Part shown: in pieces, positions 1 to 64,000 of the stretch | Layout of the letters: each line of letters opens with the position of its first letter | How positions within the stretch are numbered: the first letter of the stretch is position 1 | From: Marsupella aquatica | Lineage: Eukaryota; Plantae; Marchantiophyta | Reading direction: 5' to 3' | Assembly (NCBI GenBank): GCA_973895155.1 | Contig: OZ316899.1 | Span: 11,213,675-11,277,674, forward strand | Length of the DNA: 64,000 bases | The notes under the pieces: model-generated | Database searches by the model: none | Told to the model about the DNA's origin: nothing | The model's input: the letters and a program-made list of their open reading frames with translations, nothing else | Position numbers and translations under genes: made by a program

Positions 1-951
1 TATGTGATCTCTCACAAGAGTGCGCAAGGTAGGATATATCAATGGCATGGTGATGACAATTAAATATCCATCGATCAACACCATAAGCAGAGTGATCATA
101 GATTTCTCTATCACAAGCATAACCCTCTGCTTGACGATCTTTCAAGCAATGATAGTGCCACATAGTGGGACACCTAGCATAGTGGACTATGTTAGCCCAG
201 TACTCATCATCATGCTCACCACATGCCTTGCACCTATGAAGTGGGCAAGCTGTGGCATGAGCAGACAAACACTCAAAACAGAAAAACCTCACACAAAAAC
301 GGTCTGAACATTTCCTAACATCTGGTGCAGCATCAATAGAGCCCTCATAGGACCCCAACTTCCCACATTGTGCACACTTAGCCTGCTTCTCCAAACAATC
401 AGTGCACATTCAGTCTCCCTGGTGTGTTGATGGGAGGCCCACCCCTGGACAGTTGTTTTCTACAACAAGGTCAGACTCCGGGTTGAGGTGGAAATGCCTC
501 ATGCAAGGGCCCTCACAGATGACCAAGCTCCCACCATTGTCACAAATGGCACAACAATGAGCTGCCTTCTGGAAAATCTGACTTGCGGAGAAGTTAGTAA
601 CATGTGGCCCAGGTACACCTGTGTTGCTCACCTCTGTCACACAATTTTTTGCTGGAATTTTGGGGCATGCCATGCCTATGCATGAGACAGACAGTACAAT
701 TAAGTAGATGGTACAGGCAATACATTTTAGGAGACTATAGAGACAATACATTTTAGCAGATTTTAGCAGAAAGTAAAATTTAGCATTAAGGTACAAAGGC
801 ATTTGCAAAGTCTGCAATGAATTGGAATGGTCACACAAGGATGCAGAGAAGACATACTTTTGGTGTGTTGAGCCCACACACAAAACTGATCCCCTAGTAC
901 AATTGCTCCACCAAAACCTCAATTTTGTGGGAATGATTCACCAAAGGAGAT
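1..951 (-). pseudogene. EDM2/NSD-type multi-PHD-finger protein (exons ~951-858 and 675-<1); in-frame TGA at 410-412
   Basis: Reading through the TGA gives HCCAICDNGGSLVICEGPCMRHFH...CPGVG...*MCTDCLEKQAKCAQCGKLGS...VRKCSDRFCVRFFCFEC...CPLHRCKACGE...ARCPTMWHYHCL...WIFNCHHHAID, the Cys/His pattern of the tandem PHD cassette of plant EDM2. GTATGT donor (857) and ATAG acceptor (676) join in frame. Confidence 0.8.
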
Positions 952-1416
952 CTACAACAACATTTCATGCATTTGAATCACATACAATAGTTGTGACATG
1001 TAAAACAAACATTTTTTGAAGAGAATTGGTATCAAGCAGTGTGATAAGGGTTGTAATTTATACACCCTAAATAGGCTATGATAGTGGCTGAGACAAATAA
1101 GTCAGGCATAAATCACATTTTGCAGGTTATCATGGCCCATTAATTCATTGAATGTTGAAATGTTCACCAAGTTAAAGCAGTCACGAAAGCAGTCTTTGAA
1201 TAGAGACTTTTTAGTGAGCTTGCTAGCCTCTTAAATTAGGATATTATACTTAGTGCAACCATAATAGGATAAGTTATGTATTGTTGGCCCTAAAACCTGG
1301 ACCCAAAATTGCTCATACATCAAAATTTTAAGTAAATATCCTTTGTGTTGAAGTCAAAGTGTTAAGTTATAGGTCAATGGTCTCTAGTCTGTGCATGCGG
1401 TGTGACAAGTGGTCCT

Positions 1417-1908
1417 CTAGAGTGTGTGATCCAAATATGTGTAGACACCAAAGTCATCGGGGGTGGGGTCTGGGAGGGCAGGACAAGTGACATCACCAGG
1501 CACACTGCAGGATGGCGAGTGGTTCCAGATGATACATTGTGCTCTGTGCAAATACCGACATCCAAGAGAACGGTCATCCAACTCTGGGCCAGAAGCCCTA
1601 TAGACAGGACAGTCATATTGGCAAATATGCACACATCCTTGGCACCTAATTTGTGGTGGGTCATGTACAAGAGACACAAATACCAAGGATGTCGGGAAGG
1701 GTATTGAAGCAGGTAGAGGCCGGCTGTCACAACAACACAATGACCCTCTTTTGCAAAACACCCTCCCTCGCATGCAACAAAGGAAACAATATCGGCCAAC
1801 TCCTTGTTGCGAAACGTCGCGCATCTCAACATCTTCGCTCTTTTCCATGCCCACACCTTCGCAACCGGACCTTCGCAAAAGCTTTGCACTTTGCGACTCT
1901 TTTAACAT
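1417..1908 (-). CDS. Cys-rich ORF, possibly an upstream exon of the PHD gene or a separate cargo gene
   Basis: 163-aa ORF with CFLCC, FCKRGSLCCCD and CQGCVHICQYDC; same strand as and upstream of the PHD exons; no family recognised. Confidence 0.3.
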   Translation of the reverse strand: MLKESQSAKLLRRSGCEGVGMEKSEDVEMRDVSQQGVGRYCFLCCMRGRVFCKRGSLCCCDSRPLPASIPFPTSLVFVSLVHDPPQIRCQGCVHICQYDCPVYRASGPELDDRSLGCRYLHRAQCIIWNHSPSCSVPGDVTCPALPDPTPDDFGVYTYLDHTL

Positions 1909-2210
1909 CGCACAACTACGATGCCATACCTAACGCAATATTTGCGAAGCAGGAACTATGGGCGCGTTTGCGATTTTCCCAGAAACGCTAACGTAGCGAT
2001 GCTAAAATCATCGCCAGTTTGCGATTCAAGATACATTGGTAAATTGCGAGCAATTATTTCTCTCAATACTGCGATACATTTATGTTCGCTACATTTGCAA
2101 AATTAAACACATCTCAAACGTGCGGAAATCGTGTGTTCGCATATTTGTGATTCAAAAAATGTCGCAAAATTTGCGAGGATGAGCGTTTAGAACGTTTTGC
2201 GATGGTTGTG
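1800..2210. repeat. Cluster of TTGCGA/TCGCAA motifs (same motif as the CACTA subterminal repeats)
   Basis: Copies near 1807, 1890, 1941, 1967, 2018, 2043 and 2196, and a palindrome TCGCAAAATTTGCGA at 2162-2176. Confidence 0.75.
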
Positions 2211-3371
2211 TCTTGGCTATTTGAGATGACAGCTGGTTCTCAACGGTTTTGCAAAAGGTATTTTTGAAGTATTAGGGTATAATAGGGTTTAATAGTGGTT
2301 TAGGGAGACAATTCATACAGTTGAAGGAGGGAGAAAAGGGATGTAGGTAGACCGGAATGCCGCGATTAAAATGGCATTACTCAAAAAGTACAAAAGTTAC
2401 AAAATGGAAGGGTAAGACCCCTTAGCTAAAAGTTGCATGTCCATGCTAATCCCCCTATACATGTGAACTACCTAAGTCTCTAGGGTAATCTAGGCACCTA
2501 TCTAGATAGAGCTAGAAAGGAGAGTTCCTGCCCCTCCTTGACTTCTTCCCCTTGGCCTTCTCCTTGCCCTTGCATGCTCTTGGGGGGGGGGGCCTCCTCC
2601 TCCTCTTGGTCTCCCTCCTCATCCTCATCCTCATCCTCATCCCCATCACCACCACCATCCCCATCACCATCACCATCCCCAACCCCATCCCCTACCGCAC
2701 TACCACTCGCAGCACCAGTGGAGTGTGCTGATGCAAATGACTGCTCTCCAATGCTAGTTGGCCTGACTCGACTAGCAGGAGCAGTACTCCCCTCCCCTGT
2801 CCCCTCCTCATCCTCATTGCTACTATCACCCTCGGTATGGGAGTCACCATCATCATCCAGTCTCTGTTACATTAGCAAACCAGCCATGCATTAGTCATAT
2901 AGAACCTTACAATTAAGTGCATGACATAAGAGGGAATTTTTCATAAATGCAATCAACACATTAACCTGAAATTAACGCTCACCAATAATTGATCAACTTG
3001 CCGAAAGAGATGCTCCTTCCCATGTTTCTGGCCCACCTCCATCTCAGCCGCTGTGATCTTCCTCTAGTACCTCTTGTACTAACCAAAACAAAAACCGGCA
3101 CAATTGGTCAAAACCAAGCAATAACAGCAAACCAAAATGCCTTAAAACAATTAGAGCGGTTAATTAGGTGCTGGTGGGGTTGGGGCTTAGGTTGGGGGGT
3201 GGTTTTACAAGGGTGGCATGGGGGCTTACGACCCTCAAACAACACTTGAACGTTTTGAAATTTTCAAAAATTCAAATTTTTGAAATTTGCGAAGTCTCCA
3301 GCTTCGCAAACGTAAGGGAAAACTAGGTTGCAAAAGTAATTGAGATGCGCGTGGCTTCGCAAGGGCATCGC

Positions 3372-3518
3372 TGTTATGAATACACAAGATGATAGTAGTC
3401 AATAATCCCCACTCACTTCCATTATGCCAAGGACTTATATAGTCCAGAAGGGTTAACATGGTTGGGTTAATGTTAACCTATCCTATACTAGGGTTAAGTC
3501 ATATTATGGGTTATAACA
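3372..3518 (-). repeat. 3' LTR of copia-1 (147 bp); PPT AAGGGGAAG at 3519-3527
   Basis: Identical by eye to 9018-9164. Confidence 0.97.
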
Positions 3519-3857
3519 CTTCCCCTTGGTTACTTGGACGGGGTGTCAAGGAACCACACATTTAACCCTAGTTTAAAAGTGGGAGTCACTTATGATGTAG
3601 CCTCATCAAACCTTGCTGCTTTCCTCTCAAGGAAGAGTACTACCATCATTACAATTTGTGGTCCCTAATTCAGAAAGTCTCTAATGTGTATGCTCTAAGT
3701 CTAAAAGTAGCCTATTACTGTCTAAGCCAGTGGGCTAAGAGTAAGTAAGCGTTTATTTGTTACTCTAGTCGGGGTAGTATTGTATTCATGACGGGGGAAC
3801 ATGTGTCTCTCTGTAAACTGTTCGTTAGATACTATGATTTAGTAGTTTGTCGAGGTT

Positions 3858-6800
3858 CTACTTCGATTTTGCGTTGGCTGTGTGTTCGTGTCGGGAGTTG
3901 TCGTTAGTCGAGGAGGTTAGGGAGGAGAGACGATGCATTCCAATGGCGCTGACGTGCTTTCGATGTGTAGTCGCTGGTAGCGGCTTGGTGAAGAGGTCGG
4001 CGCAATTGTCTTGTGAGCTTATCCACTTTACTTGTATTTGCTTTCCGCTGTGTTCGTGCGTAAAGAAAAATTTCGGGTCTATGTGCTTGGTTCGATCGGT
4101 CTTCATGTAGCCTGTAACTATCTGGTCGACGCATGCCCTATTGTCCTCGTAGATGGTGGTTGGATTTGTGAGTAAGGTTTTTCCTGTCTGTTTGAGTATA
4201 TGTGTGATTATACTACGGAGCCAAATCGCTTCGCGGCATGCCTCATAGAGGGCAATTACTTCGGCGTGATTCGATGACGTTGTGGTTAGGCTCTGCTTCG
4301 TGCTTCTCCAAGATATGGCGGTTTTACCCTGCAAGAAGACGTATCCTGTCTGCGACTTTGAATCTTGGGGGTCTGAGAGGTATCCAGCGTCCGCGTATCC
4401 TGTAAGTTCATCCTCGCTTTCGTTGGGGAAGAATAGTCCCATGTCAATTGTTCCTTGGAGGTATCGGAATACTCGTTTTATGCCGTTCCAGTGGCGTATT
4501 GTCGGGTGCGCGCTATGTCGTGCGAGGAGGCTCACTGCAAAGGATATATCCGGTCGGGTGTTGTTGGCCAGGTAAAGGAGGGCTCCGATAGCCGATAAGT
4601 ATGGCTTATCTGAATCTAGTATTGGTTCGTTGTCCTGTCTTTGCCTGAACATGTCCTTCGCAGTGTCTAAGGATCTCAGCTCCATTGGTGTTGATACCGG
4701 GTATGCCTTTTGCATATTGAATTGTTGGAGGATTTTGTTTGTATAGGTAGACTGGCTAATGAATGTGCCTGTCTGTAGGTGATCGAACTGAAGGCCGAGG
4801 CAGTAAGTCGGTTCTCCCAGTTCTTTCATCTCGAAAATGCCCTTCATTGTGTTGATTGTTTGTCGTAATAGTCGTTGTGTACCGAAGAGATTAATGTCAT
4901 CGACATATAGCGCTAACACGACGAACTCTGTGTCTACTCTTTTGATGAATATACAGGGCGCTATGTCTTCTGTAATAAATCCGAGTGCTTGTATTTCGGT
5001 TTTAAATTTCTGGTACCATATACGGCCGCTTTGTTTCAGGCCGTTTATGGATTTCAATACTTGCACAGCAAATGCCTGCTATCCAGTCCTTCGTTTTCCG
5101 GGGTACTGGAGTGGTGCTTTCTGTGTGTTGCCACTGCTCAACACAAGGCCTTTACAATCATCATTAGGGATAATCTGGTCAATTTCCGACTTCATATCCT
5201 TGCTCAGGTTCGGGTATTGCTTCCCCTGAATGTGTTCTGCCACTCTTTCGAGTAATTCCTTTGGTGCTTTCATATGAATTTCGGAGTCTAAGACTCCATA
5301 TAGGTATGCCGTTACTACGTCCATAAGGATATTGCATAACTGGTGTTTGCGAGAGAAAGCAATTAAATACCTGAATGTCGTCACGTCCATTACTGGTGAA
5401 TATGTTAGATCATAGTCCCTGTCTGGGATCTGGGTGTATCCTTTTGCTACTAACCGCGCTCTGTATCTGATAACATCACCTTTTGCATTTCGCTTTTTAA
5501 TGAACGTAAATCGGCTGTCTGTATAGTCATTGTTAGGATCAACTTGTTTGACTGGTCCGAAGACTTGTCGACGGATTAGTGCATCCATTTCTGTGTCAAT
5601 GGCCTCTTTCCAGTGTGGCCAATCTGACCTTGTTTGTGCTTCTTTGATTGTTAAAGGGTCCGAAGTATCATTGGTTATTTCTTGAGCTATATGGTAAGCA
5701 AATTGTTCGTCGACAGTAGTGTTTTGTCTCGTGTAAATTTGTCCTGTATGCTTATACTGAATTGACATCTCCTCATTACCCGATATGTCTGGTGTCTCGG
5801 ATTCATTATTAATGAAGTGAAAAGTAGTTTCAGGAATTACCTGATGGGGGCGTCTTTGGCGGGGTCGGGTATCATGTGATCCTGGTGGCCTACCTCTTTT
5901 CGCCTTAGGGGCAGCTACTGTTGCTGGAGGAGTATTCATTTGTACTCTGGCTGGTACATTGGTTGCCTCGTTGTGGGATTTTGTAACATTTGCTGCATCA
6001 TTAAATGCATCTGGGATCTTATCCAGCATCTCGTGGAGGTGGAGTAATCGTCTAACTTCTGCATCCGTTTGTTTCGTCCTCGGGTCCTGGTTGAGTAAGT
6101 TTCTGCTGTTCCAGTTGATCTTGTGTGGGTGCAAGTCCCCTGTCATTTGTTTGTCTATGCTTAGGGTGGGAAAAGTGTCTTCGTAAAAATGACAATCTGT
6201 ATGTCTGGCCTTAAACACATCGGCTGTTGTCGGTTCCAGGTAGCGAATGATCGAGGATGAGTCATTTCCGATGTAGATTCCTTCTTGTCTTTGAGGTCCG
6301 ATTTTTGTACGCTTGGGTCCCAGTATTGGGACCATGACTTTGCATCCAAATACCCGCAGGTGTGACAGGTCTGGAGGTAGTCCGAACGCTAAGTGGTGTG
6401 GAGTCTTTGTGTTGAACGCCGATGGTCTGTATTGAAGCAGTGTGGCAGCATGGAGGACTGCGTGTCCCCATGTGGATAGGGGTAACTTTGAATTCATTAA
6501 CAGGGGTCTGGTTATCATCTGTATATGCTTGATAACGGATTCTGCCATTCCGTTTTGGAAATGGACATATGGGACTGAGTATTCAGTGTCAATGCCCGCT
6601 GCCCAGCAAAACTCATCGAATGCTTTTGAGGTGAATTCCCCTGCACCATCCACTCTCAGTTTCCGAATTGGATGTTCTGGGAATTGTGCTTTAAGCTTTA
6701 GAATGTTGGCCAGTATCCTAGCGAAGACCAAGTTGCGTGTAGAGAGTAGAGATACTTGCAGCCATTTGGTCGAAGAGTCGATGATGGCCAGGAAATACTT

Positions 6801-8471
6801 AAACGGTCCACTTGGTGGGTGGATCGGGCCGCATACATCTGCGTTCAGGTGTTCCAGGAAGTTCGGGATGGCATAGATTGTCTTCTGTATTTGTGGGCGT
6901 GTAATCAGCTTCCCCTGAGAGCACGCCAGGCATTGCCTTTGTTTTGTTGATGGGTTGACTCCTTGGGGGATTCCACGGGAGTCATGAATAATTCTGCGGT
7001 ACATATTTACTCCGGGGTGTCCCAGTCGACAGTGCCATAAGTATGTGATATCAGGTAAGTCTGCAGTGACATAGTGAGCTTGAATTTGAGTTGCGTAGAG
7101 GCCTGGTGGTATAAGGGGTAAGGTTTCTTTAATATGTATACCTTGTTCGGTAACCTCCACGATTTGGAGGGTATCTTCCTCGTCTGTTTTCACTGTGCGC
7201 AGTTGATATTTATTTGCGACTATGTCTCGGAAGCTGATGAGGTTCCTTGTAGCTCGCGGGGCGAATATCGCTGCTTCGATGGCGAGTGCAGTGCCTCCTG
7301 GGAATATTACCGTGGCTGTGCCTTTACCCTCCTCAATCTGGTTTGTGCCTGAAATGGTGGTCATATGCCGGGCTGATGGGGTAATTGAGTGGAAATATTT
7401 CTTGTCCTTTAGTATTGTATGAGACGTACCGCTGTCAATTATGCCCAGATTGGGGTCTTGTAGTGTGTAGGGTCCTCTTGCTGGAGTTACTATGTGGGTC
7501 TCCACTTCATGAGGTTGTTCGGGGTCTTTGTAGGTGGCTATTGCTTCTTCTAGCTCCATGTAGTTCCCTGCTGGGTTTTGTTTGAGTCTAGCTCTTGATT
7601 CTGTATGTTTCCTGGCTGTTTGGTCCGATGCCCAACAATTTTTCTTCAGGTGTCCTATTTTTCCGCATCGGTAGCACATCCTGTCATCTTTGGTGTTGTC
7701 CGATGCATTATCACTCATCCTGCCTCTGCCGCCTACTCCCCTGCCTCTTGTGTTGTATGATTGTCGATATCCTCGACCTCTGTAGGATTGGTTTCTACCT
7801 CTGCCTTGGTATCCGCCTCTGCCTCTTGGTCGGCCTCGTCCCATGTTATCTCGCTGATAGTAATTTATCTCTGGTTTGTGTGGTGGTGGTTCTGTTCCCG
7901 CAGGTCTTTTTCGGGCGTTTTGCATGGCGACCACCTGTTGCTTCTCTTCTACAAGTAAATGTGCGATAAGATCTGAATATGTGGTGAATTGCATATTTCG
8001 GTACTGTGTACCGAGTGCAATGTTTGATTCGGGGAATGTACTCAGTGTCTTGTCGATCTTATCTGCGTCTGGGACTGGATGGCCGCAGAGTTCTAGTTGA
8101 GAGGTAATTTTAAATAGAGCGTTGTTGTAGTTAGCAATGGAAGTATGATCCATCACTCGTAGGTTGTACCAATCGCGGCGAGCCTCAGGAAGCCATATTT
8201 CGCGCATATGGTCAAATCGGGCCTTTAACTTGTCCCACAGGAGTCGTGGATTGACTTCGTTCATGTATTGGGATTTTAGTGAGGGAACCAAGTGCTGGCG
8301 CAAAAGGAACACGGCCTTGGCCTTCTGTTGTAGAGTCAGATTTTGGTCTGTGATTAATGTATCTTCAAGCTCCAACGATGCGAAGTATGTTTCCGCATCT
8401 ACGGCCCATGTCAAGTAGTTGCTGCCGTCTACTAGTAGGGCTGGGAAATGTAACTTCTCCAATGTCGCCAT
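3858..8471 (-). CDS. Copia gag-pol polyprotein, single frame with one in-frame TAG (5079-5081)
   Basis: Zn knuckle CYRCGKIGHLKKNC, protease IIDSGTSHT, integrase HCRLGH/CLAC plus DDE, RT YGLKQSG and LYVDD, RNase H GYADAGY and YEDN. ORFs 5079-8471 and 3858-5066 share a frame. Confidence 0.95.
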
Positions 8472-9002
8472 GTCTATTTCGCCTGATTTTGGGCCTTATA
8501 AATATATGGTGTTCCTTTGTATCAAATGCCTATGACTTTCGCCTTGTCCCGCCCGATCGATCGGCTGTTGTGATGGATCAAGTTAACCAAAAGAAAGAGA
8601 AACGATAGCGATCCTTTCGCTCAAGGCACGGGACTCATCTGCCCCTTGAATCGCATCCAAATTGTCCCCGATGGAGTTCGTTCGTATGTCCTTGTGTGCG
8701 GTCCTCAAAGTTTTCAGTTTTCGCCAATGTCTTTTATTTTGTTTTTCACGTCTCGTCGCGTTGTCTCCTTCGTTCAAGGTTGAGAATCTTCGCTCGTGAT
8801 TAGGCTCGACGCTCTATGGCCAGTTCTTTGTTCTTCGATCATAAGCTTGTTTTCTCTATTCTCGGGAGGTAGTTAGGCGGTTATTCTCGCCATTAGAGCA
8901 AAAAACACACAACATTGTGTTGTTTTCTTTGTGTGGACCTCGATCTATTGAGTTGTCAGATTTTGGGGAGGGAGCACATGTAAAAAAAATGTAATTGAGC
9001 AA

Positions 9003-9017
9003 GTCGCGCTGATAACG
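9003..9017 (-). promoter_or_regulatory. Primer-binding site complementary to the anticodon arm of tRNA-Ile (half-tRNA priming)
   Basis: Minus strand CGTTATCAGCGCGAC directly after the LTR; plus strand GTCGCGCTGATAACG resembles eukaryotic tRNA-Ile(AAT) GTCGTGCTAATAACG as I recall it. Confidence 0.7.
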
Positions 9018-9164
9018 TGTTATGAATACACAAGATGATAGTAGTCAATAATCCCCACTCACTTCCATTATGCCAAGGACTTATATAGTCCAGAAGGGTT
9101 AACATGGTTGGGTTAATGTTAACCTATCCTATACTAGGGTTAAGTCATATTATGGGTTATAACA
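9018..9164 (-). repeat. 5' LTR of copia-1 (147 bp)
   Basis: Identical to 3372-3518; followed by TSD ATCGC. Confidence 0.97.
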
Positions 9165-10739
9165 ATCGCAAAATTATTTCCAAAAAAGTGAATAACAAGG
9201 TTTGCAAAGCGACGCGCATCGCAAATGCTTTGCAAACTCTGTTATGACGAAAAGTCGAAAGGGAAGCAAATGTACGTGACCTAATCTGACACAACAACTC
9301 CAATTGGAAGTACTTGGTGCCACGGCAGAAAAGAGTTGGGGCATTGCAAGTGTGTTGGAATAGAAATTGGAGGAGTAAGAAGTCAAGAGAGGAGAGGGCG
9401 ATGCACTCACAAATGCTGCTTTGAGGCCGGGGAGGCCACCTTGACCAAGCCTGTGGGTGATGTTGGGCTTTTCTTGGACTCTCTCAACTACCTTCAAGAA
9501 CTTGTTGGGCGGATCTCCCACCTCTGCTACAACCTGCTGCAGTTGGGCCACCTTCTGCTCCATCATCTTCAGGTCACGGTCAGACTTCCCGGCCTCCTTT
9601 GCCTTCCGGGCCTTTGTCAACTTCTCTGTAAATTCATTCAGGACCCTGGCTGCTTTCAACTTCACCTCTGTGGCATAGAAGGCCTGCCAGATATCTTATG
9701 AGAACTGCAGCGGCCTCCCCAAATTCCTGTACTCCTCCAGATCTCTCAAGTGAACCCTGATCTTCATCCTGTCATGGTATCGTGCTTGTGACATGGAATT
9801 TGAGATTTTATCAGCAAGCCACTGTGAATCCATCTCTCCTCCATTTTGGAATGCATCTTTCACCTGATTGATCACTCGCTTCTGCTCTGCCTTGGAGAGA
9901 GTGCCCCACTCGACTCCTCTTGCAAAATTTGTGGACACAATGTGTCTGATTGTGCTCTTGGCCCCATTGTAAGCAAGCTCTGTGGGAATTCCCTCATCCT
10001 CTAATGTAATCAGAGGCAACTTCCTCCTTGCCTCCTTCTTTCTCTGCTCCTCCCTCTATTTCCTGATCAAGTCTCTCTCATATTTCCTCCTCTTCTTTTC
10101 CAAGGCTTGAGGGGAGAGTACTCCGGCCTGAGCTCTCTCATCCCTCTTTCGCTTCTTCTCGATCAGCGGCCTTCTGCTCGGCTGTCCTCCTTTCTTCCTC
10201 CTCTCTTGCTACTTTCCCTGCACTGAGACCAGATTGCAAGGCCTGGCCCAATAACGCACTCAATGATGCAAGCCCTGCTGGAGAGGTGAAATCAATCTAC
10301 TCAACTGCGCAACCGAGAAATGGTCATCCACGATCTTTTGAAGTCAATCCTCCTCCTCTAAGTGGTTGCCTCCGCTGCTGCCAGAAGCTCCTCCATCACC
10401 TCCAGTTCCCCCTCCGCTTGCCATTGCTCCTCCCTCGCCTGCGCTGCTCTCTCCCAAGGCCCAAAAGAAATGGATCCGCCTCATCCGCGCTCGGCAAATG
10501 ATAAGGACAGTAGAGTTAGGGTTTGCGAAGTCATTCGCATTGTAGTTTGCGATGGTTCTACCTTCTCAACCAGCTTCGCAAACGTTATCTTTGTGAAGAA
10601 TACAGCTTTGCAAACGTGTTCGCTATTGGGTTTGCAAAAACCCCCATCTCGCATGTGTATTTTCTGTGAGCAGGGATACTAAGAGGGGTCATAAACATTA
10701 AATTTGGTACAAGTAATTCATTGCATGTGATCATATAAG

Positions 10740-11240
10740 GGTTGGGGGGTTTAAAAGTGCTGACATTGGAGGGTAAGAGGAGGGGTCTTATGTTGCGGCT
10801 TTTGGGTTTGGCCTGGTTGGGGGGGAGTGTTATTTCAGAAGGTTGGGGGTTGTATTGAAAGGTAAGAGACGGGCATTTATATTTTGGCTTTTGGGTTTTG
10901 CCTGGTTGGGAGGGTTTTTATTTTATGAAGGTTGGGTTATGTGTATTGGAGGGTAAATGGAGGGATTTTATGTTTGACGTTTGGTTTGGTTTGGGGAGGG
11001 TTTATTTTATGAAGGTATGTTGGGCTTAGATTGGAGGGTAATATGAGGTGTTTTATGTTTTGGGTTTGGCCAGGGGGATTTCATTTTATGAATGTTTGGC
11101 TTATATGTATTGGAGTAAGAGGAGGTGTTTATGTTTTGGCTTTTGGGGTTTAGGCCAACTTAGGAGGGAAAGACAGGTTCTATTTTCATGGACACTTGGG
11201 TTAATTTTATGGTAATTTATGAGGGCAAGTTCTAAGAGGT
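10740..11240 (+). repeat. Degenerate G/T-rich tandem repeat (~75-90 bp unit) between the divergent CACTA genes
   Basis: Recurring ATTGGAGGGTAA...TTATGTTTTGGCTTTTGGG...TTTTATGAAGG blocks. Confidence 0.7.
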
Positions 11241-11757
11241 TTTTATGCTAACAATTGAGGGGAAAACCCATGTAATCATGATACAGCCCAGGGACATCAC
11301 TACTTCCTCAACTTTTGCCTAATGCATATGCATTGTGGGAACCCGGGCATCTAAAAGGTATAACTGTATGTATGTAGTGTTGTTAGTGGAGATTTTTCAT
11401 AAACCTTGCCATTTTTTGTTTTGCAAGAATATATATATGTGTAACTTATGTTTGGGGTTCCACAACTTGAGAGATGCTAATGACTATCCTAAACTTACAT
11501 TTGGTTTCCAGTATTTTCCTCCTACTTCTAGATTTGGCTCATGTTCATTGAGCCACACGACCTATAGGCACTGTTGAGCCCGGGTCTCATTCAGGTAATT
11601 CACTAACCTAATTCAGGGCTTAGACCATTACAAATTTCCCAAGGGTGACATTGTGATATTTTTGTGCATGACACTCTCCTTTGGGTTTCATGCTAAACAA
11701 AAAAGGGTTTTTGTAGTTTAGTTTTAGGATATTTTTTGGCCAAGAGGGATTCTAATC

Positions 11758-12947
11758 ATGCCCTACATGCAATGTAATGTGGCAGTGGATATGTCATCCT
11801 CCTCTGAACTATCCAGTAGTGAGTACTCCTCCTCCGATGATGTACCCCCTCCTCCTCAACCTGAGGTTACCGGTCCTCGTGGTCCTCCCCGGAGACTTTG
11901 TGAGTGCACCAGATGTGTGGGCCAAGTTTCTCAAAAATCTTATGTGTGTGCTCAACATATTGAGAGATATGGACGTCACAAGGGTCTTACTCCGGGGGCT
12001 TCTTCATCCCATATGGTACGTGGATTTCAATTGTTTGCCTTTTTTCCCTCATATTTTCATAAGTGAATCAATGTTTACACATATGGTTTTTTGTGGGTTT
12101 TTGCATGGAATAGGGATCCAGTATGCGTAGACCGGTGACTGTACCACCACCCTATGTCCCATCACAAGGAGTTTTAGATGCTATAGGCAATGCACTTTCA
12201 CAAGCCTTGGGTGTAGGGATCAGTACCAATCATGGGACTGAACAGGAACAGTCTCATGTGCCCACTGAGACACAAAGACCCCCGTCCAGGCCCCAGTCCA
12301 AGAGGAAACCACGAGCACCCAATGACCCATCAAGAACACTAGTTGAGGGTAGGTGGGGCATTTGTTCATTCACTGGCAAGTGTGCCTCTATCATCAAAGA
12401 TTGGGATCCTATGACTCTTGGCTTGCCTTATTTTCCCGGTTATGATGAGGAGATTGTGGTTTGGGGTAGACGTTGGATTGTGAAAGCTTCCACACTTGGA
12501 GAGAGACACGGATATGGAGTATTTGCTTGTGAGGATATCATCATGGATGATGGGAGTGGGTCAAGTGCTCGTGGTAGAGAGGGTCCTACTTTGTTCCCAT
12601 ATGGTGGACCCATCTACAAGAGAAGACACTGGAACATGATGCTTGCACAACATCCTGAGTGGAAAACATATGCCCTAGAGATGGATACTTTTCATGGTAG
12701 CACTAGAAGGTATAGTGAGCAGCGGGTGATAGACGGTGATCCAGTACGTAATGGGAATATTGCTGGCTTTATAAATAGTACTGTGGGGACTCGACCCAAG
12801 CATAGGGCCAATTGTGAGTGGGTTTTTACTGATGGCCCAATGCCGGCACCATATGGAACGACATATCATAAGGACCATTGCTTAGTTCTTGCCACTAGGA
12901 CTATTAGAGCTGGAGATGAGTTATTCACACACTATGAGTGGGATTAG
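11758..12947 (+). CDS. SET-domain (lysine methyltransferase-like) protein; exon 1 11758-12015 (CxCxxC..H motif), exon 2 12114-12947
   Basis: Exon 2 has the SET motifs HGYGVFACEDI, PYGGPI, IDG...GNIAGFINST, ANCEW and LATRTIRAGDELFTHY. GTACGT donor at 12016 and ATAG acceptor at 12113 join in phase 0; no stops. Confidence 0.85.
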
Positions 12948-13195
12948 GGAGCCATGTCATACATCCTCTTGTACCTTGTGTGTACTTCACACTTATCATT
13001 ATATACATGTCCTCTGGCCTCATTTTGGATTAGTATAATTTTGGTGTGGCCCTTCACTTAAGTTCTTAATGTGAATGCATGCAATCAATCCTTAAAACTG
13101 ATTGTTAATTTGTCTTGAATGAATGGTCTGAAGTCTGTTTTTGTTGTACCTGGTGAAATATACATCAAGAGGTTTTTTGGTTGTGTCGTGCGTAG

Positions 13196-16100
13196 AATGT
13201 GCAACCATCTTAAAAAATGTTACCACAAAGGTTGAGAGCAGCATATCGGGAGATGGGCATGCCAGAAGAGGGAGAACCATTAGAGGATGATTCCTCATCA
13301 AGTAATGATGTAAGTGATCATGGTGATGAGGAAGCAACACCTCAAACTGATGACCAGGTCATGCATGACCAGGACAGAGCCATGGATGACTTCATGGTTG
13401 ATTGGTTTGGTGTTGATGTTGAAGATGGTGTCCCTGACATTAGTGTTGAAGGAGCTGCCCCCCAAAATGACCCACGACCACAACATACTCCAGAGGGACA
13501 ACAACAATGGAAGGAGGCTGAGGAACATGCCCGGACACCTATCTTTGAGGGTGCTCGGTTGAGTCATTTGTCAGCCATATTGGGGTTGTTGAACATTCAG
13601 GCCAAACATAAGGCAAGCAATTCTATGTTATCAGACATATTTGAATATTGTCATGACCTGATGTTACCCTTGGAGAATGTGTTGCTTGGAACTTGGAAGG
13701 ATGCAAAGAAGATTCTCTCATCCATTGGCATGGATTACCATAGCATTCATGCCTATGTGAATGATTGCATATTATTTCACGGGGACAAAGCCCATATGAC
13801 AGAATGCACAGTATGTCATGAGTCACGATATGACCCAAACATGCTAACCGGGAAGGTGCCAAGAAAAGCAGTTCGTTGGTTCCCCATTATTCCCCGCTTG
13901 TTGCACATGTATAGATGTTCTGACTTGGCCGAGTTGATGGTATGGCACAAGAAGCATCGTTCGGAGCCCGGTGTGATGCGATTACCAGTTGACTCTCCTG
14001 CTCATAAACATGTGGAGTCAACATGGCCAGATTTTGAGCGTGACCCTCGGCATGTGCGACTTGGGTTGGCATCAGATGGGGTTAGCCCTCATTCACTTGG
14101 AGGGAAGGGGAGACCTACATCAGTTTGGCCGGTGGTTCTCATAAATTACAACCTTCCACCATGGTTGTCCATGAAAAAGGGCTTTTTATTGCTATCTTTG
14201 ATTATCCCAGGGCCAAACAAGGTGAAGAACATGGACACCTATTTGGCATTAGTGGTTGAGGAACTCCAAAAATTATGGGACGGAATATGGGCATATGAGG
14301 GTCGAAAGACTACAGGGGGTACCCCACGGGGTTTTTAAACTAAAAGGGGTTTGTATGTGGACCATGCATGACTACCCAGATAAGAACTATGAAACTACAA
14401 CACTTTTTTTTTTACATCCAGCATGATATGATAATGCATGTTATCCCCTCATTTCCATGTGCTAATTCTACATTATGTGTGTCTATACGACCAGGATTTG
14501 GCTTTGTGAGTGGGTTGCAAACCCAAGGCTACAAGGCTTGCTCCACTTGTGGCCCAAGTCTTGGTGATATAGCCAAGTACTCATCACACCTTCACAAGAT
14601 TGTTTATCTTGGGCATACAAAGTTTTTGCCAATGGGCCATCAGATGAGGTTTGACCCACTAGTATTTTCCTCCATTGATATGCCCTTTGGTGATGAACGT
14701 GATATACTAGAGCCAACAACTTTTGCACATTGGAAAGACTTGGCTGATAGAGTGGCAAACCCGGAGGATCCCATGCAATTTGAGGGTAGCGGGTTGACTA
14801 GATGGAGTATATTAACCACTTTGCCTTATTGGGGAGAGTTGAAGATCCGCCATCTATTAGACCCCATGCACATTGAGGGAAATGTGGGAAAGGCTTTGAT
14901 AAAGGCTTTCTATGGAAAAAAGGACACTAACTTCAGGGAGGCTTGTGAGGATCTTGAGATGCATCCAGATGTATGGGTCACAATTGATCCTATCATAGGG
15001 ATAGAACATCGACCTTCAGCCCCATGGGTGCTTCCTGTTGGCCAGAGAAGGGAGTTTAGGAATTGCATAGGAGGCATGCAGTTTCCTACTGGTTATGGTG
15101 CCAATCTCCGGAAGGCCTTTGGGATGGAGGACAATCATAAGTGGCCAATGTATCTCAAGACGCATGACTATCATCGGTTATTGCAACATATATTGCCCGT
15201 GGCCATAATAGGTTTGGCAAGTTCAGAAGTGCAAGATGCCATTTGGTCATTGGGAAAACTATTGAGATGGGTATGTTCTAAGGAGATATACTGTGAAGAG
15301 ATCCCGGGAATGGAGGTACTGGCAGCAGAGGTGGTATGCAAGTTAGAAAAGGCCCTTCCTCCTTCCTTTTTTGATTGCCAAGTGCATTTACTTGTTCATC
15401 TTGTTCATGAGGTGGCCATTGCTGGTCCTGTGCATTGTCGGTGGATGTATTGGTTGGAACGGTACATGGCAGTATTAAAGGGTTATGTACGTAGCCGGAC
15501 ACGGGTTGAGGGAAGCATGGCTACAGGATACTTGGCAGCAGAGAGTATGTTCTATTGCAGTAACATATTGGCCACAATTGATCATACTTCTCCCTATACT
15601 TGGGTAGAGGAGAGGGAAGATGAGGAGGATCGTTTAACAGGTGCTATCAAAACCCGCATGTTGACACCAGTGGAGTTGAAACAACTAACCACATTCATGT
15701 TGAGTAACAGCACTATCATGGAAGAATGGAGGGATTTCTATGAGGATGCCAAAAGTACCAGTAGAAGACCAAGGATCTTTCCAAAGTACCATGACTACAT
15801 GAAGGAGAAGTTGGTTGAGGTGGATGACATGGTAGCGAGGGGAGAGAATGTATTACATTTTCCAGTTATCACAGATGACGTTCGTACCATTGTTCATGGT
15901 CCCCTGAGAATGGTTACAACAAGGATGGCAATGTGGACACAAGGGAGACATTTCAGGTTATTTCCAAGTACCTTAGTAACCTTTCATCTATGGTGATTTT
16001 AATTTATGTGTAATACACCCACATATATTGAAGAGACAATTTTTTGGCATGTGATATTAATTGTTATATGTTTATGCCTATTTTTGTAACATGTCCTTAT

Positions 16101-16608
16101 GGTTTGATGGATTTTAGGGTTTCTTCCCTTGATGAGAAGAGGGGTCATACCTTTGATTGTGGAGTTCAAGGACAATTCTCTCAAGATTCCCGCAGCAGTC
16201 GCCATGACACAAATATTATTCAAGATGTTGTGCCACATGATGGAAAGATAGAGGAGATCCTAGTGATCTCTTATGATCGATGCACAATCAAAGTTTGAAG
16301 AGTATGTCTTCAAGTGCAAGTGGTTCAAAGTGAACCTTGCAGGTAACAATCCCACTGTGCTTCAAGATGAGTGTGGATTTACACAGCTAAAGACATCTGC
16401 CACTAGTTTCCAGCCATCTCATTGGCAAACATCAGAGCCATTCACTTTTCCAAGTCATGTGGAACAATGTTTCTATATTCCATACCCCTTAAACCCAGAG
16501 GAATGGTCACTTGTCATCACATATGTGCCACGATCTCGTTCAGTTGTTGGGGAAAAGCCAGATATTCTGGTTGTGTCCCAACCTGAAGAGGATGAGGACC
16601 AAGGTTGA
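13196..16608 (+). pseudogene. CACTA TnpD/Tnp2 transposase (Transposase_21, DUF4218 and DUF4216 regions), degenerate
   Basis: IHAYVNDCILF, CTVCHESRY, LGLASDG, NYNLPPW, WTMHDYP, LDPMHIEGNV, LKTHDYH, PPSFFDCQVHLLVHL, WMYWLER, FKCKWF and EPFTFPSHVEQCFY. Frameshifts near 14335 and 16290; introns ~14380-14495 (donor mutated to AT) and 15957-16116. Confidence 0.93.
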
Positions 16609-16849
16609 GGGGTATATGTTATGTGGATATATAGTTCGATTTGAACATATGAGGATCTCTCTTCTTGGTTGGAGAAATATGTGTTTCTAAACTATTAATA
16701 AATTTATGTTTGCCCAAATCAATCTTGTAAGTATATCAATTTTAAATGTGGCTTTTTTACATCGTCCATCCCCACAGTCCTATGTACACTCCCACACCTT
16801 TTTGTACACTTTATGAAAAGAAAACTCATGTCGCTTGTAGTCATTCCTC

Positions 16850-17290
16850 CTCGTAGCTTTCCTTCTCCCACCCCCTAGCCTTTCTCTCTAGTACTCGTAC
16901 CCACCTCCCTCCTCCCCTTGTCTCAACCCCTTCCTTTTTAAAACCTATACATGCCCTCAATTTTTTCCACCTTTCACTGTCCTCAACCTATGCTCCTCCC
17001 TCCTTGGCTTGTCCCCCTCCTAAACCTATACCTTCCACCCTCCCTCCCTCCTCCCTCCTTTCCTTTTCCCTCCCTAAACTGTAGGTAGGTACGCTCCCTC
17101 CTCCCTCATTTCCTTGTGCACCCTAACCCGCCCTCCTCCCTTTGTTCCTTGTCCCCCCTTAAGTCAACCCTTCCTCCTCCTTTTCTTCCTAAAGTGCACC
17201 TCCCAAAACTGTTTGTACCTCCTCCCTCCTCCCTCCTCTCTCCTTGCATGACCCTCCTTCCTCCATTCCTTGTCCCATGCCCTTTCTAAA
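16850..17290 (+). repeat. C/T-rich low-complexity repeat (CCTCCCTCCTCCCT units)
   Basis: Many CCTCCCTCC copies downstream of the transposase. Confidence 0.75.
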
Positions 17291-17319
17291 TCTGACCAAC
17301 CCCAAAACCAAATTTCCGA

Positions 17320-17857
17320 ACCATTTTGCGAACCCCCACCCATCTCAACCTCATGGCTACATTAACAATCCCCGTCTCATCACTACATCCCATCCCAACA
17401 CCATCGCTACATTCCGAAGCAACGCGCATCTCAACTTTCCAAAACTCAAGCCTTCTCTAAAGAGAACCACTGAGGTGCCATGATTTTGCGAGCCACACCA
17501 TCTTGCAAAGTAGCGATTCTCTAAGTTTCACTGTATTGCGATTAATTTTGCATCGCACACTGCTTTCCGATTACACACATATTGCAACGTTATTGATGCA
17601 ATCGGCGTCGCAAGTTGTTTGCAAAACGGTAAACATTGCTACTAAGTAGAATGCTCAAAGGTTCAGAAAAATTTTGCAAGATATTTGGTTTTGCAACTAT
17701 TTGCGAAGATGTTGGTTTCGCAAATTGTGGTTGCGATGGTGTGAGTGTCGCAGTTTGCGATGCGGTTTGTATCGCAAGATGAGCCATGAATGGCGCTTTG
17801 CGTTGCGTTTATCCCCTTGTAATTGACCTTCGCAAAAACGGCAAATATGTAGTAGTG
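17320..17857. repeat. CACTA right subterminal repeats and terminal inverted repeat
   Basis: TTGCGA/TCGCAA copies near 17484, 17536, 17608, 17700, 17717, 17731, 17754, 17772 and 17829; terminal TAGTAGTG. Confidence 0.85.
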
Positions 17858-18456
17858 TGTAGTTGTTCCTGGCAACAACAGGGTACTCAAAGTACCATGC
17901 AGACTGGGCTGGAAGGATCCCAAGTCTGACATACTCAAGGTGCAACATCTCTGCCTTGCATGCAAGCCGCACATGTTCAGCGTTGCGGGTCCTCACCATA
18001 AGTGTTGCTTTTGTTGTGATGTCCTTTGTTCACGTCCTTTGATGAGCAAGGCGAGCAGGAGGTCAACTTGCCTTGCCAACAACAACCAACCTAAACACAT
18101 CAGTTCCCACTCACTGACTTGGTTCCAACTATAGGTCACAGTATACACATAGCATGAAAAGTGCATAGTACAGATTTGATGCTAAGTTTCCTAAGACAAA
18201 GAGCTTGCTGATAAACCCATGTTCTCAATGGACATGTATATAAATCATATTTGGATCCTGTTTTTTCATCCAAAAAGAGCAAAAGTCTCACCTTGCAGGT
18301 TGCAGCAGAGAGAAAATTCACTGGTTGTCTAGTTGTGCAAGTGAACCTCCATTGATGCACCCGGTGTAGCCCCTCAAATGCAGGTGACACTTAGCAACTC
18401 CCAAGTTGCCTGGTCTAATAGAAAATGCTTATATCTTCAAAAAGAGTCAACTCTAC

Positions 18457-20006
18457 TGTAAACAAAGAAAATAATTAAATAGAATTGGTAGAGAAACGTC
18501 AAGCAGAAGACAACAGATCAAGTATTTGAAGGGATTAGTAGTAGGTGGGAATGACTTTAGTAAGATGGTTGGAAGATTAACAGTAGAAAGTGTGACAATT
18601 TTGGCCATATGGAGTAAAACCGGATTAGGGTTTTGCTACAAAGGATGCGACACCAAGTTAAGTGATGGCAGAGATTACGCTTTGGGTGTAAAAGCAAGGC
18701 AACGAAGGCAAATGGGAGAAGGACGATTGAATGTTTTCAGTAGAGATCGACTTACTCATATTTGCAAGCCTGTAGGAGAAGGGAAACCTATGTTTAGGTT
18801 TATGATCCGCATTAGGGAAGGGGACTGTCGTGTCTGGAACGAAGCGGGGCAACAACTCTTTTGCATGGATGGTGAGTCTTTCCAACGACAGTTGACAACC
18901 CAAAAGGCTGTTGAAGAATTTTGCATGGGAACTATGTCATCAAAATGGAACCTGATGTTGGGACAAGAACTCGATCAACAACAATGTAATTGCTCGAGGC
19001 TAATCGCCGTTGAACGAGTAATCGTTTTCCGGAACCGGAATGTGAGTAGAATTTTGATGTTGAGAAGTAAAGAAATCATTATGGCACAACCTAGAGATTT
19101 GTTCTTGAATGAGCACATTTTCTGAGGAAGTTTACAGGAAGAGATTGTAATTGAATGCGAGAGTAATAATTGAGAGTGAATGGATTCAGAGACTGAGAAG
19201 ATGGAAAGTTAAAGAAGTGATTGAGTGAGACAGTCTGATAAATTCTGAATTATAAAGAAAGTTAAGCCTGTTGAAGTTACAATCAGAGAATTAGAGAGAA
19301 GTATGTTAAGACGGTCATATTTCGACTGCATGAATGAATGAGGGTCAACTCGCTCAGAGTGAGGATGTTGAGGTGTAATACCTTACGAAATTGAATAAAT
19401 AAACAACTTGTAAGCAGTAGAGTCTAGCTGGAGTTTGTGTGTTTTGAGGACAACCATCTAATTGTTATACACCTCCAGCATAATGGAGTAGTCATTGAAT
19501 TGATATTCTACTTATGAATAGCTTTTCTTGATCTACTTCATTACACACACAATTGATCGACTCCCTAGTGGGTGAATCGATGAGACGATTGGATCTAACC
19601 AGATCACAACCCCGGAAGCATGAGTCCTAACGACAAAGTTATGAAGAACTACTCACTAATTAGACTCAGGCCGATTGAACTGTGGATCTGTTCAATTGGT
19701 TCGCACCTGATTACTTGTTGACTGAGAGAGGAAAGTATTTCAATTTGCATTTTTACTTATCGTGAATGGTGCGGGTTTATAGAAATTGTATACAGGGAAG
19801 GATTAGTGTTAACGGAGTCGATCATACCCAAGAAGTGGAAAGAAGAAGTAGACATTGAAGAACATTCAGCGGAAATCACAGGTTCAGAGTATGAAAATGA
19901 TTTACTAGATTATCCTATTGTTGGACGATTAATTGGTTAATGCAAAAGCAAACGGGTAGATAAGGGTTATGTTGCGTTAATTGCAGGGAAGAACTAGTGT
20001 TTAACA
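18457..20006 (+). repeat. 5' LTR of gypsy A (1550 bp)
   Basis: 19064-20006 matches 30475-31417; followed by TTTT and the PBS. Confidence 0.9.
18565..19125 (+). CDS. LTR ORF1 (RPA70-C-like Zn/OB-fold), gypsy A copy; homology ends near 19040
   Basis: VTILAI...GFCYKGC...HICK...FRFMIRI...WNEAGQQLFCMDG...EEFC...KWNLML, homologous to 43394-44002 and 59581-60074. Confidence 0.7.
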   Translation: MVGRLTVESVTILAIWSKTGLGFCYKGCDTKLSDGRDYALGVKARQRRQMGEGRLNVFSRDRLTHICKPVGEGKPMFRFMIRIREGDCRVWNEAGQQLFCMDGESFQRQLTTQKAVEEFCMGTMSSKWNLMLGQELDQQQCNCSRLIAVERVIVFRNRNVSRILMLRSKEIIMAQPRDLFLNEHIF

Positions 20007-20133
20007 TTTTTGGCAACCATACTGGGGAATGCCTCTTTGAGGGGTTCCATGAGAAGGAAGCTGCTAGTACTTGCAGCCCGAACCAAGAAACAGTTGGAGA
20101 CAGATCAAGAAGTGAGTTCAACAGAAGAAAAAC

Positions 20134-20716
20134 ATGAGTGGGAGGAAGGAATTCTAGACACTATTTTATTTTGATAAAGATGTGGAGCTACCTATTATTA
20201 CGACACTGAATGAGGAAGAGTACAAGACTTTAGTCAGCAAGGGAAGCAACACTAGAAGAGGGGATGTCATACCAATTGCACACACAACCGCGATGCATAC
20301 CGAATTGGTGATACGAGAAGCATGGAATGGAGTGTGGGGAGTCTGTAGATGCGCAACGCATCCACGGTTAAGCCTACACAAAGTCTTCAACAGCAGCGAT
20401 GATGGTACCAAGCAACAGTCTGCCAAAGTACTGCATCCAAAGTCGACTTCCTAAAATGAAGACATAATTAAAGAAAGTGCTGGAGTGGTGTCGATGGAAT
20501 TGCAACGAGTATCCAGTAGCAATTGCAATTCAAATTGGTAGAATTACTAGACAACTGAGCACAAAACTTAAAGAGAATATAGGCGCTTGCAAAAGTTGTA
20601 TGCTATGGTGCAAGGAGGATAGTTTTGAGTACTATTAGTTAGCACAGCTACTAACGATGTGTTTTGAGAAGGAGTTGATGACTCTTGAGGACTACACGCC
20701 TGCAATTAGCGAGTAG
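20134..20716 (+). pseudogene. Leader ORF4 (20134-20454) and ORF5 (20402-20716) of gypsy A
   Basis: Translations align with 33824-34114 and 34101-34415, e.g. LEWCRWNCNEYPVAIAIQIGRI and QLLTMCF. Confidence 0.7.
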
Positions 20717-20887
20717 ATATTGTTCCAATGGAGCACATAGTCTCAGTTAAGTAAAGGAGATGGTATCAATCTTGTATGTACTGAGATCGCAAAATTATTA
20801 TTCAATTACCACAAATTTTTGGAAACAACTTTACAATGAAGTTTGTGAATGGTGATTCTTTAAATCTTGATTAAGTGCAATCAATAG

Positions 20888-23800
20888 ATGGGTAAAACAC
20901 CTATTAGGGAGGAAGAAATGGAAGGTGAATTCAAAGCTTTCCAAGAAAGTAGACCAAGAATAGAAATTGAGGACATAATAGAAACATCCAGAGCACAAGA
21001 GAAGGAAGAGCAAGATACAGAGGATACGATGGAATGACTTAAGATTCAACCTACGGGAGGAAGTAACTTGAGGATAGTGCCAACTACAACACGACGAGTT
21101 AAAATACCGATATTTAAAGGAGCATCAGACAAGGATGCAGATACACACTTGGCTCGATTTGAAGAGATGCTCATAGCTAATCATGAACAGAACGATACAG
21201 CACGATTAGAGCTATTTCCGAGTTCTTTGGACAAGGAAGCATTTGTATGGTACACGCAATTTCCCGCTGATCACTTTAAAACATGGTCTGATTTTGCTAA
21301 GGAAATTCTAGATCACTATAGGAGAGCAAAAGAGGAGTCAGATCTTTATAGTATATTACAAAATATGACTCAAAAGAAGGGTGAACCAGTACAAAACTAC
21401 ATTGGACGATTAAAAGTAACTATGAGACAATTAACAAATAAACCTTCAGATGGTCAAAGGATTAGTTGGATGCGGAAAGCAATAAAAGGGAGTTTAGTCA
21501 TAGTCGTAGAACAAAATCCTACTTCCAATGTAGATGAGTATGAAAAAAGGTTAATACGATTAGAAGGCATCACTCAAATGTTGAATCAGGAGAAAAACGA
21601 AAGTAGTAAAGATGAAGATAAAGTGAGTCGTAAAGCAGAAACAGTTAAAATTGAAAAAAAAAAGATAAAAGAACATCAAGAAAACAGAGAGCAGAATGAG
21701 AGTGGTAACCAAAATTTTGCAAAATCCACATGAGACCAGGACACACCACTCAAGAATGTAACTAAAATCCCTTTAAGAAAAGAACCAACGTAGGGGTCAA
21801 TCATGTGGGAACGAGTAAGCAAGAAGGAGATCGTATAGAAGCTAGTCAAGGTATTACAACCCTGACAAAAATCCTAACCGAAGGCCGTATAAGGAAGGGG
21901 GAGTCAAGTATTCCCCTATTTGCTTTTACTGTCGATTAATAGGGCATATCATAGGCCCAGATTGTGAATTATGGATGAAACACATGAAGGACAAAGAAGA
22001 GGTTGCAGGGAAACCACCAGCACTGGTAAACACAGTTAAGGTAGCAGCCTATGTGGTGACAAGATCTCAGGGACAACTTGGAGAACTAGTACAAGAAAAC
22101 CTTTCAACCGGGAATGAAACCACTTTTGACTGGCAGTGTATGGATACGACAACACACAACGTAGCGAACGGGATTTGTCGTGAACAGCAAAATGAGGTAT
22201 TACCTCAACCAGAATGATTAACACATTTTGAACCCTATGCTGAAGTCAAAACCAAAATTTTGGAAGAGAGAGAACCAGTTAATGATTTAAACTCGGATCA
22301 ATTGTTTGGTAACTGTAACCTACCAACAACACCAGAAGAAGCAAGCAAACGAATGGTGGACAAGCTAGTGCAACTTATATCAAAAACACGAGTAGATCTT
22401 ACCATTGAAGAGTTGTTTCAACTAGCACCGCAATGTAAGGAAGCAGTGTTAAGGAAGTTGGAAGGGAAAACCGCCCCAACAACATTACCGGGAGTACCTT
22501 TATATCAAGCAGGAAAATTTTCTTTAATCAATAAAGGAGCAGTAGTACAAATAAGTGTTAAAGGAATTAAATTAAAGAATGTCCTATTGGACGGGGGATC
22601 TGTAGTGAATCTTATGAGTGAACAAACGTATAGAATGTTGGGAAAAGTGAAATTATTACCGGCACCTTTTAATCTAGTAATGGCTGATCAGAGCAGTTGT
22701 CATCCACTAGGCTATGTGTCGGACTTGCCCATGTTAATCTTAGGCATTAAGTATAATCTGGGCGTAGTAGTACTAAGAGATGCAGATTCAACCATGGGGC
22801 AACCAATGCTGCTAGGCCGGCCATGGTTAAGATAGGCCAAAGTTAAGCAACACTGGGGTGAAGACAAGGATTATATTAAGATCGAACATTGCGGAGAAAT
22901 ATTCAAGATTTGGACCAAAGCCATCGATGATAGTACACCACCCATGGCTAGGGTATGTACACTCAATTGGGCCGAAGGGTTGAATGAAGAAGAAGAAGAA
23001 ACTTATATGAAATGTTGTCCTGACTTGATACCGATTAGTGAAGTAGAAGTAGTTAAGTTGGACGACATACAAGGAATGACCACAGAGAAAATGGATCATG
23101 ATTTGAGAAGTGATTTATTGAATCACATATATCAATCCGCAAGGTATTCAAGATTGCTCTCTGGTAGAAGAAGAAGCTTCTGCAACTTTGAAGAACATTC
23201 CAGAAAAAGTAATTAGTTGGAGTGCCACAGAAGATTAACATACTCAAAGGATTAATTTAGGCGACAATGATAAACCTCGAGAGGTTAAAATTGGGAAGCA
23301 ATTAACTCAGGATATTAAACAACAACTTATTACTTTACTCAAGGAATTTAGGGTCATTTTTGCTTGGGATTATACAGAGTTAAAGGGTATATCGGAGACG
23401 ATTGGGGTGCATCGGATAAGATTAATACCCGGATCTATACCAATACAGACCCAACGGTATCGAATGAATCCAAATTATGTTGAGAAGGTCAAAGAGGAAA
23501 TACAAAGACTACTGGATGCCAAATTTATCCAACCCGTTAATCGTTACACATGGTTATCACCCATAGTGGTGGTATCAAAGAAAAACAAGAAACTCAAGGT
23601 ATGCATTGATTCCTGCAAGCTAAATGTAGCAACTATTAAAGATCAATTTCCTGTACCTTTTCTTGAAGTTGTATTAGACGTCGTAGCGGGTAAATCCGCA
23701 TATTCATTTCTGGATGGTTACAGTGGATATAGTCAGGTACGATTAGCTTTGGAGGCTAGAGAACTAACAACGTTTATCACGGAATGGGGCGCATTCCAAT

Positions 23801-26800
23801 GCTTAGTGTTACCCTTTGGATTATGTAATGGACCCAACACGTTTCAAAGGCTTATGATGATGCTGTTTCATGAATACTTAAATCAATTCATGCAAATTAA
23901 ATATTTCTTGATGATTTTACAATTTATGGGGATGAAGAACAGCACATAAACCACCTAAGATTATGTCTGTTAAGATGTAGAGAAGGAGGAGTTAGTTTAA
24001 ACCTAGACAAATGTACATTTTTTTTACCATCAGGGAAAATATTGGGTCATATTGTATGCAAACAAGGTCTATTAGTAGATCCTGACAAAATTAAAATTAT
24101 AAAAGAAATGCCAGTACCCACAAGTGCAACACAAGTGAGAAGGTTTTTAGGAAGTGGAGGCTTCTATCGACGCTACGTTAAAGGTTACTCGCAAATCAGC
24201 GCTCCTTTAGCGCGATTGATGGGTAATCATCAAACTTTCAACTGGGACGACAACTGTCAGAAGGCTTTCAAAGAAATTAAGGAACGGCTGTGTCACACGC
24301 CAATACTCAAAGAGCCGGATTGGAAAAAGGAGTTCCATCTGCACACCGATGCATCATTGGTAGCAGTGGGAGCGATATTGGCCCAAATAGGAGAACAGGG
24401 TATAGATTTACCCGTTTATTATGCAAGTAGGTTACTAAATGTGCATGAAAAGAATTATACCACCACTCAAAGGGAAGCATTGGCCGTGATTTTCGCTATG
24501 AAGAAATTCAGACACTACTTGCTAGGAAACCATTTTGTATTCTTTGTAGACCACAACGCCTTGGTTAACTTAGTAAACAAACCTCAACTATCGGGAAGGA
24601 TAGCCAGATGGATTCTTTTGTTGGCAGAGTTTGATTACACCATTATTTACAAACCAGGAAAAACACATATTATACCAGATTATTTAAGTAGGCTAGAATC
24701 GGGGGAGGTATCTACAGTGGAAGATGATCAACTACCTGACATGGGATTATTTCAAGAGGAAAAGAAAGACTACCCGGTAAAATTGGTTACTTTGGATGAT
24801 GGAACCAATTTAGAGAGATATTTACGAACAGTTGAGTTTTCGGAAGGATTATCCAGTAAGGAAAGAAAAATATATGCATATAGGGCCAAGCTTTACACTT
24901 TGATTAATCATACGCTTTATTACAAAGGACCAGATGACATACTCAGAAGAGTGGTACCTGATGACGAGAAGCAAGAAGCATTAGTAACAGCTCACGAAGG
25001 TTTAGGAGGAGGTCATTTTGGTGCAGAAATCACCGTGAGGGAAATATTGCAACAAGGACAATGGTGGAGAACAATGCACAAGGATACCCGAGAATTTGTT
25101 TAAACTTATGATTTGTGTCAACGTACAGGGCCAATCAAAGAAAGTATGGAGTTCAGGCCAATTATTGCCCCTTATATTTTCCAAAAATGGGGATTGGATT
25201 TTATTGGACCAATAACACCACCTTCTAGGTTCAGTCAGAATCATTACATTTTAGCAGCAACATAATACACCACTAAATGGGTGGAGGCAGTAGCAACTTG
25301 CGAGAATACGGCCAATGTAACTGCAAAGTTTTTATATTAAAATATCATTACAAGGTATGGATTACCATGGGAGTTAGTAAGCGATCAAGGAACGCATTTT
25401 CTGAATAACACCATTCAGGAATTGACGGACAATTATCATATCAACCATCGGTTTTCAACCCCTTACTATCCACAATGCAACGGGCAAGTAGAATCCATAA
25501 ACAAAGTTCTACTAAATGTTTTAAGAAAAGTGATTAACGAGCAGCAGAACTACTGGGATGTACAACTACCAGCAGCCGTATGGGCACTTTGTACAGCGTA
25601 TAAAGTAACCATGGGACACACTCCATTTCAACTTATGTTTGGAGTAGAGGCTTGAATGCCATTGGAATATGAATTGCCAAGTCTACAAGTGGCCACAGAT
25701 TATGATATCAACAAAAATCCAAGTTTAACCCAGCGACTAAGAGAGTTGATGGAACTTACAGAGAAGAGAAGAAACGCAGAGGAACATTTGGAACATGTAC
25801 AAGGACAACGGAAAAGATGGATAGATGATCAGAGAGATATCACAATATTCTTTGAAAGAGAATTAGTGTTATGGTGCAGGAAAAAGGGCTCGCATAAAGA
25901 AAGGAAAATTAAAACTCAAATGGGAAGGGCCATTTATTGTACATAAGGTATGGGGTAATGGAACTTTTGATATCGCTAGTCAGGATGGAAGCGAGCAACA
26001 GCTAGTTAATGGAAACAAGCTCAAATCATATCACGTTTGAGATGATGTGTACTTAAGGGAGGTGGAGGATATCGTCAATGATCACGATGAGGAGGACGAC
26101 AGGGAGATTGTGCAAACATTAATTGTCACAATTAATCTACGGATTATCCCAAAGATGAGACAAGATGTTCCATCACAAAACAATAAAAGGACGAGTTAAG
26201 TAATCATATGGTAGCTTGCATGACTATCACTAATCAAGAGGTAAAAGATGGAAACACGAAAGGAAAGCTATCACACAAAAAGAAGGCGGAAGGTACAACA
26301 ACACAAATTAGAGAGGGGTCACGATCATACAAAGATACACAACGATTAACGGAAAAAGAACCGGACGGGAAAAACAAGGAATTAGTGAAGTACATGAATG
26401 AACCGACATCAGGTTTAAAAACCTCAATTCATATAAACCCGTATCAGATTCAGTCGGTTACGCTATCTAAAGAAGATCTATCTAAAATTTTCCACATTAA
26501 TGACTGGAGGTGTATAGTGACCAATTGGCGTGAGGAAAGAAGAAAGCCGTCTCCCTATCAGGCGGTAGTTATAGGCTGCACTAACGAACATACTTTGACA
26601 TGGATGGCCATGGATACTATACTCAACCATAATGCCATCCCCTGTATTGAGAATTGTGGTAAGTGGAATAATACTTATGTATGTAATTCTATCCTTAAAT
26701 ACCAAGATTCGGTCCCGTAAAGAATAAACAAAGCGATTTACCAAGGTTTTGTGATGTTCAAAATCTTCAAGCAATTTCTTTGCTGTTTTTCCTTATATAA

Positions 26801-29800
26801 TCCTGAAATGATTATTATATCACAAATGTTGAAATGAACTTCCTTAGGTTCAGCTTCTTCTCGATAGATTGAAAGGTTTTCTCTTCCCTCTAACTTCCTT
26901 ATACACTTATTAGTGATTGATTTTACGTCATGAAGGTTGGTACAATTCCCATTTCAACTAGATTTCAAAGGCACACCTTAGTTGTCCATTCAATTCTATT
27001 TCCTACAACTAATTCAAACATCAAAACTTGAATACTTAAGTTTGATCCATGAAATGTTTGAAATGCAATTGACGTGAGTGGTACAAGTCTTCTCCATTAA
27101 ATTCTTTCTCCTAAGCCCAATTTGACATGAGAAAAAGACCCACACTTGGTCAAAAATCAATGTTGAAGAAAAGACAATGAATCATGATCTTGGGAGTCCA
27201 CTTGTAAGGCTCCCTCAAAAGGTTTGAGATGCCAAAAGGTTTAGAAGCCTAAAAACCTTTTCTCATCTAAACTTAGGGTCCTAAAAGGTAAAATAAGTCT
27301 AAGACTCTCTATATCTAATTCCTAAGGGTTTCCTAATCTAAGTCTCTCTATATCCTATTCTATCTAACTCATGGAAAGGCTCAAGAGGTGAGAAAAGAGA
27401 TAGAAAACAATTTAAGTAACATATGCCGAAAAACCATGGAGAATCGGTTTGGGTTATTTTGAAGTTGATCTTTTGGGACCAAACTGAAATTCTTTGTGTA
27501 GCCCTTGGTAAGAGCTTTCCAACGCACCAAAAATCTCTTAAAAACGTCATCGGACCGATCCGCAATCGTCCGTCAAAGTTGCTGCCAAAAGTCTAAGCCG
27601 ATTTTCCAACTTCCAAAGCGATTTCTTTCGGATTTCTTTGAAGGCGATTGTTTGTCTGAAGCGATTCTTCCTTCCAAACTCAAACTTTTTAGCTTTCTTC
27701 CATACCGTTCCTTTCAGGCTTAAAATAGATTAAGGGGTGACGGATAAACCTGAATAAGCTTCAAGTAAGGTTAAAATGTTTCAAAATGTACCACTTTCCC
27801 TCCATAGCTCCGTTTTACCATTCCACAAGAATCACTTAACAGGAAAGTTACATGTCTTGTTAAAAACACATGGAAGTTGGGCAAAGGGGAAGAGAAGCGA
27901 GACCTTGGAAACTATAAGAGCATTGCTAGATCAAAGATCCTACTTACGCCTGGCCAGGAAGTTGAGAGCATCAACGGAGTGGAGTGGTTATCAGAGAGAA
28001 CTGAAGTTCAAGTGGATTAGAGTTGACGCTAATCGTTATTTGTTGCCAGTGAAAATGAAGTTGATCATGCTCAAGAGGTCAGGATCATTTGAAGACAATA
28101 ACCCCAGGAAGAAGTTGACGGTGGCCTAGTTATTGGAAACACCAGCAATGGAAGGAAGTATCCCACAGGAAGATCTCAGTGCGGAGGCTATGGATCGCGA
28201 GGAGGGAGAGTGTTCCACAGAGGTGGAAGAGATGTTATAGGAAACAGAGGGTTACGAAGAAGGGGGAAAACTGACTGAAGAACAAGAACCGGAGGAGCAA
28301 AGACCGGAGGAAGCAACACCTATACAAGAGAAGCAGACGGCAGACTTGCAAGAAGCGATCATACAACAAGAAATACTTTTAAGAGGAGGTAATCGAGTTG
28401 AATCACAGGAAGGAGATGATGAAGAAGAATCAGACAGTTTGGATGAGAGACTATTAACGAGTACCAAGGATGAGCAGAGGGTCGAGGAATTGGAACCAGA
28501 GACAACAATGGATGACTTGATTGGAGGAGCAGAGGTGGATGTGGAGATCGTGGCAGTCAACGAAGCAACACCACCAAGCGCCGAAATAACGATTTCCAAG
28601 AGGTTAGGTTTGAGGCAGGCCAAAATGATTAACAAAAGTAAGGGTAAAGCGTGTAGTCAAGTAATCAAATCAGATGAGGAGGAAACTGAGGAGGAGTCTA
28701 CAAAAGAGGAAGAGGAACCAGTTGCCAAGTGCGGGAACAAAAAGCAAATGAAGAAAGATCGCAACGCAGGAAAACATGTTCTCAAGTTCGAAGGGATGGA
28801 ACTGCATATATTGGAAAACATGAGGAGGGATAGTCATAAACAGTTCTTGAGAAGTCAAGGGCTCGAAGAGTTTGTTTATTCAAAATGGGCAACAACCACT
28901 GATCTGACACCGAAATATTACAACAAGTTCATAACCACGTGGACGGCTTCAGGGAATCAGGGGCACTGCAAGGGACAACCAATCAAGACTAACTAGGGAA
29001 CGTTGCAAGAACTATTCAGGTTGCCAACCAGAGGAGCTGAAATCAAGAAAATGATGGGGAAAACATGGTAGCCGGCTTCGTTTCCCCAACACAAAGAAGT
29101 TGATGACACCAGACGCGACAGTGCACAGATGATAAGATTAAAGAGAGATTAGAGTTCGTGACTCATGCATTGCACTGGAAGCACCAAGGTTGGAGTACCC
29201 ACAATTCATGATAAAGATAGTGGAGGAGGACGATGGTAAGCAGAAGAATTGGTCATCATTTTTCCATGAGGGCTTTCAGTAAGCACTTAAACGAGCAAAG
29301 AAACTGATTGCAACCAGAAGCCATCTACCAATCAAAATTGAGTCACACTTTCAGGTTCTGATCGGAGAGCAATTAAAGAGGACGACCACTCAAGTACAGG
29401 GGAGCAAACCCCAGCTAATAATGGGAAAATTATGCACAACTGATGACCAAAAGAGCAAGAGTGCAGCTACGGAAGAGGAATCAACAAAAGGAGAAGAAGG
29501 ACCACAAATGAATCAGCGTGGAAACGGGAAGAAGCAAATCACAGAAGCAGCAAAGCATGAAACAACAGAGAAAAACCAAGGGGAGAAAGAAGAAAGCATG
29601 GACAAATCCCTCAATGATGGAGACCCGCGAGTAAGAAGGGCAACCGTGGATAGAAGTAGTACCGAGCTATAGAGGATACAGACATTAGGTACGCAATAGA
29701 AACTTGCTCCACACCTGAGGTACAAATGGTGCAAAGTGTAATTGGAATCGAGAAGCTGAGAGAAGAGATCAAAAACGTTAGAAGAAGCAGTATCTTCACC

Positions 29801-30481
29801 ACCATGGCGGGGAAAATCATTAGCCAAGTAGCAATCTACTAAGGGATGAGCAATTACCAACATTTCTGGAACAGTAGCGAAAAGGAATTCATTGCAGCAA
29901 ATGCAAAGGCGGAAGAGCTAGAGAAGAAAACATTGGAGAATCAACAAATTATGGAGAAGCTATCAATAGAAATAGAGAGGCTACAAAAGAAAGAGGATAG
30001 TATCGCAACTATCAAACGGGGATGGAGACACGAAGAAACTACCATGGAATCACTGGCGGAGTTTTAAGGCATGGGGACATTCCAAACTGGGGGCTTAACG
30101 GTAAACTACAAAGGTGTGACCACGGCAATTAGGGCAGCGATTGAAGTAGAGAAGATGGAGAACTGCAAAGCACAGCTGCAATCCAAAGCGAATGCCGATT
30201 CCTTGAGAGAAATTAAGAGATTACAGATTCAGCTCAAGGATACAGTGGGTAAACATCGAAAAGAGGCCAACAAATGGGAAAAAGAGCGGAAGGAGGTCAA
30301 GGAGATAAAGTTGAAATGGGAAGAATTGGATTCCCAACTACATCAAACCACGAATACAGCTCTACCGGGAGAAAGAATGCTAGGGGAAAACAAGGAAGTG
30401 CTCAACACCAAAATTGACCAATTGAGTAAACAATTGCACATGGCGAACGAGCGAATTGCACATGGTGAACGAGCAAAGTAA
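20888..30481 (+). pseudogene. Gypsy A gag-pol plus 3' extension; many stops and frameshifts
   Basis: LLDGGSVVN (PR), FLDGYSGYSQV (RT), HTDASLVAVGA (RH), STPYYPQCNGQ (INT); downstream fragments align with the element B extension. Confidence 0.92.
26655..27827. mobile_element. Solo LTR (1173 bp) of an unrelated family inserted in gypsy A
   Basis: TGTGG...CCACA ends, TSD AGAAT (26650-26654, 27828-27832). Removing it restores IPCIEN|HLTGKLHVLLK, matching element B. Confidence 0.88.
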
Positions 30482-31417
30482 AGAAATCATTATGGCACAA
30501 CCTAGAGATTTGTTCTTGAATGAGCACATTTGCTGAGGAAGTTTACAAGAAGAGATTGTGATTGAATGCGAGAGTAATAATTGAGAGTGAATGGATTTAG
30601 AGATTGAGAAGATGGAAAGTTAAAGAAAAGATTGAGTGAGACAGTCTGATAAATTCTGAATTATAAAGAAAGTTAAGCTTGTTGAAGTTACAATCAGAGA
30701 ATTAGAGAGAAGTATGTTAAGACGGTCATATTCCGACCGCAGGAATGAATGAGGGTCAACTCGCTCAGAGTGAGGACGTTGAGGTGTAATACCTTACGAA
30801 ATCAAATTAATAGACAACTCGTAAGCAGTAGAGTCTGGCTGGAGTTTGTGTGTTTTGAGGACAACCATCTAATTGTTTTACACCTCCAACATAACGGAGT
30901 AGTCGTTGAATTGATATTCTACTTACGAATAGCTTTTCTTGATCTACTTCATTACACACGCAATTGATCGACTCCCTGGTGGGTGAATCGATGAGATGAT
31001 TGGATCTAACCAGATCACAACCCCGGAAGCATGAGTCCTAATGACAAAGTTACGAAGAACTACTCACTAATTAGACTTAGGCCGATTGAACTGTGGATCT
31101 ATTCAATTGGTTTGCACCTGATTACTCGTCGACTGAGAGAGGAAAGTATTCCAATTTGCATTTTTACTTATCGTGAATGGTGCGGGTTTATAGAAATTGT
31201 ATACAGGGAAGGATTAGTGTTAACTGAGTCGATTGTACCCAAGAAGTGGAAAGAAGAAGTAGACATTGAAGAACATTCAGCGGAAATCACAGGTTGAGAG
31301 TATGAAAACGATTTACTAGATTATCCTGTTGTTGGACGATTAATCAGTTAATGCAAAAGCAAACGGGTATATAAGGGTTATGTTGTGTTAATTGCAGGGA
31401 AGAACTAGTGTTTAACA
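30475..31417 (+). repeat. 3' LTR of gypsy A, 5'-truncated; contains ORF2 (30749-30967) and ORF3 (31031-~31350)
   Basis: Matches only 19064-20006 of the 5' LTR; no PPT seen upstream. Confidence 0.9.
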
Positions 31418-31847
31418 TCTACACTTGGTTCATACACATAAACCCTAAACTATTCATATTTGGCCTTATGGAACTCTTGCCAACTACAACTCCCACTATG
31501 CACAAGCTCACATCAACAGAGAAAGGATACAAAATGCATACTTACTATGGCTCCAAAGTTGCAAGATCAAGCAAGTAGTCAAACACACTGAAACAAAGCG
31601 GGTGGCAGTTTCAGTATCTCAGGCAATGCAAGTTTTGTTCATTTTGCAAGGTTTCAATATTCAAACTTCATGGAAGGAAGATATCATTATGGGAGAGGTT
31701 GATCGTTAAAATGGAATATAGTGGCTAGGATTTCTGTAAACGGTAACATTACACCGGTTAAATTATAGTCCTTTAGTCTTAGAAGCGTCAGCCAGAAGTT
31801 AATCCAGGGTATTTAGGGAGCAGCACTCAAGGACCGGTAGCAGTTCA

Positions 31848-32462
31848 TTGCATCCTGCGGAAAGGCTAGAATTAGGGGAGGCGACGATCATTGCGATTAG
31901 TGGCCGGATAGGAGTAGAGTTCTGTTATGAAGGTTGCGATGGCTTTCTAGCAGATGGCAAGGTCTGTGCCTTAGGCACAAGGGCTCGACAAAAAAGACAA
32001 GAGGGGACCGACATGGGAACCCCTATTAGCCAAAATTGAGTAGGGCATAGGTGTAAACCGCTAGGCGAAGGAGTGCTTATGTTTATGTTCACCATTTGGG
32101 TGAAAGAAGGGAGCTGTCGTGGGTGGGATGAGGCCGGGCAACAATTGTTTGGAATGAAGGGCAAAGAGTTTCGTCAACGATTCACGACCAGTGGGGCCAT
32201 TGAGGAATTCTGCAGAAATGTCATGCAGAAGAAGTGGAATCTGGTACTAAGGCGGGATAACAACCGTGATCAACGGATTGCATGGCGATTAATCACCGCC
32301 GGTCAAGTAATTGTCGCCAACAAAGCGACTACCGCTAAGGAAGGGGACGATAACCTAAATGTCATTTCACACTTAGCAGGATTGGCGATCGAAAGTCCGG
32401 AAGCTTCCAGTTCAGGCGCCATCAAAGAAGAGAATCAAAGGCGTCGTTGCACAGTTCAGTAA
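31848..32462 (+). pseudogene. LTR ORF1 (RPA70-C-like), 5' LTR copy; TGA at 32037-32039, ATG lost
   Basis: ORFs 31848-32039 and 32073-32462 are one frame. Confidence 0.7.
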
Positions 32463-33042
32463 CCACGAGAATCTTCTTGACATGTAAACACGGTTCTTGG
32501 CTCGCTCATCGTTCTTGGCAGGAGACAATTAGAGTTTCTTGGCAGATTAGCGCAGGAGACCGTGGCTGAAGGGCAAACCGTCCAACTGAAGTCGGCGCGC
32601 CCCGGAAAGTAGTTAGAAACCTCAGCAAAGAACAGACGCGAGGCATAGGTATTTAGAGGCTGTGGAGCGCTAGGCGCTCTGTCACTTTTTGCTAGGAGCT
32701 TGGTTGAGAGGTAGAGCCGGACTCACCTCAAGATTACCAGCGTTTTGTATTAGTGTCCCTACTCGTTTTGAGTAGTTTTCGATTATAAAGAGATGTGTAT
32801 GAATGCAATAGAGTGCAGAGGAACTTTGTTACCTTGTGCTTGAGCGGTGAGTAAGAGTCCAGATTCAACGTTGGAAGAATGTTGTGAATCAAGTCAGAAG
32901 AAACAGTAACTTTGAAAGTCATTCGAAGAAGGAGAGGCATTCGTGATTAATACTGAGAGTCGAGGAGTGCGGTTATGGGAGTTCGCGCGAAGTACTCGTT
33001 AGGAACATGTGTTAAGTGATTAATCGTAAATTGCTGGGATGA

Positions 33043-33285
33043 ATGGAAATCGTCTCACTACGAGTGAGGACCTTACGGTTTAGCACGTTAAGGCAGCGAT
33101 TTAACAGACAGCTCATGGGAAGCAAGGTCTGGTTGGAGATTGTGTGTATCCAGGACGTGACCTTGGTCGTCGTACACCTTCAACATACAGGGTCAACCGT
33201 TAAACTGGGGTTCCTACTACGGATACCTCTATTTAAATTGCTTGATTTAGCCAAAGACAGATCGATTGCCAGGAAGGCCGATTGA
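33043..33285 (+). CDS. LTR ORF2, 80-aa hypothetical protein (also 44583-44825)
   Basis: Homologous in frame to 30749-30967, 19338-19556 and 60766-61026. Confidence 0.7.
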   Translation: MEIVSLRVRTLRFSTLRQRFNRQLMGSKVWLEIVCIQDVTLVVVHLQHTGSTVKLGFLLRIPLFKLLDLAKDRSIARKAD

Positions 33286-33327
33286 GGGACAGCAGGACCT
33301 ACCTCGGTCATTGCTACTATAACAACC

Positions 33328-33648
33328 ATGAATGTAGACAGTAAGGAGGACAAGCCTTGCTCCTTGATTAAGTTAAGACCACTGGAATTGTGGATCTGTT
33401 CCATCGGTTCCCACCTGATTACCAGAGCGTTACGCCAGGAGAGTATTCCCATCTGTTTAATTACTTACCGCTACTGGTGTGGGTTTATCGAGATCATCTA
33501 CAGAGAGGGTCTGGTGTTGACTGAAGCAGTCGTGCCCAAGAAGTGGAAGGAAGAGTTAGACATTATAGAGCACTTGGTAGGATTCACTTACAGGGACTAT
33601 ATAGAGGAAGAGGGGAGTACCCCGCTAGAATTTTGGTTGATCGTTTAA
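33328..33648 (+). CDS. LTR ORF3, 106-aa hypothetical protein (also 44868-45188)
   Basis: SLIKLRPLELW..IGSHLI, WCGFIEI.YREGLVLTE and VPKKWKEE conserved at 19620-19940, 31031-31350 and 61049-61369. Confidence 0.75.
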   Translation: MNVDSKEDKPCSLIKLRPLELWICSIGSHLITRALRQESIPICLITYRYWCGFIEIIYREGLVLTEAVVPKKWKEELDIIEHLVGFTYRDYIEEEGSTPLEFWLIV

Positions 33649-33718
33649 GCGGGAGATACTGCGAAGAAGGCAATTAGACGTCCATTAATCGCAAGTCAAA
33701 CTGGGCGTTTAACATTTT

Positions 33719-33736
33719 TGGCGACCATACTGGGGA
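33719..33736 (+). promoter_or_regulatory. PBS TGGCGACCATACTGGGGA (tRNA-Arg-like) after a TTTT spacer
   Basis: Starts TGG, 18 nt, near-identical at 20011-20028; resembles the tRNA-Arg PBS of Athila/Tat/Ogre-type elements. Confidence 0.8.
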
Positions 33737-33823
33737 ACGCCTCGTTGAGGGTTCCGAGAGAGGAGCAACTGCTACGACCAGCAGTCCGAACCAGGAGAGA
33801 GAAGAGCAAATCAAGAAGGGCGA

Positions 33824-34114
33824 ATGGGTGACATGAACTCACCAAAGGAGTTCTAGACGTTGTTCTATTTCGAGAAAGATGCCGAAGCAGCAATCATAAC
33901 GACACTGAACAAGAAAGAGCACTCGATACTGGCCAACGGAAGGAGCAATGCACGAGAAGGCGATGTTATGATAATCGCTTACACCACGCCCACACACACC
34001 AAGTTGGTACTTCGAGAAGCGCATGGCGGAACCTAGAACGTGAGGAGGCGGGCGATTCATTTGCAATCCTCTGTTTGGAGCAGTGTTTACAACAGCGACC
34101 ATGCCACCAAGTGA
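33824..34114 (+). pseudogene. Leader ORF4 of gypsy B (internal stops)
   Basis: KEF*TLFYFEKDAEAAIITTLN...GDV..IA.TT..HT.LV.REA aligns with 20134-20454. Confidence 0.6.
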
Positions 34115-34415
34115 TCGGTTACCCCAAGGCTACACGCAGTACCGCCTACCCAAGAGGAAGGAGGACCTTAGAAAGATCTTAGAGTGGTGTCGTTGGAATC
34201 GAAATGAGTACCCTGTTGCGATAGCATTCCAGATAGGCAGAATCGCTAGGAAATTAAGTTCTAAACTAGAGGAAACCACAGGGACTTGCCCAGGATGTAT
34301 GATGTGGAGTCAACATGACAGTTTTGAGTTTTCTATGTTAAAACAGTTATTAACGATGTGCTTTAACGAGGAACTCATGGCTCCAGAAGCCTGCACTCCT
34401 AGTTTAAGCGAATAG
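34101..34415 (+). CDS. Leader ORF5 of gypsy B, 104-aa hypothetical protein with a CxxC motif
   Basis: MPPSDRLP...LEWCRWNRNEYPVAIAFQIGRI...CPGC...QLLTMCF, conserved with 20402-20716. Confidence 0.7.
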   Translation: MPPSDRLPQGYTQYRLPKRKEDLRKILEWCRWNRNEYPVAIAFQIGRIARKLSSKLEETTGTCPGCMMWSQHDSFEFSMLKQLLTMCFNEELMAPEACTPSLSE

Positions 34416-34638
34416 GAGTCATTTCGCAGAGGGCATAGCCACAGTTAAGTAAAGGAGAGAGAGAAACTGATTAATAGAGGTCATAACATTAGTCAAGTAA
34501 AGGAGACAGTAGAAGGTCTCCATTTTTGTGAAAAGTAACGAGTAATAAGAACTTGACGCCACCTTTGTAAAGAAAACACCTGATCATCGAGTATATTGCT
34601 TGTAGGCAGAGAAAGGGCTTTGCTACCCCAAAAGATAA

Positions 34639-37600
34639 ATGGGCAAGATGCCCTTCAATCCCAACGAAGGGGAAATGGCAGGGGAGTTCGAACCTTTCCA
34701 AGAAAGCAGACCCAGACTTGAGGCCGAAGAACGAATCGAGAATTCAAGGACTCAAGATAAGGTCGAAGAAAACCTGGAAGAAGCCATGGAACGACTTAAA
34801 ATCCACCAAGGAGCTGGCAGTAGTTCAAGATCGGCTCCTACCAGAAGGGTTAAAATACCCATGTTCAAGGGAGCACCTGATGAAGATGCCGATACCCACT
34901 TAGCATGTTTCGAAGAAATGCTCAAAGCTAACCACGAACAGAACGACACAGCCCGATTAGAGCTGTTTCCCAGCTCGCTGGACAAGGAGGCTTTTGTATG
35001 GTACACTCAATACCCAGCTGACCATTTCAAAACTTGGCCTGATTTTTCAAAAGAATTCTTAGATCATTACAGAAGGGCTAAGGAAGAGTCCGATTTGTAT
35101 AGCATTCTGCAAAACATGACTCAGAAGAAAGGAGAACCACTACAGAACTATATTGGACGGTTAAAGGTAACAATGAGACGATTAACGAATAAACCGTCCG
35201 ATGGGCAACAAATTAGCTGGATGAGAAAGGCTGTGAAGGGGAGTCTAGTCACAGTGGTGGAACAAAATCCCACTTCTAATGCTGATGAATACGAGAAAAG
35301 ATTAATACGGCTAGAGGGCATTACTCAGATGCTTAACCAGGAAAAGAACGAGAGCAGTAAGGATGAAGAGAGGGTTAATCGGAAAACAGAAACTTCTAAG
35401 GTAGAAGTCAAGGAAAACCGAGAGCGAGGTGAGGTTAGTACTCGTAAATTCTGTGAAATACATATGAGGCCTGGACACACTACTCAGGAATGCAACCAAA
35501 ATCCTTTTAAAAAGAAACCTAGCCTAGGTGTAAATCAGGTAGGAACAAGCAAACAAGATGGGGATAGGATGGAGAGTAGCCAGGGATATTACAATCCTGA
35601 TCGTAACGCAAACCGAAGGCCTTATAAGGATGGTGGGGCTAAATACCCACCGATTTGCTATTACTGTCGACTAACCGGCCACATCAGGGGCCCCGATTGT
35701 GAATTATGGATGAAGCATATGAAAGAAAAGGAAGAAATAGCGGGGAAAGCCCCAGCACCTGTGAACACTGTGCAGGTGTCGACATATGTGGTGACAAGAT
35801 CTCAGGGGCAGCCAGAGGACTCAACCCCAACCAATCCCACGGAGACTGAGGGAGGATTCGATTGGAGCCAAATGGACGCAACCACACGAGAAATAGCGGA
35901 TGAAATTCGCCACAAACAGCAGAACAAGACGCTGCCACGGCCTGAACGATTAATGCGTTCAGACCCTTACACAGAGACGGATACTGAAATTCTAGAGGAG
36001 GGAGTGACGATGGGGGGATTCGATCAAGAAACGGGACAACTCCCACGAGACAAAGAACCACCGAATAACCCTGCCGAAGCGAACCAGCGAATAATGGATA
36101 AGCTAGTGCAACTCATCGCGAAGACCAGAGTCGACATCACTGTCGAGGAACTGTTCCAGTTAGCACCACAGTGCAAGGAAGCAGTAATGAGACGGTTGGG
36201 AGGCAGAATTAGTCCTACCACACTGCCAGGGGTACCACTGTACCAAGCTGGGAAGATTCCCCTGATCGACAAAGGAGCCGTAGTACAGATCAGCGTAAGG
36301 GGCATCAAACTGAAGAACGTATTGCTGGATGGAGGGTCAGCCGTAAACCTCATGAGTGAGCAGACCTACAGACTGCTAGGCAGAGTCAAGCTCTTACCGG
36401 CCCCTTTTAATCTGGTAATGGCCGATCAAAGCAGCTGTCACCCACTGGGTTACGTGCCAGACTTACCAATGCTGATTTCAGGCATCAAGTACAATTTAGG
36501 AGTGGTAGTTTTGAGAGAAGCAGATTCTACCCAAGGACAACCCATGTTGTTAGGACAACCTTGGCTAAGACAGGCCAAAGTAAAACAACACTGGGGGGAA
36601 GAGAAGGATTATATAAAAATAGAACACAGAGGAGAGACCTTCAAGATCAGGACCAAGGCCATCGAAGACGGTGTACCACCTATGGCCAGAGTCTGTACTT
36701 TGAACTGGGCAGAGGGGTTGAATGAGGATGAAGAAGAGACCTATTTAAAATGCCGTCTAGACTTAGTACCAATTTCAGATATGGAAATAGTCAAGCTCGA
36801 CAAGATGCAAGGAATGACCAGAGAAAAGATGGATCATGATCTACGAAATGATCTGTTTAAACACATAGACCCGCAAGGCATTCAGGAGTGCTCGTTAAAG
36901 GAGGAAGAAGCACAGACCACCTTGCAGGATCTAGCAGAGAAAGTGGTGGGATGGAGTGCCACCGAGGAAGAGCACATTCAGAAAGTCGATTTGAGTGACA
37001 CCGAACGACCGCGAGAAGTAAAGATAGGAAAACAGCTTTCCCCCGAGCTCAAAGAGGAACTTGTTACACTACTCACCAAATTCCGAGATGTTTTTTCCTG
37101 GGATTACACGGAGTTGAAGGGAGTACCAGAGTCAATTGGCGTACATCAAATCCGACTCGTACCAGGGTCAGTACCGGTGCAGACGCAACGATATAGGATG
37201 AACCCCAACTATGCGGAAAAGGTAAAAGAAGAAATCCAAAGGCTCCTTGATGCCAAATTCATTGAACCCGTTAAGCGTTATACGTGGCTATCTCCGATAG
37301 TCGTAGTACCTAAGAAAAATGGGAAGTTGAGAGTCTGCATTGATTTCAGAAAATTAAACGCAGCTACCATAAAAGACCCTTTTCCAGTACCATTTCTAGA
37401 AGCAGTTCTGGATGTGGTAGCAGGAAAATCAGCTTATTCATTTCTAGATGGGTACAGCGGGTACAGTCAGGTCCGGTTAGCAACAGAAGCGAGGGAGCTA
37501 ACCACTTTCATTACGGAATGGGGCGCTTTCCAGTGTCTCGTATTACCCTTTGGATTATGCAATGGGCCTAGTACATTTCAGCGATTAATGATGATGTTAT

Positions 37601-40600
37601 TTCATGAGTATTTGAATCAGTTTATGCAAATCTTCCTGGATGACTTCACCATATACGGAGAGGAAGAGCAACACATAGGCCACCTCAGATTATGTCTCTT
37701 AAGATGTAGGGAAGGGGGAGTCAGCCTGAACCCTGATAAGTGCACCTTCTTTGTACCATCGGGCAAGATATTAGGACACATAGTTTGTAAACAGGGCTTG
37801 TTAGTAGACCCAGATAAGATAAAAATCATTAAAGAGATGCCAGTCCCCAATAGTGCAACCCAAGTCAGAAGGTTCTTGGGAAGTGGAGGTTTCTATCGTC
37901 GTTACATCAAGAGTCACTCCCAAATCAGTGCCCCATTGGCACGATTAACGGGTAACCATCAAACGTTCACTTGGGATGACGACTGTCAGAAAGCGTTTGA
38001 AGAAATCAAGGACCGGTTGTGCCATGCACCCATACTCAAGGAACCAGATTGGAAGAAGGAGTTCCATCTACATACAGATGCCTCTCTGGTGGCGGTGGGA
38101 GCGGTGTTGGCACAGAAGGGAGAACAAGGTATCGATTTACCAGTATACTATGCCAGTAGACTGTTAAACGTGCATGAAAGGAATTACACTACGACCGAGA
38201 GAGAAGCGTTAGCCATGATATTTGCCGTAAAGAAATTCAGGCATTATTTACTCGGTAATTGCTTTGTGTTTTATGTAGACCACAATGCCTTAGTCAATTT
38301 GGTAAACAAACCGCAGTTGTCAGGCAGAATAGCAAGGTGGATTTTACTGCTAGTAGAATTCGATTACACCATCATTTATAAACCAGGGAAGACCCATGTT
38401 ATACCCGATTATCTTAGTAGATTAGAGTCAGGAGAGACCTGTAAGGAAGGGGATGATCAATTGCCTGATATGGAGTTATTCCAAGGCGATCAAGAGACAT
38501 ACCATGTAAAACTGGTCACCTTAGATGACGAACCGGCGTTAGAAAGGTATTTACGCACAACAGAATACCCTGACGGGTTATCCAGTAAAGAGAGGAAAAT
38601 CTATGCATACAAGGCGAGGCCCTATACTTTAATCAACCACGTGCTTTATTACAAAGGGCCGGATGATATACTACGAAGGGTCATCCCAGAAGAGGAGAAG
38701 CAGGAAGCCTTGATCGCGGCACATGAGGGGCTAGGCGGAGGACATTTCGGCACCGAAATCACCATAAGGAAGATTCTGCAGCAGGGACGCTGGTGGGTAA
38801 CGATCCATAAGGACACTCGGGAGTTTGTGAAGACTTGCGATTTGTGTCAGCGAACGGGCCCAATAAAAGAAAACATGGAATTCCGGCCCATAATAGCGCC
38901 GTACATCTTCCAGAAATGGGGATTGGACTTCATCGGGCCCATTACCCCACCTTCCAGGTATAGCCAGAATCAGTATATTTTGGCAGCAACGGAGTACACA
39001 ACGAAATGGGTAGAGGCAGTCGCAACTCGCGACAACACCGCGCGAGTAACGGCTAAGTTCATATATCAAAACATCATTACGAGGTATGGATTATCGGGGG
39101 AACTGGTAAGCGATCAGGGGTCGCACTTCATGAACAAGGTCATCCAGGAGCTAACCGACAACTATCATATCAGTCACCGGTTCTCAACGCCCTACTACCC
39201 GTAGTGTAACGGACAAGCAGAATCAACGAATAAGATTCTACTCAATGTTTTACGGAAAGTGATTAACAACCAACAGAACGATTGGGACGTTCAGCTACCC
39301 GCCGCAGTATGGGCATTCCGAACGGCGTATAAGGTAACCACGGGCCACACTCCCTTTCAATTAATGTTTGGAGTAGAAGCTCATATGCCAGCAGATTACG
39401 AACTTCCCAGTCTGCAAATCGCCATCGGGTACAACATTAATCATAATCCGTCTTTAAGGAAACGATTAAGGACATTACTGGAGGTAACCGAAACCCAAAG
39501 GAAGGCTGAAGAACGATTAGAATATGTACAAGGACAATGCAAACGACGGATAGACGATCAACGGGATGTCACCACGTTCACTGAAGGAGAATTGGTACTT
39601 TGGTGCCGGAAAAGGGCACGCATAAAAAAAGGGAAGTTAAGACTTAAGTGGGAAGGGCCTTTCACTATACTCAAGGTATGGGGGAATGGAACCTTCAAAA
39701 TTGCCAGCCAGGACGGCAGCGAGCAGCAGCTGGTGAACGGGAACAAAATGAAGACATATCACGTTAGAAACGACGTGTACTTGCGGGAGGTAGAAAGCGC
39801 GGTTAACGACTACCTGGACGAAGACGATGGCGGAAATGACCACGATGCAGTACCAACACGGGCCGAGGATAGCGACCGCTATCAACCGTTAACAGCTACA
39901 CGAAACCGGAATCAAGTAGGGTTAGGGGAGTACCAATCATCTCCCAGAGTCGTGGCTTGTATAAGCGTGGCTCCCTACCCCGCAGCGGCGGAGACCACAA
40001 AAGGGGAAGAACTACCGGCGCACACAGGACCATCCTTGGCTCGCCCGGCCAGGCCAAGTACCACCTCTAACCACTATCGACAGCAGCGAAGGGACCAAAC
40101 AAACGAACAAGTACGGACAGCAGCGATTAAGGGATGTACGCTAGCAGATTACGTGAATGAAGTAGTCCCATCAAGCGGACCGTTTAGTTCAGCGAAGACA
40201 AGCCAAATCAAATCAATTGTACTAGCAACAGAAGATCTATCGGAGATATTTCAAGTTCATGATTGGAAATACAAACTAACGAAAGGACAGGAAGAAGAGC
40301 GGGAACGATTTCCGTATAGGATAGTGATCGTAGGGTGTACTCACGGAAAATCATCCACCTGGATTGTGGATCGGATACTGATAGGACCTAACTCAATACC
40401 GTGCATAGAGAACTACACCACGGGAAAATTACATGTGCTTCTAAAAGCTTACGAGATGGGGGAGTCCGAGAATCAAATACCCCTATCAGCAGGGGAGTTG
40501 CTAAGACGGAAACCCTATTTGCGGTTGGCGCGGAAGCTATGAGTGACTGCAGAGTGGAGCGGCTATCAGCGAGCACTGAGGTTCGAGTGGACAAGAGTGG

Positions 40601-43203
40601 GGAGCAAATATTACACATTGCCTATAGGAATGAAGGTAGTAACCCTCAAGAGAGCAGGCAAATTTGCAGACAAGTACCCCAGGAAACGCACGACGATGGC
40701 AGAACTGCTAGAAACGCCAGCCATGGAAGGAACGACGTCATACACAGAAGAAGAACATGCGAAAGGAATGGAAACAGAGGTGCAAGAAGTCCTCACGGAC
40801 ACGACTATTAACGATCAAGGAGTCGTCGGGAAGCAGCCACCGATCGCCGATAGTGTAGCAGGAGCGGAGACGGAAATGGGAGAGCAAGAACTCAAAATGG
40901 AGCCGGGGTCCGCGCGGCAGGATGTCGAAGCAGAAAAGGAAGTGCCGATCAAGGTACCAGAAGCTCAGGTCGAGAGGTTGGAGGTGCTGTCAGTGGGGAA
41001 CGAAGGACCGCAGGTAAAACAAAAATTTACGCTTGCAGATTGGCTGACCAAAACCGACTCGGAGGTGGAGATTGCGGCAGTCACAGCAGCCATACTTGAG
41101 GAATCGACGCCTCCCAACACGAAGAGAACTCGCCCGAACAAGGTGAAATTTATTAACAAGGAACGGCCCAAGAGGAGAGCGACCGATTCAGAGAAGAAGA
41201 AGGCCAAGATAATCAAACCCGAGGAGGAAAAAGAAGAGAGTAGCTCAGCCAGCGAGGAAGAAGAGCTTGGCAACGAAACAACAGTCCAGAAGAAGAAGTC
41301 AGTTGGATCGAGTAGGGCCCGTCCGAGGGAAGTTTTCCATGTGCTTAAATTCGAAAGGATGGAGCCCCATATCTTGAAGAACATGAGTGACCCAACTCAC
41401 CGGAAGTTCTTACGGTCGCAAGGATTAGAGGATTTTGTGAATTTGACGTGGAGTGTTCCAACTAAGCTACAAGCCGAGAACTACAGCAAATTCATCTCCA
41501 CGTGGAGGCCCACCGAGAACCAAGGGAGATGCAGGGGGCAAATCATCAAGACCGACCCTCGGACATTGCGTGAGTTATTCAGTTTGCCAGAGCGAGGAGC
41601 GGAAATTAAGAAGCGGATGGGGAAGACCTGGCAGCCCGCCTCATTTCCACAGCACAAGGAGGTAGATGACACATGAGGCTATCAGACCAAACACTGCACT
41701 AATGAGAGAATCAAAGAAAGGTTAGAATTCGTTACCCATGCCCTGCATTGGAAACGACCTAGGTCAGAGTACCCAGGATTCATGATAAAAATCATGGAAG
41801 AAGGGAGTGGTAAGCAAAAGAACTGGTCAGCGTTTTTATATGAGGGATTCCATTCGGCGATTAAGCGAGCTCAGCGATTAATAAGTAGCCAGAGCAGTTT
41901 GCCGGTAGAAATTGAATCGCATTTTCAAGTTTTAATAGGAAGTCAACTAAAGGAAGGAGGTAGCAAGAGAGGAAGTCCAGTAGTAGCACGACCCAAGACC
42001 GCAGACAAGACAGAGAAGGTCGAACCGACCGAGAAGCGCAAGAGCGCAAGGCAGGACGACAATGCATACGAGGAAGATAATCAACTAGGAGACGATCGAT
42101 CGCCAATGCGAGTAACGAGGAGGACGGTCACGGAGCAGCCACCAACGAAGGACCAGGAGGGACCAGCTGAAACCAGAAAGTACTCGACGGCAGCGATTGA
42201 AGACGAGGATCTTAATTACGCTTTATCAGCGATTAGAGAAAAAGAGGCACAACTAGTACTGCAGGATGGAGGATTGGAAGGGCTACTAGCTGAGATCGAA
42301 ATGGTACAAAAGAATAGCATTTTCAACGTCATGGTGGGACAGATCGTCAGTCAGATGTCAATTTATCAGGGGATACAAAGTGCTCTATTACAGTTGCAGT
42401 GGGACAAGCATGAAGAAGACATGGCAAGGAAGTTAGCCCAGCAGGAAGAATCGACAAAATGGGCAGTAGAGGTCGAAGGGACGATTAAGAAGTTACTCAC
42501 CCGAAATGCAGAGTTGTTACAAGAAAACGATCAATTAGCGACTAGTGAACGAGGATGGAGGCACGAAGAAACAACCATCAAAGACTTAGCCAAATTCCTG
42601 GGCATCGAGAAGATACAAGCAGGGGGGTTAACAAGCAACTATAGGGAAGTAATCGCGGCCATCCGAGCAGCGATTACCACGGTAAAGATGGAGAAACGAA
42701 AAGCCAACCTACAGACGGAGCAGGGTATAGAGAAGCTAAAGGAGATCGAGAAGTTGAGACTCCAACTCAAAGAAGAAGCAGCACAACAACAGAGCATAGC
42801 CAGCAAGTGGGAAGTTGAACGCCAACGTGTAGAAGAACTGAAGCATAAAATCAAGGATCTGGATACACAACTCAGCCAAGCCACCTTACAAGGGGATCCG
42901 ACGACGGCTTCAGGAGAATCCACGCTGGAGACCGCAAGGTATAAAGAAGCAGCCGAAAGTAGGATCGATCAATTAGAAGTACAACTTGCAGACGCCTTGA
43001 AACAACGACCAGAGGGGGACGAAGTGAACGGGGAGCTGGAACAGCTCAGGTCAGAGCATGACCAATTGTCACAAGAATTGGAAGACAAGGAAAGATCTAT
43101 TCTAGATCTCAAGTCGGAGGTGAGGAAGCTCAAGGCACAAGTCCGAACACAGATCACCCCAATTAAGAAACCAGGTGTTAGCGGGGGCAATGGAGTCGAA
43201 TAA
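34639..43203 (+). CDS. Gypsy B gag-pol plus ~1100-aa extension in one frame (2855 codons, three internal stops)
   Basis: Gag with CEIH..GH...C and CYYCRLTGHIRGPDC, PR LLDGGSAVN, RT FLDDF, RH HTDAS, INT HEG..GH/CDLC and DDE. The four ORF-track segments share a frame; stops at 39202, 40540 and 41674. Confidence 0.93.
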
Positions 43204-43265
43204 GCAGCAACGATTACCGAGCAATACGGACATCAAGGGCGAGTCCGTAGGTAAGTAAAGGAGGA

Positions 43266-45254
43266 TGTAAACGGTAACATTACACCGGTTAAATTATAGT
43301 CCTTTAGTCTTAGAAGCGTCAGCCAGAAGTTAATCCAGGGTATTTAGGGAGCAGCACGCAAGGACCGGTAGCAGTTCATTGCATCATGTTAGAATGGCGG
43401 AAAGGCTAGAATTAGGGGAGGCGACGATCATCGCGATTAGTGGCCGGATAGGAGTAGAGTTCTGTTATGAAGGTTGCGATGGCTTTCTAGCAGATGGCAA
43501 GGTCTGTGCCTTAGGCACAAGGGCTCGACAAAAAAGACAAGAGGGGACCGACATGGGAACCCCTATTAGCCAAAATTGAGTAGGGCATAGGTGTAAACCG
43601 CTAGGCGAAGGAGTGCTTATGTTTATGTTCACCATTTGGGTGAAAGAAGGGAGCTGTCGTGGGTGGGATGAGGTCGGGCAACAATTGTTTGGAATGAAGG
43701 GCAAAGAGTTTCGTCAATGATTCACGACCAGTGGGGCCATTGAGGAATTCTGCAGAAATGTCATGCGGAAGAAGTGGAATCTGGTACTAAGGCAGGATAA
43801 CAACCGTGATCAACGGATTGCATGGCGATTAATCACCGCCGGTCAAGTAATTGTCGCCAACAAAGCGACTACCGCTAAGGAAGGGGACGATAACCTAAAT
43901 GTCATTTCACACTTAGCAGGATTGGCGATCGAAAGTCCGGAAGCTTCCAGTTCAGGCGCCATCAAAGAAGAGAATCAAAGGCGTCGTTGCACAGTTCAGT
44001 AACCACGAGAATCTTCTTGACATGTAAACACGGTTCTTGGCTCGCTCATCGTTCTTGGCAGGAGACAGTTAGAGTTTCTTGGCAGATTAGCGCATGAGAC
44101 CGCGGCTGAAGGGCGAACCGTCCAACTGAAGTCGGCGCGCCCCGGAAAGTAGTTAGAAACCTCAGCAAAGAACGGACGCGAGGCATAGGTATTTAGAGGC
44201 TGTGGAGCGCTAGGCGCTCTGTCACTTTTTGCTAGGAGCTTGGTTGAGAGGTAGAGCCGGACTCACCTCAAGATTACCAGCGTTTTGTATTAGTGTCCCT
44301 ACTCGTTTTGAGTAGTTTTTGATTATAAAGAGATGTGTATGAATGCAATAGAGTGCAGAGGAACTTCGTTACCTTGTGCTTGAGCGGTGAGTAAGAGTCC
44401 AGATTCAACATTGGAAGAATGTTGTGAATCAAGTCAGAAGAAACAGTAACTTTGAAAGTCATTCGAAGAAGGAGAGGCATTCGTGATTAATACTGAGAGT
44501 CGAGGAGTGCGGTTATGGGAGTTCGCGCGAAGTACTCGTTAGGAACATGTGTTAAGTGATTAATCGTAAATTGCTGGGATGAATGGAAATCGTCTCACTA
44601 CGAGTGAGGACCTTACGGTTTAGCACGTTAAGGCAGCGATTTAACAGACAGCTCATGGGAAGCAAGGTCTGGTTGGAGATTGTGTGTATCCAGGACGTGA
44701 CCTTGGTCGTCGTACACCTTCAACATACAGGGTCAACCGTTAAACTGGGGTTCCTACTACGGATACCTCTATTTAAATTGCTTGATTTAGCCAAAGACAG
44801 ATTGATTGCCAGGAAGGCCGATTGAGGGACAGCAGGACCTACCTCGGTCACTACTACTATAACAACCATGAATGTAGACAGTAAGGAGGACAAGCCTTGC
44901 TCCTTGATTAAGTTAAGACCACTGGAATTGTGGATCTGTTCCATCGGTTCCCACCTGATTACCAGAGCGTTACGCCAGGAGAGTATTCCCATCTGTTTAA
45001 TTACTTACCGCTACTGGTGTGGGTTTATCGAGATCATCTACAGAGAGGGTCTGGTGTTGACTGAAGCAGTCGTGCCCAAGAAGTGGAAGGAAGAGTTAGA
45101 CATTATAGAGCACTTGGTAGGATTCACTTACGGGGACTATATAGAGGAAGAGGGGAGTACCCCGCTAGAAGGTCGGTTGATCGTTTAAGCGGGAGATACT
45201 GCGAAGAAGGCAGTTAGACGTCCATTAATCGCAAGTCAAACTGGGCGTTTAACA
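43266..45254 (+). repeat. 3' LTR of gypsy B (1989 bp), with ORF1 43394-44002, ORF2 44583-44825 and ORF3 44868-45188
   Basis: Direct repeat of the 5' LTR, preceded by PPT, followed by TSD. Confidence 0.97.
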
Positions 45255-48200
45255 ATTTCCCACCGCAAATGCAATGAATGATTGGCTACAGAGTATATAT
45301 TTTGGAAGTCTTTGTGATTTCACATCCGGCGAGATAGGACTTAGAATGAGAGTCAGGGGATTTTGTGGTAAGGACTACACAAGAAGGTCAACGTAGGATT
45401 TCCCGCCTAGTACACAAGCTGAATGTAAAATTGAGCAATAGTACCTTCCAGTATTGGCCCCGGTAGCTCCAAGGTCAGACTCCACCAAGCTTGCGCAAAT
45501 GAAACTCAGGTCCAGCCTGTGCTCACTTCATGAGGGCCTTGCAGGATTCAGCTCAACTCAGCTCAGCTTAGCTCCATGTATCTCCACCTGAGTTGCACCT
45601 TTGTTTGATTAGCACTATTGCTATGTAAATAATGGCCATAAGCAAACCGTAAGAGTTTGCAAAATGCTACGACAAGTAGGATTATGAAATTCAATTGTGA
45701 GCAAAGGGAAAATGTAGTATTACTAATACTTCACCTTCTGACTGGATTCTAGAGGATAATTGAATTGCCAATTATAGCAGGATGAGAATGAGTGTGAGAA
45801 AAATGCCAACACCATAGGCAAACAATGAAAAAGTAATAGGGCCGGGCAACGTACTCCGCCTAGCACCCTGCACTTAGGCCACCAACCAGCACTTGGAGCA
45901 ACGGCCTGCACTTTCACGGTTAAACCTACACTTGGACAGTTAAAACATATAAACTTTTATCAGTCTAGGGAAGGGATAAATGCATTCATTTCATATTGAA
46001 GCTCAATTTTTGTTTAAGTCGATTGGAATGATGGCATAATGCCTTATGGCAAAATGCCTTATTCACTTTGCTGAAATTCAGCAGGTCAAAGCAACAGTTG
46101 CAATGAAGGACACTATGTACATAGACACAATTAAGACAAGAATACTTCAATCTACACTGGAATCAAGGTTGCACAACTTACCAGGAAAAAGAGGCAGTTC
46201 AAGCAGGAGCTTTGCAACAAAGGCACCACCACAAAGAATGCTAAAAGATGTCAACCCCCCATAGCTAAAGGTAAACGCTGTGAGCTTTTGAAAACAGACA
46301 AGGCTTGAGGGATTCATCCAATGTCCCACTTCAAGGCAAGACAAACTATTCATCCATCACAATAGTGCTCCATAGGAATGAAACCAACCAAAATTTGGTG
46401 ACCTCGGCCAATGAACAATCTTGCATAGATAGGATTCCATGTTGGAGTAGCTTGACCGATCAGGATATGGATTGGAATTACAATTAGTTAGCTCTTCTTC
46501 TTTGTTTTCTAACTCTGGGGAAATGAGCATGACCAGGGAATTCTCTGAGAAATAGAAGTGCACAGGGAAAATGAAATTGGCTCATTGAGCTGCACAAGAC
46601 CGACCACTGTAGCATACTTGGACAATTGTTTCGCAATCCATAAAATACCCTGACTTACATGCAATGTGTACACAGCTTTTGTTGCCTGTCCCGCAGCTCA
46701 CGATAGTGGCGTTGGGACAGGGTAAGTGAATATTGCCATAGTTGAAGCACATTGAGCTTGCAGCAAGAAGTGAAGGAGCATGGCCAAAAGCAGAAAAGAC
46801 AGACAGGTTTGACAAGAAGAAAACTAACAACCGCCAATGAAGCTGCTCAAATCCGCTGCACAGATCAAACCCTTTGAACTACACAGCCCTCCTTTGAAAA
46901 CAATCCAATGTGCTATGGTTGGTGGATGACAAGGACCGGGAGAAGAGGACCCACCCCATGCTTTAGACCCACCTGAATCATTCAGCAAGCCAGCCAGACC
47001 ACACCATTTCTGCTCCTCTGCCTCTTCACCCCCTCCTCCTCCTAGCACCAATTTCAGTGCTTTGAATTCTGCATTGGCGCCACAGCTTCAACAGCCAGAT
47101 CAAAGAGCGGCTCTTCTTTGCCCTTCAACTCAATCTGCTGCAAATGATAGCAGTCAGATCATTCAATGCAGCACAAACAGAGAAATAGAATACAGAAACA
47201 ACAAATAGAAATTGCGTAGCTGTGTGGCCAAATGAAGCAACAATGCAAACAACAGCTTCAAAAAGAGAGACCAGAGGCAATATCAAAACGGAGCATTTTG
47301 CATCTAAGGCCAACAACGCCGTTGCAAAGATGGTTTAACCTCATTTTGAGTCAAGACTAAAAGCTTTCTAAAGATCTAGTCATTCCGCGATTCCTTAAAG
47401 AAAAACCCGTGATGGACATGCAATGTTGTGCTCAGCAATGAACATAGTAAGGCAATGCAACGGTCATCGTAGCTATGAAGGAGAAATGGTAGTTGAAAGT
47501 CTACCTCAAACAATGGAGTGTATGAATAAGCGCTCAACAAGGTCACCTGAAAAATGATACACAGTTCCTAAAGATGACTCATGAACTGGCAGAAGGGGCA
47601 GCATGGCCAGAAGCAGAAAAAACAGACAGGTTTGAGATGCAAAAAACTAACAGCCGCAATTTTTCTTGAATCTGCTCGCCTCAAACAGTATTGAATGTTA
47701 CTCACCACTCACATAGCTCCCTGTACCGCCTTAAACCCTACCTGTGGTGAGGTGAATTTGTTCCGCAATGCATAAAACACCTGCAACGTGACTTAGATGC
47801 AATTTGTACAAAGCTTGACCAGGTCACTCGCAACTCACGGCAGTGGCGTTTAAGCAAATATTGTGATAGTTGAAGAACACTAAGCTTGCAAGAAGTAAAA
47901 GAGCTTGGTAGTGCGGTAGCAGCAACAACTTACATAGACAATGACCTCCCTTGTGAGACTGTTTGAAAGACCTCAATACAATTACTGAAAGTAGAGGGAC
48001 AAAATAGGGAGAAGCATTTTGCACCTTGGGACGGTGAGGAGTGTAAGCACTTAAGGGAGGGCCCGCAGGAAGGTCACTAAGTCCGAATGAGCCGCAACCT
48101 TATTGCCCAAAACCGCACAAACCCAAAGTTGAAATTAGCACTAAGAGGTAGCAAGCTACAAAAAAGCATTTCCTAGATTCTTAATGCATGGCATTGGAGC

Positions 48201-49319
48201 TCATTCCGCCTAGAAAACCAAAGCCATTACCAAAACTAACTCGCAAATGGAAGTTTGGACTAACCGGGGTGATTCAGGGCAGTTCAATGTCACTAGGGCA
48301 GGTGCATTGATGCTTGTAGCTGCAATGTACCTTAGCGCTCCCAGCAGGTGTATGGTTGCAACTTCAACCTCCCAAGTAAGCTCGGTCCCAGCCGGTCAGT
48401 CTTTTGTGAATCTTGGCCCCCGTCGTCTCACTCCCAAGGTGTCAGTTCTCAGGCAGGAGACAAATTGATCATCTTCGCTTGGACTTTTTACCTTGGCGCC
48501 AAAAGCTTTCACTGGCCTCAAATGCTTTTGTACAAATGTCTGCAACGCCTCAATGTCCTTACCACCAAGAGCTCCTCAGGGATGCCTCACGACAATGTCC
48601 TTACCACCCAATGACTCTCAAGGACGACTCTCCCAAACCAATGCAAACCCCTTGCTGAACTCTTGTGTCCAAACAGAGGCAGATTTGTCAAAAGCGCTTG
48701 CAGTAGTGGACGCAAAAATGTGAAGTGAATGAGCTCCCAACTTCCCTCAAAAAATGTTTACCCTAAACCCTGCTTGTATGCTCCACTCACAAACATGAAG
48801 CACAACGTTATGTTGCAAAGCACAAATGATGGGGCCCGAACACATGGGGCACGGACACTCGATAGTTCCCTTCACAAAAACCCAGTTTGATATGATGACC
48901 AAAGCACACTCACCCTAACCCAAAACTTAGTGCAAACAGGACCCTAAACGCTAATACAGGGCCCATTTCCATTGAGTTGAGCCGTTAGGCTTGATAAGTC
49001 CGCGCCAGAGTCTTGATGTAGGGGAACAATGTGGACTTAATTAGGCAACAAAAGACACAATTTGGGTGAGGGTAAAGGATAACTTTAAATAAATCCCTTT
49101 GGTGACAAAGATGAGGCCGCTTAATCAGTTGTGCCCCACCCTAACCCCCCCCGCCTCCGGGCCCCCCTCGTGGAATTACCTCTATCAAAAGTACCCGTTA
49201 CATGGATCTTTACGGTGCAATGTTAGTTAACGTTGGTGATATATACAAGGCATGTTCCTTAAGCACTGCGCCAAAATGTAGCATGTCGACCGGTCCTTTT
49301 GAAGTATACTCTTATGATG

Positions 49320-49591
49320 AACCCTTGTAAGACTTTGTATTATCCTAGTCTTTGTGTGGACCTTTATTGTGGATTCCAAGAATAAAATCCATGATGTGTA
49401 GAGTGTTCACCCTTCACCAAATAGTAAGTATACTTTTCATAGTCTTTAACTAAACCGGAAAACATTCAAAGTTTTTTATAGTCTTTAACAAAACCTTGGC
49501 AATGGATGCGAGTCATTTAAAGTATGGAAGAAGGACTTAGTGGGCTTAGTCCTATAAGGTATGGTCTAAATTGCCCCGGTTTCTACTAGTG
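49320..49591. mobile_element. Probable right end of another CACTA element
   Basis: ...CCGGTTTCTACTAGTG (reverse complement CACTAGTAGAAACCGG) preceded by repeated TAGTCTTT/AAGACT motifs; partner end not found. Confidence 0.45.
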
Positions 49592-50367
49592 CAATGAAGG
49601 ATTTGAAATGTGGGTTTGTCGCTTCCGACTCTAAGAACGACCCCGCCAACTTCACCGTGCAGGTTATCATCATGAATCACCCCGGGCAGATTGGAAATGG
49701 TTATGCCCCAGTGTTGGATTTCCACACTTCCCACATTGCCATGAAGTTTTCTGAGATTTTGACCAAGGTTGATCAATGATCCAAAAAGGAGCTTAAGAAG
49801 GAGCCCAAGTTCTTGAAGAATGGAGATGTTGGGTTTGTGAAAATGATTCCTACCAAGCCCGTGACTATGGAGACTTTCGTAGACTACCCACCATTGGGAC
49901 ATTTTGCCATGCGTGAAATGAGGCAAACTGTGGCCGTTGGAGTTATCAAGGCCATTGAGAAGAAGGATCCCACTAGTTCCAAGGTTACCAAGGCTGCCGC
50001 CAAGAAGAAGTGAACCGTGCCAATTACATTGTCTTCCAAAGCTGATGCTGCCATGAATGGCCTCTTAGCCTTATCCATCCTGTGTTTAAGTACTTGTTTC
50101 CAAAGAATGTTGTTGGCCCATCAGAAGCAGACTTGGTTGCTGGACAGGCGGTGGCGGGGCTTTGCCACGACTTAAATTTTTGTTTTAATTTTGTGAGGTA
50201 GGTATTGCCGGTCTGCTGAACACAATCCGGGAGATTTTTAAATTTTGTAACGTCAAACTTCTGAGTTCACTTTAAATATTTGTAGAGTTTTCTACACCAA
50301 TGATTGAATGAAATTGAGCCGGACATGCAGCCTTTATTTAAAAAATTTAAAAAATAAGAAGAAAAAA
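49592..50367 (+). pseudogene. EF1A: Elongation factor 1-alpha processed pseudogene, 3' portion with 3' UTR and A-rich tail
   Basis: [41 protein letters not shown]...[15 protein letters not shown]...[25 protein letters not shown]...[10 protein letters not shown]. Internal TGA at 49777, no introns, A-rich run 50340-50367. Confidence 0.92.
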
Positions 50368-50870
50368 GTGACATTGTTTTCCAAGCAAGAAAAGGGAGCT
50401 GCCAAATGATGCACAACATACTATCACTAGCCCCAACTACAGTGCCTGTTCTTTGAACATGAACAGTGGGGAGGAGGGCAATAAAAATGTCACCAAAATA
50501 TATTCTTTATTCAGTCTTTGAAGGTTAATGAAATGATAAAAAAATAAGCATGCAATCATCATCTTGCTATAAAGCGAGAACAAAGTCTTAAGGGCCAGGG
50601 TCTAGAGCGTAGGCTATAGACCGTAACCCCAATACAAACAAAAATGACCATGAATCACAATAATTGTTTTTTAATGAGGATGGACAAAAATGATATTAAC
50701 TTTGAATAAAGACAAAATTGAAATGGGGGGAAGAAAACAAGGACGGGACCAAAATTTGTGAAAATAGCATCGAAATATTATTGTGCAACATTTTTTTCTT
50801 TAATTATGTTTACGTTCAGGCTTGAACGGGTAATTGGGCTAGTTTTAATAATCGTATATAACATTGATAC

Positions 50871-53800
50871 TGTTGTGACATTAATTCTATCAAGATCTCA
50901 ATCAATCCATCAACAACTCCAATTAAAGTATGACCAATTCATGGTCATATATATACAATGTTAGTTAGGGTAGTTATGATCCTATTCATCTCCCTTCTAC
51001 TAATTCGTACCCTTTCAGGTCTCCCTATCCACTGTGTTTGGGATAATATTTGTATTACAACACTCCCCCTAGATTGCTAATAATGTATCATTTGGTGCAA
51101 TCTAATGGGTAATAAATAGTTATCCAAATGTGGTATTTCTAATCTGATTTGCCATCAGGTGTAACCTCATTAAAAACCCTCTGCTTTCTTCTAGGGATAA
51201 AAAGAGTGTTACCACCCACAATGATGGGCCAGAAAAATTTATAATGTATGTGTTCTCTATTTTGTAAATAGAGGTAATGGAAGTTCTCGAGTATTGAAAA
51301 ATATGTGTTTCAGGCTTTGTGCTTTCCTGCTTGTGGTGTATTATGGTTTAGGTCATGTTGGTTGGTGAGTCGACTTATTGTGGGTACTGTAGTCAAGGTT
51401 TCAGGATTGAGAGTCGACGCATGCCGATGCCCTCGCAGTGTTCATTGTGCAGGATTCTAGGTAATGGTTTCGTGAAAAGGTCAGCTCTGTTTTCTTTGGA
51501 AGGGATCCAGACTATGTTGATGTGATCCCCGTGTTGTTCTGCGGTGTAGAAAAATTTCGGTGCTATATGTTTAATTCTGTCTCCTTTTATGAAGCCCTTG
51601 GTGATTTGATTGACGCAGGGTCGGTTGTCTTCAAAGATCGTTGTTGGAGCTGTCAGGTTAGGTCTTCCGGCAGAGGTATGGATGTGGTTGACTAGTTGTC
51701 GAAGCCAAACACATTCTCTACACGCTTCGTAAAGTGCGATCACTTCAGCATGGTTCGATGAGGTAGTGGTGAGTGTCTGCTTGGTGCTTTTCCACGATAC
51801 TGCAGTCCCGCCTTGAAGGAACACATATCCCGTCTGGGATTTAGAATCGTCAGGGTCGGATAGATAACTTGCATCGGCATAGCCCACGAGTTCGTTAGGA
51901 ATCGTATTAGCATAGTATAGTCCCATATCTATTGTGCCTTGCAGGTACCTGAGGACTCGCTTGATGCCATTCCAGTGGCGGATTGTGGGTTGGGAGCTAT
52001 GTCTTGCAAGTAAGTTCACTGCGAACGCTATGTCGGGTCTGGTCTGGTTCGCAAGGTACATCAATGCTCCAATGGCGGAGAGGTAAGGTTTTTCTGGGCC
52101 GAGAAGTAGCTCTGAGTCTGTTCTCTTATGAAATATATCCTTTGTAGGGTCTAATGATCGAAGGTCCATCGGTGTAGTAACCGGATATGACTTGTCCATA
52201 TTGAACTGCGCTAATACCTTGCGTGTGTAAGTAGACTGGTGGATAAAGATGCCTTCCGGTAATGTCTCGATCTGTATACCAAGGCAGTAATTTGGTGTGC
52301 CTATGTCTTTCATTTCGAATGCTGCTTTTAGAGTTGCTATCGTGGTGGCAGTGAGTTCAGGTGTACCAAAAATACTTATGTCGTCGACGTAGATCGCGAT
52401 AATAATGAACTCATCTCCCATATGCTTGATAAATAAGCATGGAGCTATCTCGTGATTCACGAACCCAAGAGCGAGCATTTCTGCCTTAAATCTTTGATAC
52501 CAAATCCTCCCGCTCTGTTTAAGGCCATAAAGAGAGCGGAGGACCTGTACAGCAATCTTGTTCTTGGATTTCTCTTTGCTGACAGTCTTGTTCACAGGTA
52601 TCTTAACCTTGGTGGGACAAGATGGTATAGCATCAAGCTCTGTCTGTTTCTCGAAAATAGTGGGGGTTGATCTGTGGTTGATCAAGTTCGTCTGCATTTC
52701 TGTAGGTACAATCTGGTCTACACCAGACTTTAGATCTGGGGATAATGGGAGAAGTTTCTCCCCCTGAATATGGAATTTAACTCTGTTAATGAGTTCAGGC
52801 GGGGCCTGCATATAGATCTCTGTGTCTAAAACTCCATAGAAATATGCTGTGACGACGTCCATCAGGTGCAGCTTAAGTTTATGAATCAGTGAGAAAGCAA
52901 TCAGGTACCTGTATGTGATGGCGTCCATAACCGGGGCATAGGTGAGGTCATAGTCCTTTCCCCAAATTTGTGTGTATCCCTTTGCAACCAATCGTGCCTT
53001 GTGTCTAATGACTTCACCTTTTGCGTTACGCTTTCTTACCAGTGTAATTCTATATCTTGTCAGGTTCATGTCGGGTGGAGCTGGACAGAGTTTGCCAAAC
53101 ACCTGACGGGAGATAAGTGAGTCGATTTCTGAATTTATGGCTTTTTCCCATAGGGGCCAATCGTCTCGTTTTCGTGCTTCACTGACTGTGTGTGGCTCGG
53201 TTGGATCGGAGGAAATTGTCTCTAATATGAGAAATGAAAAGTTCTCATTAATCGCGGTGTCTTGGCGGATCCAGATGTTCCCTGTGTGTGCATAGTTCAG
53301 GGAAATTTCTTCATTGTCGGCACATGGTTCCGGTATAGTTGAGAGTAAGGTAGTAGTTGGGCGTTTGTTCCTTAGTGTCCGATCCTTGGAACCTGGTGGG
53401 CGTCCTCTTTTTGCTTTGGGTGCTGCTGCAGTTGCTGGCCGTTCGTTGATGGAGATCCGGGCAGGGGTATTTGCTGCCTCTATGTGGGATTTGGTTACAT
53501 TCGCGGCATCATTGAAGGCGTCGGGTAATTTCTCCATCATTTGATGCAGGTGTAATATGCGTTTTACTTCATCATTGGCTTATTTGGTCCTGGGGTCATT
53601 CCAAAACTGGTCCGTAGTTTGCCACTTTAGTTGGGTAGGCTCGAGTATGTCTTGTATGTCGGTGGTGCTCAATGTAGGGAATATCTCCTCGCGGAATTGA
53701 CAGTCATTGTATCTTGCTCGGAATATGTCCGCAGTCGTTGGTTCTAGATATCTTATTATCGAGGGGGAATCAAATCCAACATATATACCGTTCTGGCGCT

Positions 53801-56301
53801 GTGGTCCCATCTTCGTCCTCTTGGGGCCTAGTATAGGAACCATTACTAAGCATCCGAATGTCTTAAGGTGTGATACATCTGGGATGGTTCCGTATGCCAT
53901 GTGGTATGGTGAATATGAATTAAATGCTGACGGTCTGAATTTCAGTAGTTCCGCTCCATGCAGGACGGCGTGTCCCCGAGCTGTAATGGGAAGTTTTGTC
54001 TGCATAAGCGTTGGTCTCGAGATCATTTGTATGCTTTTAATGAATGATTCTGCCGTGCCGTTCTGAAAGTGGACGTAAGCCATTGAGTATTGGACTATTA
54101 TACCTAGTGTAGTGCAGATATCGTCGAAGGCCGGGGATGTAAACTCGCCGGCGTTATCTATCCGGATTGTGCGAATGGGTGAGTTCGGGAATTGCGCTCT
54201 CAGCCTGAGGATCTGAGTAAGTAGGCGCGCCAGGACCAAGTTACGGGTTGAGATAAGTGATACTTGGAACCATTTTGTTGAGGAGCAGATCATCACTAAA
54301 AAGAATCGAAAGGGTCCACTTGGGGGGTCGATGGGGCCACATACGTCAATGTTCAGTTGTTCGAGGAACGCCGGGATCCTGTGTATTGTCTTCGAGGCTG
54401 ATGGTCTGATCTGGAGTTTTCCTTGTGCGCATGCTGGGCAGATTTCCTTCATAGATGTGGGCTTTACCGTATGGGGTATTCCGCAGGTGTCCTTGAGAAT
54501 TCGATGGTACATTGAGGTGCCTGGGTGGCCCAGGCGACGGTGCCACAGCTCAGTAATTGTGGGTGTCTCTGCTTCCACCTTGTATGTGTGTATCGGGGTG
54601 GCATATAGTCCTGGTGGGTGGTATGGTAATGATTCATGTATAATTGGGTCTTCGCCAGTTTCTGTCAGTATCTGTAGTGAGTTATTATTTGGGCCTGAAG
54701 TTGAGCGAATCTGGTAGCCATTTTCGTGGACGTCTTGAAAACTCAATAGGTTCCTGGTCGCGTTGGGTGCGTATATTGCAGAATGTATGTTGATCAGTGT
54801 TTTGTTTGGGAGTAGAATTCTTGCAGGGCCGTGGCCTTTCTCTAAGTTGTTGGTTCCTGTTATGGTCGTCACTAGCCGATTCGATGATGATATCTTTTGG
54901 AAGTAACGTTTGTCTCTTAATATAGTATGTGATGTGCCACTGTCCAGGATACATATGTTGTCGTCAGAGAGGGAGGGGGCCAATTTCTCATCTGTGGCGA
55001 GATGTATCTTTGGGGGTGGCTCAGAGTTCACATACTTGCTGAGGTCTGCATCGATTTCTAGGTAGTTTGCTACCGTCATTGTTTGCGCTGTGGGCAAGCT
55101 TGCCTGATATAATTTGACTAAGTGTGGTTGGGCTCGGCAGTCGCGCTTGATATGTCCGGGGCCGCCGCATCGAAAGCATTGGATGGGTGGTTTCTGGGGG
55201 TCTCGTTGCCAAGAGGTCTTCCTTCGTGGAGATTGTGTCATCGGGGGTTTGTTATATCGTCCTCTCTGGAATCTGGTCTTCGTATATCGTGGGTATTGTT
55301 TGGCGTGGTGTCCCTAGAATCGTCCCTTGCCTTTGAATGTGTCGGCCGCTTTTGTGGAGTTATATTGTATTTCCAGTTTCGGGATAGTTCCTGGTGGTCT
55401 CGTTTTAGAGTTTTGCATCAAGAGTAGGTCGTTCTTCTCTGCCAGGAGCATTACGGCAATGAGGTCTGAGTATTCGGTGAAGTGCATCTGTCGATACTGT
55501 TGGGCTAATGTCATGTTTGCTGCAGGGAAGGTCGACAACGTCTTCTCTATCTGGTCGGCTTCCGAGATTTGTTGTCCGCATACCTTCAATTGGGAGGTGA
55601 TCCGGAATAGTGCGCTGTTGTAGCTTGCTATTGTTGGGTGATCGAGGACTCGGAGGTGTATCCAATCGTTTCGTGCTGCCGGTAGGGAAATCAGTCGGAG
55701 GTGGTCGTATCTCCGCTTGAGCGCATCCCATAGCGCCCTCGGATTGTATTCGTCGAGATATTGGGCCTGTAAGTCTTGGTCTAGGTGATGTCTAAGGATG
55801 AATATGGCTTGAGCCTTGGTCTGTAGGTTTCCATGGTGATCTGCAATTATTATGTCCCCGAGTCCCTTCGCATTGAGGACGATCTCGGCGTTTTGTGACC
55901 AGGATAGGAAATTTGATCCATCGATCTTCAATACTGGGAATTGTAATTTCTCCATGTATAATAAAGTGGCTCGGGGGATTCAGAAGAAATTGTCTGTCTT
56001 CCCGATTGTTTGTCTTTCAGAGGATAGGTGTGTATTGAAATTATCAGAGTTCAACGCGTCTGGTCTCTTTTAGCTCGAGAAAAATCTGAGGCATCAGGTG
56101 CTGATAACGTGTTGTGACATTAATTCTATCAAGATCTCAATCAATCCATCAACAACTCCAATTAAAGTATGACCAATTCATGGTCATATATATACAATGT
56201 TAGTTAGGGTAGTTATGATCCTATTCATCTCCCTTCTACTAATTCGTACCCTTTCAGGTCTCCCTATCCACTGTGTTTGGGATAATATTTGTATTACAAC
56301 A
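50871..56301 (-). mobile_element. Ty1/copia LTR retrotransposon (Bianca-like), second family, full length
   Basis: Identical 192-bp LTRs (50871-51062, 56110-56301), TSD GATAC, PPT AGGGGGAG (51063-51070), PBS CGTTATCAGCACC (56097-56109). Confidence 0.97.
51393..55955 (-). CDS. Copia-2 gag-pol, one frame with two in-frame stops (55314-55316, 53580-53582)
   Basis: CFRCGGPGHIKRDC, ILDSGTSHT, HRRLGH/CPAC, YGLKQSG, IYVDD, GYADA, FEDN; collinear with copia-1. Confidence 0.95.
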
Positions 56302-57383
56302 GATACCATACTCTTTTCTATGCACATCCCTCTTTTCTTATGCACATATGGTATGGTGGCCATAAAGCCCATTTTTTAATGTAAATAGAAATCATGACAA
56401 AAAGCATACATGCTTAAATCATTTGACATACATCATGGTCATGAGTTTTCCCGTCCACATGCTGACTATGGAGTTGTTCTCTAGAGGCTTCACTCTTGGC
56501 CCCAACTCTAGCTTGTAGTTGGCGCATTATAAGATGCATTCTATCAAAATACATATCCCTAGAATGTCCCTTTACTAACTGATAAAAAAATGGGTTCCAA
56601 GTTTACGGTTGGTTTTTAACACTGTCATACCCATACACACCATTTGAGAAAAACGTCTGCCCAAGCTGCCCTATAGCCTGCCCGCACCGGTCCAAGATAA
56701 ATATAATTATATTCATTTTACAGTTAAATTGGAAAATTGGGAATAAAGTTTGACATTTAACTAATATAACTAAAATAGAATTTTTGGACTCTAAGATGTG
56801 GTGGCCGCTATCTCTTGTTCTCCAATTTCTTTGGAGAAAAAACATATTGTGTTTTGAAGTGGAAAATTATTATTATTGCAGTGGCAATTGTTGCCTTGGC
56901 CGGACCCTCCCTCTGAAGGCCTCTGCACCGCAAAAATCCACAACTCACCCTCCCTCCAAGCACGGCCTTGATGACAAGCATGCCCCACGTTCAAATTTTG
57001 GGACTTCGCCTCAAAGCCTGACTCTTGCCGCCGTGCCTCGACCACGCCTCAGTAGTGCCCAGCATCCCTCGCCCCTGCCCCTTGTTGTCCCTCTTTGGCC
57101 CCACGTGCTCCTCGTTGCACCATTGCCTGGACACTACAATAATGATGGATACCACGCCCACCGACGAGGGAGTGACAAGCCCATGCTCCCCACCATGGGG
57201 CCACGCATCTATGAGGAGGGAGGGGAGCGGCTTTTAATAATATTATTATGAGGATGGGAGAGGTCACCTTGCCGGGCGGCCCTATGCTGGCGACCGTGAG
57301 CTGCCTCACACAACCCCTATGAAGGAGGGAGCGACAACCAAGGGAAAGACCAAGGAGACTGAGAGTCAGCGCCGATGGAGAGA

Positions 57384-58947
57384 CACTAGTACATTTTACC
57401 TCCTTTTTCCAATTCTCTCCACATCGGACGCCTTTGTAAAATAAAATTTGAAAACAATACATCCAATACTACTAGCATCGCAACATGCCATTTTAATAGT
57501 ATCGGATATCGACAATCGGACTTCTATCGGAAAGTCCGATGGTGGGAGAATGGGAAAGTCCGATGGTGAGAGAATGGAAAAGTCCGATGCTAGGAGAATG
57601 GGAAAGTCCGAAGCAATCAAAATGGGATATGCATTTCAGCGGACGCGACATGCTCAGGTCACCCATCTCTTCCTTTAATTGGGTTTCTACTTTCATTTGG
57701 AACTATGAGCTAGGTGCCCATCTCCCTTGACATGTGAACTCTTCAAATTTTCTCAACTAATTGGTCACCCATCCCAATTGCTATTCCTCCAACATGAGCT
57801 TAACTTTGTGGTTCTTATTCCTTACATTGTACATGCAAGCTTAGCACTTTTGTTGTTTGACTTAGAGTGTTTGGGGATTTTATACACTTGTGAATTTACT
57901 AAGACCCATGTAATTTGGACCCATTCTTGATCCATTTTTCTCTATCATGAGATTAGATCTTTGCATCAAGTGGCCTATTCTAGTTACCTTGTTACATTCC
58001 CCTAGGAGAAACCAATAGAAATTTGGCAATGGTCATTCATCGATAGTAAAGCCTTCCTTCATTAGATTTGATATGGGATAATTATGGCTTATTAGTTATG
58101 GATGATATTTTGGTCCTTCCAAAGCCTCAGCGTCAATGGCTCCTAATTGTCTCATCTTTTATCAACTATGTTGTTGTTGGACTTGCAACAAAGACTACAT
58201 GGGACAAGCAATCTCCTTCTAGATGATGTATTTTGGACTTGGCATGTTGAGCACATATTTCCGTAAGGGAACAATATGTTGGGTTTTGGGAGGAGGCAAA
58301 AACAACACTCAAGTCCATTTGCCTCAAGTATGAAGTTATTCATGCATACAAGAATGATTGTATCTTTTGGGAAGAGTATGTCGGTGCAACCACATACCCC
58401 ATCTAACACATCAAAACTTTTCATTCTAACACAATCAAAATTTGTCTTTTTGCCACAACCAGACTTTCCCATACTCCCAGCATCGGACTTTCCCATTCTC
58501 CCAGCATCGGACTTTCCCATTCTTCTAGCATCGGACTTTCCCATACTCCCAACATCGGACTTTTCCATTCTCCTAGCATCGGACTATCCCATTCTCCCAA
58601 CATCGGACTTTGCCATGTTAGCACAATCGGATATAATATTCGTTCTTATTAACTACGGAACTTTTCCGATCAATATTGTAACGCACATCATTTTCGTTAC
58701 AAAAAACATCGAACATATCAATCAAAGTTTTTGTTGAGGGATCCGATGTGTTTTCTAACGAATATGATCCATTTTTTAATGCATCGGAAAGGTTCCGTTG
58801 TCAATTATATTGGAAATGAAGATATCCAAAGCCGAGAGTATGGCATATTGCCATTTTGTGATAATTGGAATTTCCGATGCTAAAAGAATCGAACGCCTAT
58901 TGTTCGCAAAAATTGAGCATCGGAAATGAGCTTAATATGTACTAGTG
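57384..58947. mobile_element. Non-autonomous CACTA element (1564 bp)
   Basis: TIRs CACTAGTACAT / ATGTACTAGTG, 3-bp TSD AGA, ATCGGA/TCCGAT subterminal motifs, transposase remnant EEAKTTLKSICLKYEVIHAYKNDCIF near 58290-58370. Confidence 0.9.
57525..58615. repeat. Two arrays of a 24-bp unit (GGAAAGTCCGATGCTGGGAGAATG) in inverted orientation: ~57525-57612 and ~58460-58615
   Basis: Units directly visible on opposite strands. Confidence 0.85.
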
Positions 58948-59470
58948 AGATGATCCGCAACAAAGGAGCCATGATGGAGAGACAATGAATGACAAAGGAG
59001 CAACGAGGGAGAGGGAGCGAGGACAGGGGAGCAGGGACATCCTCCCATACACAGACCCAAAACCCTACAAATTGACTTCCTGAGATGGTCCATACTCCCT
59101 GACCCTGAGATATTGGGGTGCAAAATAGGGTTTAGGTTTAAACCCTAAACCCTTAACCCCCGGGTCCCATCTTTGACCTCTCTTTTCCCGGGTTCCAACT
59201 CCTTGACCCGGTTGTACTTCCCACCCAATTTAAGAACTTGAACATGCATGGGTTGAGGTTCAAGTATATATATGAGGGGATCACCCCCTCTCAAACATCC
59301 AAGATGACTTGGTGTTGGAGAGTAAAGAAGGAAGTCCATTCACCTCCATCCTCAAAATGTCAACTCATCAAGAGCCCGGATAGTGCAACGGGCTTGCTGC
59401 AAACTCTCATGGCATCATACCATGGCACCATTCACCCTGCTAGTATCCGTTCTTTGGCTCCCAACTCAAA

Positions 59471-61436
59471 TGTAAACGGAAAAATTAATTAAGTAGAAAT
59501 TAGTAGCAAAACTCCAAGAAGAAGGCAACGGATAGAGTATTAAAGAAGTGTAGTAGTAGTCGTGAACAATTCTTGAGAAGATGGCTGGAACAGTAAATTA
59601 GAAAGCGCAACAATCCTTGCTATATGGGGTAATGTAGGGTTAGGGTTTTGTTACGAAGGGTGCAATACAAAGTTAGGCGATGGTAGAGACTGTGCTTTAG
59701 GCATAAGAGCAAGACAAAGAAGACAAGTAGGGGAAGTGCAAGGGAATGTTCTTAGCAGAAATCAAAACAATCATATATGCAAACCTGCGGGAGAAGGGAA
59801 ACCCATGTTTCGGTTTATGATTCGAGTCTTAGAAGGAGACTGTCGTGTATGGAACGAGACAGGGCAACAATTATTTGGAATGGATGGTGAGGCTTTCCGA
59901 TGACATTTTACTACCAAGGAAGCTGTTGAAGAATTTTGCAAGGGAATCATGTTATCAAAGTGGAATCTAGTGTTGGGTCAAGAAACCGACCATCGACAAC
60001 GTATTAGCTGGAGGTTAATCGCTGCAGAACGAGTGATTGTTTTCCAGAATATAGTTGAAGCAGGAGAAACATAGGACGTTTATAATTTAACCTTATAGAT
60101 GAGGAACCTAACTGTTAGCAGTTATGAGGTTATGGCTCCGACGACAAACCATTCGTGGAGATGTGTCGTGCAATAACCGCAGGGAGAAGTTGAGTAATTG
60201 CGGGTAGCAGTTGAGTAGCCAAGGCACGTAGTAATTGCAAACAAGCAGTTCAATAACCGTTAAGCAGTTATGTTTGATCAAACATTCGGAGGACACTTTT
60301 GGTAGTATCGCGGAATAGTTGAGAACCGTTAGATCTCGTTGGAACGATAGTATTTAGTCTTGCAATAGTGGAAGGCAAGATGTCACTTATTGCATTAGGA
60401 AATCTGGCTGAAAGGTGAAGCCGTGCTTCCTTGAGATTTCCAGTAGCTTTGCGGAAGTGTTCCCCACTCAGTATGAGTAGAATTTTGAATTCAGAAGTAA
60501 AGAAGTTATGTTGCGAGACAGCCGACGTTGATTATAAATGAATGTCAATTGATGTTAAGAGATGTGAGAAAAGAGTGAGTCTGAATGTGAGAGTATGACT
60601 AACAAGTGGATGTTGTGAGAGAGAGAAGAGTGGTTGTGGTTGAAAGGTACAATCCAATAGGTGAGATTTAACAAGAGAGTTGCGCCTGTTGAAACTGTAA
60701 CCTTAGTAAGAGAATTACATGAGATGGAAATCGTTAAGTCGGTTAATCATTAACCGCAAAGATATATGAAGATTAACTCACTTTGGGTGAGGATTTTGAG
60801 GTATAACACCTTAAGAAGTCAATTTAACAGACAAATAGTGCAAAGCAGAGTCTAGTTGGAGATTGTGTGTTTTGAAGGTGACAATCTAGTCATCATACAC
60901 CTCCATCATAAGGGAGTCATTGTCAGATTGGTGTTTCTATTACGGATAGCCATTCTTGAATTACTCCATCATATACGAAATGGATTGATTACTTTGGAAG
61001 AGAATCAAGAAGACAATTGGATCTGACGCGATCACAATTCCAGGAAGAATGAATCTTGATAACAAGGAAAAAGGGAATCGCTCACTAATTAAACTGAGAC
61101 CAATAGAACTGTGGGTTTGTTCGATTGGTTCACATTTGATTTCCCGTTGGTTGGAGGACACGAGTATTCTGATTTGCATTTTCACTTACCGTGAGTGGTG
61201 TGGGTTCATAGAGATTGTGTATTGAGAAGGATTAGTTTTGACCGAGTGTATTGTACCTAAGAAATGGAAAGAAGAGGTAGATATTGAAGAACTTCTGGCC
61301 AAAATCACAGATCAGGAAAGTGAAAATGAGTTGACAAGTTATCTTTTAGTCGGACGGTTAATTGTTTAATAGAGAAATGAACGGGTAGAAGAACGTTAAT
61401 CATCCGTTAATTGCATGGAAAAATAGGTGTTTAACA
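59471..61436 (+). mobile_element. Solo LTR (1966 bp) of a third family related to gypsy A/B, with degenerate ORF1 (59581-60074), ORF2 (60766-61026) and ORF3 (61049-61369)
   Basis: TGTAAAC...TTTAACA ends, flanks TCAAA/TCAAC (4 of 5 match), no PBS; translations align with the LTR ORFs of A and B. Confidence 0.9.
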
Positions 61437-63578
61437 TCAACCCATGCCTTGCTCACCACCACACACCCCCCGGTTTTTAGACGGGTTTATCTAGAGTCTT
61501 TGTGCAGACACCCTCAACTCTGAAGACACACAAATACCCCATAATTGTCCACTAACTGAAAAACAGCAACCGTACACCTTAAACCTAAGCCATCCATCGA
61601 CAAAAGATTAAAGCGTTTGTAGTGTCAACTATGCCAATAAGGTCAGTTACCTCCAACATCGGCATCAGTAGGAGACACACAACACCACACACCGACTTGG
61701 GTGCTCAGGTACCACCTGAAAATAACCCACCAATTATCCTTGGCTGTTGTTCATGAATGCACAGTAGATGCAAGATAGTGCTTATAAGCTCAATTATGGA
61801 TCGACTATGTTAGTGAAATGCTGTGAGATGAATTTCAAGGACAAAAAATGGGAGGCAATTGGTATTTGACAACAAGTTGGAGATGAGTTTAGAGAATTGC
61901 AAACCCCACGTGTGTTATGTGGCCCTACAACAAAGCGAATGACTGATGAGTTGGCATTGGAGAAAATGGAGCTAGACGTACCAACGGGTGAAGGAGCAAG
62001 AGTTGATCACCATTTGGCTAGTTGCGACAGAAAAAGGGGACATTGCAACCGCCATGGGAGAAAGGGAGAGCATGGCAAGGATGGAGATGTTGGAGTAGGA
62101 ACAAAAGTTCCATCAGGATGAAAATCTGGACAAAGGACTCCACGGGCAGTTGGAGGAGAAGAGTGCTTACATTTAATTATCGCGCTCACGGAGAGTGCAG
62201 AGAGGAGAGATAAAGAAAGGGAGAAGTGATTGAGGGAAGTACATAGCTAGGAAAGAGCTGGTCCGGTAATATGATTAAATTAATACGTTTGGTACAGAGC
62301 TTGGGATATTCCAAGTACATGAGTTAACTAAGGGAGGAGGCTGCCATTGCAGCCAAGATACTAGCAGAAGCATTGGAAGAGCCGATCAACATAAGCAAAG
62401 AAAGTCCAACTGGTGAGCATCTATTCCCGGTAGGGCTTGTTCAATCAGTCCAACGGGTGGGCATTTGGACGATGATCAATTGGAGCAGATGAGGCAATGG
62501 GGCTGGAGAGTCTACACATCATTATGTCGGGTGCAGGAATTAACAACACACACGCCATTTGACCAAAAAACCTTGACCAGGTTATGTACGTAATGACATT
62601 GCGGCACGACATGTACGTGGTCTTCAGTCCTTTCATTTTTACACCACCCACATATATCACAGTATCCTGCAGTGGGTGGATGAGTTTTGTACATCTACCA
62701 GTCCTCCCCCCACGCTAAATAGTCATGTGCTTGGGAGTATTTTGGCAATTGAAAAGGGATCAATCCTACCACTGGCTGTAGCCTGCCATGGATTGAAGAG
62801 CTCACGCAAACCAATAAGTTCCCCTACAATCCGGAGGATGTAGAAAATTATGTGTGGGAGAAGATTGAGAGCGTTCAGGGAGGTCGTGACTTTGACATGC
62901 CGACAATGTAGTTAGATGGTTATAAGCTAGTGTACAAAATTTTAGAGTGTTGGGAAGTATTTTGGCTCAACTTGCTAGTGTCACACCATTCTAGGTAGTG
63001 TTGGAGTATCTCGTACTATCTAGATCCGTATGTTTGGTATGTGTGCTATATGAGCCGATAAGGTTCCATTAGGTTTGTGTGAGAGGGTACTTCTCTCTTG
63101 TGAGGCATTGAAAGGTCATCTTTCAATGTTGAGCCTTGGAGAGAGAGGAGCTTGAGTGTGGCTATGGTGGCTGTGAGCTCCGCTTGTGTAACGTGGATTC
63201 CTTGAGTAGTGCAAGGTGCGTTGGCTTGACATACGTGTGTGATCGGATTGGTGCGGGATCGATGGGGTATTGTTGACCGGGATCGTTGTGCCGATTGTAT
63301 TGAGATTACATTGAAAGATCACATTTGAAATCTGTTGTACGGACTGTGCGGACAGAAGTTCGATTGATTGAGTTGTCGAATGTTCGTGGTAGCTCGGATC
63401 GTGTGTTGTTATCGAACAGATCGTTGGTATCTTGACCTGTATCATTGTTGTCCGATCGGCCTGCTTCCCGATCGATGTACAGATCTGTGATTGGTGACAG
63501 GTTTTGAGTTGGAGGTCGATTGATGATTTGTGGAGGAAAGCAAATGTTGAGTAGATGTTGGACAGTGGAAGCCGATCC

Positions 63579-63668
63579 GTGAGGCTTCAGATCCGATTGC
63601 CGGCTACTGTGAGGCTTCAGATCTGATTGTCGGCTACTATGGGGCTTCAGATTTGATTGCCGGCTATT
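63579..63668. repeat. 30-bp tandem repeat, three copies (GTGAGGCTTCAGATCCGATTGCCGGCTACT)
   Basis: Three adjacent near-identical units; would encode SRQSDLKPHS on the minus strand. Confidence 0.85.
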
Positions 63669-64000
63669 GTTGGACGATGTTGGCAAGGCGCAGGTGAAGC
63701 GACGGCTCTTTTCCTGAAGGAACGGAGCTGCCAATTCTGTGGAGGCCTAGAAATTCTGTGCGGGGGTATCATCATTTCAGTGAAAGAAACGAGGGTCAAA
63801 GGTGTTGAATCAAGCTGCTGCCAATTCTGTGGAAGGGCTGCGTTTTTCATGAAGGAAATCGACAGTTTTTGGGAGCTTTTCGTGAAGGAAGTAGTCGTTT
63901 TTGGGGTCAGGTGTGAGGCCCACGAGGTCACCCATCCCGAAAGTGCTCCCAACCGCGAGCGCAAAGTCACCCATCGCGAGCGCAGGCAGGCGCGAGGTCG

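What the first reader, a model, noticed from the sequence alone, without database searches (positions are those of the whole stretch)
1..951. EDM2/NSD-like tandem PHD cassette as probable transposon cargo with working splice sites
The ORF track stops at 410, but the frame continues to base 1 with two more Cys/His fingers; the TGA replaces an expected Trp. The linkers look shorter than in host EDM2 as I recall it, and the upstream exon is not EDM2-like, suggesting an old, remodelled capture.
Basis: partly seen in the sequence, partly recalled or inferred. Interest (0 to 1): 0.72.

Follow-up and report, generated by a model that had tools for sequence, protein, structure and literature searches.

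The report
Repeat-borne PHD reader with histone-tail mimic
This is a broken copy of a small, highly repeated plant gene, probably carried by a transposon, whose intact relatives join three chromatin-reading zinc fingers to a start that resembles the histone H3 tail, a pairing that may help the repeat evade silencing.

Summary
The cassette is real: three EDM2/NSD-type PHD fingers on the minus strand (ATG 673 to the edge). This copy is dead, with a stop at a Trp, a lost zinc ligand and a 4-base frameshift.

It is not a piece of EDM2. Relatives are stand-alone proteins of about 225 aa that end just after PHD3 and form one long-branched clade (100/100). The DNA is a high-copy repeat. It lies outside the neighbouring CACTA element (1728-17857), which inserted into it; contigs span the empty site in 3 of 4 runs. 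No transposase or end of the host repeat was found, so 'transposon cargo' is likely, not shown. Splice signals are canonical but untested.

Best reading: a probably transposon-borne chromatin reader with a built-in H3 decoy, likely used against silencing. Binding and expression are untested.

The parts
1..675 (-). Coding exon of the compact triple-PHD gene (pseudogene copy); ATG at 673-671; inferred to end about 12 bases beyond the window edge
   Evidence: relatives P0002/P0003 end three residues after the last motif seen here
641..670 (-). H3-tail-like decapeptide right after the start Met; this copy keeps A1, K4, A7, K8 and reads Cys at position 2, where the other copies' DNA gives Arg
   Evidence: base 667 differs in 95-100% of laid depth in all 4 runs
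395..553 (-). PHD1 (NSD/EDM2 first PHD), interrupted by TGA at 412-410 in the place of a conserved Trp
236..376 (-). PHD2; the His ligand of EDM2 is Cys throughout the family; linker to CPxH is 8 residues
47..232 (-). PHD3 (variant); one Cys ligand reads Tyr at 181-179 in this copy only
34..37 (.). 4-base insertion that shifts the frame before the EDM2-type closing motif
   Evidence: table 4
676..857 (-). Putative 182-base GT-AG intron, 40% T; splicing not tested
858..951 (-). Putative upstream exon, no ATG, in-frame TGA; probably untranslated
1..1727 (.). Host repeat, left piece: very high laid depth, CpG observed/expected 0-0.3
1420..1727 (-). 3' part of a Cys/His-rich 159-codon frame of the host repeat that is split by the CACTA insertion (5' part 18029-17861); no family or relative found
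1728..17857 (+). CACTA transposon inserted into the host repeat (TGT duplication, decayed left end); not the carrier of the PHD gene
   Evidence: joint 1724 to 17858 in X2, X3, X5
17861..18456 (.). Host repeat, second piece, high depth; ends at a Gypsy insertion
31423..31734 (.). Third piece of the pre-insertion DNA, between two Gypsy elements (5-base duplications TCTAC and ATTTC); depth not measured
45260..49500 (.). Continuation of the pre-insertion DNA; whether it still belongs to the host repeat is not known; no Pfam match in six frames

Best explanation
This is a dead copy of a small gene in a high-copy repeat, probably a transposon, whose intact relatives encode an H3-tail-like N-terminus followed by an EDM2-type triple PHD finger, and which likely serves the repeat as an anti-silencing reader with a built-in histone decoy. 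Shown: the cassette, its lesions, the stand-alone family, the conserved H3-like register, the repetitive DNA, and the position outside the CACTA. Inferred: (1) the Met is removed, leaving a free Ala-Arg-x-Lys start as on H3; (2) the PHDs bind H3 tails, as EDM2's bind H3K9me2; (3) lacking EDM2's acidic stretch and methyltransferase-like domain, the protein would compete with or redirect host readers at silenced chromatin; (4) its own tail would be a substrate or ligand for host H3K4/H3K9 writers and readers, or for the PHDs of another copy, and so act as decoy and switch.
For: Stand-alone relatives of 220-245 aa at 75, 73 and 53% identity. 15-25 residues follow the last His, against a median of 653 in 91 long relatives. 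The 16 longer hits have about 30% identity and are mostly named EDM2. The compact rows form one clade, 100/100, stem length 1.75. The AlphaFold model of P0002 has pLDDT 88 and pTM 0.82 and matches PHD/PZP and NSD tandem PHD structures. Repeat: summed depth over 1-617 is about 20-215 times that of the multi-copy Copia inside the window in 3 of 4 runs, with up to 33 contigs at one place; CpG is depleted; at least 10 of 21 relatives in A2 stop early or leave the frame, and L001 shows such a break in DNA; three other elements are nested in this DNA. H3 likeness: K4 15/15, R2 13/15, A7 11/15, K/R8 11/15, K9 8/15. R and K are invariant with nine Cys/His/Gly columns in 11 rows of 28% mean identity. 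The true H3 order beats shuffled orders at p about 1e-4; with the first four letters fixed, 6 of 720 orders of the rest do as well. [AST]RxK occurs before PHD1 in 14 of 18 family rows and 7 of 128 other rows. 6 of 17 relatives begin with M-small-R-x-K, the published definition of H3 N-terminal mimics, met by 48 of about 21,000 human proteins (PMC8166343).
Against: No transposase, terminal repeat or target duplication of the host repeat was found, and its left end is outside the window. The tool warns that summed contig depth is no copy number and that runs found with this stretch cover it by choice; run X5 does not show the excess. The H3 comparison was chosen after seeing the sequences, and the rows are related. 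H3 positions 3, 5, 6 and 10 are poorly matched. Two close relatives (P0003, P0004) lack K4 in register. In 7 relatives the motif lies 6 or more residues inside the called protein. 3 of 152 other proteins also start M-A-R-x-K. Residues 1-21 have pLDDT under 50, so no stable docking on its own PHDs is predicted. The acidic residue before the first Cys, present in 88 of 91 long relatives, is absent in 17 of 17 family rows, so the binding preference may differ from EDM2's.
Confidence: 0.5

Rival explanations
1. It is a repeat-borne PHD reader, but the basic N-terminus is only a nuclear localisation or DNA-contact signal and the H3 likeness is incidental.
For: Net charge before PHD1 is +5 in the family against -10 in the others. 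Several H3 positions are unmatched and P0003/P0004 lack K4. Three unrelated short EDM2-like proteins also start M-A-R-x-K. A PDB search with one N-terminal piece found nothing.
Against: Order matters beyond composition: 9 of 18 rows beat shuffles of their own upstream segment at p<0.05, against 12 of 128 controls. A neutral Ala at position 7 is kept in 11 of 15 rows while the spacer behind it is not conserved.
Confidence: 0.22
2. It is a host gene family amplified without a transposon (tandem arrays or segmental repeats, for example on a sex or B chromosome) and now mostly decaying.
For: No mobile-element hallmark was found around it. It has a gene-like layout with a GT-AG intron before the start.
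Against: Only one copy lies in 64 kb. It sits in a nest of transposons, is CpG-depleted and has very high laid depth. None of the 13 compact-family proteins looked up comes from an annotated NCBI genome, whereas the long PHD relatives do.
Confidence: 0.16
3. It is a passively captured EDM2 fragment (Pack-type) that never had a function.
For: This copy and many relatives are broken.
Against: Zinc ligands, an 8-residue linker, a His-to-Cys swap and the R-x-K motif are kept across rows of 28% mean identity. Six relatives look full-length and intact. The coding part is one exon with its own start and stop.
Confidence: 0.08
4. It is cargo of the adjacent CACTA element, paired with that element's SET domain, or else the 5' part of a normal EDM2 gene.
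For: A CACTA with a SET frame lies 1 kb away. The best long hit is a lycophyte EDM2-like protein at 34%.
Against: The CACTA's left end is at 1728, and contigs join 1724 to 17858 in 3 of 4 runs. Close relatives stop right after PHD3.
Confidence: 0.03

Closest known systems
Arabidopsis EDM2 and EDM2-like proteins (ASI1-AIPP1-EDM2 complex)
   Same: Same run of two and a half to three atypical PHD fingers, including the closing motif after PHD3; 28-34% identity. EDM2's PHDs bind H3K9me2 (PMC7472560, PMC7529245, passages read).
   Different: About 225 aa instead of 1000-1400; no acidic stretch, RFD-like or adenine-methyltransferase-like domain; PHD2 linker 20 residues shorter, with Cys for His; basic H3-like start; high-copy and mostly decayed.
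NSD1/2/3 PHD1-3 cassette
   Same: Pfam PHD-1st_NSD, PHD_NSD and PHDvar_NSD matches; profile hit on NSD2 at E 4e-11.
   Different: No SET or PWWP domain; scores to plant EDM2-like proteins are much higher.
H3 N-terminal mimicry proteins (H3TMs; Chen et al. 2021, PMC8166343) and short histone mimics (G9a ARKT, influenza NS1 ARSK; PMC6028506)
   Same: M-small-R-x-K start in 6 of 17 relatives and, by the other copies' DNA, in this subfamily; several also keep the K9-type A-[RK]-K.
   Different: Those were described in human or viral proteins. Here the mimic is on the same chain as an H3-reader cassette and lies in a plant repeat. No binding was tested here.
Transposon-encoded chromatin factors: VANC of Vandal MuDR, SET of HarbingerS and oomycete MuDR, TET/JBP of fungal DNA transposons (PMC12730594, Introduction read)
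   Same: A chromatin-acting accessory gene multiplied in repetitive DNA, plausibly countering silencing.
   Different: A reader plus mimic rather than an enzyme or DNA-binding factor; the carrier element is not identified.

Membership tests
EDM2 / EDM2-like | Tandem atypical PHD fingers of the EDM2/NSD type | tested here: met
EDM2 / EDM2-like | C-terminal adenine-methyltransferase-like (ELP) domain and long C-terminal part | tested here: not met
   relatives end 15-25 residues after the last His; the window itself ends before this point
EDM2 / EDM2-like | Acidic region before PHD1 | tested here: not met
   net charge +5 against -10; 0 of 17 against 88 of 91 with an acidic residue before the first Cys
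EDM2 / EDM2-like | Single- or low-copy host gene | tested here: not met
   (many contigs, very high depth; not a true copy count)
EDM2 / EDM2-like | Binds H3K9me2 | not testable with these tools
   needs peptide binding assays
NSD histone methyltransferases | SET and PWWP domains on the same chain | tested here: not met
   no such Pfam match in the 10 compact rows scanned or in P0001
Cargo of the adjacent CACTA element | Lies between the two terminal inverted repeats | tested here: not met
   ends at 1728 and 17857, TGT duplication, empty-site contigs
Transposon-borne accessory gene (any superfamily) | High copy number with many decayed copies | tested here: met
Transposon-borne accessory gene (any superfamily) | Element termini, target duplication or linked transposase | tested here: inconclusive
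   none found in the pieces inside the window; left end outside the window; no genome held
H3 N-terminal mimicry proteins (H3TM) | Starts with iMet-small residue-Arg-x-Lys | tested here: met
   6 of 17 relatives at their called start; this copy has Cys for Arg, the other copies' DNA gives Arg; 11 of 17 relatives do not meet it at their called start
H3 N-terminal mimicry proteins (H3TM) | Peptide is bound by H3 readers or methylated by H3K4 enzymes | not testable with these tools
   bench assay needed
Spliced, expressed gene | Transcript joins 858 to 675 | not testable with these tools
   canonical ends only; no RNA run was available to lay

The most novel reading that the evidence does not exclude
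A plant transposon family encodes a dedicated anti-silencing protein made of a histone H3-tail mimic fused to a captured, streamlined EDM2 reader cassette: histone mimicry, so far described for viruses and host proteins, used by a selfish element against the plant H3K9me2 silencing loop.
Probability: 0.3. Interest if true: 0.87.

Novelty: new variant of a known kind. Interest (0 to 1): 0.66.

Why it matters
Few transposon-encoded counter-silencing factors are known in plants (VANC is the model case). A conserved, small, foldable protein that pairs an H3K9me2-type reader with an H3-tail look-alike would be a new strategy in that arms race, and it is directly testable with peptides. It also offers a minimal natural version of the EDM2 PHD cassette: no EDM2 structure came up in the PDB searches. 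The copy in this window is dead, so the value lies in the family, not in the locus.

Tried and rejected
No whole genome is held, so copies and termini could not be mapped. No RNA holder was listed; this says nothing on expression. Depth beyond 18500 was not obtained, so the upstream extent of the repeat is open. The wide structural search did not complete.

The first metagenome scan found no relative among 112 pattern matches. The second gave 22 loci, of which only L001 belongs to the family; L002-L004 encode unrelated long PHD proteins and L005-L022 match only 22 residues.

The upstream Cys/His-rich frame had no relative among 23 candidates and no credible Pfam match; the Atlas look-up for it did not complete. 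A Helitron-type hairpin scan and a repeat search found no convincing end. A 25-residue N-terminal piece found nothing in the PDB at E 10.

The quick tree placed the family beside liverwort EDM2-like proteins (SH-aLRT 83), but the careful tree did not, so no donor is claimed. The idea that the repeated motif clusters inside the CACTA mark a second element end was dropped once the empty site fixed its limits. The permutation script timed out and was rerun. bioRxiv 10.1101/2024.09.22.614159 and PMC10288648 (passages) held nothing on this family.

Full report
OBSERVATION. The minus-strand frame that opens at 937 stops at TGA 412-410 and resumes to base 2. Read through, residues from 676 give three Cys/His fingers. 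Pfam matches are PHD-1st_NSD (E 9e-6) and PHD_NSD (E 6e-4), both under the curated cut-offs; the best PDB sequence is NSD3 (E 0.003). Three unnamed proteins of 226, 220 and 245 aa match at 75, 73 and 53%, and all have Trp at the stop. Contigs of four public runs laid on the window differ from it at nearly all depth at 667 (Cys here, Arg in the others), 180 (Tyr here, a Cys ligand in the others) and several more places, and a 4-base piece at 34 is absent in contigs of two runs. With that shift the last codons match the relatives' closing motif, and the protein would end about 12 bases beyond the edge. Of 47 replacements against P0002, 38 can be one-base changes and 15 of these are C>T or G>A, as expected for decay in methylated DNA.

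NOT EDM2, BUT DERIVED FROM ITS KIND. The search for longer relatives returned 16 proteins at 28-34% identity, mostly named EDM2 (best pair). The profile search found 328 proteins and listed 150. The top of the list is a set of short proteins from Logan, JGI and ENA contigs. In a tree of 63 rows, the 9 compact rows form one clade at 100/100 on a stem of 1.75; its sister is unresolved. That tree took rows with at least 150 residues of PHD region and a hand-picked subset of the long relatives; P0022, P0024, P0025 and P0087 were left out. Family traits against 91 long relatives with all anchors: PHD2 knuckle-to-CPxH linker 8 residues in 8 of 8 scored rows against a median of 28; Cys in place of the knuckle His (89 of 91 long ones have His); 15-25 residues after the last His against a median of 653; no acidic residue just before the first Cys in 17 of 17 against 88 of 91. 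The PHD3 spacing is unchanged, so only one linker is short. AlphaFold folds P0002 at pLDDT 88, pTM 0.82, with residues 1-21 disordered. Foldseek's best matches are PZP domains and NSD tandem PHDs, with low whole-chain TM-scores. The family profile hits NSD2 at E 4e-11.

CONTEXT. A CACTA transposase (Pfam Transposase_21, DUF4218) lies at 13214-15996. Its right end is at 17857, followed by TGT; a decayed left end at 1728 is preceded by TGT and followed by the same cluster of subterminal motifs. Contigs join 1724 to 17858 in runs X2, X3 and X5, and loose ends at 1727 or 17858 read into the opposite flank in X1, X2 and X3. So the PHD gene is outside this element, in the DNA into which it jumped. 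That DNA continues at 17861-18456, is cut by a Gypsy element (TCTAC duplication), resumes at 31423-31734, is cut by a second Gypsy (ATTTC) and resumes at 45260. Summed depth over 1-617 is 77,450, 347,355 and 35,244 in X1-X3, about 20-215 times the bins of the Copia inside the CACTA; X5 (384) shows no such excess. The tool warns that this is no copy number and that the runs were found with this stretch. Still, up to 33 contigs cover one place, and one contig there has depth 7,447. CpG observed/expected is 0-0.3. At least 10 of the 21 relatives in alignment A2 stop early or leave the frame; some may be contig ends, but L001 shows a real break with the rest of the cassette in the next frame. No transposase, terminus or Pfam match was found in the host pieces. 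A transposon carrier is therefore likely but not shown. The host is a land plant by its genes, probably seed-free; this is inference only.

SPLICE SITES. 951-858 has AG and GT ends, and the 182-base intron (40% T) ends in a pyrimidine-rich AG two bases before the ATG. Such signals are common: 3 donor-like and 11 acceptor-like sites in 1727 bases by a loose filter, and the acceptor at 952 did not pass that filter. The exon has an in-frame TGA and no ATG. Two relatives also have Gly before the Met (P0004, P0022), which fits a conserved acceptor but does not prove it. No joint over this intron is among the 15 of 123 joints shown. Function of the sites is untested.

THE H3-LIKE START. About 30-40 residues before PHD1 the family carries a decapeptide in register with histone H3 1-10. 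H3 1-ARTK-4 and 7-ARKS-10 are taken from PMC6028506 (passages); positions 5-6 are recalled. In the 15 of 22 rows of A2 without gaps there (six gapped rows and one near-duplicate dropped), K4 is present in 15, R2 in 13, A7 in 11, K/R8 in 11 and K9 in 8, but T3 in 2, Q5 in 3, T6 in 0 and S10 in 1. In 11 rows of 28% mean identity the R and K are invariant along with nine Cys/His/Gly columns. Against 200,000 shuffles of the H3 letters p is about 1e-4, also with one row per subgroup (7 rows); with the first four letters fixed, 6 and 12 of 720 orders do as well. [AST]RxK lies before PHD1 in 14 of 18 family rows and 7 of 128 others; 9 of 18 and 12 of 128 beat shuffles of their own segment. Six of 17 relatives begin M-small-R-x-K, the definition of H3 N-terminal mimics, met by 48 of about 21,000 human proteins (PMC8166343, abstract and passages). 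Limits: the test was chosen after seeing the data; rows are related; P0003 and P0004 lack K4; seven rows carry the motif internally; and three unrelated short EDM2-like proteins also start this way.

MECHANISM. EDM2's PHDs bind H3K9me2 within the ASI1-AIPP1-EDM2 complex, and EDM2 alters silencing at over 2,000 transposons (PMC7472560 and PMC7529245, passages). I put this at about 0.5. Rivals: a plain reader with a basic import signal (0.22), a non-mobile amplified host family (0.16), a functionless capture (0.08), CACTA cargo or true EDM2 (0.03). The model predicts no stable docking of the tail on its own chain.

KNOWN AND NEW. Transposons are known to carry VANC, SET and TET/JBP genes (PMC12730594, Introduction and passages). 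Ten literature searches, judged from listings and abstract starts, showed no transposon-encoded EDM2-type PHD protein or H3 mimic. The library lacks most subscription papers and Repbase Reports, and no supplements were read, so absence from print is not established. The scan's own index held no look-alike of P0002. Earlier AI notes describe SET-bearing CACTA elements in mosses and liverworts and decayed fungal genes with an H3 tail before a PHD-like finger; these are leads only. Verdict: observation confirmed, interpretation partly supported, new variant of a known kind, interest 0.66.

Noticed in passing
window 12114-12947 (+): The CACTA element carries an open SET-domain frame (Pfam SET E 5.8e-6, above cut-off) upstream of its transposase; multi-copy in all four runs laid.
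   Followed up: partly
window 9174-10208 and 2498-2866 (-): Minus-strand frames inside the CACTA, split by a Copia; no credible Pfam match; probably a second, divergently read gene of the element.
   Followed up: no
window 3372-9164: Copia element with identical 147-base LTRs and a 5-base target duplication; its empty site is seen in two runs.
   Followed up: partly
window 18029-17861 and 1727-1420 (-): A 159-codon Cys/His-rich frame becomes continuous when the CACTA is left out; no family or relative found; it may be another gene of the host repeat.
   Followed up: partly
window 49570-50013 (+): Broken C-terminal fragment of EF-1alpha (Pfam GTP-eEF1A_C), with an in-frame stop.
   Followed up: no
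window 57384-58947: Small element with CACTA-type ends and internal inverted arrays of a 19-base unit; probably a non-autonomous CACTA.
   Followed up: no
window 18457-31417, 31735-45254, 50871-56301: Two Gypsy elements and a second Copia, each with a clean 5-base target duplication.
   Followed up: partly
proteins P0050, P0051, P0081: A separate clade of short (320-386 aa) EDM2-derived PHD proteins, nested among flowering-plant-type EDM2 rows, also starts M-A-R-x-K; possible convergence.
   Followed up: no
proteins P0028, P0033, P0039, P0067, P0072: Liverwort EDM2-like proteins (Marchantia, Riccia, Calypogeia) of 620-770 aa with the PHD cassette near the C-terminus and little sequence after it.
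   Followed up: partly
run X1, joint 908 to 17858: One contig lacks 909-17857, a deletion ending exactly at the CACTA insertion site.
   Followed up: no

Follow-up and report, generated by a model that had tools for sequence, protein, structure and literature searches.

Small overlapping frames ahead of gag in a liverwort Ty3/gypsy element, one of which may be a stand-alone reverse transcriptase thumb

The window analysed here, a 64-kb stretch (64,000 nucleotides) of Marsupella aquatica contig OZ316899.1 numbered from its first letter, consists of plant repeat DNA in which a Pfam scan recognises copia, CACTA and Ty3/gypsy elements. Three related gypsy copies are present, namely the elements A and B and one solo LTR (59471-61436), which represents a third LTR lineage in the window. 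Element B (31735-45254), which like A and all their features given below lies on the plus strand, is 13.5 kb long and flanked by the target duplication ATTTC. Its 5′ LTR (31735-33714; TG...CA) is 98.3% identical to its 3′ LTR (43266-45254) and is followed, four bases further on, by a PBS beginning with TGG (33719-33736). A single frame, gag-pol (34639-40542), encodes Gag, a protease motif, RT, RNase H, integrase and a C-terminal extension, with one premature stop at 39202-39204, and the 3′ polypurine tract occupies 43253-43265. Between pol and the 3′ LTR lie two long sense ORFs (40630-41676 and 41782-43203) with charged, coiled-coil-like products, which match no Pfam family at cut-off and are partly conserved in A. 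Element A (18457-31417; target duplication TCTAC) is older, its LTRs being 95% identical, and its gag-pol is dead, interrupted by frameshifts and, over 1942 aligned codons, by 12 stops. The 3′ LTR of A has lost about its first 600 bp in a deletion that also took the polypurine tract, the TCTAC duplication still being intact. In both elements an in-frame stop codon immediately precedes the first gag ATG (34636-34641 in B, 20885-20890 in A), which has a pyrimidine at position −3, and the context is stronger at a Met about 12 codons further on.

Elsewhere in the window, a SET-domain ORF (12123-12947), possibly a captured chromatin-modifier domain, stands directly upstream of CACTA tnp2 transposase ORFs (13217-15996, plus strand). 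Two copia elements (3372-9164 and 50871-56301, minus strand) have short LTRs of 147 and 192 bp that are 100% identical, which indicates very recent insertions, and inverted short-repeat arrays about 1 kb apart at 57525-58616 resemble the ends of a small DNA transposon.

The Pfam domains of B appear in the order Retrotrans_gag, RVT_1, RT_RNaseH, Integrase_H2C2 and rve, which, with the TG...CA LTRs, the target duplication, the PBS and the polypurine tract, identifies a Ty3/gypsy element. The best PDB sequence match of its RT is the Ty3 RT (E 3.5e-79), and the RT is 77% identical to a protein of the leafy liverwort Calypogeia fissa, the other 119 matches listed reaching at most 58%. An RT tree of 45 rows picked from these 120 matches, with no labelled clade references and with the A row partly out of frame and hence on a long branch, groups B and A with Calypogeia at 100/100, among RTs from Riccia, Adiantum and metagenomes, and places angiosperm and animal RTs apart. 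The RT relationships by themselves thus point to a leafy liverwort as the likely host. The native RNase H retains its catalytic motifs; Pfam recognised no additional (archaeal-type) RNase H in pol or in the 3′ and leader ORFs scanned, so that the element lacks this mark of the Tat clade (sensu REXdb). Provisionally, it is best placed among the aRH-less non-chromoviruses of seed-free plants, a set that includes Tat Z1/Z2, Phygy and Selgy. Phygy and Selgy are described in the REXdb survey (PMC6317226) as short and without extra ORFs, unlike B.

Two small frames precede gag. ORF4 of B (33833-34114, 93 codons) contains premature TAG codons at 33854-33856 and 34034-34036 and ends with a TGA at 34112-34114, and ORF5 (34101-34415) is intact, encodes 104 amino acids and starts 14 nt within the end of the ORF4 frame. 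Their homologues in A are found at 20134-20454 (ORF4, one premature TAG) and 20402-20716 (ORF5, 62% identical to B in amino acids and with two premature stops), as expected from the initial annotation, which had described two homologous frames between PBS and gag in both elements. It had also described ORF5 as starting inside the end of ORF4 in another frame. This is correct in that the ORF5 ATG lies 268 nt past the ORF4 ATG, in the +1 frame, in A as in B, but the overlap of B (14 nt, compared with 53 nt in A) lies only beyond the two TAG codons. The start originally assigned to ORF4, 33824, has no ATG in A, and the common start is 33833 (20134 in A). In contigs of four public DNA runs (X1 to X4; see below) the ATG at 33824 is read otherwise in all of the depth of X2 and X4, in 155 of 344 in X1 and in none in X3, and 33833 is the more likely start.

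ORF5 of B is separated from gag by an ATG-free spacer (34416-34638). An 11-mer within it has four copies in the 64 kb, on the plus strand only: the one at 43253 is the 3′ polypurine tract of B, and the other three (34447, 34495 and 20749) lie in the ORF5-gag spacers of B and A. Other copies, represented by public DNA contigs, differ from the first spacer repeat at two places and leave a purine run. The spacer 11-mer may provide an additional primer for the plus strand close to the 5′ end.

The 583-nt block that begins with the ORF4 ATG and ends with the ORF5 stop aligns between A and B with zero indels and 353 identical positions (60.5%), ORF5 being 315 nt long in both; the spacers flanking it are of unequal length in the two elements, at 119 vs 127 nt on one side and 224 vs 172 nt on the other. 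Differences fall in excess on third codon positions in ORF4 (32 of 62, P = 0.002) and in ORF5 (59 of 114, P = 4e-5). For ORF4, pN/pS amounts to 0.28 over the initial 64 codons and to 0.38 over the whole frame, and for ORF5 to 0.24; gag and RT have 0.06, and the two remaining plus frames 0.85-2.4. Between the two elements, synonymous sites have reached saturation (pS 0.7-0.9). Constraint is weak or absent in the final ~30 codons of ORF4. We conclude with high confidence that ORF4 and ORF5 are selected coding genes of the element.

The premature stops in both elements had been overlooked when the frames were first described. The TAG in ORF4 of A sits at the site homologous to the first TAG of B. 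We placed contigs from four public DNA runs (two organism labels, two studies) on B and summed the contig depth. In these contigs, which drop rare variants and of which one run may come from the window's own source, the first stop of B is read as a sense codon in 248/273, 430/430, 535/535 and 1480/1480 of the depth, and the second in all of it in all four runs; no indel within ORF4 or ORF5 appears among the 40 differences listed out of 94. The initial annotation had held that its proposal would fall if the two frames were absent or broken in most young copies, and this is not what the contigs of the four runs contain. Both stops of B are in a CHG context, and among the sites at which B has an adenine and other copies differ, 12 of the 18 listed are in CG or CHG, both stops included, over a background of 28%. 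Judging from this context and from the other copies, the stops of the window copies quite probably arose by decay of methyl-cytosines after insertion. Methylable stop-prone sites of B are hit more often in ORF4 (2 of 4) than in pol (1 of 88, P = 0.004), an excess that may reflect local hypermutation or an ORF4 that is relaxed or dispensable in the B line. Reading the shared ORF4 TAG as a readthrough codon or a splice acceptor was rejected, because other copies have sense there. Two 120-nt 'skips' were likewise rejected as splicing, each being a single low-depth DNA contig with sides under 30 nt.

Further small ORFs are borne by the LTRs. ORF1 (31860-32330, 18565-19125, 59583-60059 and 43397-43870, plus strand) lies at the 5′ end of the LTR with a pN/pS of 0.40, and Pfam and PDB sequence searches with it were blank; by eye it resembles the C-terminal OB fold of RPA70. 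ORF2 (33043-33285, 80 aa) has an ATG kept in three LTR lineages and a pN/pS of 0.39-0.42, and ORF3 (33328-33648, 106 aa), which has no internal Met in B, has a pN/pS of 0.29-0.30. Both are under selection, and conserved ATG and stop codons delimit each of ORF2 to ORF5 separately. In the solo LTR an ATGA overlap joins ORF2 and ORF3, which in B are in the same frame and 42 nt apart. They belong to the gag leader only if transcription begins upstream of them, and the initial count of up to four genes ahead of gag hinges on this start.

Neither ORF4 nor ORF5 has a hydrophobic segment (maximum Kyte-Doolittle 19-mer about 0.5-0.7), and both products are predicted to be soluble. The ORF4 model is of low confidence (pLDDT 60) and predicted to be beta-rich, with no credible structural match and none to RT, and an alignment word search, PDB sequences and Pfam gave no homologue outside the window. 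We also considered ORF4 as an additional RNase H and rejected this for lack of a match in Pfam, PDB sequences or the fold search. The viral, metagenome and genome contigs searched contained no related loci, and an Rfam scan returned one row, at chance level. For ORF5, Pfam, PDB sequences and the word search gave no match and the Atlas nothing usable. Searched with a profile, 1.84 billion proteins yielded three matches, one of which is a true homologue, a 94-aa metagenomic protein (P0126/P0127) with 40% identity over 88 aa and a shared terminal TPxxSE motif; the other two, P0124 and P0125, were dropped as tandem-repeat artefacts. In the Atlas, P0126 had only matches under 0.9. A zinc finger in ORF5 was rejected, since three of the four Cys are not kept in P0127.

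With P0126 in the alignment, AlphaFold2 models ORF5 as three helices (mean pLDDT 77), and it is this model that resembles the thumb of RT, a likeness absent from the initial annotation. In the PDB, the top 36 Foldseek rows are all RTs (foamy virus, HIV including the isolated thumb 5t82, MLV and CaMV), the best with a probability of 0.99, a TMq of 0.52 and an E-value of 0.24, and the top 10 in BFVD comprise seven named retroviral or pararetroviral polyprotein or RT entries and three unnamed ones; E-values across both databases range from 0.055 to 2, none of them significant at database scale. A VIA comparison of the model with foamy RT residues 357-447 gives Z 7.2 and an rmsd of 3.4 over 81 aligned residues, and the ranges aligned in Ty3 RT (277-351) and HIV RT (about 230-320) are likewise thumbs. 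In a search made independently of Foldseek, unrelated helical bundles rank level with or above foamy RT (Z 7.2; alpha-catenin, for example, has 7.5), so the fold alone does not decide the identity as a thumb.

Sequence comparisons point to the same region. Against an RT-RNase H profile built from B and 111 RT matches (112 sequences), hhalign places ORF5 on the thumb over 62 columns, with a score that 1 of 60 shuffles attained in one test and 2 of 729 column shuffles in another; the probability of 1-3.5% and the E-value of 0.012-0.039 are not significant at database scale. When RT was scanned in 22 windows, the thumb window scored highest for ORF5 and was reached by none of 300 shuffles, compared with 38, 65 and 282 of 300 for ORF2, ORF3 and ORF4. 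A thumb HMM scores ORF5 of B and P0127 each above 1000 of 1000 shuffles and above 2973 and 2976, respectively, of 2976 decoy windows from real proteins. The distant homologue scores higher than ORF5 of B (11.3 vs 6.5 bits), and the decayed ORF5 of A does not score, 358 of 1000 shuffles reaching it. The motif W-x7-F-x2-L-K-x2-L, which was defined after seeing the alignment, is present in 78 of the 111 thumbs and in none of the 2976 decoys. In the opposite direction, the ORF5 profile did not retrieve the thumbs of the window's own pol genes. ORF5 matches animal gypsy thumbs about as well as those of its own clade and angiosperm thumbs poorly, so that a donor lineage cannot be named.

As modelled, ORF5 resembles the thumbs of Ty3/gypsy, retroviral and caulimoviral RTs (PDB 4ol8, 7o0g, 5t82 and 8r0s) in a three-helix arrangement, and it has in common with them the conserved Pro before helix 1, the Leu/Ile positions of the hydrophobic core and the W-x7-F-x2-L-K-x2-L helix. 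It differs in being encoded alone, in having only 14-20% identity and in two insertions of about five residues. The thumb grips the nucleic-acid duplex via its first helix. In this helix, 110 of the 111 thumbs have an invariant glycine, at which ORF5 has E or Q, and the YxRRFI motif is also absent from ORF5. Residues 11-60 of ORF5 are net basic (10-12 K+R vs 3-7 D+E). A prediction of a complex between RT-RNase H and ORF5, run without alignments, scored 0.00, which counts neither for nor against an interaction. From the model and the sequence profiles, with a signal at twilight level, descent of ORF5 from an RT thumb appears somewhat probable. Since the glycine is lost though the core is kept, an accessory role is likelier than that of a working piece of polymerase, and we tentatively suggest that ORF5 might be a docking or nucleic-acid-clamping accessory.

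Our main reading, to which we assign a probability of about one half, is that ORF4 and ORF5 are selected soluble accessory frames and that ORF5 is a diverged, stand-alone RT thumb, which would serve the RT complex of its own element in trans. The rather unlikely alternative that ORF5, although as real a gene as ORF4, is an orphan three-helix protein with a convergent likeness to the thumb and an unrelated role, such as countering host silencing, is consistent with the generic bundles that tie on Z, the database E-values, the missing glycine, the blank reverse profile search and the blank results in Pfam, PDB sequences and the Atlas. Against it stand the choice, by model-based and sequence-only methods alike, of the same ~60 residues in an RT-RNase H profile of 500, the higher score of the distant homologue and the distribution of the motif between thumbs and decoys. 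A thumb could also be the last piece of a dead second RT, split into fingers, palm and thumb over ORF3 to ORF5, or these could be exons of one spliced gene. In its favour, ORF3 finds its best RT alignment at the N-terminal fingers motif, which precedes the thumb, as such an order requires, and the sequence of the 3′ polypurine tract recurs as the 11-mer behind ORF5, as it would in the remnant of a fused mini-element; however, ORF2, ORF3 and ORF4 fail against shuffles in the 22-window scan, on which a split second RT spanning ORF2-ORF4 was rejected, and the separate ATG and stop of each ORF and the beta-rich ORF4 model without RT match make the idea improbable. We consider it more improbable still that the ORFs are relics, functional in an ancestor and now decaying passengers. 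Stops do occur in three of the four window copies of ORF4 and ORF5, and in excess in ORF4 of B, but the frames are free of indels in spite of saturated synonymous sites, other copies have sense codons at the stops of B, and the gag-pol of A is itself dead. The reading of ORF5 as a diverged thumb can be extended, as a possibility rather less probable than the reading itself, to a liverwort retrotransposon lineage that detached the thumb of a reverse transcriptase and keeps it as one of four separate leader genes; made from the leader, the protein would be a dedicated accessory or regulatory subunit of the RT complex of its own element, and a second polypurine tract would lie right behind its gene.

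How these frames and gag would be expressed depends on the leader. A stretch of 489 nt in B (33335-33823), comprising the ORF3 body, the LTR end, the PBS and a spacer, contains no ATG where 5.7 are expected (P = 0.002), and no other ATG-free gap in the window, whichever the strand, is as long; the 223-nt spacer between ORF5 and gag also contains none, 2.3 being expected (P = 0.046). The bodies of ORF4 and ORF5 in B (580 nt) have 14 ATG, compared with 8.8 expected. A, whose corresponding 509 nt contain 8 ATG and whose gag spacer contains 5, shows no depletion, and in the solo LTR depletion is mild (4 vs 8.7, P = 0.02). Leaky scanning in RTBV is reported to be marked by AUG-free upstream ORFs (PMC5902531), a feature found here in ORF3 and the following spacer of B, not in ORF4 and ORF5 and not in A. 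By this analogy, the 489-nt stretch fits leaky scanning to ORF4. Because both ORF4 and ORF5 retain ATG triplets, scanning would not continue to gag, in agreement with the initial proposal that plain scanning cannot reach it. That proposal had also included a caulimovirus-type shunt, against which the absence of unusually stable leader structure argues: whole-leader folding is no better than that of shuffles (z −0.3 in B and −1.2 in A, with 6-12 shuffles only), and no conserved long-range stem was seen in A and B. B has one local hairpin, at 34420-34539 (z −3.8), that A lacks. We found no strong conserved splice sites, only weak CAG acceptors common to A and B shortly before ORF4, shortly before ORF5 and in the gag spacer, and one 6/9 donor at 33064 common to three LTRs. 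The B, A and solo LTRs each have a single TATAAA in the noncoding part upstream of ORF2; these do not align among the three, so any start site is a guess.

A possible course of expression is that transcription starts in the noncoding LTR spacer upstream of ORF2 and that ribosomes leak past ORF2 and ORF3, via the AUG-free 489 nt, to ORF4. Ribosomes would then come to ORF5 by reinitiating at the overlap, or on a processed RNA, and gag-pol would be read from a shorter RNA, spliced or internally started, with its 5′ part in the AUG-free spacer. We lean towards such a shorter RNA for gag, if with less than even confidence, in preference to reinitiation on unspliced RNA, which we find doubtful, and to a shunt, which appears improbable; the weak splice sites are a point against it, and MDG1 elements, which are reported to make Gag from unspliced RNA that carries two small ORFs (bioRxiv 10.1101/2025.03.14.642691), make it non-obligatory. 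The doubtful alternative, a single unspliced polycistronic RNA with leaky scanning to ORF4, termination-reinitiation to ORF5 and reinitiation across the AUG-free spacer to gag, draws on this same precedent, on the overlap kept in A and B, on the ATGA-type overlap in the solo LTR, on the AUG-free spacers of B and on the lack of convincing splice sites. However, reinitiation after ORFs of ~100 codons is reported to need an activator or a TURBS-like element (PMC5902531), and we found neither a TURBS-like element nor evidence for a TAV-like activator; in addition, the overlap varies in length between B and A, and ORF2 and ORF3 of B are separate within one frame.

Several features of this leader have precedents. 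The Drosophila MDG1 group (412, mdg1 and Stalker) has two translated small ORFs before gag, sORF1 and sORF2 (bioRxiv 10.1101/2025.03.14.642691), and resembles our element in having two small selected ORFs (~70-110 aa) upstream of gag in Ty3/gypsy. As described there, sORF2 is transmembrane and fusogen-like, whereas ORF4 and ORF5, with a maximum KD19 of 0.52-0.72, are not FAST-like; here, in addition, a plant is the host, the two frames overlap and the LTR carries two further ORFs. The closest conceptual precedent is that of the moss Tat elements, in which an extra RNase H is kept as a separate ORF before gag (PMC10508981). There too, an extra Pol-type domain forms its own pre-gag ORF in a Ty3/gypsy element of a seed-free plant, but that domain is RNase H, whereas ours is RT-thumb-like and no additional RNase H accompanies it. 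The 5′ extra ORFs of Ogre/Tat lineage IV encode a plant mobile domain and a coiled coil (PMC4408406; PMC6317226), and these elements share with ours a sense extra ORF before gag, a large non-chromovirus organisation, long LTRs and a 5-bp target duplication. They are described with one long ORF, however, and not with several of ~100 codons as here, where no plant mobile domain is present. The REXdb survey counted extra ORFs of at least 250 codons only (PMC6317226), and frames as short as ORF4 and ORF5 fell below its threshold. With ORF I-II of RTBV and badnaviruses and with CaMV the element has in common short overlapping ORFs before the polyprotein, and here a long AUG-free stretch before ORF4; the shunt and TAV of CaMV differ, since here we found no stable leader hairpin and no transactivator. 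Given what is described of MDG1 and plant Tat elements, the complexity, initially likened to that of complex retroviruses, is less unique than was claimed. Searches of the open literature by title and abstract yielded no stand-alone RT thumb and nothing on point about extra ORFs of liverworts.

According to PMC7264820, the origin and function of most extra ORFs of plant LTR retrotransposons are not known. Should ORF5 be a free RT thumb, the origin of one of these ORFs could be traced, to a Pol subdomain recycled as an accessory protein, in parallel with the separate RNase H ORF described for moss Tat elements. Small pre-gag ORFs are already known, and a stand-alone RT-thumb-like protein would give these elements a helper protein of a new kind. 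If true, this would provide a testable claim on how retroelements acquire accessory subunits or self-limiting factors, and the leader offers a natural test case for a nuclear plant RNA that serves several genes ahead of gag.

Follow-up and report, generated by a model that had tools for sequence, protein, structure and literature searches.

Transposable elements and retroviruses carry additional genes in three separately known settings: the U3 genes of retroviruses, the extra ORFs of plant gypsy elements and the RPA genes of Helitrons. In retroviruses, genes such as nef and MMTV sag are ORFs that lie within the LTR and precede its main promoter. Large plant OTA gypsy elements carry accessory ORFs under selection (PMC6317226, PMC7264820, Retand PMC11963269, Retrosat2 ORF0 PMC3485330); in the portions of these papers that were available, such ORFs are placed internally or 5′ of gag-pol, and none is described inside an LTR or as RPA-like. 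Survey classes of extra ORFs are defined by 5′ or 3′ position in the element (PMC6317226), and plant LTRs have been described as non-coding (PMC13192763). The plant Helitron homologs of RPA (PHRPA), according to the available part of PMC4683698, are likewise RPA-like genes on plant transposons; they encode multi-domain proteins (472 aa in Mothra), belong to rolling-circle DNA elements and have been reported only from monocots and dicots. Finally, CERV of Caenorhabditis elegans Cer1 and HIV-1 Rev are element-encoded accessory proteins, each of which pairs a Cys/Arg motif with an export signal that is either proven or a candidate. To export its genomic RNA, the nematode LTR retrotransposon Cer1 depends on a protein that it encodes itself, in which a Cys loop is combined with a candidate export signal; CERV has parts in common with Gag and is made from a spliced RNA (available passages of PMC10309623). 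In plants, according to a 2025 review (PMC12786077), there have been no direct studies of the RNA export of LTR retrotransposons.

We analysed a 64-kb stretch of liverwort DNA (64,000 nucleotides; hereafter the window), in which the LTRs of a gypsy retrotransposon, element B, contain three ORFs. ORF1, ORF2a and ORF2b fill 1173 of the 1989 bp of its 3′ LTR, so that 59% of the LTR is coding; retroviral U3 genes differ in their animal hosts and unrelated proteins. What is unusual here is this three-gene LTR. Our literature search, which covered titles and abstracts of mostly open-access papers, found neither an RPA-like or other ORF nor several selected genes inside a plant LTR, and the available part of PMC3627910 yielded no passage on RPA. 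The main features of element B are the following.

31735..45254, + strand: element B, complete Ty3/gypsy retrotransposon, ends TG...CA, target site duplication (TSD) ATTTC on both flanks
31735..33714, + strand: 5′ LTR, carrying copies of ORF1, ORF2a and ORF2b
33719..33736, + strand: putative primer binding site (PBS)-like sequence
34639..40542, + strand: gag-pol, in the order gag, RT, RNase H, integrase
40543..43203, + strand: 3′ extra ORF, ~886 codons, one stop
43254..43265, + strand: polypurine tract (PPT), directly 5′ of the 3′ LTR
43266..45254, + strand: 3′ LTR, 1989 bp, TG...CA

The LTR pair (23 substitutions and one 9-bp indel between the two copies), the 5-bp TSD, the PBS, the PPT and the RT-RNase H-integrase order identify element B as Ty3/gypsy. 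No tRNA gene was found in the 64-kb window, and the PBS-like site has no tRNA partner there. The integrase is interrupted by one stop, and gag, as read in translation, has an apparent zinc knuckle of its own (CYYC...GH...C). The C-terminal half of the 3′ extra ORF is a coiled coil, and the ORF has no family match. A domain search found neither an extra RNase H nor a chromodomain; the absence of a chromodomain, the 3′ extra ORF and the large size are features of OTA elements without an extra RNase H. Since Tat lineages of liverworts are reported to lack the extra RNase H (available parts of PMC10508981 and PMC13468544), this domain content fits a possible placement in Athila or in the liverwort Tat Z lineages (Tat Z1/Z2).

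Two diverged LTR lineages besides that of element B are present in the window.

18457..31417, + strand: element A, gypsy, TSD TCTAC
18457..20006, + strand: element A 5′ LTR, with ORF1 at 18565-19125 and broken ORF2a (19338) and ORF2b (19620)
30476..31417, + strand: element A truncated 3′ LTR, ORF1 deleted, ORF2a intact at 30749-30967
59471..61436, + strand: solo LTR, TSD TCAAA/TCAAC with one mismatch

The polyproteins of A and B are 75-86% identical, with saturated synonymous sites. Element A has suffered two deletions, one (at 19036-19040) of ~400 bp of the 5′ LTR, taking the ORF1 tail and the main promoter, and the other (at 30475-30476) of the internal 3′ end together with ORF1 of the 3′ LTR, where ORF2b, from 31031, has one stop. 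A long 3′ extra ORF is common to A (28241-28996) and B (40543-43203), at 40% identity. The solo LTR contains a decayed ORF1 (from 59581, with an early frameshift and stops), ORF2a (60766) and ORF2b (61049). An earlier note on this DNA had spoken of three gypsy families; for the solo LTR, which has no internal region, the status of a separate family is judged from LTR divergence only.

ORF1 lies in the first ~740 bp of the LTR, with its own ATG about 110-130 bp inside it.

43394..44002, + strand: ORF1, 202 codons, predicted RPA70-C-like OB fold with an Arg-rich insert and a tail
31857-32462, + strand: ORF1 copy in the element B 5′ LTR, one stop, 9 bp including the ATG lost

This ORF at the start of the LTR, and its homologs at 18565 and 59581, were all found as the earlier note had described them. 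All four copies in the window are damaged, the one at 43394 by two in-frame stops (43577 and 43718). That of element A is stop-free but homologous only to ~19036 (about residue 157), with a foreign tail beyond because ~400 bp of its 5′ LTR are deleted. Amino acid identity is 70% between A and the solo LTR and 46% between A and B, over 152-158 gap-free columns. The protein alignment of the three lineages contains no indels, against 13 in about 200 aligned bases 3′ of the ORF. Differences at codon positions 1/2/3 number 29/23/58 (A-solo), 59/57/95 (A-B 3′ LTR) and 43/45/82 (B 3′ LTR-solo). The roughly twofold enrichment at third positions agrees with the earlier note, whose wording that differences fall "largely" there was a little strong, because third positions make up about half of them. 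The dN/dS ratio, proposed there as a check, is 0.154 between A and solo (bootstrap 0.09-0.26) and 0.122 between B and solo, hence 0.12-0.15 and far below 1; dS is saturated in the A-B comparison. Four control frames gave 0.95-1.5; on the antisense strand, the frame that shares the codon register of ORF1 gave 0.30-0.37 with 4 stops per copy. These results show that ORF1 is a coding frame under purifying selection.

The damaged state of all four copies, and the many fragments among the homologs described below, would suit a captured host gene fragment that sits passively in the LTR without a role for the element. Against this stands the strong purifying selection seen when lineages with nearly saturated synonymous sites are compared, a dN/dS that largely refutes such a passenger. 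The two stops, moreover, are mostly absent from related sequencing runs (four runs, from two studies and two organisms): at the second stop (43718), contigs of 4/4 runs have a sense codon at full depth, and at the first (43577) 3/4 runs show a sense codon at full depth, while in the remaining run it accounts for 82% of the depth. We regard a passive fragment as very improbable. In the same runs, a sister subfamily aligns from 43400 onward with an ATG at the matching place, and low-depth frameshifted relatives of A are present.

The 3′ half of the LTR, too, showed differences with codon periodicity, and translation of it then revealed two further frames.

44583..44825, + strand: ORF2a, 80 aa, intact
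44868..45188, + strand: ORF2b, 106 aa, intact
33043-33285 and 33328-33648, + strand: ORF2a and ORF2b of the element B 5′ LTR, both intact

Both have their ATG at the matching place in 5/5 copies. The ORF2a proteins of different lineages share 51-62% identity (dN/dS 0.16-0.23), those of ORF2b 64-70% (dN/dS 0.14 for A versus solo; dS is saturated against B). Four control frames gave 0.75-1.3 with many stops, and the antisense in-register frame 0.22-0.39 with 3-4 stops per copy. ORF2a and ORF2b are therefore further LTR frames under purifying selection and belong to no known family: ORF2a has no match in Pfam, NCBIfam or the PDB (best PHROGs E 0.19), and ORF2b no usable one in Pfam, the PDB, PHROGs or the ESM Atlas. 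One metagenome match to ORF2b (L001) lay off frame in a gene rich in Pro and Thr, and was discarded as due to chance. In B and A, a stop codon lies directly 5′ of the ORF2a ATG.

We then considered what ORF1 encodes, which the earlier note had read as an OB fold like RPA70 DBD-C, with its zinc ribbon. An AlphaFold model of the core from element A (157 residues, alignment of 71 sequences) had a pLDDT of 89.2 and a pTM of 0.81; an earlier model from 4 sequences only was unusable (pLDDT 40). The top five Foldseek rows were RPA70 C domains (E 2.6e-5 to 2.5e-4), with TMq of 0.59-0.62 on RPA large-subunit C domains and 0.63 on 1l1o. We also ran VIA-align, once on the Foldseek matches and once on an independent set of 48,161 representatives; in the latter, RPA70 C domains again took the top three rows. 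The best match was human RPA70 458-604 (Z 12.1, rmsd 3.9, 133 aligned), followed by Ustilago RPA (Z 11.7-11.8), Teb1 OB-C (11.2, tied with the human domain because the Z scores lie within 1) and yeast RPA (11.0), while plain SSB/PriB folds reached Z 8.9 or less. Over the whole 157-residue model, the predicted fold is thus like RPA70 (RPA1) DBD-C, Teb1 OB-C and the Pot1 C-terminal OB, as the earlier note had proposed for DBD-C; both outcomes by which that note could be refuted, a missing OB-fold match and a dN/dS near 1, thus turned out otherwise. In the viral structure library nothing matched at E <= 0.001, PDB sequence searches yielded no relevant match, and the window copies matched no Pfam family. 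PF08646, which the earlier note had named for comparison, is the sole Pfam family matched by more than one ORF1 family member, but by only 4/71 and weakly (best E 0.024, 14.9 bits, below the curated cut-off of 28.5 bits); the predicted fold superposes on DBD-C, and the Pfam score falls short.

Part of the model is a zinc-type insert after the first strands, a feature shared with RPA70 DBD-C.

43475..43594, + strand: predicted zinc-ligand codons (C28 at 43475, C38 at 43505, H65 at 43586, C67 at 43592) and Arg-rich insert

All four ligand residues are present in 43/63 rows and at least three in 60/63, and this C-C-H-C site probably binds zinc. Arg 45, 48, 60 and 62 are conserved in the insert, and the median charge of the core is +3. 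The zinc ribbon of the RPA70 C domain consists of four cysteines. The ORF1 site is of the zinc type, as the earlier note had it, yet C-C-H-C; the Cys of FCY, part of the motifs that note listed, occurs in only 12/62 rows and does not belong to the conserved set of C28, C38, H65 and C67. Compared with DBD-C, the protein also stands alone, with a long Arg-rich insert and a detached tail helix; ORF1 begins with an ATG of its own, and the DBD-F, A and B domains that would lie upstream of a C-like domain are absent. Solved RPA70 C domains are only 9-12% identical to it, so low a value that it also speaks against a passively captured host fragment. Thus, the ORF1 product is predicted to resemble RPA70-C but is not an RPA70, given the sub-cut-off Pfam score, the low identity and the C-C-H-C site. 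It differs from PHRPA in being single-domain and in lying in a retrotransposon LTR.

The close structural matches of the model are all DNA-binding proteins, and the best are all ssDNA-binding domains, as would be expected if ORF1 encoded an ssDNA chaperone for reverse transcription that, inside the particle, covers strong-stop DNA or cDNA or helps it to anneal; the tail would then serve only for cytoplasmic retention or as a tether. That plant Helitrons carry RPA homologs (PMC4683698, available part) points the same way. The gag of element B, though, appears to retain its own zinc knuckle, and ssDNA binding in RPA is dominated by the A and B domains (available part of PMC8210275), which ORF1 lacks. 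A chaperone is a serious candidate but, in our judgement, an unlikely one.

The conserved tail and ORF2a/ORF2b, which the earlier note had missed, lead us to a mechanism other than the strand-transfer or RPA-mimic roles considered there.

43901..43930, + strand: tail motif with class 1a nuclear-export-signal spacing (B residues 170-179, hydrophobic, spaced 3-2-1)

The motif lies behind the fold, after 10-69 unconserved linker residues. Peptides with 3-2-1 spacing are called class 1a export signals (PMC4596688, available part). We took the spacing from the example peptides of that paper, because one sentence among its available passages prints a different spacing. Among 85 proteins, 26 have 20 or more tail residues behind a core that extends into its last third, and 16/26 tails show class 1a spacing against 2.7 expected by shuffling. 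Without 9 Riccia-type rows the count is 10/17 against 0.9 expected, whereas heptad spacing occurs in 2 of the same 17 tails (0.8 expected) and the reversed pattern in 0 (1.0 expected); the related class 1b spacing is enriched, at 9/17. These counts are to be read with a pattern chosen after the tails had been seen and with homologs that are not independent. Identity among the proteins with tails is low, 25-45% for the most part, and rises to as much as 57% in three pairs. The motif is missing from 10/26 tails, one of the 10 non-Riccia matches (P0035) lies at the fold edge, and chance produces the pattern as well, as it did in 3/5 other window sequences tested. In the solo LTR the pattern is kept, with a stop inside. 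The tail spacing thus appears conserved beyond chance, and a motif on an unconserved linker in diverged proteins is what would be expected of a linear docking signal; export activity itself is a conjecture from this spacing.

We tentatively favour, at somewhat less than an even chance, the view that the ORF1 product is a Rev-like single-strand-binding RNA export adaptor. The OB fold and basic zinc insert would bind the single-stranded RNA of the element, for which we assume a preference for RNA, and the export-signal-like tail would dock an exportin, so that the element RNA leaves the nucleus. By analogy, a single-strand-binding fold with a basic zinc insert and a detached tail is the layout of a Rev-type adaptor; the fold differs from those of CERV and Rev, and for ORF1 export is a proposal. 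RPA itself can bind ssRNA weakly (PMC8210275, available part). If the proposal is right, ORF1 would be a concrete candidate for a factor in the RNA export of plant LTR retrotransposons.

In RPA, the trimerisation helix lies directly behind the barrel. The matched domain belongs to the trimerisation core of RPA, and the tail could instead be a displaced trimerisation helix that pairs with host RPA32/RPA14 or with ORF2a/ORF2b, making ORF1 an RPA mimic or part of a private mini-RPA that disturbs silencing or serves integration; three small genes per LTR would echo the three RPA subunits. RPA2 is needed for silencing in Arabidopsis, where RPA2 mutants release it (available part of bioRxiv 10.1101/2023.04.11.535823). 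The 10-69 variable residues that part the tail from the fold argue against this arrangement, as does the lack of a Pfam match for ORF2a and ORF2b within the listed E-value range and of profile-profile similarity among ORF1, ORF2a and ORF2b, a weak test with such shallow alignments. In proteins of the Riccia type, a longer amphipathic helix has the motif at its end, which also fits an oligomerisation helix (heptad spacing in 8/26 tails overall). On balance we consider an RPA mimic or mini-RPA rather improbable.

To place ORF1 among known proteins, a profile built from its four copies was searched against 1.84 billion protein representatives, with 87 matches; three of these (P0007, P0028 and P0080) are repeat proteins, false matches that were removed from the family ahead of the counts. 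Lookup of 30 of the 87 gave Calypogeia fissa for 5, Riccia sorocarpa for 6, a JGI hypothetical protein for 1 and no name for 18, so that all relatives named to species among these 30 come from liverworts (two species). Each genome has several diverged and often truncated paralogs, many of them fragments, a pattern that fits a mobile origin. The location in an LTR is shown for this window, the relatives being known from protein records. Word-index protein searches added no new relatives, and none was found in metagenome scans. No Pfam entry exists for ORF1 and its relatives, which would form a new branch of RPA-like proteins with a single domain. In five Riccia sorocarpa gene models (P0024, P0025, P0037, P0054 and P0085), and possibly in P0068, the ORF1 domain stands behind coiled-coil and RING-like parts, which may reflect either a genuine gene fusion or an error of gene prediction; a search of the longer models showed no RPA domain, and their upstream parts have no significant similarity to the 3′ extra ORF of element B (best BLAST E 0.024, in the coiled coil).

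Expression of the three ORFs would depend on where transcription starts within the LTR.

44190..44227, + strand: TATA-like and initiator-like pair, predicted main LTR promoter, start near 44224
43341..43347, + strand: second TATA-like motif, 53 nt upstream of the ORF1 ATG in B

The initiator-like sequence lies about 34 nt downstream of the TATA-like one (both judged against consensus sequences), and the spacing is kept in B and the solo LTR amid indel-rich sequence. Because this predicted promoter is downstream of ORF1, ORF1 would lie in U3, in line with the U3 placement of the earlier note; the U3/R/U5 borders are themselves putative. For the same reason, expression of ORF1 would require either a separate start site, with a promoter at the 5′ end of the LTR, or an RNA through the 3′ LTR that is spliced or subgenomic. 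The motif at 43341, the same 9-mer as the main one in B and with a similar counterpart 42-43 nt upstream of the ORF1 ATG in A and the solo LTR, might speculatively be that promoter; in each of the three lineages, the ATG is flanked by A at -3 and by G at +4. A splice-donor-like GTAAG is located just upstream of the PPT in B (43248-43265), and relatives of A have one in the corresponding position; splicing from it to an AG upstream of the ORF1 ATG would, speculatively, excise the PPT. ORF2a and ORF2b, downstream of the main promoter, would be in the 5′ leader of the genomic RNA, where in B seven ATGs of short frames precede them.

A bolder and doubtful extension of the export adaptor is that the LTR is a self-contained three-gene cassette, with ORF1 as an RPA70-C domain turned into a Rev-like, exportin-dependent RNA export factor, under its own promoter at the 5′ end of the LTR, and ORF2a and ORF2b as its partners. 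If so, each element would carry two copies and leave one in every solo LTR. Whatever the proteins do, a coding share of 59% in an LTR, kept under purifying selection, raises the possibility that LTR genes have been overlooked, and solo LTRs could spread accessory genes.

Other mobile DNA surrounds these elements. An ORF with a SET domain (12114-12947; PF00856, E 5.8e-6), possibly a transposon-borne histone methyltransferase, is located just upstream of CACTA transposase pieces (13214-15996). Two copia-type elements lie on the minus strand (3372-9164 and 50871-56301); their LTRs are short (147 and 192 bp) and 100% identical within each element, so the insertions are very young. A cluster of inverted, internally repetitive 70-100 bp segments at 57525-58631 may represent the ends of a small DNA transposon.
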